A stretch of 64,000 bases of DNA, from the sequence record LR745206.1; one strand, given 5' to 3'. The position numbers and the translations under genes are program-made. The stretch's first letter is position 1; each line of letters begins with the position of its first letter. Positions 1-64,000 of the stretch are shown here, one piece after another. The notes under the pieces are model-generated. The model was given only the letters and a program-made list of their open reading frames with translations, made no database searches and was not told the origin of the DNA.

Positions 1-2
1 AG

Positions 3-152
3 ATAGATATTGATTTATTAATAATATTCGCTTGGAACTATTCTAAAATGATTATAGATAAAACAAAATTCAAAAACTTTAATTATATGGTGGCTTTCCC
101 AGAGATTAAATACTTTAAAGAATCATCCAATATAAAATTAAATACACTTTAA
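3..152 (+). CDS. partial (5'-truncated) NDP-hexose C-methyltransferase, C-terminal domain
   Basis: Frame from nt 3 reads IDIDLLIIFAWNYSKMIIDKTKFKNFNYMVAFPEIK..., matching the D-x-L-I-L-A-W-N-[YF]...F-x-x-P-x-P tail of sugar C-methyltransferases. The stop overlaps the next ATG. Not in the ORF track. Confidence 0.55.
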   Translation: MDIDLLIIFAWNYSKMIIDKTKFKNFNYMVAFPEIKYFKESSNIKLNTL

Positions 153-1159
153 TGGAAATAGGATTCTTAATAACATCATATACACAAAAAACAATTAATA
201 ATGTTAATACTTGTTTATCATCTATAAGAAATTTCTATGATGATGTGAAGGTCGTTATAGTTGATAATTATAGTGGTGGTCCAGATATAAATTTACCAGG
301 AAATACATTCTATTATAAAAATGAGAATAATAGTTATGAAATGGGTGCTATATGGTATGCTATTGAGAAACATCCTGAGGTAGATAGATGGGTTATAATA
401 CACGATTCTTGTAAATTTATTAGTGAAATACCGGTTGATTTACAGAACGATAATAATAATTTCACACCATTTTGGTGTGATATACCAGAACATTACGCAC
501 CGACAATACCATTATTGATTAATCACCTAAAAAGTATTGGAATAGAATATGATGATGTTAAAACTGAAATTTGGAGATCTGTTTGTGGATTAATGTGTGT
601 TATAGATAAAAGTTTACTATCTAACTTATGTGATATTGGTCTTGATAAAATAAAACCTAATTCTAAGATAGATGCGGTTTGTTCGGAAATATTATTTGGA
701 TTAATCATAACCTATATAAATAAAGAGTCAATGAGACCAATACATGATAATCAAATATCAACATATATAAATAAAGAAAAAGATTGGGTATTTATTGAAA
801 AATATACAGGTGGGTTAAAGGCTGTTGATAATGGAACATATATTATATCAACTGGATCTATCTTACACCCAAGTAATAACTTTGAATATAATTATAAAGA
901 TAAAAGTTATAGTAATCTAGTTAATGATTATTTTGATATCGAAGATTTTTATAATCATATACTAAAAAGGGTAATAAGTGATGAAAATGCTATTAATGAA
1001 ATGGTTAATACATTCCCTAAATACTTGAGAATATCCGATGTGGATAGTAAAATATCAAAATTTGATCTTGTTAATTTATATTCTAGGGTAAGACATGAGG
1101 TATTTAATTTTATTTATTTTAAGGATTACTTTAATAAAAAATATAAAGAAATAATATGA
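152..1159 (+). CDS. putative glycosyltransferase (GT-A/GT2-like)
   Basis: N-terminal FLITSY...VVIVDN strand pattern, IIHDS DxD-like motif, position in a glycan cluster. Confidence 0.5.
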   Translation: MEIGFLITSYTQKTINNVNTCLSSIRNFYDDVKVVIVDNYSGGPDINLPGNTFYYKNENNSYEMGAIWYAIEKHPEVDRWVIIHDSCKFISEIPVDLQNDNNNFTPFWCDIPEHYAPTIPLLINHLKSIGIEYDDVKTEIWRSVCGLMCVIDKSLLSNLCDIGLDKIKPNSKIDAVCSEILFGLIITYINKESMRPIHDNQISTYINKEKDWVFIEKYTGGLKAVDNGTYIISTGSILHPSNNFEYNYKDKSYSNLVNDYFDIEDFYNHILKRVISDENAINEMVNTFPKYLRISDVDSKISKFDLVNLYSRVRHEVFNFIYFKDYFNKKYKEII

Positions 1160-1998
1160 AAAGTTTTGGATTCATAATACCAAGTTATTGTGATAGTGAC
1201 ATACACCTATCACAACTTAGAAGATGTTTAAAATCTATTAGAAATCATCATTCGGAAAAAATAATTATAATTGATGATTATTCAACAAAGGATATAAATT
1301 TGGTTGTTGTTGATTTTGATAATATTGAAATAATGAAATCACCAGTGAAAGGGGCTGGTGATATGGTTACATATCATCTTATGAAAGAACATCACCTTTT
1401 TGATAAAGCTATTATTATACAAGATAGTATGACTTTGGAGAAAAAGTTAGATAGGTTAGATGAAATAGACACTATTAGTTATTTATGGTACTTTACTAAT
1501 CACAGACACCATTGGGATCATATAGAGGAACCACAAGATGATTATAATATAAAACACGGGATAAAAGTACATGATGATTTACTTGTACATTGTATAGATA
1601 CCTTAATAGAGAAAGAAGAATTTAAGAAGTTTGCACAAGATATCTATTTTCAAAAAAATAAATGGTGTGGTTGTTTCGGGTGTCTTAGTATTGTCAATTA
1701 TGATTTTCTAGAGACTCTAAATAATAAAACTGGTATAATTGATATTATGTTAAAGATGAATAATAATAGACTCAGAAGGGCAGCTGAAAGTATGTTTGGA
1801 TTGGCATGTTTATTTACTTTAGGTGATAGTTTTTTAGAAACAGCTTATGATGGGCTTTACTATGATGGTGTTAATTTAGCTAGAGGTAGAAAGATATTAA
1901 ATTCAAAAGATATTGGATTAGACGAGTATAATGTTACTATCGACCAACATAGCAAAACAGAATATTTCTCTAAAATAGTTTTTTATAGAAATTTATAA
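1156..1998 (+). CDS. putative glycosyltransferase (GT2-like), paralog of upstream ORF
   Basis: FIIPSY...IIIIDD...IIIQDS. Shares W-x-x-[CV]-[FC]-G-x-[ML] and [AS]-E-x-[LM]-F-G-L motifs with 152..1159. Confidence 0.55.
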   Translation: MKSFGFIIPSYCDSDIHLSQLRRCLKSIRNHHSEKIIIIDDYSTKDINLVVVDFDNIEIMKSPVKGAGDMVTYHLMKEHHLFDKAIIIQDSMTLEKKLDRLDEIDTISYLWYFTNHRHHWDHIEEPQDDYNIKHGIKVHDDLLVHCIDTLIEKEEFKKFAQDIYFQKNKWCGCFGCLSIVNYDFLETLNNKTGIIDIMLKMNNNRLRRAAESMFGLACLFTLGDSFLETAYDGLYYDGVNLARGRKILNSKDIGLDEYNVTIDQHSKTEYFSKIVFYRNL

Positions 1999-2013
1999 AA
2001 TTAAATAATAAGT

Positions 2014-2859
2014 ATGAATGTATTAATAATAGGATCAACTGGGATGTTGGGTAACACACTTAAAAAATATCTAACTAAGATAAATATAGATTTTAAAACT
2101 CTGGATAGAAATGATATAGACTTATCTAAGTGTGGGTTTATTGAAATTGAAGAAAGTATAGTTAAATCCAATTGTGATGTTGTTATAAATTGCGCTGGTA
2201 TTGTTAAACAAAGAAAAAAAACACCAACTGCTGATTTTATTCATGTCAATTCATTAATACCACACTGGGTTGCTGATATATGTGAGAAAAAGGGTATTAA
2301 GATGATACATATAACAACGGATTGTGTATTTGATGGTCAATTAGGTGATTATAAAGAAAATGATATACATAACACATATGATGATTATGGAAGAAGTAAG
2401 TCTATGGGCGAACCTAACAATTGTACAGTTATTAGAACATCTATAATCGGTGAGGAGGAAAAAAACAAACTATCTTTATTAGAGTGGGTTAAATCAAATA
2501 AAAATGGTAATATAAATGGTTATAAAAATCATATATGGAATGGAGTAACTTGTCTTCAATTATCAAAAATAATGATGGATATAGCTAATAATATGAGTTA
2601 TTGGGAAGGTGTTAAGCATATATTTTCTAATAAAGTAAGCAAATATGATTTATCCAAAATGATAAATGAGATATATGATTTAAATATTAAAATAACTCCA
2701 ATTGATGATGTATATTCTGTTAATAGAACTATTGATACTATATATGATGTTGATGTATTTAACATACCAAATTTATATAAGCAGATAAAGGAAACAAAAG
2801 ACTTTCACAATGATATAAAAAATGAAGAATTAAAAAAATATTATGATAATCTATTATGA
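2014..2859 (+). CDS. rmlD: dTDP-4-dehydrorhamnose reductase-like SDR
   Basis: IGSTGMLG Rossmann motif, INCAG, HITTDCVFDG, YGRSK (YxxxK). Confidence 0.85.
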   Translation: MNVLIIGSTGMLGNTLKKYLTKINIDFKTLDRNDIDLSKCGFIEIEESIVKSNCDVVINCAGIVKQRKKTPTADFIHVNSLIPHWVADICEKKGIKMIHITTDCVFDGQLGDYKENDIHNTYDDYGRSKSMGEPNNCTVIRTSIIGEEEKNKLSLLEWVKSNKNGNINGYKNHIWNGVTCLQLSKIMMDIANNMSYWEGVKHIFSNKVSKYDLSKMINEIYDLNIKITPIDDVYSVNRTIDTIYDVDVFNIPNLYKQIKETKDFHNDIKNEELKKYYDNLL

Positions 2860-3962
2860 AAATAGCAATAGTAACTGGGTCAGCAGGACTCATAGGATCA
2901 CAAACATGTGATTTCCTTCATGAAAAGGGATATAAAATTATAGGAATTGATAATGATATGAGAGCTTACTTTTTTGGAGAAGACTCATCAACTAATGATT
3001 CTAGAATTTCATTAGAGAAAAAGCTTAATAACTATGAGCACAAAAATATTGATATACGTAATTATGATGATATAACAAAATTATTTGAAGAACATTCTAC
3101 CAATATTGATATTGTCATACATACAGCCGCTCAACCATCACATGACTGGGCAGCAAATGAACCATTAACTGACTTTGGAATAAATGCTACTGGTACAATG
3201 AATATGTTAGAAGCAACGAGATTAAATTGCCCTAAAGCAACATTTATTTTCACATCAACTAACAAAGTATATGGTGATAGACCAAATAATTCATATTATA
3301 ATAATATACCTGATGGTGATTATAATGGTATGATGATCAAAGAAGAAGAAAAAAGATGGGAATCCTACTTTATGTGTGGATCATTAGCAGCTATCGATGA
3401 GAATATGTCGATTGATAATTCAAAACATTCAATATTTGGGGCTTCTAAAGTAGCAGCCGATGTTATGTGTCAGGAATATGGTAAATATTTCGGAATGAAT
3501 GTTGTCGTTTTCAGAGGTGGATGTCTTACTGGACCAAATCACGCTGGTGCTGAATTACATGGATTTTTATCTTATCTAGTTAAATGTATAGTACACAATA
3601 AACACTATACTATATTTGGATACAAAGGTAAACAAGTTAGAGATAATATACATTCTTTGGATTTGGTTAATATGTTTTGGGAATATCATAAAAATCCGAA
3701 ACCTGGTAAAGTTTATAATGCTGGTGGAGGTAGAGATAATTCAACATCTATATTAGAAGCTATTGATAAGATCAATGAAATAGCTGGTACTAATTGGGAC
3801 AACTATACATTATCTGATGATAATAGGGTTGGTGATCATATTTGGTATATATCAGACTTATCTAAATTTAAAAATGATTACCCTAATTGGGATATAACAA
3901 TTGATTTAGATGAGACAATTAGACAAATGGTTGATTTTGAAAAAAATAAATTACAAAAATGA
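2856..3962 (+). CDS. NAD-dependent sugar epimerase/dehydratase (CDP-paratose 2-epimerase-like)
   Basis: TGSAGLIG, HTAAQPSHD, STNKVYGD, FGASK, FRGGCLTGP, GKQVRDNIH. Confidence 0.85.
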   Translation: MKIAIVTGSAGLIGSQTCDFLHEKGYKIIGIDNDMRAYFFGEDSSTNDSRISLEKKLNNYEHKNIDIRNYDDITKLFEEHSTNIDIVIHTAAQPSHDWAANEPLTDFGINATGTMNMLEATRLNCPKATFIFTSTNKVYGDRPNNSYYNNIPDGDYNGMMIKEEEKRWESYFMCGSLAAIDENMSIDNSKHSIFGASKVAADVMCQEYGKYFGMNVVVFRGGCLTGPNHAGAELHGFLSYLVKCIVHNKHYTIFGYKGKQVRDNIHSLDLVNMFWEYHKNPKPGKVYNAGGGRDNSTSILEAIDKINEIAGTNWDNYTLSDDNRVGDHIWYISDLSKFKNDYPNWDITIDLDETIRQMVDFEKNKLQK

Positions 3963-4807
3963 TTATAGTTACATTGATGGGTGGTATGGGTAATCAGATG
4001 TTCCAATATGCTTTGGCTAGAAACTTATCACTAAGATATAATGTTCCTCTTAAAATAGATTTATCATTTCTTAAAAATAGAAATATGGGTCATAATTTTG
4101 TTTATAGGGATTATGATTTAGATATATTTAATGTTCATGAGGATTTTGAAATAGGTCAATTGGATGTTGCTATTAAGATTACCGAGCCACATTTTCACTA
4201 CTCTCAAAATCTAATAGATTCGTTAGATAAATCATATGATAATAGTATGGATGTATCGGGTAATATTATATTAAATGGATATTGGCAAACTCCAAAGTAT
4301 TTTGGAGATTTTGAAGAACAAATAAGAAAAGATTTTATATTCCGGGATAAGGTTGAGGAATCTGATGATTATATAAAAGGTATGTTAAATAAAATAACAT
4401 CAACTAATTCCGTTCTTTTGAATGTTCGAAGAGCTGATTATCTAAATACAAATTATCATGGTGTTATGGGTATGGAATATATAAATGATGCTGTTAAAAT
4501 AATAGAATCTAAAGTAGAAAATCCACATTACTTTGTTTTTTCTGATGATGTTGATTGGTGTAAAGAGAATATTAAATTGGATAATATGACTGTTGTTGAT
4601 CATTCTTATAAGGGTGATAGATTCAGTTATTATTTACAATTGATGAAGAATTGTAAACACTTTATAATACCAAATAGCTCATTCGCTTGGTGGGCAGCTT
4701 GGTTAAATGAGGATAGTAATAAAATAGTAATAACACCAAAAAATTGGTTTACTGATAGTAATATCAATACAAATGATTTAATACCAGCTAATTGGATAAG
4801 AATATAA
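3959..4807 (+). CDS. GT11 alpha-1,2-fucosyltransferase-like glycosyltransferase
   Basis: GGMGNQMFQYA, GYWQ, NVRRADY, VFSDD, IIPNSSFAWWAAWL. Confidence 0.9.
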   Translation: MIIVTLMGGMGNQMFQYALARNLSLRYNVPLKIDLSFLKNRNMGHNFVYRDYDLDIFNVHEDFEIGQLDVAIKITEPHFHYSQNLIDSLDKSYDNSMDVSGNIILNGYWQTPKYFGDFEEQIRKDFIFRDKVEESDDYIKGMLNKITSTNSVLLNVRRADYLNTNYHGVMGMEYINDAVKIIESKVENPHYFVFSDDVDWCKENIKLDNMTVVDHSYKGDRFSYYLQLMKNCKHFIIPNSSFAWWAAWLNEDSNKIVITPKNWFTDSNINTNDLIPANWIRI

Positions 4808-4820
4808 AATAAATTAAGAT

Positions 4821-5390
4821 ATGGCGCATAAAGAACAAGATGATTATGTAAATAAAATAAAAGATAAATTTCCACAATTCTTTAAGAATAAAAAGGTGTT
4901 GGGTATAGGAACATTCAATGTTTGTGGTACAGAAGACCAATATTTCAGTGAATGTGATTATCAAGGATTAGATCTTGGTCCAGGTGAGGGTGTTGATATT
5001 GTTTGTCCAGCACAGGAGTATGATGCTCCTGATGAGACATTTGATGTTATTATTTCTTGTGAGTGTTGGGAACATAATCCTTATTATAAAGAAAGCATAC
5101 AAAATGCAGTTAGGATGTTAAAAAGTGGTGGATTTTTCATATTCACTTGTGCTACAACTGGTAGAGCTGTACATGGTGTTAAATATTTAGAAGAGGAGTG
5201 TAAATTACAATATAATAATTGGAAAACTATGCCAAATGTATCCAGGGAGAATTGGGATAATGATTACTATAAAAATTTAACAGAAGATGATATAAGAGAA
5301 TGTATAGATATCGATAATTCATTTAGTTCTTATGAATTTGAGGTTGAGGAAAATCATTTTGATTTATTTTTCTGGGGGATAAAAAAATAA
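4821..5390 (+). CDS. class I SAM-dependent methyltransferase
   Basis: KVLGIGT, GLDLGPGEGVD, FDVIISCECWEH, LKSGG. Confidence 0.75.
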   Translation: MAHKEQDDYVNKIKDKFPQFFKNKKVLGIGTFNVCGTEDQYFSECDYQGLDLGPGEGVDIVCPAQEYDAPDETFDVIISCECWEHNPYYKESIQNAVRMLKSGGFFIFTCATTGRAVHGVKYLEEECKLQYNNWKTMPNVSRENWDNDYYKNLTEDDIRECIDIDNSFSSYEFEVEENHFDLFFWGIKK

Positions 5391-5397
5391 ATGTAAT

Positions 5398-6192
5398 ATG
5401 ATAGAAGAAAAGGATATTGTTTTTGTAACTAATTCATTATATACGAAATGGATGGATTATCAATCAAAAATAATTAAAAAACTATTTCCGGAAAGTGAAC
5501 ATGTTATTATTAATGGTGGTACACCATATTTTAGATCCAAATGGCCAAATTCTTGGTTCTTTTGGATAGATGAGGTTAAAAAATCAGACAAAAAATATTA
5601 TATTCATATAGATGAAGATTTCTTTTTAACATCTAAAATAGAATTATTGAAAGCTATTGAGAAATTTGAAAATAACAATATAGATTTGATGGGCTGTCCA
5701 GATGGATATCACCATTTTAGAGGAGCTAATCCAGTTGCTATAAATACATTCCTAATGATTGGTAGAGTAAGTGATTTAAAAAGATTGGATAATGATATTT
5801 TAAGAAATGCTAAATATAATTTAGTATCTTATGATGGTAGTTCATACTCTTGGGTAAATGATATAGGTATAAAATTTAGAGAAGAATATAAAAATGATTT
5901 TAATTATCCATTTGAGGACCAAGGTGGATCTAATTTTATAAATGATCATGAACCTTATTATGCTTTCTTATGGTCTATGAAGGAGCTGGGTTGTAAGTTT
6001 GATTATTTATATCCTTTTTTCGATAATAGATTCAAATCTACTAATCCTAGATTAGAAAAAGATTCAGAAGATATCGGAATACATATGTGGTATACAAGAC
6101 AATGGGATAACACAATGGATGTTTGGGGATTACCAAATGTTGAAAGATATAATTTAGTTGAAAAGTATCTTAATGAATTATATGAAATCTAA
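5398..6192 (+). CDS. putative glycosyltransferase
   Basis: YYIHIDEDFF DxD motif, C-terminal IHMWY, cluster context. Confidence 0.45.
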   Translation: MIEEKDIVFVTNSLYTKWMDYQSKIIKKLFPESEHVIINGGTPYFRSKWPNSWFFWIDEVKKSDKKYYIHIDEDFFLTSKIELLKAIEKFENNNIDLMGCPDGYHHFRGANPVAINTFLMIGRVSDLKRLDNDILRNAKYNLVSYDGSSYSWVNDIGIKFREEYKNDFNYPFEDQGGSNFINDHEPYYAFLWSMKELGCKFDYLYPFFDNRFKSTNPRLEKDSEDIGIHMWYTRQWDNTMDVWGLPNVERYNLVEKYLNELYEI

Positions 6193-6361
6193 AAAACATA
6201 TTAGTTCATCTTATGGTATTGATGTAGAGGATAAATTAACTTCTATGTTATCAGAAGAATTGGCTAAGGAAATTGATAAGAGTATTCTAAGTGGTCTTGG
6301 TATTGAACCAGATAGATATAAACGTAGAAAGAATTCTATTAATAAGATATTTAAACAATAG
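6182..6361 (+). CDS. small protein with major-capsid-like helix and C-terminal R-x-x-K tag
   Basis: Likely start ATG 6182. YGIDVEDKLTSMLSEELAKEIDKSIL, ends RRKNSINKIFKQ. Confidence 0.6.
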   Translation: MKSKKHISSSYGIDVEDKLTSMLSEELAKEIDKSILSGLGIEPDRYKRRKNSINKIFKQ

Positions 6362-6869
6362 CAAATTCTATTTTAGCAAAAAGATATTCATCAGAGGAAT
6401 ATCCATTATCATTTAAATAAGATTTATAATCCATTTCACCTATCCCGGTGAATTTATATAAAGGAATTCGGTAACTATCAGGGTTTTGAACTTGTTGAGC
6501 TTTTCCATTAAAGTATATGATGAATTTAGAATCAAATCCTTGATCAACTAATCTATCTCTAGTTTCACTCATTCTATCAAGTATATTTTCGAATTCTTGT
6601 TCGATACCTTCTTTTTTAAGACACTTTTTTAGTTGTATTATTGTATAAAATTCTGGACCACTCCCAATATAATATGACCAATCTTCATCTTGGATCAAAT
6701 CAGCAAAATAAGGTTTGAATTCATCTGATATATCTCTATTTCCTTGATATAATCTTTGTCTATTCTTATATTGAGTATAAGATTTTAAACGTCCTAAATT
6801 ATGACTGATATCTTTCAAAGATTTTAATAAATCATCTTCGTCAGATTCAAACATTTTTAAATATTTCAT
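6351..6869 (-). CDS. hypothetical protein with N-terminal capsid-targeting-like (CTS-like) motif
   Basis: True start likely ATG 6869 (MKYLKMFESD), directly after TAATATATA. Confidence 0.7.
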   Translation of the reverse strand: MKYLKMFESDEDDLLKSLKDISHNLGRLKSYTQYKNRQRLYQGNRDISDEFKPYFADLIQDEDWSYYIGSGPEFYTIIQLKKCLKKEGIEQEFENILDRMSETRDRLVDQGFDSKFIIYFNGKAQQVQNPDSYRIPLYKFTGIGEMDYKSYLNDNGYSSDEYLFAKIEFAIV

Positions 6870-6873
6870 AAAG

Positions 6874-6882
6874 TATATATTA
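6874..6882 (-). promoter_or_regulatory. putative phage late promoter TAATATATA
   Basis: Exact motif just upstream of ATG 6869, recurrent across the window. Confidence 0.55.
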
Positions 6883-7479
6883 AATCTTCTGAATAATAAC
6901 CGGTAGAGTACCAAGTTCAAGAACTTTACTTTTATTAAGTAAGAACTCAATGTCGTAGAAGTTGAAGTGGAAAGTCATTGTAAATTCTTTAGCATTTACT
7001 TTTTGTTGAGAATAGTTAAAATCATTATCTGATAAAGATTTCAATACAATTTCGTAAAATTTTATAACATAAATAGCATCTCGATGTATGTCAAGAGCTG
7101 TTATCGTAAATGGATTTAAGAAAGAGTTTTCAACGTCTAAATAATGTTTATTAATTATATCAAACATTAACCAATAATTTAAATCAGAATCAACAGATCT
7201 AAAAGTAACTTGTAATTCACGAGTCGTTATTATATCCTGTATATTAGTAGCTGGTTTAAATTGTCTTTCTTTACCTCTCATAGTAATTTGTTTTGGCATA
7301 TCAAAAGAAATACCAGGGAAGTTAACACTCTTCATAGTTGAGTTTATATAATCTATTACATTCTCATACTGTATCCAATTCTTTTCTAGAATTGGAGTAT
7401 AAGTCTCAAGTATTTCTGATGGTAAGAAATCACCTGGTAGGTTAAATATAAACTGACTGGATTGGCTACTTAATCTCAT
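6880..7479 (-). CDS. putative tail tube/baseplate-type structural protein
   Basis: Beta-rich pattern LQVTFRSVDSDLNYWLMFD...FTMTFHFNFYD, reminiscent of T4 gp19/gp54-fold proteins, in a late operon. Confidence 0.4.
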   Translation of the reverse strand: MRLSSQSSQFIFNLPGDFLPSEILETYTPILEKNWIQYENVIDYINSTMKSVNFPGISFDMPKQITMRGKERQFKPATNIQDIITTRELQVTFRSVDSDLNYWLMFDIINKHYLDVENSFLNPFTITALDIHRDAIYVIKFYEIVLKSLSDNDFNYSQQKVNAKEFTMTFHFNFYDIEFLLNKSKVLELGTLPVIIQKI

Positions 7480-7481
7480 TA

Positions 7482-9443
7482 TTAACTATCTCCTTTTTTT
7501 AAATTATTTCCTAATTTACTTTGTAAATCTTTTATTTCATTCGGTTTAGCTATTGGTTTACTAGTAATTGGTTTTCTTGTTACAATTGCTGTTTCTTTTA
7601 TAGCACTTGGATCTGGTATAATAGATGGTTTTGAAGTTTCTTTATCTGCTTGGTTATTAAGAGCAGTTACATTGTTCTTATCATCATATATTTTGAATAA
7701 ACCAGTATAAATAACAGATGTTGATGTTTGATTAGTACCAACTATATAAAAAACGTTCACACCCGCAGTATAAACTCTCTTTATTTCTGCAAATTTACCC
7801 TGTGTAAGTTTAAATGCTACCTGACCAATAGCTAAATTAATATCACCACTTTCTATGAAAAGTGGGAATGATATTTGATTTTTATCATTTCTTATAACAA
7901 ATTTAATTTCACTAAATCCTGTTAAATCAAAATATTCCGGAATTTCATTAGTTCCTCTTGCTATAGAAAACTTAACAATATTATCAAATGGATATAGTAA
8001 TATTTGAATCTTACCCAAACCAAAGAAGTTTTTACTATCAAATAACGCATTTTCTGATTTACCAATAATATTAAATCTATCTATTAATACTGGGAAAGGA
8101 ACATTAACAGTCTCAACAATAACATTACCGTTACCACCATTACCAAATCCATTACCTGAACCATTTCCAAACCCATTGCCGTTAGCACCATTACCAGATC
8201 CGTTACCGAACCCATCTAATCCATTACCAAGACCATTTGGTATTTTACCATCAATTGCTAGCATACCTTGTGAATTAGCAAGACCAACTAATGATGGATT
8301 AATTGAATTTTTAATATTATAAATTTTAGGCTTAAAAGCATTTTTCAAATTTATCTTCATTAACTTTAAAGAATACTTAGATACTTCATCTTGTAACATA
8401 CCATAGGATGCCCTTCTAACAATATAAGAATCATCAACAGCATCTATTAATCTCATCTCAACATCTATAATAGCTGTTGTGGTTGAATATTTAATTATTG
8501 GTCGATACTCAATAGTTTCATTAAAAGAATCTGTAACTGTAACTGTTGTTGTTTTACCCCTTATATTTTGCTCATACATTGTTATATTATATTGTACATA
8601 ATATCTATGATCCTGCACAACAGAGTCGTCAATAAATTTCTTAAATCCTGATATCGTATCATTATAAGTACCAAAAATTTCAAAGAAATCTCCATTTGTA
8701 GAATGTTCTACCACCAATCCTAATTTTTCAAATTCAGGTGATTGTGGAACAGTTGTCGTTACTTTAGGAGCTGTTAAATAGGTTGTTATCCCATTTATAG
8801 TTTGTATATTTGTTACAAAATGAAAATCAATAAATATTGGGGTCGTTGAACTTAACCCAGCACCATTTGTTAAATTAGCATTAATACTATTCTCTTTAGG
8901 TAAGCTATTTTCTAATTGAGCAGCTATTTCACTAACAGCTGGTATTTCAATTGTTATATTCTTACCCCATAATTTCTCTTGAAAAAGTAATGGTGGTGAT
9001 GTAAAATTCATTAGATATTGCTGACTAACATCAGTCATATCAAAATAAAAATTAGATAGTTCGTAAGTATTTTGATTTAATGAATCATATGTGTAAACTT
9101 TTACATAAAATCCTAAATATTCACCAAATGTCCAATTTACCGGAAGGTGGAATTTAAGAACATCGTGTCTAATTGGTGGTGTTGATGAATAATTCTTTAC
9201 TTGTAGAAAAGTATAATAATCTGGATTAACTTTACCATATCTACCAGAAACAGCGTCAATTCTAAATAGTTGATTGATCTGTGTATTACCTGTACCACTT
9301 GTCTCAGTAGCTATATAAGATTGATTCTTATCTTTTGAATTAACAAGTATATCATAAGGTTCACTTATTAAGTTTCCTTCGTTATATACATACTCTAGTA
9401 GAATATTCTTATCGAGTTTTATAAACTTAGATATCTTCGCCAT
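7482..9443 (-). CDS. large putative virion structural protein with Gly-Asn repeat linker
   Basis: 653 aa beta-rich ORF under TAATATATA (9466..9474), with a GNG repeats segment. Confidence 0.5.
   Translation of the reverse strand: MAKISKFIKLDKNILLEYVYNEGNLISEPYDILVNSKDKNQSYIATETSGTGNTQINQLFRIDAVSGRYGKVNPDYYTFLQVKNYSSTPPIRHDVLKFHLPVNWTFGEYLGFYVKVYTYDSLNQNTYELSNFYFDMTDVSQQYLMNFTSPPLLFQEKLWGKNITIEIPAVSEIAAQLENSLPKENSINANLTNGAGLSSTTPIFIDFHFVTNIQTINGITTYLTAPKVTTTVPQSPEFEKLGLVVEHSTNGDFFEIFGTYNDTISGFKKFIDDSVVQDHRYYVQYNITMYEQNIRGKTTTVTVTDSFNETIEYRPIIKYSTTTAIIDVEMRLIDAVDDSYIVRRASYGMLQDEVSKYSLKLMKINLKNAFKPKIYNIKNSINPSLVGLANSQGMLAIDGKIPNGLGNGLDGFGNGSGNGANGNGFGNGSGNGFGNGGNGNVIVETVNVPFPVLIDRFNIIGKSENALFDSKNFFGLGKIQILLYPFDNIVKFSIARGTNEIPEYFDLTGFSEIKFVIRNDKNQISFPLFIESGDINLAIGQVAFKLTQGKFAEIKRVYTAGVNVFYIVGTNQTSTSVIYTGLFKIYDDKNNVTALNNQADKETSKPSIIPDPSAIKETAIVTRKPITSKPIAKPNEIKDLQSKLGNNLKKGDS
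8126..8238 (-). repeat. low-complexity Gly-Asn-Gly coding repeat
   Basis: Encodes NGLGNGLDGFGNGSGNGANGNGFGNGSGNGFGNGGNG. Confidence 0.8.
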
Positions 9444-9465
9444 TTAGTATTAAGAGATTTTGAAT

Positions 9466-9474
9466 TATATATTA
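9466..9474 (-). promoter_or_regulatory. putative late promoter TAATATATA
   Basis: Exact motif upstream of 7482..9443. Confidence 0.55.
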
Positions 9475-9510
9475 AAAAGAAAAACCTTTCTATTATGAAA
9501 GGTTCTCTTT
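9475..9510 (-). terminator. intrinsic terminator
   Basis: AACCTTTC/GAAAGGTT stem followed by a T-rich run on the minus strand, at the end of 9493..9906. Confidence 0.55.
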
Positions 9511-9906
9511 TATTAGTCTTTGTTTGACAGATTCTATTATTTGTTCATCAGTCAAGTTATGATGTTTCTCTTTTATCTGTCTATATAATTCTTGTTCTTC
9601 TAATGCTAATTTTTCAATTTCTTTATTTAGTGGATCAACTAAATCCTCTAACATTTTTCCTTCGTTTTCAACTTCTTTTAATACCTCAAGCATTTCATTC
9701 AGTGATCCTTCTGCTGAAAAATGAATATTTTTATCCTTCTTACTATTTTCAGCATTTTCTTGGATTTTTTCAACCTTCTTGATTGTTTCATCAAGCTTCT
9801 CCACAACTTTCTCAGCTGATTTTTTGTAAAAGTCCATACTATTAGACATCTTCAAATAGGTTCTTCTGATTCTTACAGCACTTTGTAAAAATATCTCATC
9901 TATCAT
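9493..9906 (-). CDS. hypothetical coiled-coil protein
   Basis: E/K/L-rich heptad pattern. Confidence 0.6.
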   Translation of the reverse strand: MIDEIFLQSAVRIRRTYLKMSNSMDFYKKSAEKVVEKLDETIKKVEKIQENAENSKKDKNIHFSAEGSLNEMLEVLKEVENEGKMLEDLVDPLNKEIEKLALEEQELYRQIKEKHHNLTDEQIIESVKQRLIKENLS

Positions 9907-9915
9907 ATCATTTTA

Positions 9916-10908
9916 TTATTTTTTAGATAGTTCTTTAATTCTTTTAGAACCAGCATCTTTTACACTTTTAGCAGTCTCATCTTTCAAAGCTTTTTCAACC
10001 TCTTCAATAGTTCCTAATGAGTATATGTCTTTTATTCTTTGGGACGCATGCTTTTTCCGAATAGAATTTTTCTCAACTTGATTTTTCTTGTCAATAATCT
10101 TTTCTTCTGTTCGAACATCTTCCTGTATTGGTTTGATGTTAGGGGCTCCATAAACTAATTGTTTAATTTTATCAGTTATAGTATCTTTTATAATACTTGG
10201 ATTTTTTAATATTTTATTAGTAAATTCATCAGCTAAAAACTCTATTAAACTAGTATCATATGAATCTTCCATCATCTCGATAAAATCCAATCTAGGAATT
10301 TTATCAGATATCTCAATATTTATATCAAATTTTACATTTCGTTTAACACCTTTGAACATTGTTAAAATTGGATCATCAACTGTAATTCTTTGAACTGGTG
10401 GTTCATCACGATTAACCTCAACTCTCTGAACATTGTTATCCACATCAATTGTTTGTGTTCTTTTCTGAGGAACGGGTGGTAAATCTTCTTCATCTAATAA
10501 TTTAGAAAATGCTTCATTTTGTTTTGATAGAGCATCATTATTATTATTTTCCACTCCGTATTTTCTAGCCAATTCAGCCATTTCATCTTCCTCGGTTGTC
10601 ATAATAACAGCACTTTCATTGGTTGTTGGTTGTAATCCACCACCAACATCAATAGATACAACACCATCATCATCAACTATTTGACTTGTTGGTATATTCT
10701 TGATTTTATCAGCTAATGAATTATAAGCATTTTGATTATTAAAGAATGAACTAGGATCTATTTGTTCTGTATATTGGTTAATATCTAGTAAACTACTAAC
10801 ATCCAATTTTTGCTTATTTTCTAAAATAGCAATATTTTCAAATGAATCAATTACTTTAACAGTCTCTCCTGTCTTATTGTGTTTGAAAACTTTATTCGCT
10901 AAACTCAT
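9916..10908 (-). CDS. hypothetical protein
   Basis: 330 aa ORF with natural codon usage, no recognised motif. Confidence 0.6.
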   Translation of the reverse strand: MSLANKVFKHNKTGETVKVIDSFENIAILENKQKLDVSSLLDINQYTEQIDPSSFFNNQNAYNSLADKIKNIPTSQIVDDDGVVSIDVGGGLQPTTNESAVIMTTEEDEMAELARKYGVENNNNDALSKQNEAFSKLLDEEDLPPVPQKRTQTIDVDNNVQRVEVNRDEPPVQRITVDDPILTMFKGVKRNVKFDINIEISDKIPRLDFIEMMEDSYDTSLIEFLADEFTNKILKNPSIIKDTITDKIKQLVYGAPNIKPIQEDVRTEEKIIDKKNQVEKNSIRKKHASQRIKDIYSLGTIEEVEKALKDETAKSVKDAGSKRIKELSKK

Positions 10909-10992
10909 ATTTTATTTATTATTTTTATAGCCGTCTGTATATAACTTGACTTTATCTTTATATAACCAGATTTTAAATAGTTTATAAAAAAC

Positions 10993-11027
10993 AAAAAAAT
11001 CCTATATTATTAGTATAGGATTTTTTT
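10993..11027. terminator. intrinsic terminator (bidirectional-type)
   Basis: AAAAAAATCCTATA-loop-TATAGGATTTTTTT, downstream of the SSB gene. Confidence 0.8.
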
Positions 11028-11043
11028 TATGATTTTTTATTGA

Positions 11044-12018
11044 TTATAAATCAGCGAAGAAATCATCTTCTTCTTCTGCCGCTCCTGATGTAGCTGGTTG
11101 GCTATTTGATTCCGAGAAATTATTCTCAAAGTCAAAATCATCAGATGATGGACTTGATTTAGTGTTTGAGTTAAAGCTTCCAGAAGATTTACCTGTTAAG
11201 AAGTTACTAATTTCTGTAATTTTAGCTTGTTGCTCATCGTTCAATGGTTTTGGAGAAAAGTCTTCTAAATTATGACCTCGGTCTAATAAGAATTCTTTAA
11301 TCTTGCTTTGAACTTTACCATCAATCTTACCTTCTTCATTAAGAGGAGCGTTTTTGAATTCACCCTTTTCTTTGAAATAAATAGGTAGTGATGTTGCCTC
11401 TGGTCTGAACATACTCATCTTGTAGTCAGGATAAGTTTCATCACCAGTTTGGATTTCTTTAACTACAAGAACAAAATCTTTACCAGCAGATAAGTCAAAT
11501 ACGTTACATTGAACTCCAGAAATTTCTCCATTTCTTTCTGCTGAAATTTTATCTTTAATAGTTTTACCATACTGCATAATCATTATCTGACCAACTAGTT
11601 CTGGTTGTTGTTCGTCTTCAAGAACAAGTACATAAGAGTAATACTTCTTAGAATACTTTAACATTTTTGATTTTTCAATCAAAATTGCATTCTTTGAATT
11701 TTGCATTGAGTAATAAAGATCTGTAAGAGGACATTTTTCACCAAAATTCTTTGGACTATCGAACCAACCTCTTAGTTCTTTTGGATTTTTAATATCAACA
11801 TAATGAGTTATTTTCTCAATTGCTGATTGACCCACTTTACCATCTTGAGTCAAGTTAGGTAGAAATCTAACTACTGATCTCCATCCTTTTTTCTTATCTT
11901 TCGCTTTTGAAAGATCAACACGGTAGATACCGTCATTGTTTGTTGCTTTTTGTTCATTTAAGAAGTCCATCTTTGAGTCAAGACCACCATTAAATAAATC
12001 ATCTAATTCTTCTGCCAT
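11044..12018 (-). CDS. gp32: single-stranded DNA-binding protein, T4 gp32-like
   Basis: VVRFLPN, CP, KKYYSYVLV, YGKTIKDKI, FDLSAGKDF, YPDYKMSMF, acidic tail ending DDFFADL. Confidence 0.85.
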   Translation of the reverse strand: MAEELDDLFNGGLDSKMDFLNEQKATNNDGIYRVDLSKAKDKKKGWRSVVRFLPNLTQDGKVGQSAIEKITHYVDIKNPKELRGWFDSPKNFGEKCPLTDLYYSMQNSKNAILIEKSKMLKYSKKYYSYVLVLEDEQQPELVGQIMIMQYGKTIKDKISAERNGEISGVQCNVFDLSAGKDFVLVVKEIQTGDETYPDYKMSMFRPEATSLPIYFKEKGEFKNAPLNEEGKIDGKVQSKIKEFLLDRGHNLEDFSPKPLNDEQQAKITEISNFLTGKSSGSFNSNTKSSPSSDDFDFENNFSESNSQPATSGAAEEEDDFFADL

Positions 12019-12064
12019 TATTGCCGTTTTTTTTTTAATTATTCGAGTTTTTGACTCGATATAT

Positions 12065-12092
12065 GTTATATTAATTGTGATTGATAAAGTTT
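12065..12092 (-). promoter_or_regulatory. putative phage middle promoter AAACTT-N16-TATAAC
   Basis: Same bipartite motif and spacing seen at five other sites. Confidence 0.45.
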
Positions 12093-12129
12093 AAGAAATG
12101 TTTGTTTTATTTAACTTTTTTTTCTTATC

Positions 12130-12621
12130 TTATAAGAATTTTTTCACCAACTCTTTATTATACTCCCCGTTTGGATCCGAAACGAGTTCTGATGTTATTA
12201 AATTCTGGTATTGTATATCATTAACTTTATAAAGTTTTATATCCATAATAAATAAAGGTACAAGATCACCAGTTTCTTCATCCACAAAATCCTCCTTACG
12301 TATATCACCAATTGGTCTGAATCCTGTAGCATCATAAAGCCTTTCCAAACATTCATAGAAAGTATCCATATCTTCTATATCCAATACGAAATTACTAAGA
12401 TTAATATATGGTAAACCAATTAGATTATTTGGAGCATGTCCACCCATTGATGTAGTATATCCAAATTCTTTAACACTTAATGTTGTATTGTATTGATAAT
12501 TATCAGTTATATCATAGAAAAATTCAGATATATCCAATTCACTTGGGAATCTTTTTATTTCTGAATCTGTCATATCATTAGATGTTAATTCAAACACTTT
12601 ATATTTCTTTAGATATTTCAA
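12130..12621 (-). CDS. hypothetical protein, CTS-like N-terminus
   Basis: MKYLKKYKVFE. Confidence 0.7.
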   Translation of the reverse strand: MKYLKKYKVFELTSNDMTDSEIKRFPSELDISEFFYDITDNYQYNTTLSVKEFGYTTSMGGHAPNNLIGLPYINLSNFVLDIEDMDTFYECLERLYDATGFRPIGDIRKEDFVDEETGDLVPLFIMDIKLYKVNDIQYQNLITSELVSDPNGEYNKELVKKFL

Positions 12622-13850
12622 AATTTTAATAATATTTTAACTGTATAATCATAGATATCTCTATTGTCATCAAATCTTCTATCCTCTCTACTCATGTCAA
12701 ATATGACATCATCATATTCCAATGTTGGTAATATACTCGGTAGCACTTCATCCAAATCAGATTCTAATTTTTTAAGATTCATAGTTCCTGATGTGTGTGT
12801 ATCTCTATGACCACCTATATCAATCAATACACATGGAACATACATATCTAAAATATTTATAGGACTATATTTTTGTAGTTTTTGTATAGCATATTTATGT
12901 TTAGATAAAACATCACTATTAACAACTTCATAATCCATTATGTTAAAATTAACACATTGATATTTTTTATCTGTTACATATTCTTCGGATTCATCTTGTC
13001 TAATATAAATTTCATCTTTCCAACTACCAAGTTTAAATGTTGGTGCAAGAATATCTCTTATAATTTCATTCATTATCATTAAATACCTTTTCTCATCCGT
13101 TAAATTTGAAACTGGCATTGTGCCATTATATTTTCTTTTATTTGGTTCATCAATTTTTTCATAATCACCATATATTATAGATGTTGTTACCCATTTATCT
13201 TTATCGGTTGGTATATCATCCCAGATTTCATAAAGTCTATCATTAACATAATCAATATCTACCTTTTTCATAGCTTCCCAAGCTTTTGATAAGTGTCTAT
13301 TTATTATATCAAACCAACCATCCCCAATAAAATGATCTACCCAATGCTTTATCTCTGATTGATCAAGTTTATTATCACTATTATAATGTATGTCATTATA
13401 AAAATCATAAATGCTATATTTTTGTTTAATAGATTCATTCAAATCTTTCTCATCTAATAATCTACCATAATCATCTTCTGAGTAAATTAGTAAAGATATA
13501 CCACTTGAACCAAATTCCTCATCACCATAAACATAAATAAATCTATCCAATTCCATCCAATCACCACCACTAATTTCAACATCAATACCATAACCAGCAT
13601 CTTTTCTAAAACAATATTCTTCTATTCTCTCAACAGTTTCTTTTATATCATTATATGTGAAAAACTCAGTTGAAATTTGAACATCCAATGCTTTAATAGA
13701 ATCCGTAAACATAGGTGGTGTATAATTAACTTCTTTAATATTTATATCAAACCCAGAATCAGACAATTCTAGTGTCATATCTCTTACATCCTCAATTAAA
13801 TTTGAAAAAGAGGAAGATTCAAATAATTTATATTTGGTTAAATATTTCAT
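12618..13850 (-). CDS. hypothetical protein, CTS-like N-terminus and internal LNES site
   Basis: MKYLTKYKLFES...DLNESIKQK. Confidence 0.7.
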   Translation of the reverse strand: MKYLTKYKLFESSSFSNLIEDVRDMTLELSDSGFDINIKEVNYTPPMFTDSIKALDVQISTEFFTYNDIKETVERIEEYCFRKDAGYGIDVEISGGDWMELDRFIYVYGDEEFGSSGISLLIYSEDDYGRLLDEKDLNESIKQKYSIYDFYNDIHYNSDNKLDQSEIKHWVDHFIGDGWFDIINRHLSKAWEAMKKVDIDYVNDRLYEIWDDIPTDKDKWVTTSIIYGDYEKIDEPNKRKYNGTMPVSNLTDEKRYLMIMNEIIRDILAPTFKLGSWKDEIYIRQDESEEYVTDKKYQCVNFNIMDYEVVNSDVLSKHKYAIQKLQKYSPINILDMYVPCVLIDIGGHRDTHTSGTMNLKKLESDLDEVLPSILPTLEYDDVIFDMSREDRRFDDNRDIYDYTVKILLKF

Positions 13851-14260
13851 GGTCTTATTAATAATCTTATGATACTATCATCACCATTTTCAAAAAATAT
13901 CTCTGATGGTTTATAAATAGTTTTAAATCTATCAACATCCTCTTTTAATTGATTAACTATATTATAATAACTATCAAAATCTTCCATCTTTGCTTTATCA
14001 TAAAAATCATGGTGAAAAGATAATTCAAAACCCTCAACACAAGTTAGTAATTGTCTTTGATCACATTTTGCACCCAAAAGTTTCATACCACTGAAATCAT
14101 TATGTGCCCAATCCATCTTACTATTAGGATTAAAATAAACAATATCAATAACAGTAGCTGATCCAGATTCACAAAGGTCAAATGTATGGGCAAAGAAGTT
14201 TTGCAAATCATCTTTAGATAACTCTTGATTATTTTCATTAAATCTTCTTAAATGATTCAT
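13847..14260 (-). CDS. hypothetical protein, CTS-like N-terminus
   Basis: MNHLRRFNEN. Confidence 0.7.
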   Translation of the reverse strand: MNHLRRFNENNQELSKDDLQNFFAHTFDLCESGSATVIDIVYFNPNSKMDWAHNDFSGMKLLGAKCDQRQLLTCVEGFELSFHHDFYDKAKMEDFDSYYNIVNQLKEDVDRFKTIYKPSEIFFENGDDSIIRLLIRP

Positions 14261-15573
14261 TTTTTTCTAATAACTTTTATTCTCTCAGTTTGATATTCCA
14301 TTATATCTACCTCTTGGTGTTGTTTCAATAAATCAACCATACCTTGATACATCTGAACTGTTATTCGACAATCAGTAATAGCATCGTGATATCCAGACAT
14401 ATTAATACCAAGAGCAGGTCCTATTTTTGACATTGATGATGATATTAAACCACCATCTCTTGGTGACTTACCGATAGCATCAATCATCTCTTTATATTTA
14501 ACATCACTTTCAGCTAGTTTCTGTAATAATGGTAAAAAATATAATTGTATTAGCATTTTAGTATCAAATACCTCATTTTTAATTTTATGTCCATATCTAC
14601 CAGCTAACATAGCCATATCAAAGGCAGCATTTTGTGCAATTAATAAACAAGGCTCATAATCAGAGATGAATTGAAAAAAGTCATTAATAACTTGTTCTTC
14701 ATCTTTATATTTATAACCACCAGATCCATATCTGTTAAATCCTAGAACCCATTTAGTCCTATCTTCTGGTTCGTTATATTTAGACTTTGTATCTTTTGTT
14801 AGTTTTATTTTCTCATCAAATTTACCAAGTTCGCTAAATTTATTATTATTAAAATCACACTCAGTTACTAAACATGAAACTTGTGTTAGTTGTTCATTCC
14901 TAGGACCATTTAATCCAGTAGTTTCTGTATCTAACCAAACCCAAGGCATATCAGTTTTAGAATCTAACCAAGATAGTATTTCTGGTATAGTTTTATACCA
15001 CATCTTATTTTCATTTATCGATTCTGATATCTTATTAATATCAAATTTATATTCTTTACCAATAGCATCAGAATATGTTATTTTATTTATGTTTTTAACT
15101 GTATATTTATAGTCTGGTTTAATATATTTCTTACCAGTGCCCTTTTTAACATAAGCAATTGTTAAGTGTGGTTTATAATCAGGATATTCATTTGAATTTG
15201 GTAACTCAGATAATTTATCAAACAAATATTGTAATGATCCCTTTGGTTCTACATTGAACTTAACAACATCAAATTTAGAATTCTCAAATATATCAACACC
15301 ATTAACCTCAATATCTATATCACCATCAAAGGAGTCGAATACAGACTTAACTTCTTCTATTGATACTTCCTTATGTAAACCATATAATAATGTAAGGTGT
15401 GGTCTCTTTTGTATACCATAAGTCGAATCACCATCTTCCTCATAGATATCTTCTGGATCAATCCAAGATGTAATTTCTTCCCAGTTTGAAACTGGGACAT
15501 CAATCATAACACAACCATATTTGTGTCCGTTTATAGATTCTTTTATAAATTGCTTGTATTTCTTTAATTTCAT
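14257..15573 (-). CDS. Acb1/gp57B-like 2H phosphodiesterase fused to DEDDh (DnaQ-like) exonuclease, CTS-like N-terminus
   Basis: MKLKKYKQFIKES. Two HxT motifs (RPHLTLLYG, KPHLTIAY), then LDTETTG, QNAAFD, HDAITD. Confidence 0.85.
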   Translation of the reverse strand: MKLKKYKQFIKESINGHKYGCVMIDVPVSNWEEITSWIDPEDIYEEDGDSTYGIQKRPHLTLLYGLHKEVSIEEVKSVFDSFDGDIDIEVNGVDIFENSKFDVVKFNVEPKGSLQYLFDKLSELPNSNEYPDYKPHLTIAYVKKGTGKKYIKPDYKYTVKNINKITYSDAIGKEYKFDINKISESINENKMWYKTIPEILSWLDSKTDMPWVWLDTETTGLNGPRNEQLTQVSCLVTECDFNNNKFSELGKFDEKIKLTKDTKSKYNEPEDRTKWVLGFNRYGSGGYKYKDEEQVINDFFQFISDYEPCLLIAQNAAFDMAMLAGRYGHKIKNEVFDTKMLIQLYFLPLLQKLAESDVKYKEMIDAIGKSPRDGGLISSSMSKIGPALGINMSGYHDAITDCRITVQMYQGMVDLLKQHQEVDIMEYQTERIKVIRKK

Positions 15574-15596
15574 ACTCTATATATTTTATTTCTATG

Positions 15597-15626
15597 TTGG
15601 AAATTAAAAAAGATTCCTTATATTTG
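15597..15626 (+). promoter_or_regulatory. Bacteroidota-type primary sigma promoter TTG-N19-TATATTTG
   Basis: TTG 15597..15599, TAnnTTTG 15619..15626. Confidence 0.65.
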
Positions 15627-15657
15627 TTGGAAGTCAAATAAAATAAAAACTATCAAT

Positions 15658-15819
15658 ATGGAAAGATTCTCAATGAAAGAAGTATTAAAGAATAAGTTTG
15701 GTGAGTCTGAAAAGAACATCAAAACAAGTAGATCTACAAAAAGAGCTACTAATAAAGCTTCTGATGGAAAATATATCGTTAAAATTGTTGATGGTATTAA
15801 ATACATGATATTAAAATAA
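15658..15819 (+). CDS. small basic hypothetical protein (53 aa)
   Basis: MERFSMKEVLKNKFG...YMILK. Follows a host-type promoter and abuts the next ORF. Not in the ORF track. Confidence 0.6.
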   Translation: MERFSMKEVLKNKFGESEKNIKTSRSTKRATNKASDGKYIVKIVDGIKYMILK

Positions 15820-15820
15820 T

Positions 15821-16105
15821 ATGTTTAATAAAAACAGTGTGGATAGAAATCATATTCTCACTTTTCTAAATTATAGAGAAAGGGGTGGGGTTTCAATAAC
15901 TTGTACTTGTGGTAAGGAGATTATAACATTAGATGATTTTGAAATATCTGATGGTAGAATGCACAATGACCAACATACTGTTAATATTGAACCAATCACA
16001 GGTAAATTTATCCCATTTCAACTAACCGAAGTTTACTACAATGATGTTGTTTTACATATAGCATCAATTGAAAGAAACGATAAAATCAATAAAATAATAA
16101 AATAA
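15821..16105 (+). CDS. small protein with CxC motif and C-terminal tag
   Basis: ITCTCGKE, ends ERNDKINKIIK. Confidence 0.65.
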   Translation: MFNKNSVDRNHILTFLNYRERGGVSITCTCGKEIITLDDFEISDGRMHNDQHTVNIEPITGKFIPFQLTEVYYNDVVLHIASIERNDKINKIIK

Positions 16106-16110
16106 AATAT

Positions 16111-16866
16111 ATGACAAAAGCAGATGTTTATAAAATGGTAATTGACATGCAAGTAAAAAGTGGTCAAGGATGTTCAGGAATTGTTAAATTGGGTAACGAA
16201 CCTATGGTTGGTCCTTATTTAGATGAATTGATTGAAGAAGGTCTTATAAAGGCTTGTGATACAGGTGGATCAATGGGTCACCCAGAGAGTAGAATTTTTT
16301 ATATGCCGACTAAGGGATATAATGTTTGGGAAGATGAAGATCCAAATGAATATTCTAGATTCAAGGGTAGAAATCTACACTTAGTTAGATTATATCTAGA
16401 TATTCTTCCAGAAGAACAAGGTAATAAATTTGACCTAACAAGAACTGTTATGTTAAGAGATCCTGAATGGATGAAAAAATACACCGAGTGGTTAGAAATT
16501 AACAAAGAGGAATTGGAAATTATGGTTAATCTTGATAATTTCTATGATGAACCAAATTTTGAATTCACACAAGAAGAAATTGATTATATCAAAACAAGAG
16601 GTTGGTATAAAGAAAATAAAACTATTAAAGAATGTCTTAAATCATCTAATAATTTCATTTCAGATAGAGAAGAAGTTATCTCAATTAATAAGAAACTAAT
16701 AAAACTTTATGAGTTGAAATCAGATGCTGAGAATATAGAAAATAGTAAGAAAGATATCGAAGATAATGAAAAACAAATTTTCGATAGAAAAAGAATTAAT
16801 AAGTGGTTGATGTCACAAGATGTTGATTCAAAAATACAAGATTTGTTACAAGAAGAATCTGTATAA
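16111..16866 (+). CDS. hypothetical protein
   Basis: 251 aa ORF ending before a bidirectional terminator. Confidence 0.65.
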   Translation: MTKADVYKMVIDMQVKSGQGCSGIVKLGNEPMVGPYLDELIEEGLIKACDTGGSMGHPESRIFYMPTKGYNVWEDEDPNEYSRFKGRNLHLVRLYLDILPEEQGNKFDLTRTVMLRDPEWMKKYTEWLEINKEELEIMVNLDNFYDEPNFEFTQEEIDYIKTRGWYKENKTIKECLKSSNNFISDREEVISINKKLIKLYELKSDAENIENSKKDIEDNEKQIFDRKRINKWLMSQDVDSKIQDLLQEESV

Positions 16867-16869
16867 AAC

Positions 16870-16897
16870 AAAAAAGAGACTTTAAAGTCTCTTTTTT
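16870..16897. terminator. bidirectional intrinsic terminator
   Basis: Palindrome AAAAAAGAGACTTTAAAGTCTCTTTTTT between convergent genes. Confidence 0.85.
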
Positions 16898-16899
16898 TA

Positions 16900-17175
16900 T
16901 TAGTTTAAGTTATAATTAATCATTCTTATATCTTCATCATCGTCATAATCTTCTTCATCATCGTCTCCATCAAAATCAAATCCCATATTTACTAAATAGG
17001 ACATAACTTCATCAGTTAACTCAAGATTTCCATCCCTCTCCTCCATAAAATTATCAAACATACTTGTTGTGAAGAATCCTTTTTCATCTTTGATTTTTTG
17101 TAATTTAGGTAATAAATCTTTAGCTATTTCCTCAGCCAATTTACCATACGATTCAAATGTTTTTAAATACTTCAT
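16900..17175 (-). CDS. acidic hypothetical protein, CTS-like N-terminus
   Basis: MKYLKTFES. Confidence 0.7.
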   Translation of the reverse strand: MKYLKTFESYGKLAEEIAKDLLPKLQKIKDEKGFFTTSMFDNFMEERDGNLELTDEVMSYLVNMGFDFDGDDDEEDYDDDEDIRMINYNLN

Positions 17176-17396
17176 TATCTTATTCCTTCATTTTTTAATG
17201 CCGCATTATGTGCATTGGAACCAATATAAGTTTCAACTCTCATTACATTAGGTTCACCCTCTTCAACATCCCAGGCTTCTTCTTCGGTCATAAACCATCT
17301 ATCACCAACATATCCATCACCAGCATCATATGCTCTACAATAGACAACGACTTTATCTGATTCATTACTCTCATTAAATTTATTTAAGTGTTTCAT
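17175..17396 (-). CDS. hypothetical protein, CTS-like N-terminus
   Basis: MKHLNKFNES. Paralog of the C-terminal half of 17399..17902. Confidence 0.7.
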   Translation of the reverse strand: MKHLNKFNESNESDKVVVYCRAYDAGDGYVGDRWFMTEEEAWDVEEGEPNVMRVETYIGSNAHNAALKNEGIR

Positions 17397-17398
17397 TA

Positions 17399-17902
17399 TT
17401 ATTTACTATTTCTTCTTGCTTTTCTATGTATATCTGATCCAATGAATGTCTCTACACTACCATTACAATGTTCACCCCATCCTTCATCTTGATTATCTTC
17501 CGCGGCTTCGGCTTCTTCATCTGTTAAATACCATTCTAAACTAACAGAACCATCACCATTATTCATACAAGCGTAATAAACAACAATCTTTTCAAGTGTG
17601 TTACCTGGTTTACTTACAATATTTGATGTATCTGATTCACTTCTGACATCATCCGCTATTATTTTCAAAAATCCATCTACATCACTAACTCTACCTGAGT
17701 TTATTACCATATCAAGATCTTCGATTGTCATATCAATATCATCATAAAGTTCACCTAATTCGGATAGAATATCAACACTAGCAGGTTCATCACCTTGCTC
17801 ATATTCAGATTCGTCATAATTTATAATAGAGTTGGATCTTGTTATAAAATCATTAACCTTATTATGGTTTACTGATTCATTAAATTTCTTTAAGTGTTTC
17901 AT
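17399..17902 (-). CDS. acidic hypothetical protein, CTS-like N-terminus
   Basis: MKHLKKFNES. Confidence 0.7.
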   Translation of the reverse strand: MKHLKKFNESVNHNKVNDFITRSNSIINYDESEYEQGDEPASVDILSELGELYDDIDMTIEDLDMVINSGRVSDVDGFLKIIADDVRSESDTSNIVSKPGNTLEKIVVYYACMNNGDGSVSLEWYLTDEEAEAAEDNQDEGWGEHCNGSVETFIGSDIHRKARRNSK

Positions 17903-18537
17903 TATTTCTTCTTCTTATTTTCACCACTAAAAGGACTTAGTAAATGTTTTAAATTCCAAGATGGAACAAACTTCTTATTATGTTTCTCAAAATCTTCATA
18001 TGATTCAATTCCTGTATCAATTGGATTTTGAGCATATTGTATATTAGCTCCTTGTTTAGATAAATCAGATATTCTATCACCAATATCAGTACCTTTAGTA
18101 AGTTTTCTTAATTTTTTAAGTTGATCAACTGTTTGTTGTCTAGGCAGTGATTCATTAATATTATCTTCTGAACCCCAAGTTTCGGTACCATCACCATTAT
18201 CAGTCTTTTTAAGTTTAAATCTTTTCTTCAAGTCATTCATTTGATCAAGAGCAGCATCCATATCTTCTGGTGATAAATTTGATAACATACTTCTTAATTC
18301 TTCCTCTGTATATGTATTCATCAAATCAACAGCATTTTTCAATTGTAATAGTTCTTGATACTCATCATTTTTAAGTATATTTTCTCCACACTCCGGGCAA
18401 GAAGCATCAACATGATTTGGATAATCTTCGAATGGTATAGACATATCATTCCAATCACAACTAGGATTATCACATTTCAATCCATGTATATCTAAACTAG
18501 CATCATCATTTTCATTAAATTTCTTTAAGTGATTCAT
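17902..18537 (-). CDS. zinc-ribbon protein, CTS-like N-terminus, internal INES site
   Basis: MNHLKKFNEN, CDNPSC...CPEC, DNINESLP. Confidence 0.7.
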   Translation of the reverse strand: MNHLKKFNENDDASLDIHGLKCDNPSCDWNDMSIPFEDYPNHVDASCPECGENILKNDEYQELLQLKNAVDLMNTYTEEELRSMLSNLSPEDMDAALDQMNDLKKRFKLKKTDNGDGTETWGSEDNINESLPRQQTVDQLKKLRKLTKGTDIGDRISDLSKQGANIQYAQNPIDTGIESYEDFEKHNKKFVPSWNLKHLLSPFSGENKKKK

Positions 18538-18809
18538 ATTTCATCCATAAATAATTTATCTAGGTAATCCCAAGTCTCTTGGTAACCACCATGTAATCCC
18601 CACTTATCTTCTAAGTAAGATGTTATATCATCAGCTTTATCCTCAACACCTAATTCATCATTATTAGCAACTTCTAAGAATTTGTTCTTTAAGTCTTCAT
18701 GTCCATCATAAAGATCAAAGTCTTTATCACTTAACCATTGATTAAATTTAACCCAATGTGATTGATATCCATCTCTATCAAACTCTTCAAATATTTTAAT
18801 ATGCTTCAT
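18534..18809 (-). CDS. hypothetical protein, CTS-like N-terminus
   Basis: MKHIKIFEE. Confidence 0.7.
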   Translation of the reverse strand: MKHIKIFEEFDRDGYQSHWVKFNQWLSDKDFDLYDGHEDLKNKFLEVANNDELGVEDKADDITSYLEDKWGLHGGYQETWDYLDKLFMDEI

Positions 18810-18832
18810 AAAAGTATTATTATTTTATATAG

Positions 18833-18841
18833 TATATATTA
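18833..18841 (-). promoter_or_regulatory. putative late promoter TAATATATA
   Basis: Exact motif heading the five-gene CTS operon. Confidence 0.55.
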
Positions 18842-18843
18842 AA

Positions 18844-18874
18844 TTGTTTTTGTTAAAAAAATTATCTACCTTTG
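18844..18874 (+). promoter_or_regulatory. Bacteroidota-type promoter TTG-N20-TACCTTTG
   Basis: TTG 18844..18846, TAnnTTTG 18867..18874. Confidence 0.6.
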
Positions 18875-18891
18875 TGTGTAAAATCAATATA

Positions 18892-19437
18892 GTGTTAAGT
18901 AATAAAAAGCAAAAGTGGTCAAAAAATAGAAAGCGTCTAAGGGATGCTTTAGAAAGCAATGTGCATGAGAACCAAATAGAAAATCTGGTAGAAAATTTCA
19001 AACTTTTAAGACCAGATGAATTTGAAACTTGTAAAGGATCATTATTGTTAATATCCATCAAAAGTGGATCTAAAGAATGTTCTGAGTTTTTAATAGAAAA
19101 TGGTGCTATTTGTAATCCTAACCTTATATTATTTGAGTGTAAATATGATAACATACACATTGTGTATGACTTAATAGATAATTTAGTTGAAAAATATCCA
19201 AATGCTTTCACACAAAAATTTTCAATAAATAAGAAATCCTTAATATCAAGAGTTATTGATCCATCAAAAGTTAGTGATAATGATAAAAGGATTGATTATG
19301 TTTTTGATCAAATGTTATTCTTCGGATATAAAGAAGTAAGAGAAGTAATTGATGAAAACTATAAATCTAAACCTGAAAAATGGTCTAAATTAATATCAGT
19401 GATTAGGGAAATTAAATTAAGAGAATTAGGAATATGA
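18892..19437 (+). CDS. ankyrin-like repeat protein with C-terminal tag
   Basis: Probable GTG start 18892. LLISIKSGSKECSEFLIENGAICN resembles an ankyrin repeat. Ends IREIKLRELGI. Confidence 0.55.
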   Translation: MLSNKKQKWSKNRKRLRDALESNVHENQIENLVENFKLLRPDEFETCKGSLLLISIKSGSKECSEFLIENGAICNPNLILFECKYDNIHIVYDLIDNLVEKYPNAFTQKFSINKKSLISRVIDPSKVSDNDKRIDYVFDQMLFFGYKEVREVIDENYKSKPEKWSKLISVIREIKLRELGI

Positions 19438-19832
19438 AATTAGTATATAAAAACGATAAATATCCTTGTGTTTTAAAAAGTGAAATGGAACCAAACATGT
19501 GGTATAATATGGAACCTATTAAACTAACAGTGACCATACCAATGACTGATTACTTTAATATTAGAACAGATATTAAAGATTGTAATGATCAGTTCCATTT
19601 CAAACTACTTGTTGATAAAAGAGATAGGGTGAATAACTTTAGCAATGAGTTTGTTGCCGGCCTTTGGTCAATAGATTCAAACTTTGAAAGATCAACAATT
19701 ACATCTAGCTTTAGTAAGGGTGTGGTTAATGTAATATTCAAATTACACATAGTTGATAGAGAGCTTAATGATAAAAGTGAATTAAGGGATTTAATAATAA
19801 ATGATTTATTTAAAAGTGAAAAAGCCGAGTAG
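19434..19832 (+). CDS. hypothetical protein with C-terminal tag variant
   Basis: Ends LRDLIINDLFKSEKAE. Confidence 0.6.
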   Translation: MKLVYKNDKYPCVLKSEMEPNMWYNMEPIKLTVTIPMTDYFNIRTDIKDCNDQFHFKLLVDKRDRVNNFSNEFVAGLWSIDSNFERSTITSSFSKGVVNVIFKLHIVDRELNDKSELRDLIINDLFKSEKAE

Positions 19833-19848
19833 CGAATTCGGCTTTTTC
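19818..19848. terminator. bidirectional intrinsic terminator
   Basis: GAAAAAGCCGA-loop-TCGGCTTTTTC. Confidence 0.8.
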
Positions 19849-19900
19849 TATTAGTCCTACCCAGTTGGGGCGAAACTACACCGGTCCTAAAGACGGTTCT
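19849..19900 (-). ncRNA. candidate small non-coding RNA
   Basis: GC-rich non-coding island between TAATATATA (19908..19916, minus) and the terminator at 19818..19848. Confidence 0.3.
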
Positions 19901-19935
19901 TATATCTTATATATTAATATAAATACTTTTGTTAT

Positions 19936-19963
19936 AAACTTTTTGAATAATATTTACTAAAAT
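19936..19963 (+). promoter_or_regulatory. putative middle promoter AAACTT-N16-TAAAAT
   Basis: Bipartite motif upstream of 19986. Confidence 0.45.
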
Positions 19964-19985
19964 CAAAGTAAATTAAACTAGAAAC

Positions 19986-20300
19986 ATGATAAAACACGAA
20001 ATTAAAGTAGAACTACTAAAATCAAAAGAGCTTAAAGAAATTATTGAAAAAGCTTATTATAAAGATGGTTTTGGTGGGAAAATAACCAATAAGAAAAAAC
20101 ACTTCATCGTAATAGATGAATCGGATGATATAAATTATACAATTTTTAAGGGTCTTAATAATGGAACTGTTAAAGTGTTAAATGAGGAAATTATCGATGG
20201 TCCATTGAGATTTCTTATCGATGAAACTCAAGGTGAGATAAGACTTTATCCAATATCCATCTATTGTATAATAGATGAGGGTAAATATTCATTCTATTAA
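19986..20300 (+). CDS. hypothetical protein
   Basis: 104 aa ORF. Confidence 0.6.
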   Translation: MIKHEIKVELLKSKELKEIIEKAYYKDGFGGKITNKKKHFIVIDESDDINYTIFKGLNNGTVKVLNEEIIDGPLRFLIDETQGEIRLYPISIYCIIDEGKYSFY

Positions 20301-20304
20301 AAAA

Positions 20305-20421
20305 ATGAAAAAAATATACGAATACTTCTTTAAAGTTAAAGATGGTGGAACTATACCACTCGCTTACATAATACTATTTGGTGTTGCTTTGATAACAGCT
20401 CTTATGTATTTCAAAAATTAA
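20305..20421 (+). CDS. small single-pass membrane protein (38 aa)
   Basis: MKKIYEYFFKVKDGGTIPLAYIILFGVALITALMYFKN, fills the gap between two ORFs. Not in the ORF track. Confidence 0.5.
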   Translation: MKKIYEYFFKVKDGGTIPLAYIILFGVALITALMYFKN

Positions 20422-20429
20422 ATTAAAAT

Positions 20430-21491
20430 ATGAGTATTAAATTAGATTGGAATGATATTTCAATAGTGCCCGCTGAATTGAGTTCGGTTGATTCAAGATC
20501 AGAGATAAACCCATTAAAAGATGGTAAGTTACCACTATTTACAGCACCAATGGATACGGTAATTGATGATCAGTCTATACGTCATTTCGAACACAATATA
20601 AATCTTTGCTTACCTCGTAATGTAAAATATAATGAATTAAGTGATTGGTGTGAAACAAGACAATCCCATTGGATGGATAATGGTTGTGATTCATTTTTCT
20701 TCTCTTATGGATTAGATGAAATAATAGAACTTTTTGAAAATAATTCTAAATTACCACCAAGGGTTTTGATTGATGTGGCTAACGGTCATATGCAAAAGCT
20801 TTATGATATATCTAAACGAATTAAGGAAAAGTTCGGTAGTGATATCGAATTGATGGTTGGTAACATTGCTAATCCACATACTTATAGAAAGTATTGTGAA
20901 ATTGGTGTTGATTATATTAGAGTTGGTATTGGTGGTGGATCTGCTTGTACTACATCAGCAAATGTTTCTATACATTTTCCTATGGCTTCTTTGATAGATG
21001 AGTGTGCTAAGATAAAAAGTGAATTTGATAAACCAACCAAGATAATTGCAGATGGTGGGTTCAGAAACTTCTCAGATATAATAAAAGCTTTGGCTATAGG
21101 TGCTGATTATGTTATGTTGGGTGGTATTCTTAATAAATCACTTGAGAGTTGTGGTACTACTTTTATGAAGGATAAAGATGGTCAATATAATGAAGTTAAT
21201 TTTGATATAGCTAATACAGCTTTACAAACAGGAGCACCGGTCTATAAATATTATAGAGGTATGTCAACTAAGGAAGTGCAAAAATCTTGGAATAGAGTTG
21301 AGTTAAAAACCGGAGAGGGTATAACTAAGTATAATTTGGTCGAATATACCATCGATGGGTGGTGTGAAAACTTTACAGATTATTTAAAGTCAGCTATGTC
21401 ATATGCTGGTTGTAGGACATTAGATGAATTTATAGGTGGTCCAGAGTTTGTGCAAATAAGCCCAATGGCTTTTAATAGATTCAATAAATGA
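20430..21491 (+). CDS. IMP dehydrogenase/GMP reductase family oxidoreductase
   Basis: APMDTV, IDVANGH, GNIA, VGIGGGSACTT (catalytic Cys), IADGG, DYVMLG, YRGMST. IMPDH vs GMPR not resolved. Confidence 0.85.
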   Translation: MSIKLDWNDISIVPAELSSVDSRSEINPLKDGKLPLFTAPMDTVIDDQSIRHFEHNINLCLPRNVKYNELSDWCETRQSHWMDNGCDSFFFSYGLDEIIELFENNSKLPPRVLIDVANGHMQKLYDISKRIKEKFGSDIELMVGNIANPHTYRKYCEIGVDYIRVGIGGGSACTTSANVSIHFPMASLIDECAKIKSEFDKPTKIIADGGFRNFSDIIKALAIGADYVMLGGILNKSLESCGTTFMKDKDGQYNEVNFDIANTALQTGAPVYKYYRGMSTKEVQKSWNRVELKTGEGITKYNLVEYTIDGWCENFTDYLKSAMSYAGCRTLDEFIGGPEFVQISPMAFNRFNK

Positions 21492-21892
21492 GTTATATAA
21501 GCACATATAAGATATTAAAATCATTAAAACCAATCGAATTATACGATATAATTACAGGAGGATATTGTTCTGAATATAGAGAGGAGTTTAAAAGAGAGGT
21601 TATTTCTTTGAAAGGTGAATGGTATCTAAATAATTGGCATAATAATAAAATAGAATTGGATATATTATGTGCTTATATATCTGATACAGGATTTACACTA
21701 TATACCACAAAAGAAGAGGCTAAAAGAATTGAAGAGGAATTTAAAAGTTGGAATTTATTTACTGAGGTTTGGTCAAAATGGTATGGTGGTAAAACTTATG
21801 TAGTTGGATTTAATTACTCATATGAGGCATTTAGTAAATTATATTTAGAATATAAAAGAGATAAGAAAATTAATCAATTGGTTAATTTATAA
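21488..21892 (+). CDS. hypothetical protein with C-terminal tag
   Basis: Ends YKRDKKINQLVNL. Confidence 0.65.
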   Translation: MSYISTYKILKSLKPIELYDIITGGYCSEYREEFKREVISLKGEWYLNNWHNNKIELDILCAYISDTGFTLYTTKEEAKRIEEEFKSWNLFTEVWSKWYGGKTYVVGFNYSYEAFSKLYLEYKRDKKINQLVNL

Positions 21893-22327
21893 ACTATTTG
21901 AGTGTTCTCCCCACTCAATAAATATAGTTATATAAGATAATATCTTATCCCTATAAATTTCATCAGATTCTTTATCTATTTTATATCTTATATCTGGATA
22001 TTTATCTTTAATCCTGTTGATACAAGTTTCAACATCCTTATATATCTCTAATATTTCATTGGTATTTTTTAAGAAATATTCTATACTCCCAGAAGCTACT
22101 CCAATTGAGTATCCGTCCATTTTTTTATTCGATTTGTGTATGGTTGGTAGGTTAATATTAATAGAACATTCAGCAAATGGTAAACCAGAACCAAATTTAG
22201 CATCAGAGACACCCTCATCAAATTCAAATTCTGATCCATCGTCTATAAAATCAGAGAATACTAATTTTATATAATCGGATACTTCTGAATTATCAACAGA
22301 TTCGTTATATTTTTTTAAATATTTCAT
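21887..22327 (-). CDS. hypothetical protein, CTS-like N-terminus
   Basis: Start ATG 22327, MKYLKKYNES. Paralog of 23489 and 23944. Confidence 0.7.
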   Translation of the reverse strand: MKYLKKYNESVDNSEVSDYIKLVFSDFIDDGSEFEFDEGVSDAKFGSGLPFAECSININLPTIHKSNKKMDGYSIGVASGSIEYFLKNTNEILEIYKDVETCINRIKDKYPDIRYKIDKESDEIYRDKILSYITIFIEWGEHSNSL

Positions 22328-22842
22328 CTTTTTCCTATCCATAACTGTATATATTTTTTGCTAGCAAAAAAGTCAAAAGGAAAATCTAGATTATCTTTCC
22401 TATAATCCTTTGGTAATAAATCTCTTATGGTTAGATTATAATCAGATAATCTAGAATCTATTTCTTCCAAGAATGGTAGATATTCATCAGACTCTTTACC
22501 ACCAGGCATTTTGTTATATAACCATTTTACAAAATTAAGATCATCATCATATAATTTATCAATATTAACATTTGGAAATAATTCTATCATTAGTAATTTT
22601 TTATCATTCTCATTCTTTAATTCACACCGATAACACAAATCAAACCTTTCTATAAAATCAACGATGATATATCCAATCTCATCATATTTTATTCCAAAAT
22701 TAGATTCTATCTCATCATAAATATCAATTGATCTATCATATGGTCTCCATTCATGTTCAAATCTATTACTAAAGGGAAACATATTACTATGATCTCTTTT
22801 ATCAAATCTTTTATTTTCATCAAATCTTTTAAGATATTTCAT
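22324..22842 (-). CDS. hypothetical protein, CTS-like N-terminus
   Basis: Start ATG 22842, MKYLKRFDEN. Confidence 0.7.
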   Translation of the reverse strand: MKYLKRFDENKRFDKRDHSNMFPFSNRFEHEWRPYDRSIDIYDEIESNFGIKYDEIGYIIVDFIERFDLCYRCELKNENDKKLLMIELFPNVNIDKLYDDDLNFVKWLYNKMPGGKESDEYLPFLEEIDSRLSDYNLTIRDLLPKDYRKDNLDFPFDFFASKKYIQLWIGKR

Positions 22843-23492
22843 CAATATTCACTGTTATCTTTTTCAAATAAATCATTATCAACTATATCTTCTAACAACT
22901 TTTCAATACTATCTTTTTTCGTAGCTCTTCCATATCCGGATGTATAGTATATTTCACTTTCACTTATATATTTTGCTTTATCATTATAACTATGATCATC
23001 ATAATAATATGAAATACCAAATTCAACACCACCATCATATCTTTTAAGATTTTCGCCTAAAAATTTAATACTTTTAACTATATCCGGTCTTAATTCAAAC
23101 CCATCTTCCGCATCATTAAAACAGTAACTACTACCAATTGTGAAATAAAATTGATTTGTGTTCTGATTGAATCCAGTTTGATGAACTCCATGTAACTCCC
23201 TAATATATTTCTGAGCAATTTCATAATGTTTTTGTGTTGTTCCGTGTCCATGTTGGAATATCCATTCCAATTGTTCTTTGTTAAAATCAAAAATACTACC
23301 TGGTAAACTTTCTGAATACTTAGATTCTATATCCTCTCTTCTAGAAATTAGTAATCTATTAATATCACCTATCTCCTTATTAACTTCTTCTTGTTCTATG
23401 CGTAACCATTTTAATCTCTCCTTTAGCTCATCATCTGATAAAGATCCAAGTGTTACTATTTTAGATTCGTTATATTTTCTTAAATACTTCAT
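22842..23492 (-). CDS. hypothetical protein, CTS-like N-terminus
   Basis: Start ATG 23492, MKYLRKYNES. Confidence 0.7.
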   Translation of the reverse strand: MKYLRKYNESKIVTLGSLSDDELKERLKWLRIEQEEVNKEIGDINRLLISRREDIESKYSESLPGSIFDFNKEQLEWIFQHGHGTTQKHYEIAQKYIRELHGVHQTGFNQNTNQFYFTIGSSYCFNDAEDGFELRPDIVKSIKFLGENLKRYDGGVEFGISYYYDDHSYNDKAKYISESEIYYTSGYGRATKKDSIEKLLEDIVDNDLFEKDNSEY

Positions 23493-23941
23493 CTTCTCCA
23501 AGTTTCAGTTTTATTTCTACTTGAATACCAAAAATAAAGAAAAACATCACTCTCTCTCATATCATCTCTTAATGAAAAGGCAGCTGAATCGAAATCACTA
23601 TTAACATTACTCTTCTTAGTGACCAAATAATGTTCCAATCCTGGAAATTCATCTTCTATCCTTTTAATACATGAATTAATATCTAACATAATTTCTTTAT
23701 AATTATCAATTTCTTTTAAATAGCTGTCAATATAATGTGTAGTGGGTAAAGCCTTTATTAAAACTAATATTCCACCCTCTGAACCTTTTCTATCTAAATA
23801 AAATTTATTAAAAAAGTTAAAATCATATTTTATGTCTAAAACAACACCATCTTCAATAAGATCATCAAATATCATATCAAAGAATTCCTTATCTAATTCT
23901 TTCTTATCAACAGATTCGTTATATTTTCTTAAATAATTCAT
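23489..23941 (-). CDS. hypothetical protein, CTS-like N-terminus
   Basis: Start ATG 23941, MNYLRKYNES. Confidence 0.7.
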   Translation of the reverse strand: MNYLRKYNESVDKKELDKEFFDMIFDDLIEDGVVLDIKYDFNFFNKFYLDRKGSEGGILVLIKALPTTHYIDSYLKEIDNYKEIMLDINSCIKRIEDEFPGLEHYLVTKKSNVNSDFDSAAFSLRDDMRESDVFLYFWYSSRNKTETWRR

Positions 23942-23943
23942 AA

Positions 23944-24342
23944 TCACCATTTAAAATAAACATAGACATATGAAAACGATTTACCATCTGATTGAAAATC
24001 AGCTTCTTTAGTTATCACATGTTTAATATTTGGATATTTATCCAATACTTTATTTATACAAGATTTAATATCTTCATACCTCTCCACAACCTCTTTTGCG
24101 TTATTTAGAAATATATCTATATCTCCTTCACTCCACAAGTCATGTCCACCTTCGGATTTGTGTTCTAATATTGGTAAAGTTATAATAATACTTACCTCAT
24201 TAACACCTTCTTCAAAATCATTCTCATCAGCGCTAATAAATTTAAATTCAGATCCTTCATCTATAAAGTCAATAAATACCAATTTGATATAATTAGGATC
24301 TATTTTCCCAATTGATTCATTATATCTTTTCAAATGTTTCAT
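23944..24342 (-). CDS. hypothetical protein, CTS-like N-terminus
   Basis: MKHLKRYNES. Confidence 0.7.
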   Translation of the reverse strand: MKHLKRYNESIGKIDPNYIKLVFIDFIDEGSEFKFISADENDFEEGVNEVSIIITLPILEHKSEGGHDLWSEGDIDIFLNNAKEVVERYEDIKSCINKVLDKYPNIKHVITKEADFQSDGKSFSYVYVYFKW

Positions 24343-25400
24343 TTCAATATATCCTCAATTTTATTACCATCTTTATCAGACAATTGTAATTTTTTTATCT
24401 TTTGGAATTTACCATTTCTCTTATTACCACTAAAAGTATCATCATCTAATATAATATCATTACCAGTATATTTTCTAAGTACACCTTTATAGTGTTCACC
24501 TTCATAATCAAAATCAGCTATTATTTCACCATTCTTTATTCTTTCTTTAAATAAAGTCTTTTTATAGATTAGATCAGGATTTTGTAAATATTTCATTCTA
24601 GCTTCTGATTTAGCTAATTTATTTTTATGTTTTTCTGTTGGTAATGATAATAATATTTTATAAGTATTTGTATCTTTACTATATTGACCTATTGATATGT
24701 GTGTATTATTCGGAACACTATCATCAGTAACACAATGTTTATTTCCTTGGGTAGTGAAGTTCCAATGATCAGAAACTCTATAAGATTTATCTGGTTTATG
24801 ACCCCAATCAATATCGGTTGAACTATAAAATGTGTCACTATAAGGAGACCTATTAATAACCTCCCAAGTTGACATCATTTTTATAATATCATCTGGAATA
24901 CCATAATCTTTCAATTCATCAACAGACACAATCTTATTAGTTAACTCCTTATGATATTTTAACCTTTTAAGCTCTTTTTTACTTAAAGGCTTTGATTCCT
25001 CTGTTTCTGTGAACTTCTCAAATATATCACCATATATTTTTCGGTTAATCATTTCTATTTTTATACGATAGGCTGGTTTGGTTATGGATTTAACATTAAT
25101 ATTAAATCCATTATTATCTAAATAGATTTTTAGTCTATCAATACTATCTAATATCTCTGAATCAATTTCAAATTTAACAGATCCCTTATCCCATTTCTGA
25201 ATAGTTATATGTGGATATTTATCATTTGGGTAGTTTGGTGAATATCTTTCATATGGTGGCCACCATTGATATGAGACATCAAATCCGAGATCTTTCAATT
25301 CAAGAAAAATATCAAATATATCATTTTGTAAATTACTTGGTATAGTTTCTGCTTGCCAATTAGTTGCCTCAAATACTTTAAATTCTATTAGATGATTCAT
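24339..25400 (-). CDS. two-domain hypothetical protein, CTS-like N-terminus
   Basis: MNHLIEFKVFEA, internal IFEKFTE, second domain with RVSDHWNF. Confidence 0.7.
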   Translation of the reverse strand: MNHLIEFKVFEATNWQAETIPSNLQNDIFDIFLELKDLGFDVSYQWWPPYERYSPNYPNDKYPHITIQKWDKGSVKFEIDSEILDSIDRLKIYLDNNGFNINVKSITKPAYRIKIEMINRKIYGDIFEKFTETEESKPLSKKELKRLKYHKELTNKIVSVDELKDYGIPDDIIKMMSTWEVINRSPYSDTFYSSTDIDWGHKPDKSYRVSDHWNFTTQGNKHCVTDDSVPNNTHISIGQYSKDTNTYKILLSLPTEKHKNKLAKSEARMKYLQNPDLIYKKTLFKERIKNGEIIADFDYEGEHYKGVLRKYTGNDIILDDDTFSGNKRNGKFQKIKKLQLSDKDGNKIEDILK

Positions 25401-25410
25401 TATTATACAA

Positions 25411-26190
25411 TTATTTCTTAACCATGTAAAACCATGAACTATTACTTTGTCCTTTTACTTCCTCTTCAACTTCTTTCACTTCCTCTTTACCTTGTGAAAC
25501 TAAATCAGCAGCTTGTATCTTAACACCACCCGGTAATGTGAAATCGTATCTTCCAACCAAGTTACCTAGTTGAATTTTAGAATACCCAGTAATATACTTA
25601 AAGAATAAGTCATCCTTGAATAAATTCTCGGCGGGTATATTAGCATAAGCTTCCATAATAACGTGATGATCTACATTAGTTAATATGTTTAATCTATGAT
25701 TTAATTGATTAAAATGGTATTTTAATGTGTATTTATTCAATTGGTTTAACATATCAGACATCGAATCTAATATAGTTTTATAAACACCCAATTCACCTAT
25801 TGTAGTCACATATGATGATAGATATGGTTGGTTAGTCACACCAAGGTTAACTGATAAATTTGGCGTGTTTATACCTAATTGGAACAAAGATGCTCCTCTC
25901 ATCTCATATAAATAAACAACTGATTGTATCTCACATGGGACCTGAACAAAATTATATTTGGTAAATTCCTCTGCGGTAAATGCTTCTTTGTTTATAAAAA
26001 AGTACATCTTTTGTACGGCATACTGATAATTACGATAAAACCAAGGAAGTGCTCTAGATTCAATTATTTGCCTAATTGCGGCATCTGGTAAAGTTTTTGG
26101 TAGGGCACAAGCTACGTTCAATTCAAATTGAACCATATCAATCAATTCATCAATTGTGTATCCACCTTGGTAAGGAATATAATCAGCCAT
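25411..26190 (-). CDS. gp13: head-tail neck protein, T4 gp13-like
   Basis: FKYITGYSKIQLGNLVGRYDFTLPGGVKIQAADLVSQGKEE matches the gp13 LPGGV-x-I motif. Confidence 0.75.
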   Translation of the reverse strand: MADYIPYQGGYTIDELIDMVQFELNVACALPKTLPDAAIRQIIESRALPWFYRNYQYAVQKMYFFINKEAFTAEEFTKYNFVQVPCEIQSVVYLYEMRGASLFQLGINTPNLSVNLGVTNQPYLSSYVTTIGELGVYKTILDSMSDMLNQLNKYTLKYHFNQLNHRLNILTNVDHHVIMEAYANIPAENLFKDDLFFKYITGYSKIQLGNLVGRYDFTLPGGVKIQAADLVSQGKEEVKEVEEEVKGQSNSSWFYMVKK

Positions 26191-26211
26191 AATATAAGGT
26201 TAAATTTCCTT

Positions 26212-26220
26212 TATATATTA
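26212..26220 (-). promoter_or_regulatory. putative late promoter TAATATATA
   Basis: Exact motif upstream of the neck gene. Confidence 0.6.
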
Positions 26221-26258
26221 ATTTGGTGATTTCAGTTATTTTTCTTATATTTACTATT

Positions 26259-26438
26259 ATGAAAACATCTAAGATACATATTGGTACAATAACTAAAGAT
26301 CAAATTCTTACATCAAATAGGAAGATATCTAGAGAGATTGAATTGGAAAATTCAATTGGGTGGGTGTCTATGAATAAAGTTCATAAGTCTAAGAAAACAT
26401 ACACAAGAAAACCTAAATACAAAGAAACCTACTCTTAA
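26259..26438 (+). CDS. small basic protein (possible ArfA-like ribosome rescue factor)
   Basis: Start ATG 26259, C-terminal VHKSKKTYTRKPKYK. Confidence 0.45.
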   Translation: MKTSKIHIGTITKDQILTSNRKISREIELENSIGWVSMNKVHKSKKTYTRKPKYKETYS

Positions 26439-26635
26439 TTGAATAGGTTTTTTATTTTCTTTTTTCTTGATTCCACTTTCCCGTCTTTTAGATAATCACT
26501 ATATCTTATATTTTTATTTAAATTTTCACATAAGTAATCACAATAAGCACTTTGTAGATTCAAATTTTCAGATATATATTCAGAATAAGATATATTCTTT
26601 TCTAGGCTTTCGGCTATATAATCCTCATAATTCAT
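26435..26635 (-). CDS. small 14-residue-repeat protein with C-terminal tag
   Basis: Start ATG 26635. Y-x-[DE]-Y-[IL]-x-E-[SN]-L repeats, ends [11 protein letters not shown]. Confidence 0.65.
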   Translation of the reverse strand: MNYEDYIAESLEKNISYSEYISENLNLQSAYCDYLCENLNKNIRYSDYLKDGKVESRKKKIKNLFN

Positions 26636-26831
26636 AAATATTTTTAATTTTTTTCTTTCTACTACCAGACCTATCAGTCCAAACATCAGAATGGAAGGTT
26701 AATTGCATCCATTTGTTATTTTGATAAATATAATTCACACAATCAATAGTATTATAATAAATATCACCTTCTATTGGTTCTGATGGTACAGAAGTTGAAA
26801 CACTTAACTGATATTTAAATGGATCTATCAC
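26625..26831 (-). CDS. small protein with tail-fibre-like motif and C-terminal tag
   Basis: [13 protein letters not shown]...YIYQNNKW, ends [12 protein letters not shown]. Confidence 0.6.
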
Positions 26832-27910
26832 ACCTCAAAGTTTTTAGATTTTTTAAGCTTCTCAAGTAGATATTTTTCATCCATTGAAATGTTTTGTGGT
26901 ATTTTAACATTAACAACAACAAAAAGATCACCAAGACCTAAGTTTATATCAGGAATACCTTTACCTGAAACACGTATTGTCTTACCGTGTTGTGTTCCAA
27001 CATCAATAGTTATTGGTAATTCACCATGTGGTGTTCTTACTTTAAGATGAGCACCTAAAATAGCATCAACTACTGATATATCCTTTTCAACAATCAAGTT
27101 ATTACCATCTCTCTTAAAGTAAAATTCTCTTATTTCATCTATCATTATATGTAAATCACCAGGAACACCATCTCTAATATTATTTCCATAACTTCTCATA
27201 TTGAGTTGCATTCCATTAGAAACTCCTTTTGGTATATCAACCTCCACAACCTCTTCTTTAACATTAGTACCTGATCCATGGCAAACACCACATTTGTTTA
27301 ATATTTGTTTACCAGTTCCTTGACAATCACTACAATGAGCTTGTTGTCTTATTTGACCGAATGCTGTATTTTGTACAACTATTCTTTGACCAGTACCATT
27401 ACAAGGTAGACAATCCTTTACATCAGTTCCACCTTTACCAGAACAACTATTACAAGAATCTTGTCTTTTATATTTTATCTTTTTAGTAGTTCCGTTTAAT
27501 ATTTCTTCAATGGATAAAGATACTTTTATTCTTAAATCAGATCCTCTTTTCTGCCTTTTCTGTTGTCCATATTTCTGACCAAATGCACCACCAAAAACAT
27601 CACCAAACTGACTGAATATATCTTCCATATTAAACCCATGACCATATCCACCAGCACCACCATTACTAAATGGATTACCTTGTCCAAATGGACTACCACC
27701 AGTTCCGAATCTGTCATAATTCTCTCTCTTATCTTTTGAAGATAAAGTATCATAAGCCTCCGCTGCTTCCTTAAATTTAGATTCTGCTTCTGCATTATCT
27801 GGATTTTTATCTGGGTGATATTGCATTGCTTTTTTTCGATAAGCCTTTTTAATCTGTTCCTCAGATGCTTTCCTATCTACTCCTAATATGTCATAATAAT
27901 CTTTCGCCAT
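26828..27910 (-). CDS. dnaJ: chaperone DnaJ
   Basis: J-domain with HPD, G/F region, four CxxCxGxG repeats, C-terminal domain. Confidence 0.95.
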
Positions 27911-28242
27911 TATCTTAATATCTTTGTTAATTTTATTTCTCTATATATTTGTTTAGTTGTATCTGTTAACTTTATATACACATATCTATTATAAACTATA
28001 ACAAACTCACGCTCACCATTTATCGGTGATAACATTGTTCTGTAATTCATAATAGGCATTTCATCAACTATTTCACAAAATATATCCTCAACATTTTCAA
28101 TTTTACAATCTTCTATCATTGATAACCTCTCACAAAAATAATTCATAAATGGTGTTGAGGTTTCTATAACTTGGTTAAGTAATTTATCGGTCTTAAAACT
28201 ATCAGGAGCCCATTCTGATATTTCAACATACCAATCAATCAC
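27910..28242 (-). CDS. hypothetical protein with C-terminal tag
   Basis: Ends [11 protein letters not shown]. Confidence 0.65.
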
Positions 28243-28780
28243 TTGTAATACTTTTAATTTTAATATCCCTATCGTTTCGTTTTTTTAATCTCAAAATTTC
28301 ACTTTTAACATCATAACATTCTAAAACTTTCTCAATAAGACCAGCGATATAATTATCCACGATTAAACTCAGTGTTTCCGCTGTTCTATCAATTTTATCA
28401 AAATATTTTAATGTTTCTTTTGAATTTATCAACATATCAACCAGATAAATATTGAACTCATCAATATCAAAGAGTAATTGAAATAATTCCAATCTTATAC
28501 CCTCATCATAATTACCTTGAAATAGTGGTGGTGGTTTTATAAATATTTTATTAAAAACTCTAATAACTGCTGGTAAAATAAGATCAAGTGTCTCATCTTC
28601 ACCGTCATACAAACAACCCTTCAATTCTTTTTTATTGAAAGTATCTGTGTTGTTTATAACATACTCTAATAAATTAGTAACACCTTCCTTATTTTTATCA
28701 ATTAAATTTGTTGATAAAGAATCAATTAAAGATTTTTTATATTTTATATTTGATTTAATATCAAAAAAATCTACTTTCAT
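28235..28780 (-). CDS. hypothetical protein (possible capsid N-terminal-like segment) with C-terminal tag
   Basis: NKEGVTNLLE...ETLDLILPAVIRVFNK, ends [12 protein letters not shown]. Confidence 0.6.
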   Translation of the reverse strand: MKVDFFDIKSNIKYKKSLIDSLSTNLIDKNKEGVTNLLEYVINNTDTFNKKELKGCLYDGEDETLDLILPAVIRVFNKIFIKPPPLFQGNYDEGIRLELFQLLFDIDEFNIYLVDMLINSKETLKYFDKIDRTAETLSLIVDNYIAGLIEKVLECYDVKSEILRLKKRNDRDIKIKSITSD

Positions 28781-29475
28781 TTACCTAATACAATTTTTGG
28801 ATATCTAAATGGTTTGCCGTTTAATGTATAGCCTTTACTAACAACATCTATAACTTTTGACTCACCAATCTCCATAACACTTATAACCTCATGTAATTCT
28901 TCATTGTAATTATCAGTGGGTATAGATTCTATACCTTGTGATTTTAGAAAATTACTAACCTTAGAAGCTATCAAAGAAAAACCCTCTCTTGCTTCTTCAC
29001 TAGTTATCGATTTTATAGCAAGAGATATATCACTATCCATATCTAATACAGATGATAACATTTTAACCTTGGTATTATTAACTAAACTTTCTTTATCTTT
29101 TGATGATCTTTTTTTATAGTTTTCGAACTCAGCAGCTAGGCTTAAGAATTTTTCATCATATAGTTCTGGTGAATTTGGTATAGGCTCGACACCAAATCCT
29201 AATTTATCTATTCTTTGTTTATTTCTAGTCTTGATTTCACTATCTATAAACTCCTTTTTAGATTTAAACTTATCTTTACGACCATCATCTGAGTTATTTA
29301 TATCATAATAAATACCCTCATCGTCTGATCTATAATCCCATATATTACTCAACTTCTCATTACCATTATCATCTACTGTTATTTCTAATGCGAGTCCTAA
29401 TGGGTGTAAAAATCTTCTGTTGAGTTCTTGTAGATAACCCTTTTCTCTAAACTCTTTTATATCAATGTATTCCAT
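28777..29475 (-). CDS. grpE: GrpE nucleotide exchange factor with unrelated N-terminal domain
   Basis: C-terminal FLKSQGIESI...ELHEVI...VIDVVSKGYTLNGKPFRYPKIVL is GrpE-like. N-terminal ~100 aa (YLQELNRRFLHPLGLALE) is not. Confidence 0.75.
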   Translation of the reverse strand: MEYIDIKEFREKGYLQELNRRFLHPLGLALEITVDDNGNEKLSNIWDYRSDDEGIYYDINNSDDGRKDKFKSKKEFIDSEIKTRNKQRIDKLGFGVEPIPNSPELYDEKFLSLAAEFENYKKRSSKDKESLVNNTKVKMLSSVLDMDSDISLAIKSITSEEAREGFSLIASKVSNFLKSQGIESIPTDNYNEELHEVISVMEIGESKVIDVVSKGYTLNGKPFRYPKIVLGK

Positions 29476-29478
29476 ATT

Positions 29479-29964
29479 TTAATAATTAAATTTAAGCATT
29501 TTTCTTATATTGTTTGAATTATATAATTCAAACGTAATGTTTTTATCCACTATCTTGTGAACTTCTAAATTTTCCAATTGTGATTTGAAATTATCTATAT
29601 AATCAACTAAATCTTTCAATGAGCTTGTCCATAATTTACTTGGTTCCCAATAATCTGGAAATTTATCAAGAAATTTATCAACAGTTGTATCAAATGATTT
29701 TTTATTGACAAGAAGTAAATCATCTTCTTTTTTAGTTTTGTTTGCTATAAACTCAGCTACATGTGTGTTGAATTTATGAATCAGATTGTCAGTTTCTATT
29801 ACTTTTAATAGACCAATTACTAAAGCATCTCTTTCTAAAATTTCAAATTCCTCGTTTTCTTCTAAGATTCTTTGTCCTTCCTTGTCTGATCCCAATATGT
29901 AATATACATATGAATCCCATACACATCTTCTGATTAAATCTTCTGGTGTTACTTTTATTTGCAT
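29479..29964 (-). CDS. hypothetical protein
   Basis: Likely start ATG 29964 (MQIKVTPEDL) within ORF 29479..30003. Confidence 0.6.
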   Translation of the reverse strand: MQIKVTPEDLIRRCVWDSYVYYILGSDKEGQRILEENEEFEILERDALVIGLLKVIETDNLIHKFNTHVAEFIANKTKKEDDLLLVNKKSFDTTVDKFLDKFPDYWEPSKLWTSSLKDLVDYIDNFKSQLENLEVHKIVDKNITFELYNSNNIRKMLKFNY

Positions 29965-30006
29965 GTAAACTTTTTTCTTTTTTATAGGCTGATATCTAAT
30001 CAAAGT

Positions 30007-30801
30007 TTAGTAATTAAACCAAAGAGATTCAACCTTATATTTACCTTCACGGTTATTGTTTTGTGTTTTTATTTTCATATCTACTCTCTTCCAACCATTA
30101 TTTTCCAGTATCGAATACCTATCACAGTTATATCCACTTAATAATATATTTGCTGATTTTATAGATAATATAGACTTTAAATATTCATCTTGTTGTTCAT
30201 CATCCATATCATATTTATATCTACCAGATGATCTTGTTTCATTAGCATATGGACTATCACAATACATAAATGTATTTTCTTTATCCCATTTATTAATTAA
30301 CCTAATAGCATCTGTATTATGAACAACGACACCACTTAATCTATTATGTACATTATATAATCCATCTATAGCTGATAAATAATCAGAAACAGATTTGGAC
30401 ATATTTCTACGGATAACCCCGGATGTTGAAAAGCCACCTAACCCATTATATGATGTTCGATTACAATAAAAAAACTTATAAGCCCTTTCTATTATAGATA
30501 ATTCTCCTTTTAACTCTTGTGTATATTCCTTTAATAATTGCTCGGAATATGGTGTTAGGTCACACATATCTTTAAATTGTGAAAACAAATCCTCATCAAT
30601 TAAAATTTTAAATAGAGAATAGATATTATTGTCTAAATCATTTATTATTTCAACAGAAGATCTTTCTTTATGAAATAGCATAGCAGCACTACCACAAAAT
30701 GGTTCTATATAATTCATTTTTTGGTAGTTTTCTGGGAAATATTCTAGTATTTTATTAGCAAAACCATTCTTACCACCAAAATATTTAATTGGACTTTTCA
30801 T
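30007..30801 (-). CDS. Dam/D12-class N6-adenine DNA methyltransferase
   Basis: YFGGK, EPFCGSAA, INDLD, YCDSPY, SGY. Target sequence unknown. Confidence 0.85.
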   Translation of the reverse strand: MKSPIKYFGGKNGFANKILEYFPENYQKMNYIEPFCGSAAMLFHKERSSVEIINDLDNNIYSLFKILIDEDLFSQFKDMCDLTPYSEQLLKEYTQELKGELSIIERAYKFFYCNRTSYNGLGGFSTSGVIRRNMSKSVSDYLSAIDGLYNVHNRLSGVVVHNTDAIRLINKWDKENTFMYCDSPYANETRSSGRYKYDMDDEQQDEYLKSILSIKSANILLSGYNCDRYSILENNGWKRVDMKIKTQNNNREGKYKVESLWFNY

Positions 30802-30854
30802 ATTTGATTTATATAAAAAAATAAAAAAGTTTTAATAATTCGAATATATATAAC

Positions 30855-30862
30855 TATATTTG
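30855..30862 (+). promoter_or_regulatory. Bacteroidota-type -7 element TATATTTG
   Basis: Immediately upstream of ATG 30867. No clear -33 element. Confidence 0.5.
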
Positions 30863-30866
30863 CAAA

Positions 30867-31136
30867 ATGAATATAGTTTTTCTAAATAAATGGAGAGTGA
30901 TATCTGAGAATATTTTATCAGATGAAGATCTTAATGTGTTTGTGTTAAAATATGAACTGAGAAAATTTGGAACTGCTGAGATTATACTACTATTTGAACA
31001 TTTCTATAAAATAGATATTAATGAATATACAATAAGTGATATAATCTTTGATGGATCAAATATTAGAGTAAACTTGAAGGACGAAGATATAATAAAAATA
31101 AGAGAACGAAAAATTAATACTATACTAAGTGAGTAA
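30867..31136 (+). CDS. hypothetical protein with C-terminal tag
   Basis: Ends IRERKINTILSE. Confidence 0.65.
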   Translation: MNIVFLNKWRVISENILSDEDLNVFVLKYELRKFGTAEIILLFEHFYKIDINEYTISDIIFDGSNIRVNLKDEDIIKIRERKINTILSE

Positions 31137-31773
31137 ATATAATCGAACATATCATTTACCCTGGTCACCTGGTACAACAAGTGATGATAAAATCTCTAAT
31201 GATATAAGTTCATTAATAGGTAATGAAATTGTTATTACTGAAAAATTAGATGGTGAAAATACCGGAATGACAAATGATGGTGTTTATGCTAGAAGTCATG
31301 CTACATTTACAACCTCTGATTGGAGTAGAGAAGTAAGACAACTACATAATATTAAAGTAAGAGGTAATTTATCTCAAAATGAATTTATATTTGGTGAAAA
31401 CATGGAAGGTATTCATTCAATCGAATACTCTAATCTAAAATCATACTTTTATATTTTTGGAGTAAGAGATAACAATATTTGGGTTCCTTGGAAATCAGTT
31501 GAGGAATATTCTTACTTATTGGATATACCAACTGTACCAGTTTTATTCAAAGGTATTATTAACTCCGAAAAGGAATTAAAAGAATTGGTTGAGAAATTAG
31601 TTTCTGAAACATCCGAATTGGGTGGTGAGAGAGAAGGTATTGTCGTTAGAAGTGCTGGTATGTTCCATAATGATGATTTCGCGGAGAATGTTTCTAAATG
31701 GGTGCGTGCTAATCACGTTCAGACAGATGAACATTGGACAAGAAATTGGAAAAAAGCTAAGTTAAATGGGTAA
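31129..31773 (+). CDS. ATP-dependent RNA ligase family protein (compact)
   Basis: EKLDGEN motif I, FGEN, FGVRD, REGIVVR, KWVR. Confidence 0.8.
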   Translation: MSKYNRTYHLPWSPGTTSDDKISNDISSLIGNEIVITEKLDGENTGMTNDGVYARSHATFTTSDWSREVRQLHNIKVRGNLSQNEFIFGENMEGIHSIEYSNLKSYFYIFGVRDNNIWVPWKSVEEYSYLLDIPTVPVLFKGIINSEKELKELVEKLVSETSELGGEREGIVVRSAGMFHNDDFAENVSKWVRANHVQTDEHWTRNWKKAKLNG

Positions 31774-32086
31774 GAAAGAAATAAGACAAAATTTTAGAGA
31801 TTCTGTCTTTAATAGAGATAAGATGTGTTTGATTTGTGAAAAACCAATATCTAATATAAATGATATGGATGCTCATCACATAACAGATAGGAGTGAAATG
31901 CCTAATGGTGGTTATGTAAAGGAAAATGGTGTAACTGTTTGTAAAAAGGATTGTCATTTTAAGGTTGAGTTGTTCCATATAACAGAGGGTGAAGAATGGA
32001 ATGAGGGGTTACACCCAGATGATTTATATAAAATGATAAACAGTTCTAAAGAGTTAGCAATAATAAAAAGTGAAAAAATAAAATAA
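31766..32086 (+). CDS. HNH endonuclease-like protein
   Basis: CLIC...DAHHI...NGVTVCKKDCH. Confidence 0.7.
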   Translation: MGKKEIRQNFRDSVFNRDKMCLICEKPISNINDMDAHHITDRSEMPNGGYVKENGVTVCKKDCHFKVELFHITEGEEWNEGLHPDDLYKMINSSKELAIIKSEKIK

Positions 32087-32496
32087 TGCACAGAGAAGAC
32101 AATTCAAAATATTTACTTTATATAGAGCCAAGTGCTTATGATAAGTTAAAAGAACCAGTAAATGATGAACTGGTTGAGTTAATGGAAATGGCTTTATCTA
32201 AGTCAAAAAGTGGAGCTGCTCAATATTCAAAAATTGAAGATACTGGTGATGGTTATGATTGGACACATAACGGACAAACAAGAAGAGTTCCATCTTTCCG
32301 TGAAAATAGTATGTATAAAGGAAGACATAGAACCGATTGTGGTGAATCATCAACCAATTGTGACTATTTATTAGAAAATGGTATGATTACAAATTCATTA
32401 GCACCTTTTTATTTAAAATGGTATAGATATTCAATACCTGAGACAGAAATGAATAAGATATTAAAATTACAAAAGTTTTATGGGGAGAAATTATAA
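32086..32496 (+). CDS. hypothetical protein
   Basis: YKGRHRTDCG...DYLL...TNSL motif block. Confidence 0.6.
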   Translation: MHREDNSKYLLYIEPSAYDKLKEPVNDELVELMEMALSKSKSGAAQYSKIEDTGDGYDWTHNGQTRRVPSFRENSMYKGRHRTDCGESSTNCDYLLENGMITNSLAPFYLKWYRYSIPETEMNKILKLQKFYGEKL

Positions 32497-32776
32497 ACTA
32501 GAAAGGTTAGAAAATGGTGAAAGTTTTCTAACAAGTGAAAAAGGAAATTCAATGGTTCCTTTAATAAAATCTAAACAAGAACATAGATTATCACCAATTA
32601 ATTGGGAGGATTGTAATGAAGGTGATATTGTTTATTGTAAAGTAAAAGGAAATTTTTATACACACTTGGTTAAAGCCAAAAATCTAGACAAAGGATTACT
32701 TATAGGAAATAACAAAGGTGGTATAAATGGTTGGACAAAACAGGTTTTTGGTAAAGTGATAGAAATAATAAAATAA
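32480..32776 (+). CDS. S24/S26 peptidase-like small protein
   Basis: KGNSMVPLI...GDIVYCK...H. Confidence 0.4.
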   Translation: MGRNYKLERLENGESFLTSEKGNSMVPLIKSKQEHRLSPINWEDCNEGDIVYCKVKGNFYTHLVKAKNLDKGLLIGNNKGGINGWTKQVFGKVIEIIK

Positions 32777-32777
32777 A

Positions 32778-32966
32778 ATGGAATTAGAAGAAAAAATTGA
32801 ATTAAATAAGCTTATAAGAAAATATGATGGTGATAACTCATTCTTACTTTCTTTGCAGAAAAGTCTAAAAACATCTAAGTATTTAGAAAAGGTTGTGGTT
32901 GGTAATAAAACACTTAAAATATTAAGTGAAAAGCAATATTTAGCGGCTAAGAGTTCTCTAGATTAA
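32778..32966 (+). CDS. hypothetical protein
   Basis: 62 aa ORF in operon. Confidence 0.55.
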   Translation: MELEEKIELNKLIRKYDGDNSFLLSLQKSLKTSKYLEKVVVGNKTLKILSEKQYLAAKSSLD

Positions 32967-34290
32967 ATCTAGATGATAATCTAAATATTTTTCTCTCCCA
33001 GGTTTTAGCCTTTGAATGAAATCTATTTTCAAATACACCAAGGAAGGATTTAGGATTATTTAATGTATGTTTACTTAGTTTACTCATACCACCATCTTTA
33101 TATAGTTCATTAGTCTGATCTATATTTTTATCCCACATTTTTACTAACTCCTTTATTATAAGATGTTTAATATCAGAATTTTCCAACTCTTCCTTGGAAT
33201 AGATACCCAGTTCTAAAAAAGCATCCTTAATATCATCATCAGATGATTTATAACTAAAATTATTATAGAACTCTTCAGCATTGAAATTCTTCAAACTAAC
33301 CATTTCATCCCAAACACTATTCTGTTTAACATATTCAAAAAATTCTTGTTTGGTTTTTGGTTCTAATTCCACAAGAGAATAAAATAATTGTGATATTCTT
33401 GCATTTATTTCAAAATCTAATGATAGATAAATTAATCTTAGGAATTCTTTCCAATCATCAGAAATATTAGCTAGTACCTCTTGTTCAGCTATAAATTTAT
33501 TTGTATTTAATAATCTATCTTTCCATATACCTGATTTACTTAACTCTCTTTGATAATATTCATACATGTGTGTTAACTCATGTGATAGAAGTCCAATAAT
33601 TTTCCTACTTATACCCATTTTATCAAATAGTTTATTTATATCTTTCTTCTCCAAACTCAATATACTCTCTGGTATAAAGATATCAAAATCAAGACCAACA
33701 TTCGTATAAATACCATCCTCAACTTTAGAGTCACTATCTATAAATGCAGCATTCCAAGGATCAAACGTGAACATATTATCTGGTATTGTTGATATTTCTA
33801 AATTTATTTGTAAATTTTTAATTTTCATTTTATTATCCTTAGGTATGTGGTTTTTAATATACTTATCAAACTCACCATCTTTTACCTCTATTATCATAGA
33901 CTTTGTTTTAAAATTAACTCCACCTATTTCAGCTTGTGTATCATAAATATCAGAATTAGAAACATTTTCTTTGAAAAGATATATTTGACTAATAACAAAT
34001 GAGTATAGTAGGTCTATCCAAGGATCTATTTCATCTGGAACGCCTAATTTTTCATTCAAGACTATTGCCTTATGTTGCTTTGATGCTTTTGTATATGATA
34101 AATTAATTGCTCCTGGTAAAGGTTTTCCTATCTCACCTTCTTTATGTCCATGTACAATCTTAAACTTTTTACCTGGATGGTCTTCATGATACTTCTTTGC
34201 AGTCATTCCATTTTTCTGCATATCTTTCCATTTATCAAACCCAATACCCATTGGTACAACAAACTCATATATAGATTTTAGATATTTCAT
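32947..34290 (-). CDS. putative zinc metallopeptidase (HExxH) with CTS-like N-terminus
   Basis: MKYLKSIYEF, internal VLNEK, SHELTHMYE, downstream EINA. Confidence 0.6.
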   Translation of the reverse strand: MKYLKSIYEFVVPMGIGFDKWKDMQKNGMTAKKYHEDHPGKKFKIVHGHKEGEIGKPLPGAINLSYTKASKQHKAIVLNEKLGVPDEIDPWIDLLYSFVISQIYLFKENVSNSDIYDTQAEIGGVNFKTKSMIIEVKDGEFDKYIKNHIPKDNKMKIKNLQINLEISTIPDNMFTFDPWNAAFIDSDSKVEDGIYTNVGLDFDIFIPESILSLEKKDINKLFDKMGISRKIIGLLSHELTHMYEYYQRELSKSGIWKDRLLNTNKFIAEQEVLANISDDWKEFLRLIYLSLDFEINARISQLFYSLVELEPKTKQEFFEYVKQNSVWDEMVSLKNFNAEEFYNNFSYKSSDDDIKDAFLELGIYSKEELENSDIKHLIIKELVKMWDKNIDQTNELYKDGGMSKLSKHTLNNPKSFLGVFENRFHSKAKTWERKIFRLSSRFNLENS

Positions 34291-34877
34291 ATCTCATCAA
34301 ATCTTTTAATTTTAAATAAAGAACTAATATTATCCAATTTAGCATTTATCTCTGTTATTATCTGTTTATGAACTCTATTCATTGGTCTGTTTTTCTCAAG
34401 ATCAGATATTATATTAACAGTTTCTCTGAAATATTTATTCCTAAACCTCTCAGGTGCGGTAAAAGCATCCGATATATTTTGAAGTCTATCAGCTAATTTT
34501 ATAATAAGAGCATCTTCTGACATAAGATTCATTTTATCAATTAGATAATTTGTTTTACTTCCATCATAATCATGATCTATTTCATCACCAATAGATGTAA
34601 CTTCAATTACTAAATCAGCTACTCTTTTACCAAATCTAGATTTTATTTCTTCATATCCAACATCTTGGTCTTCATAACAATCCTCCAATACATCATGTAA
34701 TAAAGAAGCACATAATATATCTTCATCTTGATTATATCTTTTAACAATCCCATTAACCTTTTGAACATGAGCATCAAAATAAGGTTGATTTATAAATTTC
34801 CTAATCTGTTTTATATGTGCTTCTTTAGCAAAATTCCAGGCTAACTTTTCTTTATATGTTATTGGTCTGTTCGCCAT
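34287..34877 (-). CDS. HD-domain (p)ppGpp hydrolase-like protein (Mesh1/SAH family)
   Basis: PYFDAH, ASLLHDVLED, VADLVIEVT, IKLADRLQNI. Confidence 0.8.
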   Translation of the reverse strand: MANRPITYKEKLAWNFAKEAHIKQIRKFINQPYFDAHVQKVNGIVKRYNQDEDILCASLLHDVLEDCYEDQDVGYEEIKSRFGKRVADLVIEVTSIGDEIDHDYDGSKTNYLIDKMNLMSEDALIIKLADRLQNISDAFTAPERFRNKYFRETVNIISDLEKNRPMNRVHKQIITEINAKLDNISSLFKIKRFDEI

Positions 34878-34893
34878 AAATTCTATTGGTTTC

Positions 34894-34924
34894 TTGTATA
34901 TATTAAATATAATTAGTATATTTG
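34894..34924 (+). promoter_or_regulatory. Bacteroidota-type promoter TTG-N20-TATATTTG
   Basis: TTG 34894..34896, TAnnTTTG 34917..34924. Confidence 0.65.
34897..34905 (-). promoter_or_regulatory. putative late promoter TAATATATA
   Basis: Exact motif upstream of the HD gene. Confidence 0.55.
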
Positions 34925-34952
34925 TTTATTGATTAACCACTAAAAATAAAAT

Positions 34953-35366
34953 ATGATAACAGACGCGAAAATACAAAAAGTACAAAATAGAATTAAAGCA
35001 GCAATTGTTGAAATATCAAAAGAAGAAAATGTTAGTATAAACTTTTCATCTTGTAGATATAATAGTGCATACTACACCACAACCATGAAAGTATCCACAC
35101 TTGACAAAAATGAAAAAGTTAAGGGTATTTATGAATCAATTTGTAAAAGATTGGGGTTTACACAGGATGTTATCGGTATGAAATTTCAAAGTGATAGAAA
35201 TGGTATTTGTGAAATAATTGAGATTAAAACTAGAAATAGGAAATATCCAGTTATCGCAAAAACCGTTAGTGGTAAGCAATATAAATATTCAGTAAGTCAA
35301 ATAAAGAGATTAATTGGTGGTGATAAAATTATAAATAGAAATGCTAACATAGATAAGTTAATCTAA
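34953..35366 (+). CDS. hypothetical protein with C-terminal tag variant
   Basis: Ends INRNANIDKLI. Confidence 0.65.
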   Translation: MITDAKIQKVQNRIKAAIVEISKEENVSINFSSCRYNSAYYTTTMKVSTLDKNEKVKGIYESICKRLGFTQDVIGMKFQSDRNGICEIIEIKTRNRKYPVIAKTVSGKQYKYSVSQIKRLIGGDKIINRNANIDKLI

Positions 35367-35683
35367 TGACTAGAAAGGATATAGAATTACTAGTATCAAA
35401 TATAGGTTTAAATAATCCCGATACTCTAACAGAAGATATTTTACATATTTCTAATATGCTAGAAGGTATACAAGAATATATAATGACAAGAAAACCAACA
35501 TCAAAGTTTATGGAATTATGTGGTGATGAAAATTGGGAATATGCGTCTAGTATTGGTGATAGACTCAATAAGGAAGTTTTGGAAAAGACTCAAACATTTC
35601 AAGATTTTGTTAAAAAAATTAAAACTTCCCCTGAATATATTTGTAAAATCAGAAGTGAAAAATTAAATGTTATAGGAATATGA
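35366..35683 (+). CDS. hypothetical protein with C-terminal tag
   Basis: Ends IRSEKLNVIGI. Confidence 0.65.
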   Translation: MTRKDIELLVSNIGLNNPDTLTEDILHISNMLEGIQEYIMTRKPTSKFMELCGDENWEYASSIGDRLNKEVLEKTQTFQDFVKKIKTSPEYICKIRSEKLNVIGI

Positions 35684-36243
35684 ATTTAGTCATAATGGGA
35701 CCACCTGGAGCAGGGAAGGGAACTATTTGTAAAAGAATACTAAGTGAGTTTAAATATAAACTTATTTGTGCTGGTGATCTTCTAAGATCAGAAAAATCAT
35801 CTGGGAGTGAACTAGGTAAAAAAATAGCTTCTATTATTGATGATGGGAATCTAGTTTCTGATGAAATGATTACAAAAATTATCTTTAATGAGTTTAGAAA
35901 ACCTGTTTTACATGGAACATTCTATCTAATCGATGGATATCCAAGGACTATTAAACAAGCTAATAGTCTAGATAGAATGACAAATATAACTACCGTTATA
36001 TGGTTAGACGTTAGTGAAGAAACAACAATCAAGAGAAATTTAGAGAGGGGTAAAACATCCGGTAGACCAGATGATGCTAATGTAGAAATTATCAAACAAA
36101 GAATAAAAAACTATAATGAAGTGTCTTATCCATTGAAGAAATTTTATGGTAAAAGAATATTAGAGGTTAATGGAGAAGGTACTCCTGATGAAGTTTATAG
36201 TGATATAATTGATAAAATTATTAATCGAAATGGTAGAGTATAA
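35680..36243 (+). CDS. adk: adenylate kinase (short-LID type)
   Basis: GPPGAGKGT, GDLLR, GNLVSDE, IDGYPRT, GRPDD. Confidence 0.9.
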   Translation: MNLVIMGPPGAGKGTICKRILSEFKYKLICAGDLLRSEKSSGSELGKKIASIIDDGNLVSDEMITKIIFNEFRKPVLHGTFYLIDGYPRTIKQANSLDRMTNITTVIWLDVSEETTIKRNLERGKTSGRPDDANVEIIKQRIKNYNEVSYPLKKFYGKRILEVNGEGTPDEVYSDIIDKIINRNGRV

Positions 36244-36442
36244 GGTTGGTGATATTGTTAGATGGTGTTGGACAGAAATTCACCAGAGCACTTATATAAT
36301 CTTAGATATTAATCAAACAAGTGTTTTATTAAAGCAAAATTTTGGAATGGGTCAAACACTAACTGGTAGGGTTCCAATATCCGAATTGAATATTTCGAAA
36401 GATAAATTTCGAGATTATTATCTACGAAAAATAGGATTATAG
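36230..36442 (+). CDS. small SH3/KOW-like protein with C-terminal tag variant
   Basis: Start ATG 36230, YKVGDIVRW, ends FRDYYLRKIGL. Confidence 0.55.
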   Translation: MVEYKVGDIVRWCWTEIHQSTYIILDINQTSVLLKQNFGMGQTLTGRVPISELNISKDKFRDYYLRKIGL

Positions 36443-36445
36443 AAG

Positions 36446-36470
36446 AAACCAGATTAATTATCTGGTTTTT
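36446..36470 (+). terminator. intrinsic terminator
   Basis: AAACCAGAT-loop-ATCTGGTTTTT. Confidence 0.75.
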
Positions 36471-36479
36471 TAATATATA
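36471..36479 (+). promoter_or_regulatory. putative late promoter TAATATATA
   Basis: Exact motif 5 nt before the Rnl1 ATG. Confidence 0.55.
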
Positions 36480-36484
36480 AAAAA

Positions 36485-37747
36485 ATGAAATTATTTAAAT
36501 ACATAGAATTTATAAATGAAAACTCAAAGAATGAGTATTCAATTCCTTCTTATGAAGAAGCTGTGGAGTTATGCTCAAAAGATGATGCTCCTTTTTATGA
36601 ATCAAAAATGATTGTTGATGGATATAATGTATCTGTCTTTAATTATAGACTTGCTCAATATAAAGATTTTGCTAATCCATTAGAACACAAACCAGAATTA
36701 AAAGGTTATGAAATGAGGGGGTTAACATTTGTATTCAATGAGGATGGTTCATTATTCAATAGATATGTTTTACTTGAGAAATTCTTTAACATAAACCAAG
36801 TTCCAGAATCAATGTATTCTATTGTTAAAAACTACAAAATAAAGTATGTTAATAATAAGGAAGATGGTTCTATTGCTTCATTTATTAAATTACCAAATGG
36901 TAAAATTGTTGGAAAGTCTAAAATGGGATTTGATAATGATCAATCAAATGGTATTAATAGAATTTATAATATAAATAAAGATGTTAAGAACTTAGTTAAT
37001 TGGTGTTTAGATAATGATATAGTTTCTATATTCGAATATGTTGCTCCTCACAATAGAATTGTTTTGAGATATACTACCGAAGACTTAATACTTTTAAGAT
37101 TAAGAAATAATAAAACTGGTAAACATATTGATATACAAGACCACTTAGATAAGATTGGTTCTATAAAGATTGCTCCTTTTGAGGATGATCACCAAGGGGA
37201 TTTAGATAAGTTGATTGAGTTGGTTGCTAAACAAATTGATAAAGAGGGTTGTATTGTACAAGCTGAGGATGCTAAAGGAAGAGATTTTTTCTTTAAGTTA
37301 AAAACTCCTTGGTACTGTGAACGACACGGTCTACTCACAGATGATATTTACAGAGAGCATATCATTATAGGATATATCCTAGATGATAAGATTGATGATA
37401 TTCTTGGTCAAATACCAGAAGAAGAGTTTGAAGCGCATGAAAGAATAAATAAGATTATACAAATAGTTAAAAAAGCTATATCTGACAAAATGACAGACAT
37501 AGAGAAATCTTATGAAGTTTTTGTCAGTATGGGTGAAAATAGAAAGGAATATGCTTTAAAATATATGGGTGTTGAACCAAACTTTGGTTATGTGATGAAT
37601 TTGGCTAATGGTAAAGATGTATATGATTTAGCTAAGGATTATATAAGAGATCATACTAAGAGGTTAATGATAGCTAGAGATTGGTTACAAGAAATTGATC
37701 CAACACTGTTTTTCCAAGACCCAGAGGAAGATGAAGAAGATAATTAA
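36485..37747 (+). CDS. rnlA: RNA ligase 1 (T4 Rnl1 family) with CTS-like N-terminus
   Basis: MKLFKYIEFINEN, YEMRGLTF, LEKFFN, NKEDGS motif I, FEYVAPHNRIVLRY, EGCIV, KLKT. Confidence 0.85.
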   Translation: MKLFKYIEFINENSKNEYSIPSYEEAVELCSKDDAPFYESKMIVDGYNVSVFNYRLAQYKDFANPLEHKPELKGYEMRGLTFVFNEDGSLFNRYVLLEKFFNINQVPESMYSIVKNYKIKYVNNKEDGSIASFIKLPNGKIVGKSKMGFDNDQSNGINRIYNINKDVKNLVNWCLDNDIVSIFEYVAPHNRIVLRYTTEDLILLRLRNNKTGKHIDIQDHLDKIGSIKIAPFEDDHQGDLDKLIELVAKQIDKEGCIVQAEDAKGRDFFFKLKTPWYCERHGLLTDDIYREHIIIGYILDDKIDDILGQIPEEEFEAHERINKIIQIVKKAISDKMTDIEKSYEVFVSMGENRKEYALKYMGVEPNFGYVMNLANGKDVYDLAKDYIRDHTKRLMIARDWLQEIDPTLFFQDPEEDEEDN

Positions 37748-37770
37748 GAGAGTTTTTAACTCTCTTTTTT
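37746..37770 (+). terminator. intrinsic terminator
   Basis: AAGAGAGTT-TTT-AACTCTCTTTTTT. Confidence 0.75.
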
Positions 37771-37783
37771 TATATATACTATA

Positions 37784-38146
37784 ATGAAATATTTAGATAC
37801 ATATAGACTATTCGAAGGTCAAGAATTGGATAGTAACATTGAGAATATTGAAGAGATATGTGATGTTTGTATTGATATTATGCAAGAATTGGAAGATTCT
37901 GGATTTAGAATAGGTACATCAGTATCAAGACAGGATGATAGTTTGAAGTTAAGACTTACTTGTAACATAGCAAAACCAACTGCATTTAGATGGGGTAAAC
38001 ATTATGTTATAGATGTTTATGATAGATTAAATGATTACCTATCAACAGAGGGTTTTATAGAGTTTGATAGAAGCCTTGGTAGTGTGGCTAATTTCCCAGT
38101 TGTTGATGGTATGTATCAAGCTTCTATTATATTTGATGAAAAATGA
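37784..38146 (+). CDS. hypothetical protein, CTS-like N-terminus
   Basis: MKYLDTYRLFEG, ELEDSGF paralog family. Confidence 0.7.
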   Translation: MKYLDTYRLFEGQELDSNIENIEEICDVCIDIMQELEDSGFRIGTSVSRQDDSLKLRLTCNIAKPTAFRWGKHYVIDVYDRLNDYLSTEGFIEFDRSLGSVANFPVVDGMYQASIIFDEK

Positions 38147-38156
38147 TTTAATAAAA

Positions 38157-38678
38157 ATGAGATTAATTAAAAAGTTTGAGAATTTTAATGATATTGGAGA
38201 TATTGAATTATCTGATTATTTTATGGGTGAGCCAGATAAACAATATGTTGATTTTGAATCTACACACGATCCATTTGAAACTTCAAATGGTAAGATAGTT
38301 GGATTAAACCACAATTCACATTCATCATTTAGAAAAGGTAATAGAAGTATAAAACCAACAGAAGATATGGTAAGTGGTGTGGTTGATATATTTAGTGAAG
38401 TTTTAGGTGATTCGATTAATCATCATGAATATTACCCAGAGTATAAACAAATATACTTTTATACATGGTCAAATAAACAAATGAGTTATGGTGAAAGTTC
38501 AAAGGCAAATAAAAAGCAAATAATTATCGATTTTTATAAAAATGATTGGATATTTGTGAGTCTAATTGATGAGAATAGTTATAAACAATCAAATAGAGAG
38601 AAACATAGTATATGTAAGGGTCTAGGTGGATTAATAGAATTTCTTAATGATAAAAAAGAATATATTAGTAATAAATGA
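38157..38678 (+). CDS. hypothetical protein, CTS-like N-terminus
   Basis: Start ATG 38157, MRLIKKFENF. Confidence 0.65.
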   Translation: MRLIKKFENFNDIGDIELSDYFMGEPDKQYVDFESTHDPFETSNGKIVGLNHNSHSSFRKGNRSIKPTEDMVSGVVDIFSEVLGDSINHHEYYPEYKQIYFYTWSNKQMSYGESSKANKKQIIIDFYKNDWIFVSLIDENSYKQSNREKHSICKGLGGLIEFLNDKKEYISNK

Positions 38679-39343
38679 AACATTTAAAATCATATCAATT
38701 ATTTGAGTCTTCTACTAGACCAGAATTATCTAATCAAGAAATAGATAATGATAGAATTTATAGTGATATAAATGATATATGCCAAGATGTTATTGATACT
38801 GGATTAGAAGTTAAGATAGATATTAGTGATTATAAAAAAGTGGATAATGCTTTATGTACTGATGTTGTGCTTATAGGAATACACATACCATCCGAAAACT
38901 TTCTAACTGATAAGGGTTCTTTTGTATATGGTGATATAAAAGAAACCTTTGATAGAATAATTGATTATCTTAAAATATTTGGATATGATAATCATAAATT
39001 TAAAGTTTTTAATTTTGGTGGAAATACACTATTCAAAGATTTTGATGGTGATGTCAAGGAATCATCTTCATCCTTTAGATTAATACTTTATAAATCAATT
39101 GATCATATTATAGAATCTAAAACAACACCTAAATTGAAATTCAACAAACAACCTAGAAAGAAAGGTGCTAAGACTGACGTTTATAATGTGGTAAAGAACG
39201 GTACTATAATAGGTCAAGTTAAATGGTATAGTAGATTGCGTGGTTATGGTTTCTTACCACCATCTGGTGATGAATCTGAGGTGAAAGAATTTGTTAAAGA
39301 AATTTCTAGATTACGTAGAGAAGAAAAGAAAAAGAGTAAGTAA
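38675..39343 (+). CDS. two-domain hypothetical protein, CTS-like N-terminus
   Basis: MKHLKSYQLFES, internal HIIES before a basic domain. Confidence 0.7.
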   Translation: MKHLKSYQLFESSTRPELSNQEIDNDRIYSDINDICQDVIDTGLEVKIDISDYKKVDNALCTDVVLIGIHIPSENFLTDKGSFVYGDIKETFDRIIDYLKIFGYDNHKFKVFNFGGNTLFKDFDGDVKESSSSFRLILYKSIDHIIESKTTPKLKFNKQPRKKGAKTDVYNVVKNGTIIGQVKWYSRLRGYGFLPPSGDESEVKEFVKEISRLRREEKKKSK

Positions 39344-39531
39344 TGGCTATATTAGGTAGAAAAGAATATCTTAAAAAGATGGAAGCTAAGAGGAAGAAAT
39401 CTAATAGAAGAGTTAAAAAATTCAGAGATTTCAAAAAGAAAAATCCTAATCCATTTGAATTTAAATCAGTAGCTAGTACCGCTATACCAGGACCACTTTC
39501 CATAGTTACAACTCCAGCTAATATTTCCTAA
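39343..39531 (+). CDS. small highly basic protein
   Basis: K/R-rich N-terminal half. Confidence 0.55.
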   Translation: MAILGRKEYLKKMEAKRKKSNRRVKKFRDFKKKNPNPFEFKSVASTAIPGPLSIVTTPANIS

Positions 39532-39590
39532 ACTTTTATAAATTATTTTATAAAAGAAATATCAATCAGTCAAATTGTTATTTAAAACTT

Positions 39591-39605
39591 TGGCACGAAT
39601 ATTGA
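39591..39605 (+). promoter_or_regulatory. sigma54-type -24/-12 promoter upstream of dnaK
   Basis: TGGCACG-AATA-TTGA vs consensus TGGCACG-N4-TTGC. Confidence 0.6.
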
Positions 39606-39635
39606 TATAACCAAAATAAAATAAAAAATAAATTT

Positions 39636-41510
39636 ATGGCGAAAGACGTAATTATAGGAATTGACCTTGGGACCACAAATTCATGTGTTGCAGTGGTAGA
39701 AGGTGGAGAACCTATTGTAATCACAAATTCAGAGGGTAGAAGAACAACCCCATCAGTTGTCGGATTCACAGACAATGACAGAAAAATTGGAGATCCTGCT
39801 AAAAGACAAGCAGTTACTAATCCAACAAAAACAGTTTATTCGATTAAACGTTTCATTGGTAAGGACTTCTCAGTTTGTAAAGATGAAATTGGAAAGGTTC
39901 CTTATAAAGTAGTTAAAACAGGATCTAACGTACCTGGTGTTCAAATAGATGATAGAGTTTATACACCACAAGAAATATCAGCTATGATTCTACAAAAGAT
40001 GAAGAAGACAGCCGAAGAATATTTAGGACATGAAGTAACCAGAGCGGTTATTACTGTTCCAGCTTACTTTGGTGATGCTGAAAGAACTGCAACTATTGAA
40101 GCTGGTGAGATAGCTGGTTTGAAAGTTGAGAGAATTATAAATGAACCAACTGCCGCAGCTCTAGCATACGGACTAGATAAGAAAAATACAGATTCTAAGA
40201 TTCTTGTATTTGATTGTGGTGGTGGTACACATGACGTTTCTGTTTTAGAAATCGGTGATGGTGTTTTTGAAGTAAAATCTACTGATGGTGATACTCACTT
40301 AGGTGGTGATGATTTCGATAACGCAATTATTGATTGGATGGTATCAGAATTCAAATCAGACCATGATATGGATTTATCAAAAGATGCTATGGCTCTTCAA
40401 AGATTGAAGGAAGCTGGTGAGAAGGCAAAAATTGAACTATCATCTTCAACACAAACTGAGATTAATTTACCTTACATCACCGCTAAAGATGGTGTTCCTT
40501 TACACTTTGTTAAGAAATTGACAAGTGCTAAATTCGAACAAATGACTTCTAAGTTAGTAGATAGAACTATCGCTTGTGCGAAAAGTGCTCTTAAAAACGC
40601 AGGGTTAAAACCATCTGATATTGATGAAGTAATTCTTGTGGGTGGTTCTACTAGAATTCCAGCTATCCAAAATGCTATCGAGAAGTATATTGGTAAATCC
40701 CCAAATAAATCAGTAAACCCTGATGAAGTTGTTGCTCTTGGAGCCGCTATTCAAGGAGCTGTTTTATCCGGAGGAATTACAGATGTTTTACTTCTTGATG
40801 TTACACCACTTTCACTTGGTATTGAAACAATGGGGTCAGTAATGACCAGATTGATTGAGGCTAATACTACGATTCCGACCCGTAAGTCAGAAACGTTCTC
40901 AACAGCTTCAGATAATCAACCATCTGTTGAGATTCATGTTTTACAAGGTGAAAGACCAATGGCTAAAGATAACCGTTCACTAGGTAGATTCCATCTTGAT
41001 GGGATAATGCCAGCACCAAGAGGTATTCCTCAGGTTGAAGTGACATTGGATATTGATGCTAATGGTATACTTTCTGTATCCGCTAAAGATAAAGCTACTG
41101 GAAAAGAGAATAAGATTCGAATTGAAGGTGGTTCTCAATTATCTAAAGAAGAGATAGAAAGAATGAAGGCTGAGGCTGAAGCAAATTCAGAATCAGATAA
41201 ACTCGAAAGAGAAAAAGTTGACAAGGTTAATATGGCAGATAATTTAATCTTCCAAACAGAGAAACAAATGAAAGAATTTTCTGAGAAATTAACAGAAGAT
41301 GATAGGTCTTCTCTTAATTCAGACCTTGAGGAGTTGAGAAAGGCTCATTCTGAACAAGACGTTGATAAAATAGACGAAACATCTAATAAGTTAAACGAAA
41401 CTTGGTCAGCTATTAGCACTAGACTATATCAACAAACAAACGAATCAGAATCTACTGATGATGGTGATCCTGATGGTGGTGTGGAAGACACTTCTTATGA
41501 AGAAGTGTAA
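39636..41510 (+). CDS. dnaK: chaperone DnaK (Hsp70)
   Basis: [52 protein letters not shown]. Confidence 0.97.
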
Positions 41511-41515
41511 TAATG

Positions 41516-41544
41516 AAAAAACCCAGTCATTGACTGGGTTTTTT
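41516..41544. terminator. bidirectional intrinsic terminator
   Basis: AAAAAACCCAGTCA-T-TGACTGGGTTTTTT between convergent genes. Confidence 0.85.
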
Positions 41545-41546
41545 GT

Positions 41547-42803
41547 TTAATTACCTTCTGTGTAACTACCTTCTGTATCTCTAAAAACTCTAAAGTCCTT
41601 GTCTTCGAGTGAGTCATCATCATTTGTTAATGTATCAGTCTCAGTGTCTAAATAACAAACAGTATCCATATATGGATAATAATCCCAATCACCATCATCC
41701 AATTTAACAGTTATTATAGCTGATTTTGTTGTTGATCCATCAGTTATACTCTCATTCGGTGACATACTCTGTGATTTCTTATACCACCATCCATTTTTCT
41801 CAGCGAATTGTTTAAATAATTCAACATCGGAATCATGTGTGGTATATATTCTGTCCATAAAATTAGCAGCTTGTCCACCTATTTTAGCGTCCCATAATAA
41901 AGCTCTCCCCTTTATCATCTTACTAACATATCTACCATCTTTAATCTCACCATCATCATCATATAAAATTACTAAACTAACTTGTTTATTAAAACAATAA
42001 ATATCAAAATAGTCTGTATCAACTTCTGCCATACAAGAATTATTCAATGTACCACCACCATCAACATATGTATCTTCACCACTATTATCATACCAACGAG
42101 CAATTTCTTTACCCTTTACAATATCAAATTGTTTTAAGGCATCTTGTGCAAAATCATAAGTTGCTTTATATTGATTTGTAAATTCTTCAATTTCTTTATC
42201 AATAAATTTTATATCAGAAGCTTTTAAAATAGCTCTCACTAATCTACCAACCTTTATATTATTTCTTGATGTTGTCCATATTCTAGAATCATCAGCGTCC
42301 GTTGGTTCAATAGCTTCTTTATTTAAAACTGTTTTTTTCGGATCATCCACACCATATTCTTGAAACACAACATAAACTCTACCAGAGGTAGTACTAATTG
42401 TCTCTTTTAATACAAGTCCAATTATACCATGAGAAGGTGACCAAGGCTCTCCATTTGGCTTCTCATAATCTAAGGCTTCAAATATTCTATCATTACCTTT
42501 ACCATGTGTTAAGTATCTTTCAGAATCAATAACCTTCCAAGTTTCTGGTTTATCTTTTATAATTTCTTTAACTTTTCTATCTGGTGTGAAAGATACAGCG
42601 TCCTTCTCATCAGTGATATCAATATAATTATGAGTTATATTGATATCCTTTGAATAGGTGCTTAATAATTCAGATGCTATTCTATTGGTCTTCATCTTCG
42701 AAAGAAGACTAATGAATTTAGTAGAAAATACCACTTTTGATTCTAGTAATAGCTCATAAGCCATTTTCTCTGTGATATACTCATTATATTTTAATAAAAT
42801 CAT
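41547..42803 (-). CDS. conserved-looking phage protein with CTS-like N-terminus
   Basis: MILLKYNEYITE...LLES. C-terminal NSCM, GRALLW, FMDRIY, YPYMDT motifs. Confidence 0.65.
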   Translation of the reverse strand: MILLKYNEYITEKMAYELLLESKVVFSTKFISLLSKMKTNRIASELLSTYSKDINITHNYIDITDEKDAVSFTPDRKVKEIIKDKPETWKVIDSERYLTHGKGNDRIFEALDYEKPNGEPWSPSHGIIGLVLKETISTTSGRVYVVFQEYGVDDPKKTVLNKEAIEPTDADDSRIWTTSRNNIKVGRLVRAILKASDIKFIDKEIEEFTNQYKATYDFAQDALKQFDIVKGKEIARWYDNSGEDTYVDGGGTLNNSCMAEVDTDYFDIYCFNKQVSLVILYDDDGEIKDGRYVSKMIKGRALLWDAKIGGQAANFMDRIYTTHDSDVELFKQFAEKNGWWYKKSQSMSPNESITDGSTTKSAIITVKLDDGDWDYYPYMDTVCYLDTETDTLTNDDDSLEDKDFRVFRDTEGSYTEGN

Positions 42804-42828
42804 AAATTTTAAATTTAATTTCTCTGGT

Positions 42829-42837
42829 TATATATTA
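42829..42837 (-). promoter_or_regulatory. putative late promoter TAATATATA
   Basis: Exact motif upstream of 41547..42803. Confidence 0.55.
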
Positions 42838-42882
42838 TTTTAGGAAAATCAAAAGGTTATTTTATTATACAATTTCGAAAAA

Positions 42883-42891
42883 TAATATATA
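42883..42891 (+). promoter_or_regulatory. putative late promoter TAATATATA
   Basis: Exact motif upstream of 42897. Confidence 0.5.
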
Positions 42892-42896
42892 AATTA

Positions 42897-43157
42897 ATGA
42901 AGAAAATTCTATTTAAGGTTATGAAAAATAAAATAATAAATCTAATTAAGATATTAGGATTTGGACTTACTGAGATAGTAATAGATATTAAACTTTCAGT
43001 TGGGGACTTTCATTCAATTGAATGGGAGAAGTCAACTAATAAAGTATATTTACATATATTCAAATCAGGAGATCTAGATATTATGTTTGATTTTGAAGAA
43101 TTGGAAGAAGAAGATCAATTAAAAATCTATCAAAATTTAGCAATATTCTATAATTAA
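42897..43157 (+). CDS. hypothetical protein
   Basis: 86 aa ORF. Confidence 0.55.
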   Translation: MKKILFKVMKNKIINLIKILGFGLTEIVIDIKLSVGDFHSIEWEKSTNKVYLHIFKSGDLDIMFDFEELEEEDQLKIYQNLAIFYN

Positions 43158-44167
43158 AGACTATTCAACATTTGTATCATTTCCTTTTGTGGAAAAATAT
43201 CAAATTTACCTGTTCTAACTTGAGTGTGACTTCTTAAACCACCTAATTCGAACCATTTGTTATCATATTCAAACCAATCCTCATTATATATACCCTTATC
43301 TATCTCAATATCCCACCTATTTTGTAAATATAGTATTAATTTTCTAGTGCTTTCAAGTTGAGCATCTGTGTATTTTTCATAATGTTTAAATCCTCTAAAT
43401 GGTTTGTCTAACTCAACAACATCTGAATCATTAATAGGTCTATTAACATAATTATAAAACATACCATCTCTACCAAGTGTCAATGGACCATAATTACATA
43501 TCTCAATACCTATTGATTTTGAGTTTAAATCTTCACTATTTTTATGATTTATACCCAAGTGGTAAGCCCAGTATCTATCATCAAATGTTCGTAAAACTTT
43601 CCCATCCCATAAGGTATCATTCTTGGATGATGATTTTCTACCTATAAGGTAAGGAGTAGCAACTCTTAATGGTTTTGGATTACCATCTTTATCTAAGACA
43701 GGATTACCTTTCTTATCTTTTACATAGTCTCTTTCCCATCCACCAATAGTCCAATCTGGTCTAGATCCACCAGCAGTGTGATGTAACCATATTGTATCTT
43801 TTTTAGTTTCTGTTTTATAATATTCATCATCTTCTAGAAAACAATCATATATTGTTAAAGAATCCTCTCCAATATATGATATCTTAAATGGTATATCTAT
43901 TATTGGATCTGGTCTAAATTCTGGTGTTTCAACCGCTTCTGATTTATTACTATTATAATTGGTAATCTGACTCCATGTTTGTGGACCAACCACACCATCA
44001 GACTTTATACCAACACCTCTTTGGAAGTTAGTAACTGATACTAATGTATTTTGTCCAAAATTACCATCTATTTTACCTTTGTGGTATCCGTATTCCTTTA
44101 ATTTTGTTTGCATCCAACGAACATCCTCACCAGACATCCTTAACATTATAATTCTTTGGAGTTTCAT
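43154..44167 (-). CDS. endolysin-like: peptidoglycan-binding domain plus N-acetylmuramoyl-L-alanine amidase (Amidase_2)
   Basis: DGNFGQNTLVSVTNFQRGVGIKSDGVVGPQTW, WLHHTAG, SIGIEICN, SHTQVRTGKFD. Confidence 0.85.
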   Translation of the reverse strand: MKLQRIIMLRMSGEDVRWMQTKLKEYGYHKGKIDGNFGQNTLVSVTNFQRGVGIKSDGVVGPQTWSQITNYNSNKSEAVETPEFRPDPIIDIPFKISYIGEDSLTIYDCFLEDDEYYKTETKKDTIWLHHTAGGSRPDWTIGGWERDYVKDKKGNPVLDKDGNPKPLRVATPYLIGRKSSSKNDTLWDGKVLRTFDDRYWAYHLGINHKNSEDLNSKSIGIEICNYGPLTLGRDGMFYNYVNRPINDSDVVELDKPFRGFKHYEKYTDAQLESTRKLILYLQNRWDIEIDKGIYNEDWFEYDNKWFELGGLRSHTQVRTGKFDIFPQKEMIQMLNSL

Positions 44168-44682
44168 AGACTGTTATTATTTTTATATCTTTCTTTATGT
44201 TTTAGATCTAAATAAGCTTTTAGATCGGCATATGTAACATTACCTGGATTATTTAAGATATTATCAGCATTACCATCTGGTTGCACTTCTAACTTCCTCA
44301 ATTCCTCATTCTTAACCCTTTCCTCATATTGCTCTTCAACATTTTTTAAAATGTGTCCAAGATAGAAATCTATACCCTTTTCATGTACAATTTTATTATC
44401 GAATTTGAATAGAAATTCTTCAAAATTATGATCATAATAAACAGCAAAAGTTGAATCCTTAATAAAATGGTCAGCGTAGAATTTTATATCACCAACATTA
44501 CCTTGTCCATAAATTGTTGTTTTATATTGATTGCTGTAGAAAAAACTAAATTGATCCTTATCATTATACGCTCTTTTACCATTTTTTTCAACGGTAGCAA
44601 CTAATCCAAGATTTACTTTAAAATATCTTGATTTTTTGAATTCTAGAACTGTTTGATATGATGAAACTACATGTAAAGCCAT
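44164..44682 (-). CDS. hypothetical protein
   Basis: 172 aa ORF coupled to the amidase. Confidence 0.6.
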   Translation of the reverse strand: MALHVVSSYQTVLEFKKSRYFKVNLGLVATVEKNGKRAYNDKDQFSFFYSNQYKTTIYGQGNVGDIKFYADHFIKDSTFAVYYDHNFEEFLFKFDNKIVHEKGIDFYLGHILKNVEEQYEERVKNEELRKLEVQPDGNADNILNNPGNVTYADLKAYLDLKHKERYKNNNSL

Positions 44683-44710
44683 ACATTATTTATTAAATAA
44701 AATGTGCTTC

Positions 44711-45412
44711 CTATGGTCTATTTACTCTTTCTATGAAATTGATATGAATTTTATTATCTTTTAATTCTATATCATATTTCCATCTCCAATTTTGACCACC
44801 AAGATATCTAAACTTTGGCTCAAATAATTTTCTGATGAATGTTTTAACATCACTTAGTAATGTTTTGGATTCAAAACCATCTTCTATTGGTAATAGAACA
44901 ACACCATTTCTATCTTGTGAATATTTAAATGCTCTGGTTACCTTTGTATACCTATGATCTAAGTTTCTTTTTATAACATCTAGAAATTCATAGAATCCTT
45001 CTTTTTCAACAGGAACCTCTTCATTGGATTCTTCATCTATTAAATGATAAACTATATTAATTTTATTATTAGATGATATATCAATTCTTTCAATGTAAGT
45101 TTCTCCAAATTCAGAAAGCCTATCATTAGACTCTTCTAACTCTTCAAAAATATTTTTAATTAAATTTATATCAACAAAGTCTGTTATTTTCTTATTAAGT
45201 GTTGCTATATAACCAGGTTTTCTATAATATTGGTTTGGATTATCTGATGTTGTATAAGCTCTTCTTGATTCATCTGTATTAGTATTACGATCAGAAAAAT
45301 ATACCTTTTTAATATCCAATTCTAAACCAAAATCAATTAAGTGTATAAATATATCATTGAAATCATGATATTCTTTGGTATGTGATTCATTAAATGATTT
45401 AAGATGTTTCAT
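44711..45412 (-). CDS. hypothetical protein, CTS-like N-terminus
   Basis: MKHLKSFNES. Confidence 0.7.
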   Translation of the reverse strand: MKHLKSFNESHTKEYHDFNDIFIHLIDFGLELDIKKVYFSDRNTNTDESRRAYTTSDNPNQYYRKPGYIATLNKKITDFVDINLIKNIFEELEESNDRLSEFGETYIERIDISSNNKINIVYHLIDEESNEEVPVEKEGFYEFLDVIKRNLDHRYTKVTRAFKYSQDRNGVVLLPIEDGFESKTLLSDVKTFIRKLFEPKFRYLGGQNWRWKYDIELKDNKIHINFIERVNRP

Positions 45413-45969
45413 TACTCAGTTTCAATTTCGAATTCTTCGTCCTCACCGCCAAATTTCTCATCCATCTCTATTTTAAGATCGATGAGGAATTCCTCATCTA
45501 TGTTTTTAACTTCAATGTTTTTAGAGATTTGACCAAGCACTTCAAATGTATCCAAATCATATTTTTTTAGTTTGATATAACACTTCTCTATATCCTCTAT
45601 ACTAAAATCCTTTTCTTTATCTTTTGGGATAGCTTCTTTTATATCCACCATGATTATAAGAGCATAAGTATTAGTATCATCTGAAAATTTAATAGTTAAT
45701 GTATCATACATCTTAGAATATTTAGAAACCTCAGAACTTTCCAACCTAACACCTAAATCCTTAAATGTCATTTTATCTCCATTTTGATTTAATTTTTTAA
45801 TTTTTGTTGGATCTTCTTCTGCTTCTGGTGGATTATCTATATCACCTTCTTGAAACTCAAACATCTTATCAACTTTTACTTTAATTTGTTGTAATAATGT
45901 TGATATATAAGACTCTGGGGTCTCATGTAAGTCTTCTGTTATAAATTCTATATACTTTCTAATCTTCAT
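45412..45969 (-). CDS. acidic hypothetical protein, CTS-like N-terminus
   Basis: MKIRKYIEFITE. Confidence 0.7.
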   Translation of the reverse strand: MKIRKYIEFITEDLHETPESYISTLLQQIKVKVDKMFEFQEGDIDNPPEAEEDPTKIKKLNQNGDKMTFKDLGVRLESSEVSKYSKMYDTLTIKFSDDTNTYALIIMVDIKEAIPKDKEKDFSIEDIEKCYIKLKKYDLDTFEVLGQISKNIEVKNIDEEFLIDLKIEMDEKFGGEDEEFEIETE

Positions 45970-45973
45970 ACAA

Positions 45974-45982
45974 TATATATTA
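45974..45982 (-). promoter_or_regulatory. putative late promoter TAATATATA
   Basis: Exact motif 4 nt before the ATG. Confidence 0.55.
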
Positions 45983-46064
45983 AAATTAGATAGTCTTTTT
46001 TATTTTTAAGCAATAAATAGACAAATTAGAGAAATAGATAAGCAATATATAAACTATACAATCA

Positions 46065-46092
46065 AAACTTATCAATTAATAAAATGTATAAA
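46065..46092 (+). promoter_or_regulatory. putative middle promoter AAACTT-N16-TATAAA
   Basis: Upstream of prkA. Confidence 0.45.
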
Positions 46093-46111
46093 TAAAAAAT
46101 AAAGGATAAAT

Positions 46112-48034
46112 ATGAATCTATTAAACACCATTAAAAAAGATTTTACTCAATCTGAAAAGGATATTTCGATACAAGACTACTTAAAATTATGTAAAGAAGA
46201 TAAAAAAATATATGCAACACCGGCTGAACGTGTTTTAGACGTTATTGGTGAAGCAGAGATGGTTGATACAAAATCGGATGAAAGATTAAGTAGAATATAC
46301 TCTAATCGAATAATTAAAAGATATAAAACCTTCTCAGATTTCTATGGAATGGAAGATACAATCGAACAAATCGTATCCTTTTTCAGACATGCATCACAAG
46401 GACTCGAAGAAAAGAAACAAATTCTTTATCTATTGGGACCAGTAGGTGGTGGTAAATCATCATTAGCCGAAAGACTTAAACAATTAATAGAGAAAAGTCA
46501 TATTTATGTCCTTGTTGCTGATGGTGTGGTGTCACCAGTTTGGGAAAACCCATTAGGATTATTTTCAAATTATAGATCTGAATTGGAAGATGAATATGGT
46601 ATCTTAAAAAGATACATACCATCTTGTCCTTCACCTTGGGCTACTAAGAGATTAGCAGAGTTTGGTGGTGATATTTCCAAATTCACAGTAAGAAGAATTA
46701 AAATGTCTATTCAATCACAAATTGGTATCTCTAAAACAGAGCCAGGTGATGAGAATAACCAAGATATATCAGCACTTGTTGGTAAAATTGATATACGTAA
46801 ATTAGCTGAGTATCCACAAAATGATGCTGATGCTTATAACTACTCAGGAGCACTTTGTAGAGCAAATCAAGGACTTATGGAGTTTGTTGAGATGTTCAAA
46901 GCCCCGATTAAAATGTTAAATCCACTTTTAACTGCGACACAAGAAGGTAACTATAATGGTACTGAAAATTTACCAGCTATTCCTTTCCAAGGTATAATTT
47001 TGGCTCACTCAAATGAAAGCGAGTGGGAATCATTTTCTAATGATAGAAAGAATGAAGCTTTCTTAGATAGGGTTTATATTGTAAGAGTTCCTTATTGTCT
47101 TAGAATAGATGAGGAGGTTCAAATTTACGAAAAATTATTACAAAGTTCTTCATTATCCGAATCACCTTGTGCACCACAAACATTGGACTTATTAGCTCAA
47201 TTTTGTATAATGACAAGAATGAAAGATCCAGAAAATTCAATACTATATTCTAAAATGAGAATTTATAATGGTGAGAATTTGAAAGAATCTGACCCAAAAG
47301 CTAAATCTCTACAAGAGTATAAAGATAATGCTGGTATAACAGAAGGGATGGATGGTGTATCAACAAGATTCGCATTTAAAGTTCTTTCTAAGGTTTTTAA
47401 TCACGATACAGAAGAAGTTGCTGCTAATCCAGTTCATTTATTTTATGTTTTAGAACAAGAAATAATAAAAGCTCAATTACCTAGAGATGTTGAAGAATAT
47501 TATCTAAATATTCTAAAATCAACAATAACTACTAGATATGCTGATTTTATCGGAGATGAAATACAAAAAGCTTATGTTGATTCATATCAAGAATATGGTC
47601 AAAATCTATTTGAGAGATATATTACTTATGCTGACCATTGGTGTCAAGATAATGATTATCGTGATCCAGAAACAGGTCAACAGTTTGATAGACAAGCACT
47701 TAATGAAGAGCTTGAGAAAATTGAGAAACCAGCTGGTATTGCAAATCCTAAAGATTTCAGAAATGATGTTGTTCAATTTTATTTAAGACATAAAGCTAAA
47801 AATAGTAAAGCACCATCTTGGGATTCTTATGAGAAAATTAAAAATGTTATAGAAAAAAGAATATTCTCTAAAACAGAAGATCTTATTCCTGTTATATCAT
47901 TCACTAGTAAAGCGTCTAAGGATGATGAACATAAACATTCAGAATTTGTTAGTAGAATGAAGAAAAGAGGATATACTAATAAACAAATTCAATTATTAAC
48001 TGATTGGTATCTAAGAGTTAGAAAATCCAGTTAA
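46112..48034 (+). CDS. prkA: PrkA/YeaG family AAA+ serine kinase/ATPase
   Basis: GPVGGGKS, KTEPGDENNQDIS, ANQGLMEFVEMFKAPIK, AHSNESEW, GMDGVSTRF. Confidence 0.95.
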   Translation: MNLLNTIKKDFTQSEKDISIQDYLKLCKEDKKIYATPAERVLDVIGEAEMVDTKSDERLSRIYSNRIIKRYKTFSDFYGMEDTIEQIVSFFRHASQGLEEKKQILYLLGPVGGGKSSLAERLKQLIEKSHIYVLVADGVVSPVWENPLGLFSNYRSELEDEYGILKRYIPSCPSPWATKRLAEFGGDISKFTVRRIKMSIQSQIGISKTEPGDENNQDISALVGKIDIRKLAEYPQNDADAYNYSGALCRANQGLMEFVEMFKAPIKMLNPLLTATQEGNYNGTENLPAIPFQGIILAHSNESEWESFSNDRKNEAFLDRVYIVRVPYCLRIDEEVQIYEKLLQSSSLSESPCAPQTLDLLAQFCIMTRMKDPENSILYSKMRIYNGENLKESDPKAKSLQEYKDNAGITEGMDGVSTRFAFKVLSKVFNHDTEEVAANPVHLFYVLEQEIIKAQLPRDVEEYYLNILKSTITTRYADFIGDEIQKAYVDSYQEYGQNLFERYITYADHWCQDNDYRDPETGQQFDRQALNEELEKIEKPAGIANPKDFRNDVVQFYLRHKAKNSKAPSWDSYEKIKNVIEKRIFSKTEDLIPVISFTSKASKDDEHKHSEFVSRMKKRGYTNKQIQLLTDWYLRVRKSS

Positions 48035-48105
48035 GAGAATGGCGATCTCATTTAGATTATCCAGGTTTATAACCCCAGGTATTTGGGGGTATCCTGATGA
48101 CTTTA
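48035..48105 (+). other. GC-rich structured intergenic element
   Basis: GAGA/TCTC hairpin, then CAGG..ACCCC/GGGGGT..CCTG extended hairpin, between prkA and yeaH. Confidence 0.35.
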
Positions 48106-48156
48106 GTATTAAGCAAAAAATTGCGTTAAGAAAATCAAAAATTAAGAAAATATTCA

Positions 48157-49419
48157 ATGTCAATAAATATAGTAGATAGAAGAAAGAATACTAAAGGGAA
48201 ATCCTCTGAGAATCGTCAGAGGTTCCTTAAACGCGTTGAAGGTCAAATTAAAAAGGCATTACCGGATATTATAAAGGGTACTAATATTAAAGATATTACA
48301 TCATCTAAAGATAAAGTTAAGGTTCCAATAAAAGGAATAAAAGAACCACAATTTACATATGATAAAGATAGTGGTGATAAGAAAAATGTACATCCTGGTA
48401 ATAAGGAATTTACGGAAGGTGATAAAATAAAAAAGCCAGATGATGGTAAAGGTAAGGGAGGTCGAAAAGGATCTAATGATCCAGCTACATCCGAAGATGA
48501 TTTTACTATATCAATAAGTAGAGAAGAATTTCTTGATTATTTTTTCCAAGATTTGGAATTACCAGATATGGTAAAAAAACATTTAGACTCAATAGTTGAT
48601 TTCAAACAAAAGAGAGCAGGTTATTCAAACCAAGGAACTCCAAATAGATTAAATGTTGTTAGATCTTATAAAAACTCTATGGCTCGTAGAATGGCTACAG
48701 GTATATTCTTCGATAAAAGAATTAAAGAGATAGAAGAAAGTCTTAAAGATGATAAACTATCAGATGTTGATAGAATAATACTTGAAAAAGAATTAGATAA
48801 GTTCAAAAAAATGAAGCTATCTGTTTCTTTTATGGAAGAGGTTGATTTACAATATAATAATTTTGATAAAGTAGCTATACCAACTACATCAGCGGTAATG
48901 TTTTGTATAATGGATATTTCTGGATCAATGGGTGAAAAAGAAAAAGATATATCTAAAAGATTCTTTATGTTATTATATATGTTTTTAACCAAACAATATG
49001 AAAGAATTGAGATAGTTTTTATAAAACATCACACTCAAGCCAGTGAGGTTTCTGAGGAAGATTTTTTTAATTCAAAGGAATCAGGTGGGACAGTTGTTGC
49101 ACCAGCTCTTGAGTTAATGAGAGAAATAATTAAAGAAAGATATTCAAAAAGTTGGAATATTTATGCAGCTCAGGCATCCGATGGTGATGTTTGGAATAAA
49201 TCAGATGCTGATGATTGTTATAATCTATTAAATGGTGAGATATTAAATGATATTCAATATATGGTTTATATTGAAGTTTGTAGAGAAAATGATGGTGATT
49301 TGTGGAATAATTATAGATCTTTATCAGAGAGTAGAAAGAATTTTGAGGTTGGAAAAATATCAGATGTTAGTCAAATATGGCAAGTGTTTCAAGACTTCTT
49401 TAAAAAGAAATCAATATAA
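48157..49419 (+). CDS. yeaH: YeaH/YhbH family vWA-domain protein
   Basis: IVDRR...NRQRF, PGNKEF, LELPDM, CIMDISGSM, SGGTVVAPAL, QASDGD. Confidence 0.93.
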   Translation: MSINIVDRRKNTKGKSSENRQRFLKRVEGQIKKALPDIIKGTNIKDITSSKDKVKVPIKGIKEPQFTYDKDSGDKKNVHPGNKEFTEGDKIKKPDDGKGKGGRKGSNDPATSEDDFTISISREEFLDYFFQDLELPDMVKKHLDSIVDFKQKRAGYSNQGTPNRLNVVRSYKNSMARRMATGIFFDKRIKEIEESLKDDKLSDVDRIILEKELDKFKKMKLSVSFMEEVDLQYNNFDKVAIPTTSAVMFCIMDISGSMGEKEKDISKRFFMLLYMFLTKQYERIEIVFIKHHTQASEVSEEDFFNSKESGGTVVAPALELMREIIKERYSKSWNIYAAQASDGDVWNKSDADDCYNLLNGEILNDIQYMVYIEVCRENDGDLWNNYRSLSESRKNFEVGKISDVSQIWQVFQDFFKKKSI

Positions 49420-49420
49420 T

Positions 49421-50920
49421 ATGAATAAAGAAGAATTAAAGAAAATATTCAGTAAATCAGATTGGGATAACGATACGATAATTCAAGCTAATGATATTGT
49501 ATCAAGAATAGCTTCTGAATATCTTGGACTTGATACATATCCAAATCAATTTGAAATTATATCATCAGAACAGATGTTAGATGCTTATTCATTGATTGGA
49601 TTACCATTATCTTACAACCATTGGAAATTTGGAAAAGATTTCGTTATAAACGAGAATCGATATAAAAAGGGTAGAATGGGTTTAGCATATGAGTTGGTAA
49701 TTAATTCAAATCCTTGTATATCATACAATATGGAAGATAACACAACCTGTTTGATGTTATTAGTATTGGCACATGCTGCTTATGGACATAATCACTTTTT
49801 CAAAAATAATTATCTATTTAAACAATGGACTCAAGCTGACTCTATAATAGATTATATGTTATTTGCTAAGAAATTTATTGCTGAGTGTGAAGAAAAATAT
49901 GGATATGAAGAGGTTGAAATGGTTTTAGATTCTTGTCATGCATTAATGAATTATGGGGTTGATAAGTATAAAAAACCAAGAAAACTATCACCTATTGAGG
50001 AACATAGTAGATTGAAGAAGAAGATTGAGGATGATAGAATTCTTTTAAATGATATTTGGAGAACAATTCCTGATAAGAAAGATAAAAGGTCTAAAAGAAC
50101 TAGATTCCCATCTCAACCAGAGGAGAATATACTTTATTTTATAGAGAAGAATTCACCTAAATTAAAAGAATGGCAACGTGAAATTGTTAGAATAGTTAGA
50201 AAGATATCTCAATATTTTTACCCACAAGGACAAAGTAAAGTTATTAATGAAGGTTGTGCTACATTCTCACATTTTGAAATAATAAACAAGATGTATGATG
50301 AGGGATATTTGGATGGTGGCTTTATGTTGGAGTTTATGCACCACCATTCTAATGTTGTTAATCAACCAGGATTTGATTCTAAATATTATTCGGGATTAAA
50401 CCCATACACATTGGGATTTAATATATTCAAAGATTTGAAGAGAATGTCATTAGAACCAACAAAAGAAGATTTAGCATGGTTTCCTAATATAGCAGGAAAA
50501 GGCAATTGGCAAGAAACATTTAGATATATTGTTGAGAACTTCAAAGATGAAACCTTTGTTTTACAATATCTTTCACCTAAAGTGATGAGGGATATGAAAT
50601 TATTTGAAATAAGTGATGAGGAAGGAAGTAAACATTATGAAGTAACTTCTATACATAATGATAGAGGTTATAAAAAAGTTAGACAATCACTTTCAGAATC
50701 ATATAATAGAAGCAGATATGTTCCGGATATACAAGTTTATAAAGTAGATGTTTTTGGTACAAGATCATTAACACTTGAATATACACCAATAAACAATAGA
50801 GATTTGGATTTAAGTGATATTGATAATGTTTTACCACATGTTAAATATTTATGGGGATTTCCTGTAAGAATGGTAAGTCGTGAAGATGGTAAGCTTGTTA
50901 ATATATCATCAATAGATTAA
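49421..50920 (+). CDS. spoVR: SpoVR/YcgB family protein
   Basis: Start ATG 49421. GLDTYPNQFE, YNHWKFGK, LAYELVIN, AHAAYGHNHFF, NEGCAT, NPYTLG. Confidence 0.93.
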   Translation: MNKEELKKIFSKSDWDNDTIIQANDIVSRIASEYLGLDTYPNQFEIISSEQMLDAYSLIGLPLSYNHWKFGKDFVINENRYKKGRMGLAYELVINSNPCISYNMEDNTTCLMLLVLAHAAYGHNHFFKNNYLFKQWTQADSIIDYMLFAKKFIAECEEKYGYEEVEMVLDSCHALMNYGVDKYKKPRKLSPIEEHSRLKKKIEDDRILLNDIWRTIPDKKDKRSKRTRFPSQPEENILYFIEKNSPKLKEWQREIVRIVRKISQYFYPQGQSKVINEGCATFSHFEIINKMYDEGYLDGGFMLEFMHHHSNVVNQPGFDSKYYSGLNPYTLGFNIFKDLKRMSLEPTKEDLAWFPNIAGKGNWQETFRYIVENFKDETFVLQYLSPKVMRDMKLFEISDEEGSKHYEVTSIHNDRGYKKVRQSLSESYNRSRYVPDIQVYKVDVFGTRSLTLEYTPINNRDLDLSDIDNVLPHVKYLWGFPVRMVSREDGKLVNISSID

Positions 50921-50927
50921 ATGAAAA

Positions 50928-51140
50928 TTAAATACCGAGTGATTTTATTTTTAGGTGTCTATCTAATAGTTTATAATCCTCTTTACCCATTGATAGTGTT
51001 ATCTTTTTATCTTTATAATGATCACCTTTTATATAGTCTATAAAAACTGAGTTTGTATAGTAAGTAACTTCTAATATTTCAACATCATCAAAGAAGCTAA
51101 TATCAATATCATATAATTCACCATATATTCTAACAGTCAT
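50928..51140 (-). CDS. small protein with C-terminal tag
   Basis: Ends DRHLKIKSLGI. Confidence 0.6.
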   Translation of the reverse strand: MTVRIYGELYDIDISFFDDVEILEVTYYTNSVFIDYIKGDHYKDKKITLSMGKEDYKLLDRHLKIKSLGI

Positions 51141-51546
51141 ATTTTATAATCTCCACACCAGCTTCTTTTAGAAACTCCAAACCAGAAGCATCTTTATATT
51201 CTTTTATATAAACTAATCGTTTTATACCAGATTGTAAAATCAATTTAGAGCAGTCTTTACAAGGTGAATGTGTTTGATATAAAGTACCACCTTCACAAGA
51301 ATGTCCATGTCTAGCACATTTAAGAATAGCGTTAGCTTCTCCATGTATTACATACCAATTAGTGGTACCATCTTCTATCTCACAAGCGTTATCGAACCCT
51401 GTGGGTGTACCATTATATCCATCTGATATAATCATACCATTCTTAACTATAAGAGCTCCTACTTGTTTCCTATTACAATGTGAGAGTGTCGCCCACTCTT
51501 TAGCCATATTCAAATAGGTTCTATCGTATCTTTCTTGTTTATCCAC
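51130..51546 (-). CDS. dCMP deaminase (ComEB-like)
   Basis: Probable GTG start. VGALIV, GYNGTP, HGEANAI, PCKDC. Confidence 0.9.
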   Translation of the reverse strand: MDKQERYDRTYLNMAKEWATLSHCNRKQVGALIVKNGMIISDGYNGTPTGFDNACEIEDGTTNWYVIHGEANAILKCARHGHSCEGGTLYQTHSPCKDCSKLILQSGIKRLVYIKEYKDASGLEFLKEAGVEIIKYDC

Positions 51547-51694
51547 CAAAAATATTTTTAATTTTATATTTTCTAAATTCCTCTTTTGTTAATTGTAGTA
51601 TGTTTTTAAGAGCCCACTCAACACTAACCGCATTAGTACCACTCATAGCACTAAACATCTCTGCTCTCATTTTTGCTTTACTGATACTTCTCAT
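51539..51694 (-). CDS. 51-aa protein with portal-like segment and C-terminal tag
   Basis: MRSISKAKMRAEMFSAMSGTNAVSVEWALKNILQLTKEEFRKYKIKNIFGG. Fills the nusG-deaminase gap. Not in the ORF track. Confidence 0.6.
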   Translation of the reverse strand: MRSISKAKMRAEMFSAMSGTNAVSVEWALKNILQLTKEEFRKYKIKNIFGG

Positions 51695-51696
51695 TT

Positions 51697-52233
51697 TTAC
51701 AATTTATCTATTTGTAAAGAACTAACCTCTACTGGTGTTTTTCTACCAAAAATAGAAATACTTAGTTTAACTTTTTGACCTGATATATCATCAATAACAC
51801 CTTTCATTGTAGAGAAAGGTCCGTCAGTTATTCTAACTTCTTCACCTATTATGAATGGTGTTTCAACTTCAACTTCTTCACAGGATTTTTGATGACCTAT
51901 CTTATCGACTTCATTATCACGCATTGGTTTGATATCACCAGATCTAGATGTTAGAAATCCTGTTGCTCCATTACAACCCTTTAGGAAGTATTTCAATTCA
52001 CCAACAGCATTTGTCTCAACAAAAATATATCCTGGGTACATTATCTTTTCTCTTTTGACTTTCTTATTATTTTTTAAATAAAAAGTAGTCTCCATAGGAG
52101 CAAGAACTTGTCCAATTTTATTTTCTAAATCAGGATCTTTCTTTATTTTCTCTACAACACTTCTTTCTTTATTACCTTGTGTTCTAACAATATACCAATT
52201 CATTTCACTTTTTGTTTGATTTTCCATAATCAT
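51697..52233 (-). CDS. nusG: transcription termination/antitermination factor NusG
   Basis: WYIVRT..NKE, YPGYIFVE, KOW GEEVRITDGPF, ISIFGRKTPVEV. Confidence 0.92.
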   Translation of the reverse strand: MIMENQTKSEMNWYIVRTQGNKERSVVEKIKKDPDLENKIGQVLAPMETTFYLKNNKKVKREKIMYPGYIFVETNAVGELKYFLKGCNGATGFLTSRSGDIKPMRDNEVDKIGHQKSCEEVEVETPFIIGEEVRITDGPFSTMKGVIDDISGQKVKLSISIFGRKTPVEVSSLQIDKL

Positions 52234-52244
52234 TTTAATTTAAT

Positions 52245-52631
52245 TTATTTTTCAAGTTCTTTATAATACTTCAACTCTTCTTTTATAAAATCGAAGTTGT
52301 GTTCGATTAAGTATTCCAAATCAACTTTTTTTATTTTTAATTTTCTCAAAAGTAATTTGAAATCTTTTTCTGGGATAATAGGTTTATCCTTTGCTCCCTT
52401 TGACCAAAACCAATTTGGGTAACTTTTATTTAACATAAAATAATACCACAAATCCATAGATGATACCTTATTTATATTTTTAAGGTTAAGAAGTTGTGAT
52501 TTCTCTGGATACTTTTTACAGAAGTACCTATTGAAGATAAAGAAATTCTTTTCCTTATCTTCATTGGTTATATTTTTCCACTCACTTTTATTTCTAAACA
52601 TTGCATTAGCAACATCAATTAGTTCCGCCAT
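52245..52631 (-). CDS. possible clamp-loader small subunit (T4 gp62-like)
   Basis: Start ATG 52631. FFIFNRYF...LLN pattern and position next to RNase H. Weak. Confidence 0.35.
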   Translation of the reverse strand: MAELIDVANAMFRNKSEWKNITNEDKEKNFFIFNRYFCKKYPEKSQLLNLKNINKVSSMDLWYYFMLNKSYPNWFWSKGAKDKPIIPEKDFKLLLRKLKIKKVDLEYLIEHNFDFIKEELKYYKELEK

Positions 52632-53589
52632 GTATTTCTTCCATTTTATCAATTATCACCTTGGGTATATTAATCAATCTTAGATCCATTAATTTTACAT
52701 TAGATTCTATATTAGTGACAATATCAGATATTTTTGTTTTACTTAATTTCTTTTTCTCACAAATTAGGTCTGCTATATTTTCATGCATATCAGGATCATT
52801 ATGATTCATATCACCAAATTCGAGTAAATATTCATCATAAATAGATTGTGCTCCTTTTACACCAATACCTCTTTTCTTACCATTCTTAACAACTGACCAA
52901 ACGGATCCAATATTATCAGACTTATCACCCGATATAATCTTAACCATTAATGATTCCATAGAATCTATTTCATGTATTTCATACTTTTTCATAAATCCTT
53001 TCATAAGTCCTAAAAACTCAGAGTTATCATTGATATTGAAAATATCATTATTTGGTATTTTAGAAACCTTATTGATAAATATCTGGTAGTTTTTTGGTAA
53101 AAATAATTTTTCTTTATTATACATCTCATTGGACATCATATTTATCCATAATGGATCCATACTATATTTTACAATTTGTTTGATATCATAGTCATTTGAT
53201 ACAATCAAAGTAGATCTACCCTCATTGTTAGCTTTATCACATAAAAAAGCTATCCAATCATCTCCCTCTATATGAGGAGCTTCCATAACTTTAAATGTAT
53301 CTTTCATAGACTCCTTAAACTCACCATAAGCTTGGTAAACAAACTTCCAATCAATATCAGAATCTTTTTTACGTGTTCCTTTATATTCATCAATATAATC
53401 TTTTCTCCAAGATTTTTCTTTTGAATCAGATACTAAATAAACATTAGCAAAAGGATACCACTTTTTGTATTTCACTACCGCATTTTCCAATGCTTTGTGT
53501 AATGCTCCATAAAGTAGGTTATTTTTATGTAGAGTAAAAACTAAACGACTAAGAATATAATTTCCATCAATTATTAAATCACAATTCAT
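52615..53589 (-). CDS. rnh: 5'-3' exonuclease, T4 RNase H-like
   Basis: IIDGNY, SWRK..IDEYKGTR, EGDDWIA, VSNDYD, SGDKSDNI. Confidence 0.85.
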   Translation of the reverse strand: MNCDLIIDGNYILSRLVFTLHKNNLLYGALHKALENAVVKYKKWYPFANVYLVSDSKEKSWRKDYIDEYKGTRKKDSDIDWKFVYQAYGEFKESMKDTFKVMEAPHIEGDDWIAFLCDKANNEGRSTLIVSNDYDIKQIVKYSMDPLWINMMSNEMYNKEKLFLPKNYQIFINKVSKIPNNDIFNINDNSEFLGLMKGFMKKYEIHEIDSMESLMVKIISGDKSDNIGSVWSVVKNGKKRGIGVKGAQSIYDEYLLEFGDMNHNDPDMHENIADLICEKKKLSKTKISDIVTNIESNVKLMDLRLINIPKVIIDKMEEIHGGTN

Positions 53590-53609
53590 TAAATTCTCTT
53601 TATTTAGAA

Positions 53610-53637
53610 TTTATATAGTGTAATGTGTGTTAAGTTT
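53610..53637 (-). promoter_or_regulatory. putative middle promoter AAACTT-N16-TATAAA
   Basis: Upstream of the RNase H gene. Confidence 0.45.
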
Positions 53638-53641
53638 GATT

Positions 53642-54031
53642 TTATTTCTTTATAACTTCATCTATCTTTCTGTCTCTCTCTAATACAATGAATTTACTTT
53701 CTAAGAATTTTTCTATTTCTTTTGGTAATGAAACTTGCTGCTTTTTTAACTCATCATAATAAGGTTTACCTAAAACATTAATTATTGATATAATCATAGC
53801 AACATTAGAATCCAACCAACCTTCCACTTCTAGATCTTCCCCTAAAATATGGTAGGTTGTTTTTTGAGGTTGTATTGAATACCCAACAAAATTACCAGAA
53901 GAGTTTGATACAGTTATATTTGATCCACTTGAAATTGTTACATTTGATCCAGTTCCATAGATAGAGCTTGTTGTGCCTGTGTAGATAGAGCTTGTGTGTA
54001 CATTACTACCATTTATATTTACGAATCCCAT
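53642..54031 (-). CDS. hypothetical protein, S/T-rich N-terminus, C-terminal tag
   Basis: Ends ERDRKIDEVIKK. Confidence 0.65.
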   Translation of the reverse strand: MGFVNINGSNVHTSSIYTGTTSSIYGTGSNVTISSGSNITVSNSSGNFVGYSIQPQKTTYHILGEDLEVEGWLDSNVAMIISIINVLGKPYYDELKKQQVSLPKEIEKFLESKFIVLERDRKIDEVIKK

Positions 54032-54060
54032 GTCATTTATATTAAATATAAATGATTTGT

Positions 54061-54597
54061 TTAAAGTATCATATTAATTTGAATATCTCTATATAATGTT
54101 CTAAAATCATCCCTTATCTCATTATCATAATCTGATATATCTTTACCAGCATAATAATCAAAGTATGAATTATTAACCTTCTTTAGCACAACTTCATAAC
54201 AATCTTTTATTAAATCTGAGCAATTTTCTTTTATACACCAATCGACCATATTTTTAATTAAATCGAATTCCATTTTTTTAAATCCTATATAAAATGGTTT
54301 TTGCGCATATGAAAAAAGATAATGTGTGATTACCTTCTCGTTTAGATACTCAACACCTTTAGGGTTAGATAGTTCTGGTGTGGTGAAGTAGAATTTATAT
54401 CCTGAATCAATCACCCACTTTGTTAATTTTAATATTTGTCTTTGTATTTTATTCTCTAGAAATATATAAACAATATCATCATCTATAAAAGCTACTGGTA
54501 CATGCTCATATTTTTTATACATAAGGTAATTACCCTTAACTAACCAATCACAATCATGTGGTCTAAATTTAAGTGGTATCAAATCATTTAATTCCAT
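54061..54597 (-). CDS. hypothetical protein with C-terminal tag variant
   Basis: Ends YRDIQINMIL. Confidence 0.65.
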   Translation of the reverse strand: MELNDLIPLKFRPHDCDWLVKGNYLMYKKYEHVPVAFIDDDIVYIFLENKIQRQILKLTKWVIDSGYKFYFTTPELSNPKGVEYLNEKVITHYLFSYAQKPFYIGFKKMEFDLIKNMVDWCIKENCSDLIKDCYEVVLKKVNNSYFDYYAGKDISDYDNEIRDDFRTLYRDIQINMIL

Positions 54598-54910
54598 ATT
54601 CCTTTAGTATTTTAAAAAATTCAATTTTTTTAGCTTCCCTTGTTCCTTTTTTATTGTTATCCCTCCAATATGCTTTACCTTTATTTGGTGAATATTTAAC
54701 TTTATGTCTTGAATCCCATATACAAGTCTTATAAGTCTTATACATATGGTTATCCTTCGTTCCTATATAATCTTTTAATATAGGTGATTTGTGTATAATA
54801 CCATTTATATCAATAAAACTCCACCAAGAACCATGGTGATCAACTATTCGTTTAATTCTACGAATAACTATAATATCTTCCATATTTCTGCGCCAGGCAC
54901 GAGTTCTCAT
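54584..54910 (-). CDS. small basic hypothetical protein
   Basis: MRTRAWRR..., follows TATCTTTG. Confidence 0.65.
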   Translation of the reverse strand: MRTRAWRRNMEDIIVIRRIKRIVDHHGSWWSFIDINGIIHKSPILKDYIGTKDNHMYKTYKTCIWDSRHKVKYSPNKGKAYWRDNNKKGTREAKKIEFFKILKEYGIK

Positions 54911-54915
54911 AAACG

Positions 54916-54923
54916 CAAAGATA
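54916..54923 (-). promoter_or_regulatory. Bacteroidota-type -7 element TATCTTTG(C)
   Basis: CAAAGATA on the plus strand, 5 nt before ATG 54910. Confidence 0.6.
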
Positions 54924-54930
54924 CGGAATA

Positions 54931-55368
54931 TTAATCTAAAACCGAATTTAACTTGATATCTCTTTTATATGAATTTATTACACTTTCTAATGATTGTGTA
55001 TTTATATCCTTATCCAACATAGTTTTAATATTCTGTATTGAAAAACTACAATCTATATATGATAGATCATTTCCATCCCAAGAAAATGGTGATGTTTTAA
55101 ATAGTGTATTCTTTACTTGTAAAATATCAAATCTTATCACATCACCAACTCTATTTTGATGTGATATGATAAGTATATCAGTATTCACTATATCATCATA
55201 CCCAACATCAGGCATATCTTGAAATTTACAGTTTATTATATCATTTACAATTTCATATCTCTCAATATGTGCTGTTTTAGTCTCACCAGATTTTGTTATG
55301 AATCTAGCATCATAGAGACTTGTATAAATTGGCTCAATCGATTTATGTGCAAAGTGTGGTAATCCCAT
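54931..55368 (-). CDS. tail-tube-like protein with C-terminal tag
   Basis: MGLPHF...EPIYTSLYDARF...QNRVGDVIR, ends KRDIKLNSVLD. Confidence 0.5.
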   Translation of the reverse strand: MGLPHFAHKSIEPIYTSLYDARFITKSGETKTAHIERYEIVNDIINCKFQDMPDVGYDDIVNTDILIISHQNRVGDVIRFDILQVKNTLFKTSPFSWDGNDLSYIDCSFSIQNIKTMLDKDINTQSLESVINSYKRDIKLNSVLD

Positions 55369-57212
55369 TATTTCAATAGTTCTTTTTTTCTTAAATCCGA
55401 ATCTTTACCAAACCATATATTTAATGACTCTTCTGAAACATCATCCATTGTTATTTGTGTTAATCTAGGTGAGTTTATGATATCTTGGTACTCATCATCA
55501 ACAAGAGCAGCAAGACCTTTTTTATACTTAATTTCAAATTGCTTTAAGTCATTCTTCTCTTCCCATTCATTATATTCTGTTTGTGAATAGAATAATATCT
55601 TCTTACTACCTTTTTTCCTAGGTATAGCAACGACTATCGGAGTCTCTACTTTATATAACATTCTTCTCTCAAACATATCTGGCCAATATTTATAGAAGAA
55701 GTTTATCAGAAGAGCAGCAATTGAGTTACCATCAACATCAGCATCAACATATAATAAAACTCTACCATATCTAAGTGATTTAAGATCAATCTCTTGTCCT
55801 AGTTTTAGTCCAATTGATGCCATTAAATTAACGGCTTCGTTATTTTGTACTAATTTTTGATTAGATATCTCAGAAACATTAATAAATTTACCCTTTAGTG
55901 AGAAGGCTCCCATTGTCTGAGAGTCTCTATACTTTCTAACTGCTCCTGCAGCTGAATCACCCTCAAATATACCAAGTGAATATTTCCACCGTTCTTTACC
56001 TTTAGCATCAATTAACTTTTCAACTTTTATTTTAGATAATTTTTTATTTAAATCTCTTTGTAACTTATTATCATCAGCATTTTTCTTTTGTTGGATCCAG
56101 TCTAATATGGAATTAACTATTTCTGATTTCAATATAGATTGAACTAATTTTTTACTAACCTCAAATGTTGTTCCAAAATCTTTTATTTCTGTTATTAACT
56201 TTTCCTTTGTTTGTGATGAGAATGATGGATTAATGACAGTAGCATCAAGAAATATAAACATATGATTTTTTAATTCTGATGGTTTAATATCAACTTTATG
56301 TTTTTTTAAGAAATATTCTCTCATCTCAACTATTATCTGATTCATAACATAATCAAGATGTGTACCACCATCATATGTTTCTGTTGAGTTAGAAAAACTA
56401 ACTTGTTGGAACCCATTTTCTGATAAAGCAATACCAACTGACCAACTACTACCTTTTTTTGTCTCAAAGAAATATTCATCAACATAAAGTTTTATATAAT
56501 CTTCAAATGACTTGAAGTTAATAACTTTACCATTGAAGTATATTTTTATGGATGTGTTACAAGCAGCTAAATCATAAACACGTTTCTCAATCATTTTGAA
56601 GTGATCATCATCAATACCATCCATTTCAAATTTATCAAAATCTGTAAGAAATGATATTAAAGTATGTGCTCTTGTTGCTTTTTTTATTTTCGGAGAGGTT
56701 CTATCCCTCATGTTATTCTTGAATGTTTGATCAAATTGATTTTTACCATCACAAGTTGTTATTTTGAATTGTGTTGAATAGATATTGGTTAATGTAGAAC
56801 CTACACCATTAGTACCAGCCCAAGACCTCTCTTCACTATCATCAAAGTTTGATCCAGCTTTTAGATTAGAGAATATCATCTCTGGTATCCACTCTTTGTG
56901 TTCTGTGTGTTTTACAACTGGAATACCACCATTATCCCAAATAGATATTTCATTTGTTTTATTATCTATATTTACTTTTATTATATTTAGTTTAGAACCT
57001 TTTCTTTTACTTTCATCAACCGAGTTGGTTATAATCTCATCAAATATCTTTAGAAATCCTGGATTATAAGTTATTTCCTTTTGTTTCATTTTATCATCAT
57101 CAATCAACCATCTAGTTGATGTGTGTGGTTTTATAGACCCAATATACATACCTGGTCTAAGTATAACGTGGTCTATATCGTCTAATTTTTGGAATTTCTT
57201 ATCTACTGACAT
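55368..57212 (-). CDS. gp39: type II DNA topoisomerase large subunit (GHKL ATPase plus TOPRIM; T4 gp39/60-like)
   Basis: RPGMYIGS, DEIITNSVD, DNGGIP, GTNGVG, EGDSA, LKGK, DADVDG, YKKGL. Confidence 0.93.
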   Translation of the reverse strand: MSVDKKFQKLDDIDHVILRPGMYIGSIKPHTSTRWLIDDDKMKQKEITYNPGFLKIFDEIITNSVDESKRKGSKLNIIKVNIDNKTNEISIWDNGGIPVVKHTEHKEWIPEMIFSNLKAGSNFDDSEERSWAGTNGVGSTLTNIYSTQFKITTCDGKNQFDQTFKNNMRDRTSPKIKKATRAHTLISFLTDFDKFEMDGIDDDHFKMIEKRVYDLAACNTSIKIYFNGKVINFKSFEDYIKLYVDEYFFETKKGSSWSVGIALSENGFQQVSFSNSTETYDGGTHLDYVMNQIIVEMREYFLKKHKVDIKPSELKNHMFIFLDATVINPSFSSQTKEKLITEIKDFGTTFEVSKKLVQSILKSEIVNSILDWIQQKKNADDNKLQRDLNKKLSKIKVEKLIDAKGKERWKYSLGIFEGDSAAGAVRKYRDSQTMGAFSLKGKFINVSEISNQKLVQNNEAVNLMASIGLKLGQEIDLKSLRYGRVLLYVDADVDGNSIAALLINFFYKYWPDMFERRMLYKVETPIVVAIPRKKGSKKILFYSQTEYNEWEEKNDLKQFEIKYKKGLAALVDDEYQDIINSPRLTQITMDDVSEESLNIWFGKDSDLRKKELLK

Positions 57213-57236
57213 ACTTTTAAAAGTGTGATTTTAGTT

Positions 57237-57264
57237 TATATATAGTAAAATAAAAACTTTGTTT
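57237..57264 (-). promoter_or_regulatory. putative middle promoter AAACAA-N16-TATATA
   Basis: Upstream of the topoisomerase large subunit, identical architecture to 59019..59046. Confidence 0.5.
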
Positions 57265-57508
57265 AAGAGTTTAACAATTCTGATATCTTTCTATCTCTGT
57301 CTATACCCCTTAACACACCTACTATATTTGATTCATATCCAGAATAAATTGGGTGAAGATAATCTTCCTCATCAACATAAGATAATTGCCAATGATTTGG
57401 ATAATTTGGCTTTTCCCACAATATATGTTTACCATTGAAAGTTGGTTTAGACCACTCATCAAACTCTTCGCAATAAATAAAACCATATTTCTCAGGAAAT
57501 TCACTCAT
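57263..57508 (-). CDS. small protein with C-terminal tag
   Basis: Ends DRDRKISELLNS. Confidence 0.6.
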   Translation of the reverse strand: MSEFPEKYGFIYCEEFDEWSKPTFNGKHILWEKPNYPNHWQLSYVDEEDYLHPIYSGYESNIVGVLRGIDRDRKISELLNS

Positions 57509-58349
57509 CTTCTTTCACAAAGGATATTTGATATGATGTTGGGTTGTTAATGAACTCGAATTTACTTGGTTTATATTCCGCTCTATCATCATAAATATTC
57601 TTTATTTTATATCCACTTTCTTCCATATAGTTTAATATATCAGCGATATTAGAATCCAATAATTCTCTATTTTTAGCAAAATTACCATAAAAATCTTCAC
57701 GTTTGTTATTTTTAATATCTAAGAATAATTGTGGTTTGGATGCTGCTCCAGCAAATGTGTATGGTGTGTAGTTAACAGTTGTGTAGTAACCAATATCATT
57801 TATTTCCGATAGCTTATCTTCAATAAACTCAATATCTTTATTCATATCATATATAACATCACCATACTCCCAAACAAGGGTATCAATGACCTCTTTACTT
57901 GTGTTTGATATACCCTCAAATGTATAATATGTTGTGTTAGAAGTTGACCAAGTCATCTCAATACTTGATACACTAGGCCATCTCTCATCAATCCAAGCAA
58001 TATCTTCATCTCTCATCCTATCATCAGGTCTTATATAAAATTTCTTCTGAATGCTTGACTTGTTATATTTTAATTTAGAATACCAACCTAACTCTCTCAT
58101 ATATTGATATATTCTCAATAAAGATTCTGAGATATCTTCTGTGAAATTAAAATACCCACCTTCTCTCTTTTGTATCTTGATATTAATACTAGTTACTGGT
58201 TCAGTAATAGGAGAATATGAAATGGTTATAAAGAACCCAATATCTTCTAAATCAGTTGATATATCTTTTAATGTGTAAATAATATCACTATCTATATGAC
58301 TTGGAAATTCTGATTTCTCAAATATTTTATATGATTTTAGGTATTTCAT
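57501..58349 (-). CDS. hypothetical protein with internal duplication, CTS-like N-terminus
   Basis: MKYLKSYKIFE, two copies of [DS][LE][EI]xDIG[FY]. Confidence 0.7.
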   Translation of the reverse strand: MKYLKSYKIFEKSEFPSHIDSDIIYTLKDISTDLEDIGFFITISYSPITEPVTSINIKIQKREGGYFNFTEDISESLLRIYQYMRELGWYSKLKYNKSSIQKKFYIRPDDRMRDEDIAWIDERWPSVSSIEMTWSTSNTTYYTFEGISNTSKEVIDTLVWEYGDVIYDMNKDIEFIEDKLSEINDIGYYTTVNYTPYTFAGAASKPQLFLDIKNNKREDFYGNFAKNRELLDSNIADILNYMEESGYKIKNIYDDRAEYKPSKFEFINNPTSYQISFVKEDE

Positions 58350-59014
58350 TATTTCATTAATGGTATTTGTGGAGTAACCTCAAATCTCTCATTAATGTAC
58401 ATTTTCAATTCATTCTCTACATAATGATCTGGAACTTCCATCTCTGGATCCATAGTGCTCATTCTTTCTGATAAATCTATTGAGAATTCATGTAGAACAT
58501 TAGGTCTTATAGCCTCAACTAATCTATCAGAAACAACAAATGCTCTAGTAAATCTATCTTTTGTTGTGATTTCACCTTCTGCTAGTTTCATAGAACTATC
58601 TATTACCTTTTTTAGAAACCCATTATAATCATTACCTGGATCTTCAAGTATAGGCTTCATAATTTTATTAAATGCTCTAGTGGATCCAAGTATAAAACCA
58701 GCAATTGCTATTATTGGAAAAAACGGAGCAAGTGCCATTGGTGTCACTCTATGTAACATCTTAACAATACCAACTTTCAATCCACTTCTTTTCTTAGCAA
58801 CTTGAGCATCTTTGAATAAAGCATTTAACATACCAAATGTAAACGTCCTACCCTTCTCACTTAAATATTTACCTAAGTTTCCTCTGTGAGCATGATATAG
58901 ATACTTATTGATTTGCTTCTTGTCAGTAACACCCAATCTCTTTAATTCAGCTTTAATATTCTTATCATATTTCTCCTGTATTAAAAACTCATCATATTTC
59001 TTTATAGTATTCAT
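58349..59014 (-). CDS. hypothetical protein, CTS-like N-terminus and hydrophobic segment
   Basis: Start ATG 59014, MNTIKKYDEFLIQE, ALAPFFPIIAIAGFILGS. Confidence 0.65.
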   Translation of the reverse strand: MNTIKKYDEFLIQEKYDKNIKAELKRLGVTDKKQINKYLYHAHRGNLGKYLSEKGRTFTFGMLNALFKDAQVAKKRSGLKVGIVKMLHRVTPMALAPFFPIIAIAGFILGSTRAFNKIMKPILEDPGNDYNGFLKKVIDSSMKLAEGEITTKDRFTRAFVVSDRLVEAIRPNVLHEFSIDLSERMSTMDPEMEVPDHYVENELKMYINERFEVTPQIPLMK

Positions 59015-59018
59015 CAAA

Positions 59019-59046
59019 AAACAAAATATACTTTTTACTATATATA
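59019..59046 (+). promoter_or_regulatory. putative middle promoter AAACAA-N16-TATATA
   Basis: Upstream of the gp52-like gene. Confidence 0.5.
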
Positions 59047-59051
59047 AATCT

Positions 59052-60395
59052 ATGATGACAGAAAAAACAATTTCGGAATTTTTATCAGATGAATATAAAG
59101 AATTCGCCATGTATTCTATTGAAGGTAGAGCAATGCCTTCTGTTATTGATGGTTTTAAACCAACTCAACGAAAAATAATACACATATCCAATCAAATATG
59201 GAAAAGTGGGAATGAAAAAACTCTTAAAGTATTTCAACTGGCTGGTAAAGTAGCATCAGATGCTTTTTACCACCACGGTAATGCTTCTCTTGAGAATGCT
59301 ATTGTTACAATGGCTCAGAAATTTAAGAATAATGCTGCTCTTTTAGAAGAAGATGGTCAATATGGATCTTTAAGATCCCCACAACCTGGTGCTCCAAGAT
59401 ATATTGGTACTAAATTAAATGAAAATTTTAAATTACTTTATAAAGATTTTGAATTATTAAATTATAAAGAAGAAGAAGGTGAAATAATTGAGCCAGAATT
59501 CTTCCTACCTATAATACCAACTATTTTATTAAATGGATCTTCTGGTATTGCTGTTGGATTTGCTTCAAATATATTAAATAGAAATGTAGATCAATTAATA
59601 GAGTCTTGTACAAAAATACTCACTGGTAAGAAAATTAAAAGCATTAAACCATCATTAAATGAATTTACTGGTGAATATACACAAGATGAAGAAAACTCCA
59701 AGAGGTGGGTTATAAGAGGTAGATTTGAAAGGGTAAATACATCTACTGTCAGAATAACTGAATTACCACCATCAATGACTTATGAAAAATATGAAGAACA
59801 TCTAGATAAGTTATGTGATAATAAAGATATTGTATCATATGATGATAATTGTAGAGATAATATTGATTATACAATAAAGTTTACTAGGTCGGATCTATCT
59901 GAATTAGATGATACAAAATTAATAAAACTATTAAAATTGGAAGAATCATCAACTGAGATATTTTCAACACTAGATGAATTTGGTAAACTAAAAATATTTG
60001 AAACTGCTGAAGAGATAGTTGAATACTTTGTTAACTTTAGACTTACCTATTATCACAAAAGGAAGGAGTTTTTCCTCGATAGAATGGATAAGGAATTAAA
60101 AATTTTAAGTAATAGAGGTAGATTTATAAAAGCCATTCTTGATGTTAAGTTAAAAATAAACAATGTTGCTAAACTTCAAATAATATCACAAATAGAAGAA
60201 ATGGGTTTAGAAAAAATAGATGATTCTTTTGACTATCTTTTGAGAATGCCAATATACTCTTTAACTAAAGAATTATTTGATAAACTTAAATCTGATTTTA
60301 TTTCCAAAAAAGAAGAAATAAAAAGATTGGAAGAAACCAATCCAAAGGATATGTATATTGATGATCTTAGTGAATTGAAAAAGAAGTTCAAATAG
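59052..60395 (+). CDS. gp52: type II DNA topoisomerase medium subunit (GyrA/ParC-like; T4 gp52)
   Basis: Start ATG 59052. RAMPSVIDGFKPTQRK, YHHG, GAPRYI (catalytic Tyr), NGSSGIAVGF. Confidence 0.93.
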   Translation: MMTEKTISEFLSDEYKEFAMYSIEGRAMPSVIDGFKPTQRKIIHISNQIWKSGNEKTLKVFQLAGKVASDAFYHHGNASLENAIVTMAQKFKNNAALLEEDGQYGSLRSPQPGAPRYIGTKLNENFKLLYKDFELLNYKEEEGEIIEPEFFLPIIPTILLNGSSGIAVGFASNILNRNVDQLIESCTKILTGKKIKSIKPSLNEFTGEYTQDEENSKRWVIRGRFERVNTSTVRITELPPSMTYEKYEEHLDKLCDNKDIVSYDDNCRDNIDYTIKFTRSDLSELDDTKLIKLLKLEESSTEIFSTLDEFGKLKIFETAEEIVEYFVNFRLTYYHKRKEFFLDRMDKELKILSNRGRFIKAILDVKLKINNVAKLQIISQIEEMGLEKIDDSFDYLLRMPIYSLTKELFDKLKSDFISKKEEIKRLEETNPKDMYIDDLSELKKKFK

Positions 60396-60420
60396 ACTTC
60401 ATTAATTTGTAATTAATTGT

Positions 60421-60428
60421 TATATTTG
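60421..60428 (+). promoter_or_regulatory. Bacteroidota-type -7 element TATATTTG
   Basis: 4 nt before ATG 60433. Confidence 0.5.
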
Positions 60429-60432
60429 TAAA

Positions 60433-61569
60433 ATGAAAGAAGAATTGCTAAAGCTTATTGAGGAAAAATCACCAGGAGCAAGACCACTATATCTTGTTAT
60501 ACGTGGTTCACATGCTTATGGAACTAATATAGAAACATCTGATACTGATTATGCTGGTGTTTTTATACAATCAATAGAAGATATTTTTGGTCTAAACTAT
60601 AAAGAACAGATAAATGATGATACTAACGATACCGTTATTTATGAACTTCGTAGATTTCTAGGATTACTCGCTAGCAATAACCCAACTGTATTAGAATTAC
60701 TTAATACTCCAGAAGATTGTATTATCTACAAAGATCCTATTTTTGATTTGATTTTAAAGAATAGAGATATATTTATTACCAAAGTTTGTGATAATTCATT
60801 TGGTGGATATGCACGACAACAAATTGGTAAAGCAAAGGGTCAAAATAAAAAACAAAACTGGGAGCAGTCCAAAGTAATACGTAAAACTCCATTGGATTTT
60901 TGCTATCTATTACAAAATGAAAAATCTATACCATTAGTTGATTATCTAGATAAACATAAGATGGATCAAAGATTCTGTGGATTATCAAATGTGCCACATA
61001 GTAGAGATACTTATGCTTTATTTTATGATTATAACTTATCAAAGTTACCATTCCCACATTTAGTAGGTAAGGTAAATCAAGGATTTAGAGGAATTGTATT
61101 TGAAGATTCAAATGAGGTTAGGCTAAGTTCTATACCATTTAACTGCCCTGTTGAATATTTCATTGGTCATATCTCTTATAATAAAGATGGATATTCACAA
61201 CATTGTAAAGATTATAATTCTTATCAAACTTGGATAAATGAAAGAAATGAGGCTAGATGGGTTGATGTTAAATCACATGGTCAAAAAATAGATGGTAAGA
61301 ATATGATGCACTGTGTTAGATTAATTGGAATGGCTCGTGAGATTGGTGAAGGTAAGGGTATTTTAGTAAGAAGAGATAACGCAAAAGAACTTATTTCGAT
61401 TAGAAGAGGTGAAGTTGACTTACAAACATTAATTGATAATGTTGAATCTGATATTCGAGAAATTGATCAAATTTTCAAAAATTCCAATCTACCAGATAAA
61501 GTTGATGAAAATTTTGTACATGAATTATTGGTTAAAGTTAGAAAAGAAGTTTATAAATTAAATAGATAG
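60433..61569 (+). CDS. Pol-beta superfamily nucleotidyltransferase (RlaP/NrdC.11-like)
   Basis: RGSHAYGTNIETSDTDYAGVF (GS...DxD), NNPTVLELL, KNMMHCVRL. Confidence 0.8.
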   Translation: MKEELLKLIEEKSPGARPLYLVIRGSHAYGTNIETSDTDYAGVFIQSIEDIFGLNYKEQINDDTNDTVIYELRRFLGLLASNNPTVLELLNTPEDCIIYKDPIFDLILKNRDIFITKVCDNSFGGYARQQIGKAKGQNKKQNWEQSKVIRKTPLDFCYLLQNEKSIPLVDYLDKHKMDQRFCGLSNVPHSRDTYALFYDYNLSKLPFPHLVGKVNQGFRGIVFEDSNEVRLSSIPFNCPVEYFIGHISYNKDGYSQHCKDYNSYQTWINERNEARWVDVKSHGQKIDGKNMMHCVRLIGMAREIGEGKGILVRRDNAKELISIRRGEVDLQTLIDNVESDIREIDQIFKNSNLPDKVDENFVHELLVKVRKEVYKLNR

Positions 61570-61573
61570 TATT

Positions 61574-62191
61574 ATGGGTATTTTGGAGATTATGATTATA
61601 TTTTTTATGGGTATTTTGATTGGTGGTTTTACAACAAAACTATTATCAAAATATTCTGATAAATTACAAAGGGAGAAATTAATTGATAACATAAATTCAC
61701 AATACAAACAGATTCTTAGAAGTGTTTCTAAAGGTGAGGCTAAATTTAAGAATAGGGTAAATAATACTGTATTCATTTCATCTAATCTAAAAGAACATGG
61801 TGATGTTGATGTTATTTACATGATGGATAATAAAGATATAGCCATATTTAAAAATAATAAATGTATTTATACATCTGAATCAGTTAACAGTGAAGTTGTA
61901 AAGGATATAACAGTAACTATTGATAATAGATATCAAAATCAAATAAATGATGTTGTTGATATTCTTGGATTCAAATTTTATAGAGAAGAGTTTGAAAAGT
62001 CATTCAAAGGTGAAATAAAATCTCTTGATATGACTAAATTGGATTTATCAGATATTGATAAAATTAAAAATGAAAATGACTCCAAGTTCACGATAAATGA
62101 TGTATTGGATAAGATAAGTAAAAGTGGGATGGATAGTCTTACATTTGAAGAAAGAATATTTCTTGATGAATATAGTAAAAACAATGGATAG
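61574..62191 (+). CDS. membrane-anchored protein with DUF6576-like C-terminal motif
   Basis: N-terminal hydrophobic helix, C-terminal INDVLDKISKSGMDSLTFEERIFL. Confidence 0.55.
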   Translation: MGILEIMIIFFMGILIGGFTTKLLSKYSDKLQREKLIDNINSQYKQILRSVSKGEAKFKNRVNNTVFISSNLKEHGDVDVIYMMDNKDIAIFKNNKCIYTSESVNSEVVKDITVTIDNRYQNQINDVVDILGFKFYREEFEKSFKGEIKSLDMTKLDLSDIDKIKNENDSKFTINDVLDKISKSGMDSLTFEERIFLDEYSKNNG

Positions 62192-62534
62192 GATAGTAAA
62201 TCTAACTCCATTCTCTATACTTTCTCAAGTAAATGAAATAGAACATCACACTTTATTAGAGATTACCACTATCGTAATAGAAAATAGTGGTAATTTTTTT
62301 TACATAAAAGATGAAGTTGAAAAGATATTAGATGTCTCTAATATGCCTCAGTATATTAAAGAAGATTGGATTAATTATAACAAAAAAGAATTAAATATTG
62401 CTTTATTGAATCACCAGATAAAGAATCTCGAAAATATTCTTGAATATAAAAGACCATATGATGAAAAGGATGAAGAAGCTCTTATTTTATTGAAATCTTT
62501 GAGAAGGGATTTAATTATCAACGGGCTTATCTAA
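62184..62534 (+). CDS. hypothetical protein with C-terminal tag variant
   Basis: Start ATG 62184, ends LRRDLIINGLI. Confidence 0.6.
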   Translation: MDRIVNLTPFSILSQVNEIEHHTLLEITTIVIENSGNFFYIKDEVEKILDVSNMPQYIKEDWINYNKKELNIALLNHQIKNLENILEYKRPYDEKDEEALILLKSLRRDLIINGLI

Positions 62535-62966
62535 ACTAAAAACAATATCAATAAATAAAATAAAACTAGTATTGATTTTATTTTCCTTAGTGTATTCTCT
62601 TAGTGTATCAACATCACTAAACCATTGTCCACCAGTAACCCTAACAAATAGTGAGTTTAATTTACAAACACATCTGCTTTCGAAGTGTTCAATAGAACTT
62701 TGTAAATCATCAAAAAAATCATCAGTGAAGTTGAAATTTTTATTACTTAATCTAACACAAAGACCCTTGAATGATTTTTTATTATTGAAATCATTTGGAT
62801 TGTCTATAATTTTTTTACCATCCATTGGTGAAAAATTACCAACAAAACAATCATTTACTGATAATCCGTGATCTGCTACGGGAAGAAATATATCACGTAC
62901 CTCATCAAATGAGATGCTTTTTTCAAAGTTCTCAATAAAGTTCTCAAACAATTTAACATACTTCAT
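62511..62966 (-). CDS. hypothetical protein, CTS-like N-terminus
   Basis: Start ATG 62966, MKYVKLFENF. Confidence 0.7.
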   Translation of the reverse strand: MKYVKLFENFIENFEKSISFDEVRDIFLPVADHGLSVNDCFVGNFSPMDGKKIIDNPNDFNNKKSFKGLCVRLSNKNFNFTDDFFDDLQSSIEHFESRCVCKLNSLFVRVTGGQWFSDVDTLREYTKENKINTSFILFIDIVFSLDKPVDN

Positions 62967-62970
62967 AGTG

Positions 62971-62979
62971 TATATATTA
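62971..62979 (-). promoter_or_regulatory. putative late promoter TAATATATA
   Basis: Exact motif 4 nt before ATG 62966. Confidence 0.55.
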
Positions 62980-62990
62980 ATATAATTCCT

Positions 62991-62998
62991 TATATTTG
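62991..62998 (+). promoter_or_regulatory. Bacteroidota-type -7 element TATATTTG(C)
   Basis: 4 nt before ATG 63003. Confidence 0.55.
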
Positions 62999-63002
62999 CT
63001 TC

Positions 63003-63164
63003 ATGGATAATATAACTACACATAAAGACCCAACAGAAAACTACACACCAGTAGGTCAAACATTCTGTAAGGGTAAATGCGATACGAAAGCTATAAGAAC
63101 GAAAGAAGGTCTTGTTGTTCTTTGTGATGGATGTAAAAGGGTTGTTATTGATAATAGAGATTAG
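63003..63164 (+). CDS. 53-aa Cys-rich (possible zinc-binding) protein
   Basis: FCKGKC...LCDGC. Not in the ORF track. Confidence 0.55.
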   Translation: MDNITTHKDPTENYTPVGQTFCKGKCDTKAIRTKEGLVVLCDGCKRVVIDNRD

Positions 63165-63529
63165 TGGAATATTTACCAGGTATAATAGATGAAAGTCTTC
63201 AAAAATTAAATTATTTTGAAATATTAAATGATTTTAATGTACCATTGTACCCTAATAGATTCGATGATGATATTTCAAACAATGATATTACGGATTCAAT
63301 AGAATTTAAAGGTGGTGAAATATTAATTCTTAGATGGTTTAAACCAAAAACAACAAGAACACTTTATAGTTTTGTGGTTGGATATTATAAATCAGATAAG
63401 TACCATGAGGTTAAAAGAGAATGTCCTATGAGTATGGATTTTGTTTCTATCAATACTGCTATACTTAATAATATAACCAATTCATTTGTAAGAGAATTGA
63501 AGATAGATTCTATATTATATGGTTTGTAG
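63164..63529 (+). CDS. hypothetical protein with C-terminal tag
   Basis: Ends VRELKIDSILYGL. Confidence 0.65.
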   Translation: MEYLPGIIDESLQKLNYFEILNDFNVPLYPNRFDDDISNNDITDSIEFKGGEILILRWFKPKTTRTLYSFVVGYYKSDKYHEVKRECPMSMDFVSINTAILNNITNSFVRELKIDSILYGL

Positions 63530-63791
63530 ATGTAAGTTAAATTTTATGATGAAGGATTTTCACTTTATTGATGGTGAAATCTATGATTATGATTATGATA
63601 GTCATGAAGAAACTGGAATTTTGATTTTTTATATAAAAGGTAGAAGATTATCATTTTCAACAGGTCTTCCATTTGTTGATGGTAAGCTTCCGATGGTAGA
63701 AGATAAATTCCGGAAGTATTTCGATGATTTACAATATTTAAGAGAAGAAAAATTAAAACAATTATTTGATGATATTAGCGAAAACAGTTAA
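63519..63791 (+). CDS. hypothetical protein with C-terminal tag
   Basis: Ends LREEKLKQLFDDISENS. Confidence 0.6.
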   Translation: MVCRCKLNFMMKDFHFIDGEIYDYDYDSHEETGILIFYIKGRRLSFSTGLPFVDGKLPMVEDKFRKYFDDLQYLREEKLKQLFDDISENS

Positions 63792-64000
63792 ACAGATTAC
63801 ATTATTAAATGTAATCATATTTATATTAGCATATATGACGGATTTTTCATTCTATGATCAATTCGCACTTTTTCCTGGTGATGGTCAACCACACCAATAT
63901 ATAACACATATGTTTCTACATGCTGGATTCACACACATCTTATTTAATATGTTAGCTTTTCTGTCATTTGGATCAGATGTTGAGAATTACTTTGGTAGAA
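63769..64000 (+). CDS. rhomboid family intramembrane serine protease (partial, runs off window)
   Basis: MILAKTVKQITLLNVIIFILAY...QYITHMFLHAGFTHILFNMLAFLSFGSDVENYFGR. Not in the ORF track. Confidence 0.8.
   Translation, partial: MILAKTVKQITLLNVIIFILAYMTDFSFYDQFALFPGDGQPHQYITHMFLHAGFTHILFNMLAFLSFGSDVENYFGR

What the first reader, a model, noticed from the sequence alone, without database searches (positions are those of the whole stretch)
54931..55368. Degenerate tail-tube-like protein with the tag, located among replication genes
Seen: MGLPHF...EPIYTSLYDARF and QNRVGDVIR...SWDGNDLSYIDCSFS, ending KRDIKLNSVLD. It is translationally coupled to the topoisomerase gene rather than in a structural operon. 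The pattern resembles tail-tube proteins of large T4-like phages (from memory). Established: DSR2-type sirtuin defences are triggered by tail-tube monomers. Inference: a tube decoy or dominant-negative.
Basis: partly seen in the sequence, partly recalled or inferred. Interest (0 to 1): 0.68.

Follow-up and report, generated by a model that had tools for sequence, protein, structure and literature searches.

The report
Tagged spare copy of tail-tube protein
A 634-kb phage carries, right behind its topoisomerase gene, a shortened, fast-evolving extra copy of its own tail-tube protein that ends in a short address-like tail shared by about 9% of its proteins. It is a real, selected gene but is not the tube of the virion, and what it does remains unproven.

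Summary
The ORF is real: window 54931-55368, minus strand, 145 aa, with its ATG overlapping the topoisomerase II large-subunit stop (TAATG).

No Pfam or PHROG model recognises it, but three results identify it as a paralogue of this phage's own gp19-type tail tube:
- The AlphaFold model (pLDDT 79) matches only Hcp and tail-tube proteins (Z up to 11.6).
- A profile-profile alignment to the phage's own tube is colinear over the whole fold (E 2.5e-7).
- Only these two genes in the 634,780-bp genome (LR745206.1) start with MGLPHF.

The true tube is 206 aa and lies about 320 kb away, next to a 1295-aa sheath.

The 145-aa family is small (19 clusters among 1.84 billion representatives) and always follows the topoisomerase gene. 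It evolves much faster than its neighbours: 71% identity against 95-99%, with dN/dS 0.17. It is absent from the sister megaphage LR756502, whose tube is 70% identical. It is therefore an accessory gene, not the major tube, and probably not an essential tail part.

Its C-terminal helix carries a motif, RDxK(I/L)xx(I/L)L, found at the C-terminus of 84 of 931 predicted proteins (115-fold positional enrichment).

The tube-like observation is confirmed. The decoy idea fits the data but is untested.

The parts
54931..55368 (-). Gene for the 145-aa tube-like protein. It is a shortened paralogue of the phage's own gp19-type tail tube.
   Evidence: ORF. Family of 19 representatives. AF2 model pLDDT 79, pTM 0.70. 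Hcp/tube fold, Z up to 11.6. hhalign to the tube family, E 2.5e-7.
55351..55368 (-). N-terminal arm MGLPHF (aa 1-6), encoded by the same 18 bases as the start of the real tube gene.
   Evidence: The degenerate pattern for MGLPHF occurs only twice in 634,780 bp: at this gene and at the 206-aa tube. MxLPHF is invariant in the tube family and nearly so in this family.
55297..55335 (-). First beta-strand motif, E-P-I-Y-x-x-L-Y-x-x-x-F-I (aa 12-24), matching E-V-V-Y-L-N-L-F-E-I-T-F-I of the real tube.
   Evidence: Colinear hhalign alignment. A regex for this motif hits only these two genes in the genome.
55042..55176 (-). Long beta-hairpin region (aa 65-109, including the F-S-W-D-G-N-D-L turn), the best-conserved stretch shared with the tube (tube aa 136-182, L-D-W-S-S-N-N-I).
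   Evidence: hhalign prob 90.8%, E 1.2e-6. Strands E63-71, E77-93 and E104-118 in the model.
54934..54990 (-). C-terminal helix (aa 127-145) carrying the genome-wide tag. The core R-D-I-K-L-N-S-V-L is aa 136-144 (54937-54963). It replaces the tube's own C-terminal tail.
   Evidence: Helix 127-144 in the model. The tag is conserved across the family down to 26% identity. Genome census. Variable codons.
55368..57212 (-). Topoisomerase II large subunit (GyrB-like, 614 aa). Its TAA stop overlaps the ATG of the tube-like gene by one base.
   Evidence: phrog_543 E 1.8e-185. Pfam DNA_gyraseB, Toprim and TOPRIM_C. The same adjacency and overlap occur in L009, L046, L047 and L049.
57236..57246 (-). Promoter-like TATATA(T)AA motif about 30 nt upstream of the topoisomerase gene. 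It is the nearest such signal upstream of the tube-like gene.
   Evidence: The motif is enriched 10-40 nt upstream of about 180 genes, including tube, sheath and topoisomerase. Its function as a promoter is inferred, not shown.
54061..54910 (-). The conserved downstream partners: a 108-aa ORF (54584-54910) and a 178-aa ORF (54061-54597, tag-like end YRDIQINMIL). They follow the tube-like gene in every relative examined.

Best explanation
Shown: the gene encodes a shortened (145 against 206 aa), fast-evolving paralogue of this megaphage's own gp19-type tail-tube protein.

It keeps three tube elements:
- the N-terminal arm (MxLPHF);
- the first strand (ExxYxNL(Y/F)xxxFI);
- the long beta-hairpin.

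In solved tubes, by general knowledge, such elements make subunit-subunit contacts and so are exposed only in unassembled protein. This was not mapped here.

It has lost about 60 residues of insertions. It has also swapped the tube's C-terminal tail for the RDxK(I/L)xx(I/L)L helix that ends about 9% of this phage's proteins. It is a lineage-specific accessory gene, not the virion tube.

Inferred: it works off the virion as a soluble mimic of the free tube subunit. It would present the monomer-only surfaces of the near-invariant tube and be held by its tag to whatever common partner the tagged proteins share. In that way it would occupy a factor that recognises unassembled tube protein. That factor is most likely a host tube-sensing defence (decoy or sponge), or otherwise a tail-assembly factor.

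My odds:
- tube paralogue: about 0.9;
- accessory, and neither the major tube nor an essential tail part: about 0.7;
- decoy/mimic mechanism: about 0.3.
For: Fold:
- The AF2 model has pLDDT 79.
- The top 34 VIA-align wide hits are all Hcp or tail-tube proteins, Z 11.3-7.9.
- pdb_via best hits are F. johnsoniae Hcp1 (Z 11.6, rmsd 2.2 over 95 residues) and B. fragilis Hcp5 (Z 11.3).
- Foldseek PDB hits at E<=1e-3 are all AFP/PVC/CIS tubes, Hcp or the T4 neck-tail complex.
- BFVD hits include KVP40 gp19 and tail-tube or tail-completion proteins.

Homology to the phage's own tube:
- hhalign gives 90.8%, E 1.2e-6 locally and E 2.5e-7 globally, colinear from residue 1.
- The family profile picks up the real tube as its next-best hit in the genome.
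- MGLPHF and the beta-1 motif are unique to these two genes.

The real tube lies elsewhere:
- The 206-aa protein scores phrog_45 E 2.7e-15 and sits beside the sheath (phrog_34521 E 1.4e-93).

Accessory and fast-evolving:
- Identity to the closest relative is 71%, against 95-99% for the recognisable orthologous flanking genes of the block.
- dN is 0.18 against 0.004-0.08 for neighbours, and dN/dS is 0.17.
- The tube has more than 1195 homologues, the top ones 82-91% identical. This family has only 19 representatives.
- It is absent from the sister megaphage LR756502 (tube 70%, topoisomerase 79% identical), both by profile search and at the syntenic site.

Tag:
- 84 of 931 genes carry it, and none of the 50 genes in the 150-200 kb block that holds the tube and sheath.
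Against: - No binding or defence data exist, and the host and its defences are unknown.
- Early expression is not shown. The same TATATA-type motif precedes the tube, sheath and topoisomerase genes.
- The tail's tube initiator and terminator are unassigned in this genome. phrog_45 (which holds T4 gp19, gp3 and gp54) hits only the 206-aa tube, and the gp48, gp15 and Pvc16 models hit nothing. A structural slot is therefore open.
- Outside three short segments the protein is only about 19% identical to the tube, so surface mimicry is limited.
- dS is also raised (1.05 against 0.09-0.55). Part of the divergence may therefore reflect allele exchange by recombination and not an arms race.
Confidence: 0.45

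Rival explanations
1. It is a minor virion tail part with the tube fold. It would be a tube terminator (T4 gp3-like) or a tube initiator/adaptor (gp54, Afp5 or Pvc5-like) that stacks on the tube through the shared N-terminal arm and hairpin.
For: - Every solved contractile tail has such tube-fold paralogues (established knowledge). In T4, gp3, gp19 and gp54 fall into one PHROG.
- No other tube-fold relative is detectable in this genome.
- Its size of about 145 aa fits.
- BFVD and PDB hits include tail-completion, terminator and baseplate tube chains.
- T4 gene 3 also sits beside a nucleotide-metabolism gene.
- The topoisomerase operon has the same upstream motif as the structural genes.
Against: - It is the fastest-evolving gene of its block (71% against 95-99%), while the tube it would have to fit is almost invariant.
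- It is absent from LR756502, which has a 70%-identical tube.
- It carries a tag shared with 83 unrelated small proteins, which is absent from the block of genes around the tube and sheath.
Confidence: 0.25
2. It is an Hcp-like ring protein used for something other than the tail. It could be a carrier or chaperone ring, or a protein addressed by the tag to a common destination (capsid interior for injection, a compartment, a protease or a chaperone). The tube ancestry would only supply a stable ring scaffold.
For: - The best structural matches are compact Bacteroidota Hcp proteins (Z 11.6, 11.3, 10.6).
- The tag is a clade-wide C-terminal motif also present in LR756502, which suggests a shared receptor.
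- The phage encodes its own Hsp70 and DnaJ in this window.
Against: - Keeping the tube's exact N-terminal arm and beta-1 motif argues that a tube-specific contact is still used.
- No receptor for the tag has been identified, and no oligomer prediction could be run.
Confidence: 0.2
3. It is a dominant-negative poison of tube polymerisation, directed at co-infecting relatives (superinfection exclusion) or used to time the phage's own tail assembly.
For: It retains the interface elements and has lost insertions.
Against: - Tubes across the clade are 82-91% identical, so a poison would hit the phage's own tail as well.
- There is no evidence of timing control.
Confidence: 0.05
4. It is a decaying duplicate without function.
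For: It is short, diverged and matches no family model.
Against: - The frame is intact in 19 diverged clusters.
- The N-terminus, core and tag are conserved.
- dN/dS is 0.17.
- Its position is conserved down to 26% identity.
Confidence: 0.03

Closest known systems
T4 gp19-type tail tube protein (Pfam PF06841, phrog_45), represented here by the phage's own 206-aa tube at LR745206.1 166041-166661
   Same: Same fold. Colinear profile-profile homology (E 2.5e-7). Identical MGLPHF start, shared beta-1 motif and shared long hairpin with the x-W-x-x-x-(D/N) turn. Both are acidic (pI about 5).
   Different: 61 residues shorter. It scores below every tube family model. The C-terminal tail is replaced by the tag helix. 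It is encoded 320 kb away, behind the topoisomerase gene. It evolves many times faster and is missing from the sister megaphage.
T4 gp3 (tube terminator) and gp54 (tube initiator); Afp5/Pvc5 of extracellular contractile injection systems
   Same: All are small tube-fold paralogues of the major tube, encoded apart from it. They are comparable structural matches.
   Different: No sequence-model match. The gene is not universal in the clade, carries the tag and evolves fast. Presence in the virion is unknown.
Hcp of type VI secretion, especially the compact Bacteroidota Hcp proteins (F. johnsoniae Hcp1 6bdc, B. fragilis Hcp5 7yw0)
   Same: Closest in shape and size (Z 11.6 and 11.3, rmsd 2.2 Å over 91-95 residues).
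   Different: 7-13% identity and no sequence relation. Sequence ties are to the phage tube. It is phage-encoded and has an extra C-terminal helix.
DSR2 / tail-tube trigger / DSAD1 (Bacillus phages SPR and SPbeta)
   Same: Conceptual only. A defence that senses tail-tube protein and a phage protein that blocks it are established.
   Different: By my own knowledge, not checked here, DSAD1 is not a tube homologue. No DSR2-like partner, host or binding is known here. A tube-derived decoy would be a new kind of inhibitor.

Membership tests
Phage_T4_gp19 (PF06841) / phrog_45 tail tube | Scores above the family model's threshold. | tested here: not met
   There were no Pfam or PHROG tube hits for this protein or for any of the 20 family members. 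phrog_45 and PF06841 searched over the whole genome hit only the 206-aa tube.
Phage_T4_gp19 (PF06841) / phrog_45 tail tube | Tail-tube/Hcp beta-sandwich fold with a long hairpin. | tested here: met
   The AF2 model has pLDDT 79. Z is 11.6-8 to Hcp and tube chains only. Foldseek E reaches 6.3e-5.
Phage_T4_gp19 (PF06841) / phrog_45 tail tube | Detectable homology to a bona fide tube protein. | tested here: met
   hhalign of the family against the phage's own tube family gives prob 89-91%, E 1.2e-6 to 2.5e-7, colinear. The N-terminal hexapeptide is shared.
Major virion tail tube | Encoded with the sheath or baseplate genes, highly conserved and universal among relatives. | tested here: not met
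   The gene lies behind the topoisomerase gene. Identity is 71% against 95-99% for its neighbours. It is absent from LR756502 and LR756504. The real tube is a different gene.
Major or minor virion tail component | Present in purified virions or tails. | not testable with these tools
   The phage is known only from a metagenome assembly, and no proteome exists.
Tube/Hcp ring formers | Assembles into hexameric rings or binds tube subunits. | not tested
The second, with an allowed 91%-identical tube homologue, was not run because the daily limit had been reached.
Anti-defence decoy of a tube sensor (DSR2-type) | Binds or blocks a host sensor of tail-tube protein and is made before the tube. | not testable with these tools
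   The host and its defences are unknown. No RNA data exist. Promoter-like motifs do not separate it from the structural genes.
Genome-wide C-terminal tag set | R-[DEN]-x-[KRQ]-[ILV]-x-x-[ILVMF]-[ILVMF] within 5 residues of the C-terminus. | tested here: met
   R-D-I-K-L-N-S-V-L-D-COOH in this protein. 84 of 931 genes carry it. It is conserved in 18 of the 20 aligned family members.

The most novel reading that the evidence does not exclude
A structural gene has been duplicated, stripped to its monomer-exposed interface elements and re-addressed with the clade's universal C-terminal tag. The product would serve as a self-mimic that blinds a host sensor of free tail-tube protein. It would be the first tube-derived anti-defence decoy. 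It would also be a handle on an unknown addressing system that marks about 9% of a megaphage proteome.
Probability: 0.2. Interest if true: 0.85.

Novelty: new variant of a known kind. Interest (0 to 1): 0.55.

Why it matters
Tail-tube proteins are known triggers of bacterial immunity, yet no phage is known to answer with a copy of its own tube. This gene is a clean candidate: a real, selected, unusually fast-evolving tube paralogue that is dispensable in a sister phage.

It also exposes a larger puzzle. A short C-terminal helix motif ends 84 otherwise unrelated, unannotated small proteins in this 634-kb phage, and dozens more in its 642-kb relative. That implies a shared receptor or destination which nobody has described. 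Finding that receptor would give a first function to a large share of megaphage 'dark' genes.

If the protein instead turns out to be a tail terminator or initiator, it would fill a missing slot in megaphage tail anatomy.

Tried and rejected
- **Family scans.** Pfam and PHROG scans of the protein and of all 20 family members gave no tube family and no consistent family.
- **PDB sequence-profile search.** Nothing was found.
- **ESM Atlas.** No usable hit.
- **First AF2 model (3 sequences).** It gave ambiguous Foldseek hits mixed with flavin-reductase split barrels. The 20-sequence model resolved this.
- **Tag as a DNA element (terminator, promoter or recombination site).** Rejected, because codons and downstream DNA vary.
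- **Tag on known enzymes (for example a clamp-binding tail on the polymerase).** None was found. The ten largest tagged proteins have no domain hits.
- **Temporal class from promoters.** The TATATA motif precedes both replication and structural genes, so it does not discriminate.
- **Other tube-fold tail parts.** Models for gp48, gp15 and Pvc16 found nothing, and the tool warns that this does not show absence.
- **Weak paralogue candidates.** One at record 422947-423186 (E 0.07) was not pursued. One at 229886-230215 matches through the tag only.
- **Complex prediction.** There is therefore no result on binding.
- **Sequencing runs.** No RNA run holds the region, and only a marginal DNA hit was found.

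Full report
**Observation**

The window is positions 434001-498000 of LR745206.1, a 634,780-bp uncultured megaphage. One paper gives its source as a sub-surface sample in Japan (PMC9723777). The window has 28.5% G+C and no N.

Its ATG shares one base with the TAA stop of the 614-aa topoisomerase II large subunit. The operon continues with 108-, 178- and 129-aa ORFs, a 5'-3' exonuclease, a NusG-like protein and a dCMP deaminase.

**What it is**

No Pfam, PHROG or PDB sequence model recognises the protein. The word-indexed search found two relatives.

A full HMMER search of 1.84 billion representatives found 19 proteins of 83-155 aa. There were no longer fusions. The family alignment runs from 71% down to 26% identity. 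It conserves an M-x-L-P-H-F start, an E-P-I-Y-K-N-L-Y motif, a hairpin with a Trp turn, and a C-terminal K-S-x-x-R-D-x-K-L-N-x-L-L end.

With this alignment AlphaFold gives pLDDT 79 and pTM 0.70. The model is a beta-sandwich with a long hairpin (residues 77-118) and a C-terminal helix at 127-144.

Structure searches agree on the fold:
- An all-against-all structural search returns only Hcp and phage or CIS tail-tube chains in the top 34 (Z 11.3-7.9).
- A second pass puts Flavobacterium Hcp1 (Z 11.6, rmsd 2.2 Å over 95 residues) and B. fragilis Hcp5 (Z 11.3) first.
- Foldseek's 15 hits at E<=1e-3 are AFP, PVC or AlgoCIS tubes, Hcp and the T4 neck-tail complex.
- The viral library returns KVP40 gp19 and tube or tail-completion proteins.

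**Relation to the real tube**

A genome-wide search with PF06841 found one weak hit at record 166041-166661. This 206-aa protein matches phrog_45 (tail tube, E 2.7e-15) and lies beside a 1295-aa sheath (phrog_34521, E 1.4e-93). It starts MGLPHF with the same 18 bases as the 145-aa ORF. The degenerate pattern for that hexapeptide occurs only at these two places in the genome.

Profile-profile comparison of the two families gives 90.8% probability and E 1.2e-6 for the hairpin region. When extended, the alignment is colinear from residue 1, with a global E of 2.5e-7. It aligns three segments:
- MxLPHF with MxLPHF;
- E-P-I-Y-x-N-L-Y-x-x-x-F-I with E-V-V-Y-L-N-L-F-E-I-T-F-I;
- the hairpin with the hairpin.

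About 60 tube residues are missing, in several blocks. The tube's C-terminal tail is replaced by the tag helix. Only these two genes carry the N-terminal and beta-1 motifs. The 145-aa protein is therefore a diverged, minimised paralogue of the phage's own tube.

**Accessory or structural?**

The tube is almost frozen. It has more than 1195 homologues, the best 120 of them 82-91% identical.

The paralogue is the fastest-evolving recognisable orthologue in its block. The comparisons with relatives are:

| Relative | Tube-like protein | Topoisomerase | Exonuclease | Other neighbours |
|---|---|---|---|---|
| Closest (contig L009) | 71% | 98% | 98% | orf108 99%, orf178 95%, NusG 97% |
| L047 | 32% | 83% | 75% | – |
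| L049 | 26% | 70% | 70% | – |

Against L009 its dN is 0.18, compared with 0.004-0.08 for the neighbours. Its dS is 1.05 against 0.09-0.55, and its dN/dS is 0.17. It is therefore under purifying selection but far less constrained. The raised dS suggests that allele exchange also contributes.

In every relative examined the gene directly follows, and overlaps, the topoisomerase gene.

The sister megaphage LR756502 has a 70%-identical tube and a 79%-identical topoisomerase. There the family profile finds only the tube's own N-terminus, and the gene after the topoisomerase is an unrelated ORF of at least 486 aa. LR756504 also lacks the gene. A part needed by this tube type should not be missing there, so I rate it as accessory.

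Caveats:
- phrog_45 contains T4 gp19, gp3 and gp54 and hits only the 206-aa tube in this genome. Models for gp48, gp15 and Pvc16 hit nothing. The tail's initiator and terminator are therefore unassigned.
- T4's own terminator gene 3 sits next to dNMP kinase, so position alone proves little.
- A TATATA(T/A)A motif 10-40 nt upstream of about 180 genes precedes the topoisomerase, tube and sheath genes alike. Expression earlier than the tube is therefore not shown.

**The tag**

I made a crude prediction of 931 genes over the whole genome. The motif R-[DEN]-x-[KRQ]-[ILV]-x-x-[ILVMF]-[ILVMF] lies within five residues of the C-terminus in 84 proteins. It occurs at only 24 of about 184,000 internal positions, a 115-fold enrichment per position. 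The motif was written after seeing examples, but the comparison of C-terminal with internal positions does not depend on that.

Other properties of the tag:
- The consensus is (K/L)-x-x-(I/L)-R-D-x-K-(I/L)-(N/D)-x-(I/L)-L-(D/N/K), usually with one residue after it.
- Codons vary, and there is no conserved DNA downstream.
- Tagged proteins are small (median 106 aa). The ten largest have no domain hits.
- None lies in the 150-200 kb block that holds the tube and sheath.
- The tag is kept in orthologues.
- It is equally common in LR756502, with 45 cases in the first 400 kb.

The tag is thus older and wider than the tube-like gene. The paralogue is a tube core that has acquired the clade's general C-terminal address. 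What reads the address is unknown.

**Mechanism**

Shown:
- tube fold and paralogy to the phage's own tube;
- retention of the N-arm, beta-1 strand and hairpin;
- loss of insertions;
- replacement of the C-terminal tail by the tag;
- accessory status and rapid evolution.

Inferred: the retained elements are the ones that mediate subunit contacts in solved tubes (general knowledge, not mapped here). In the cell they would be exposed only on free tube protein. A soluble protein displaying them could occupy a factor that recognises unassembled tube.

Because DSR2-type defences are triggered by tail-tube protein, a decoy is a coherent reading. It fits the evolutionary rate and the patchy distribution. 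I give it about 0.3.

The main rivals are a minor tail component (0.25) and an Hcp-like ring used for another purpose, addressed through the tag (0.2). A self-directed dominant-negative is unlikely because the clade's tubes are nearly identical.

**Limits**

No oligomer or complex prediction could be run. No RNA data exist.

**Verdict**

'Degenerate' should read 'minimised and fast-evolving'. The decoy interpretation is plausible but untested. The gene is a new variant of a known kind, and the tag it carries is the more unusual feature.

Noticed in passing
Whole record LR745206.1. In the window, for example 15821-16105(+), 21488-21892(+), 27910-28146(-), 30867-31136(+), 53642-54031(-), 54061-54597(-) and 57263-57508(-).: A C-terminal motif RDxK(I/L)(N/D)x(I/L)L(D/N/K)-COOH ends 84 of 931 predicted proteins (103 with a relaxed pattern). 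It is enriched 115-fold over internal positions. It sits on small proteins without domain hits and is absent from the block of genes around the tube and sheath. It is also frequent in the sister megaphage LR756502 (45 in 400 kb). Its receptor and function are unknown.
   Followed up: partly
Window, for example 6351-6869(-), 12618-13850(-), 17175-17396(-), 17399-17902(-), 22324-22842(-), 44711-45412(-) and 57501-58349(-). 72 genes genome-wide.: 72 proteins start with an MK(Y/H)LKxF(N)E(S)-type N-terminus, and none of them carries the C-terminal tag. LR756502 has 54 in its first 400 kb. From memory it resembles the short N-terminal capsid-targeting sequences of T4 internal proteins. This was not tested.
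   Followed up: no
Upstream of about 180 genes, for example window 57239-57244 (topoisomerase) and record 165985-165995 (tube).: A TATATA(T/A)A motif is strongly enriched 10-40 nt before start codons (8-mers up to 19-fold). Bacteroidota-type TAnnTTTG motifs are also enriched. These are probably phage and host-type promoters. The motif does not separate replication genes from structural genes.
   Followed up: partly
Window 39636-41510(+) and 26828-27910(-).: The phage encodes a full Hsp70/DnaK (E 3.4e-250), whose C-terminus ends ...SYEEV, and a full DnaJ.
   Followed up: no
Window 46112-50920(+).: A PrkA – DUF444 (YeaH) – SpoVR gene trio is encoded in the phage. It is also present in the relative contig L009.
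   Followed up: no
Window 52245-52631(-), compared with L009 8784-9167.: At the same position, between near-identical flanks, the two relatives carry unrelated genes of about 128 aa (44% identity over 36 residues). The L009 version ends in the tag and the window's does not. This looks like a local gene replacement.
   Followed up: no
Record 168066-171953(-) (L008 2066-5953).: The tail sheath is unusually long at 1295 aa. Only the last 350 or so residues match the closest sheath family model (phrog_34521), and the broader one (phrog_23) starts near residue 690.
   Followed up: no
Record 422947-423186(+) (L004 1363-1758), and LR756504 406573-406797(-) (L056).: A 131-aa ORF has weak similarity to the tube (E 0.07). 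A weak hit of the family profile in LR756504 has 4 TAA stops inside it (E 0.004). Neither was resolved.
   Followed up: no
Phages collection.: The 206-aa tube family extends to Tenacibaculum jumbo phages pT24 and PTm1/PTm5 (27-30% identity). The paper notes a SusC-like gene in LR745206. Both are consistent with a Bacteroidota host.
   Followed up: no
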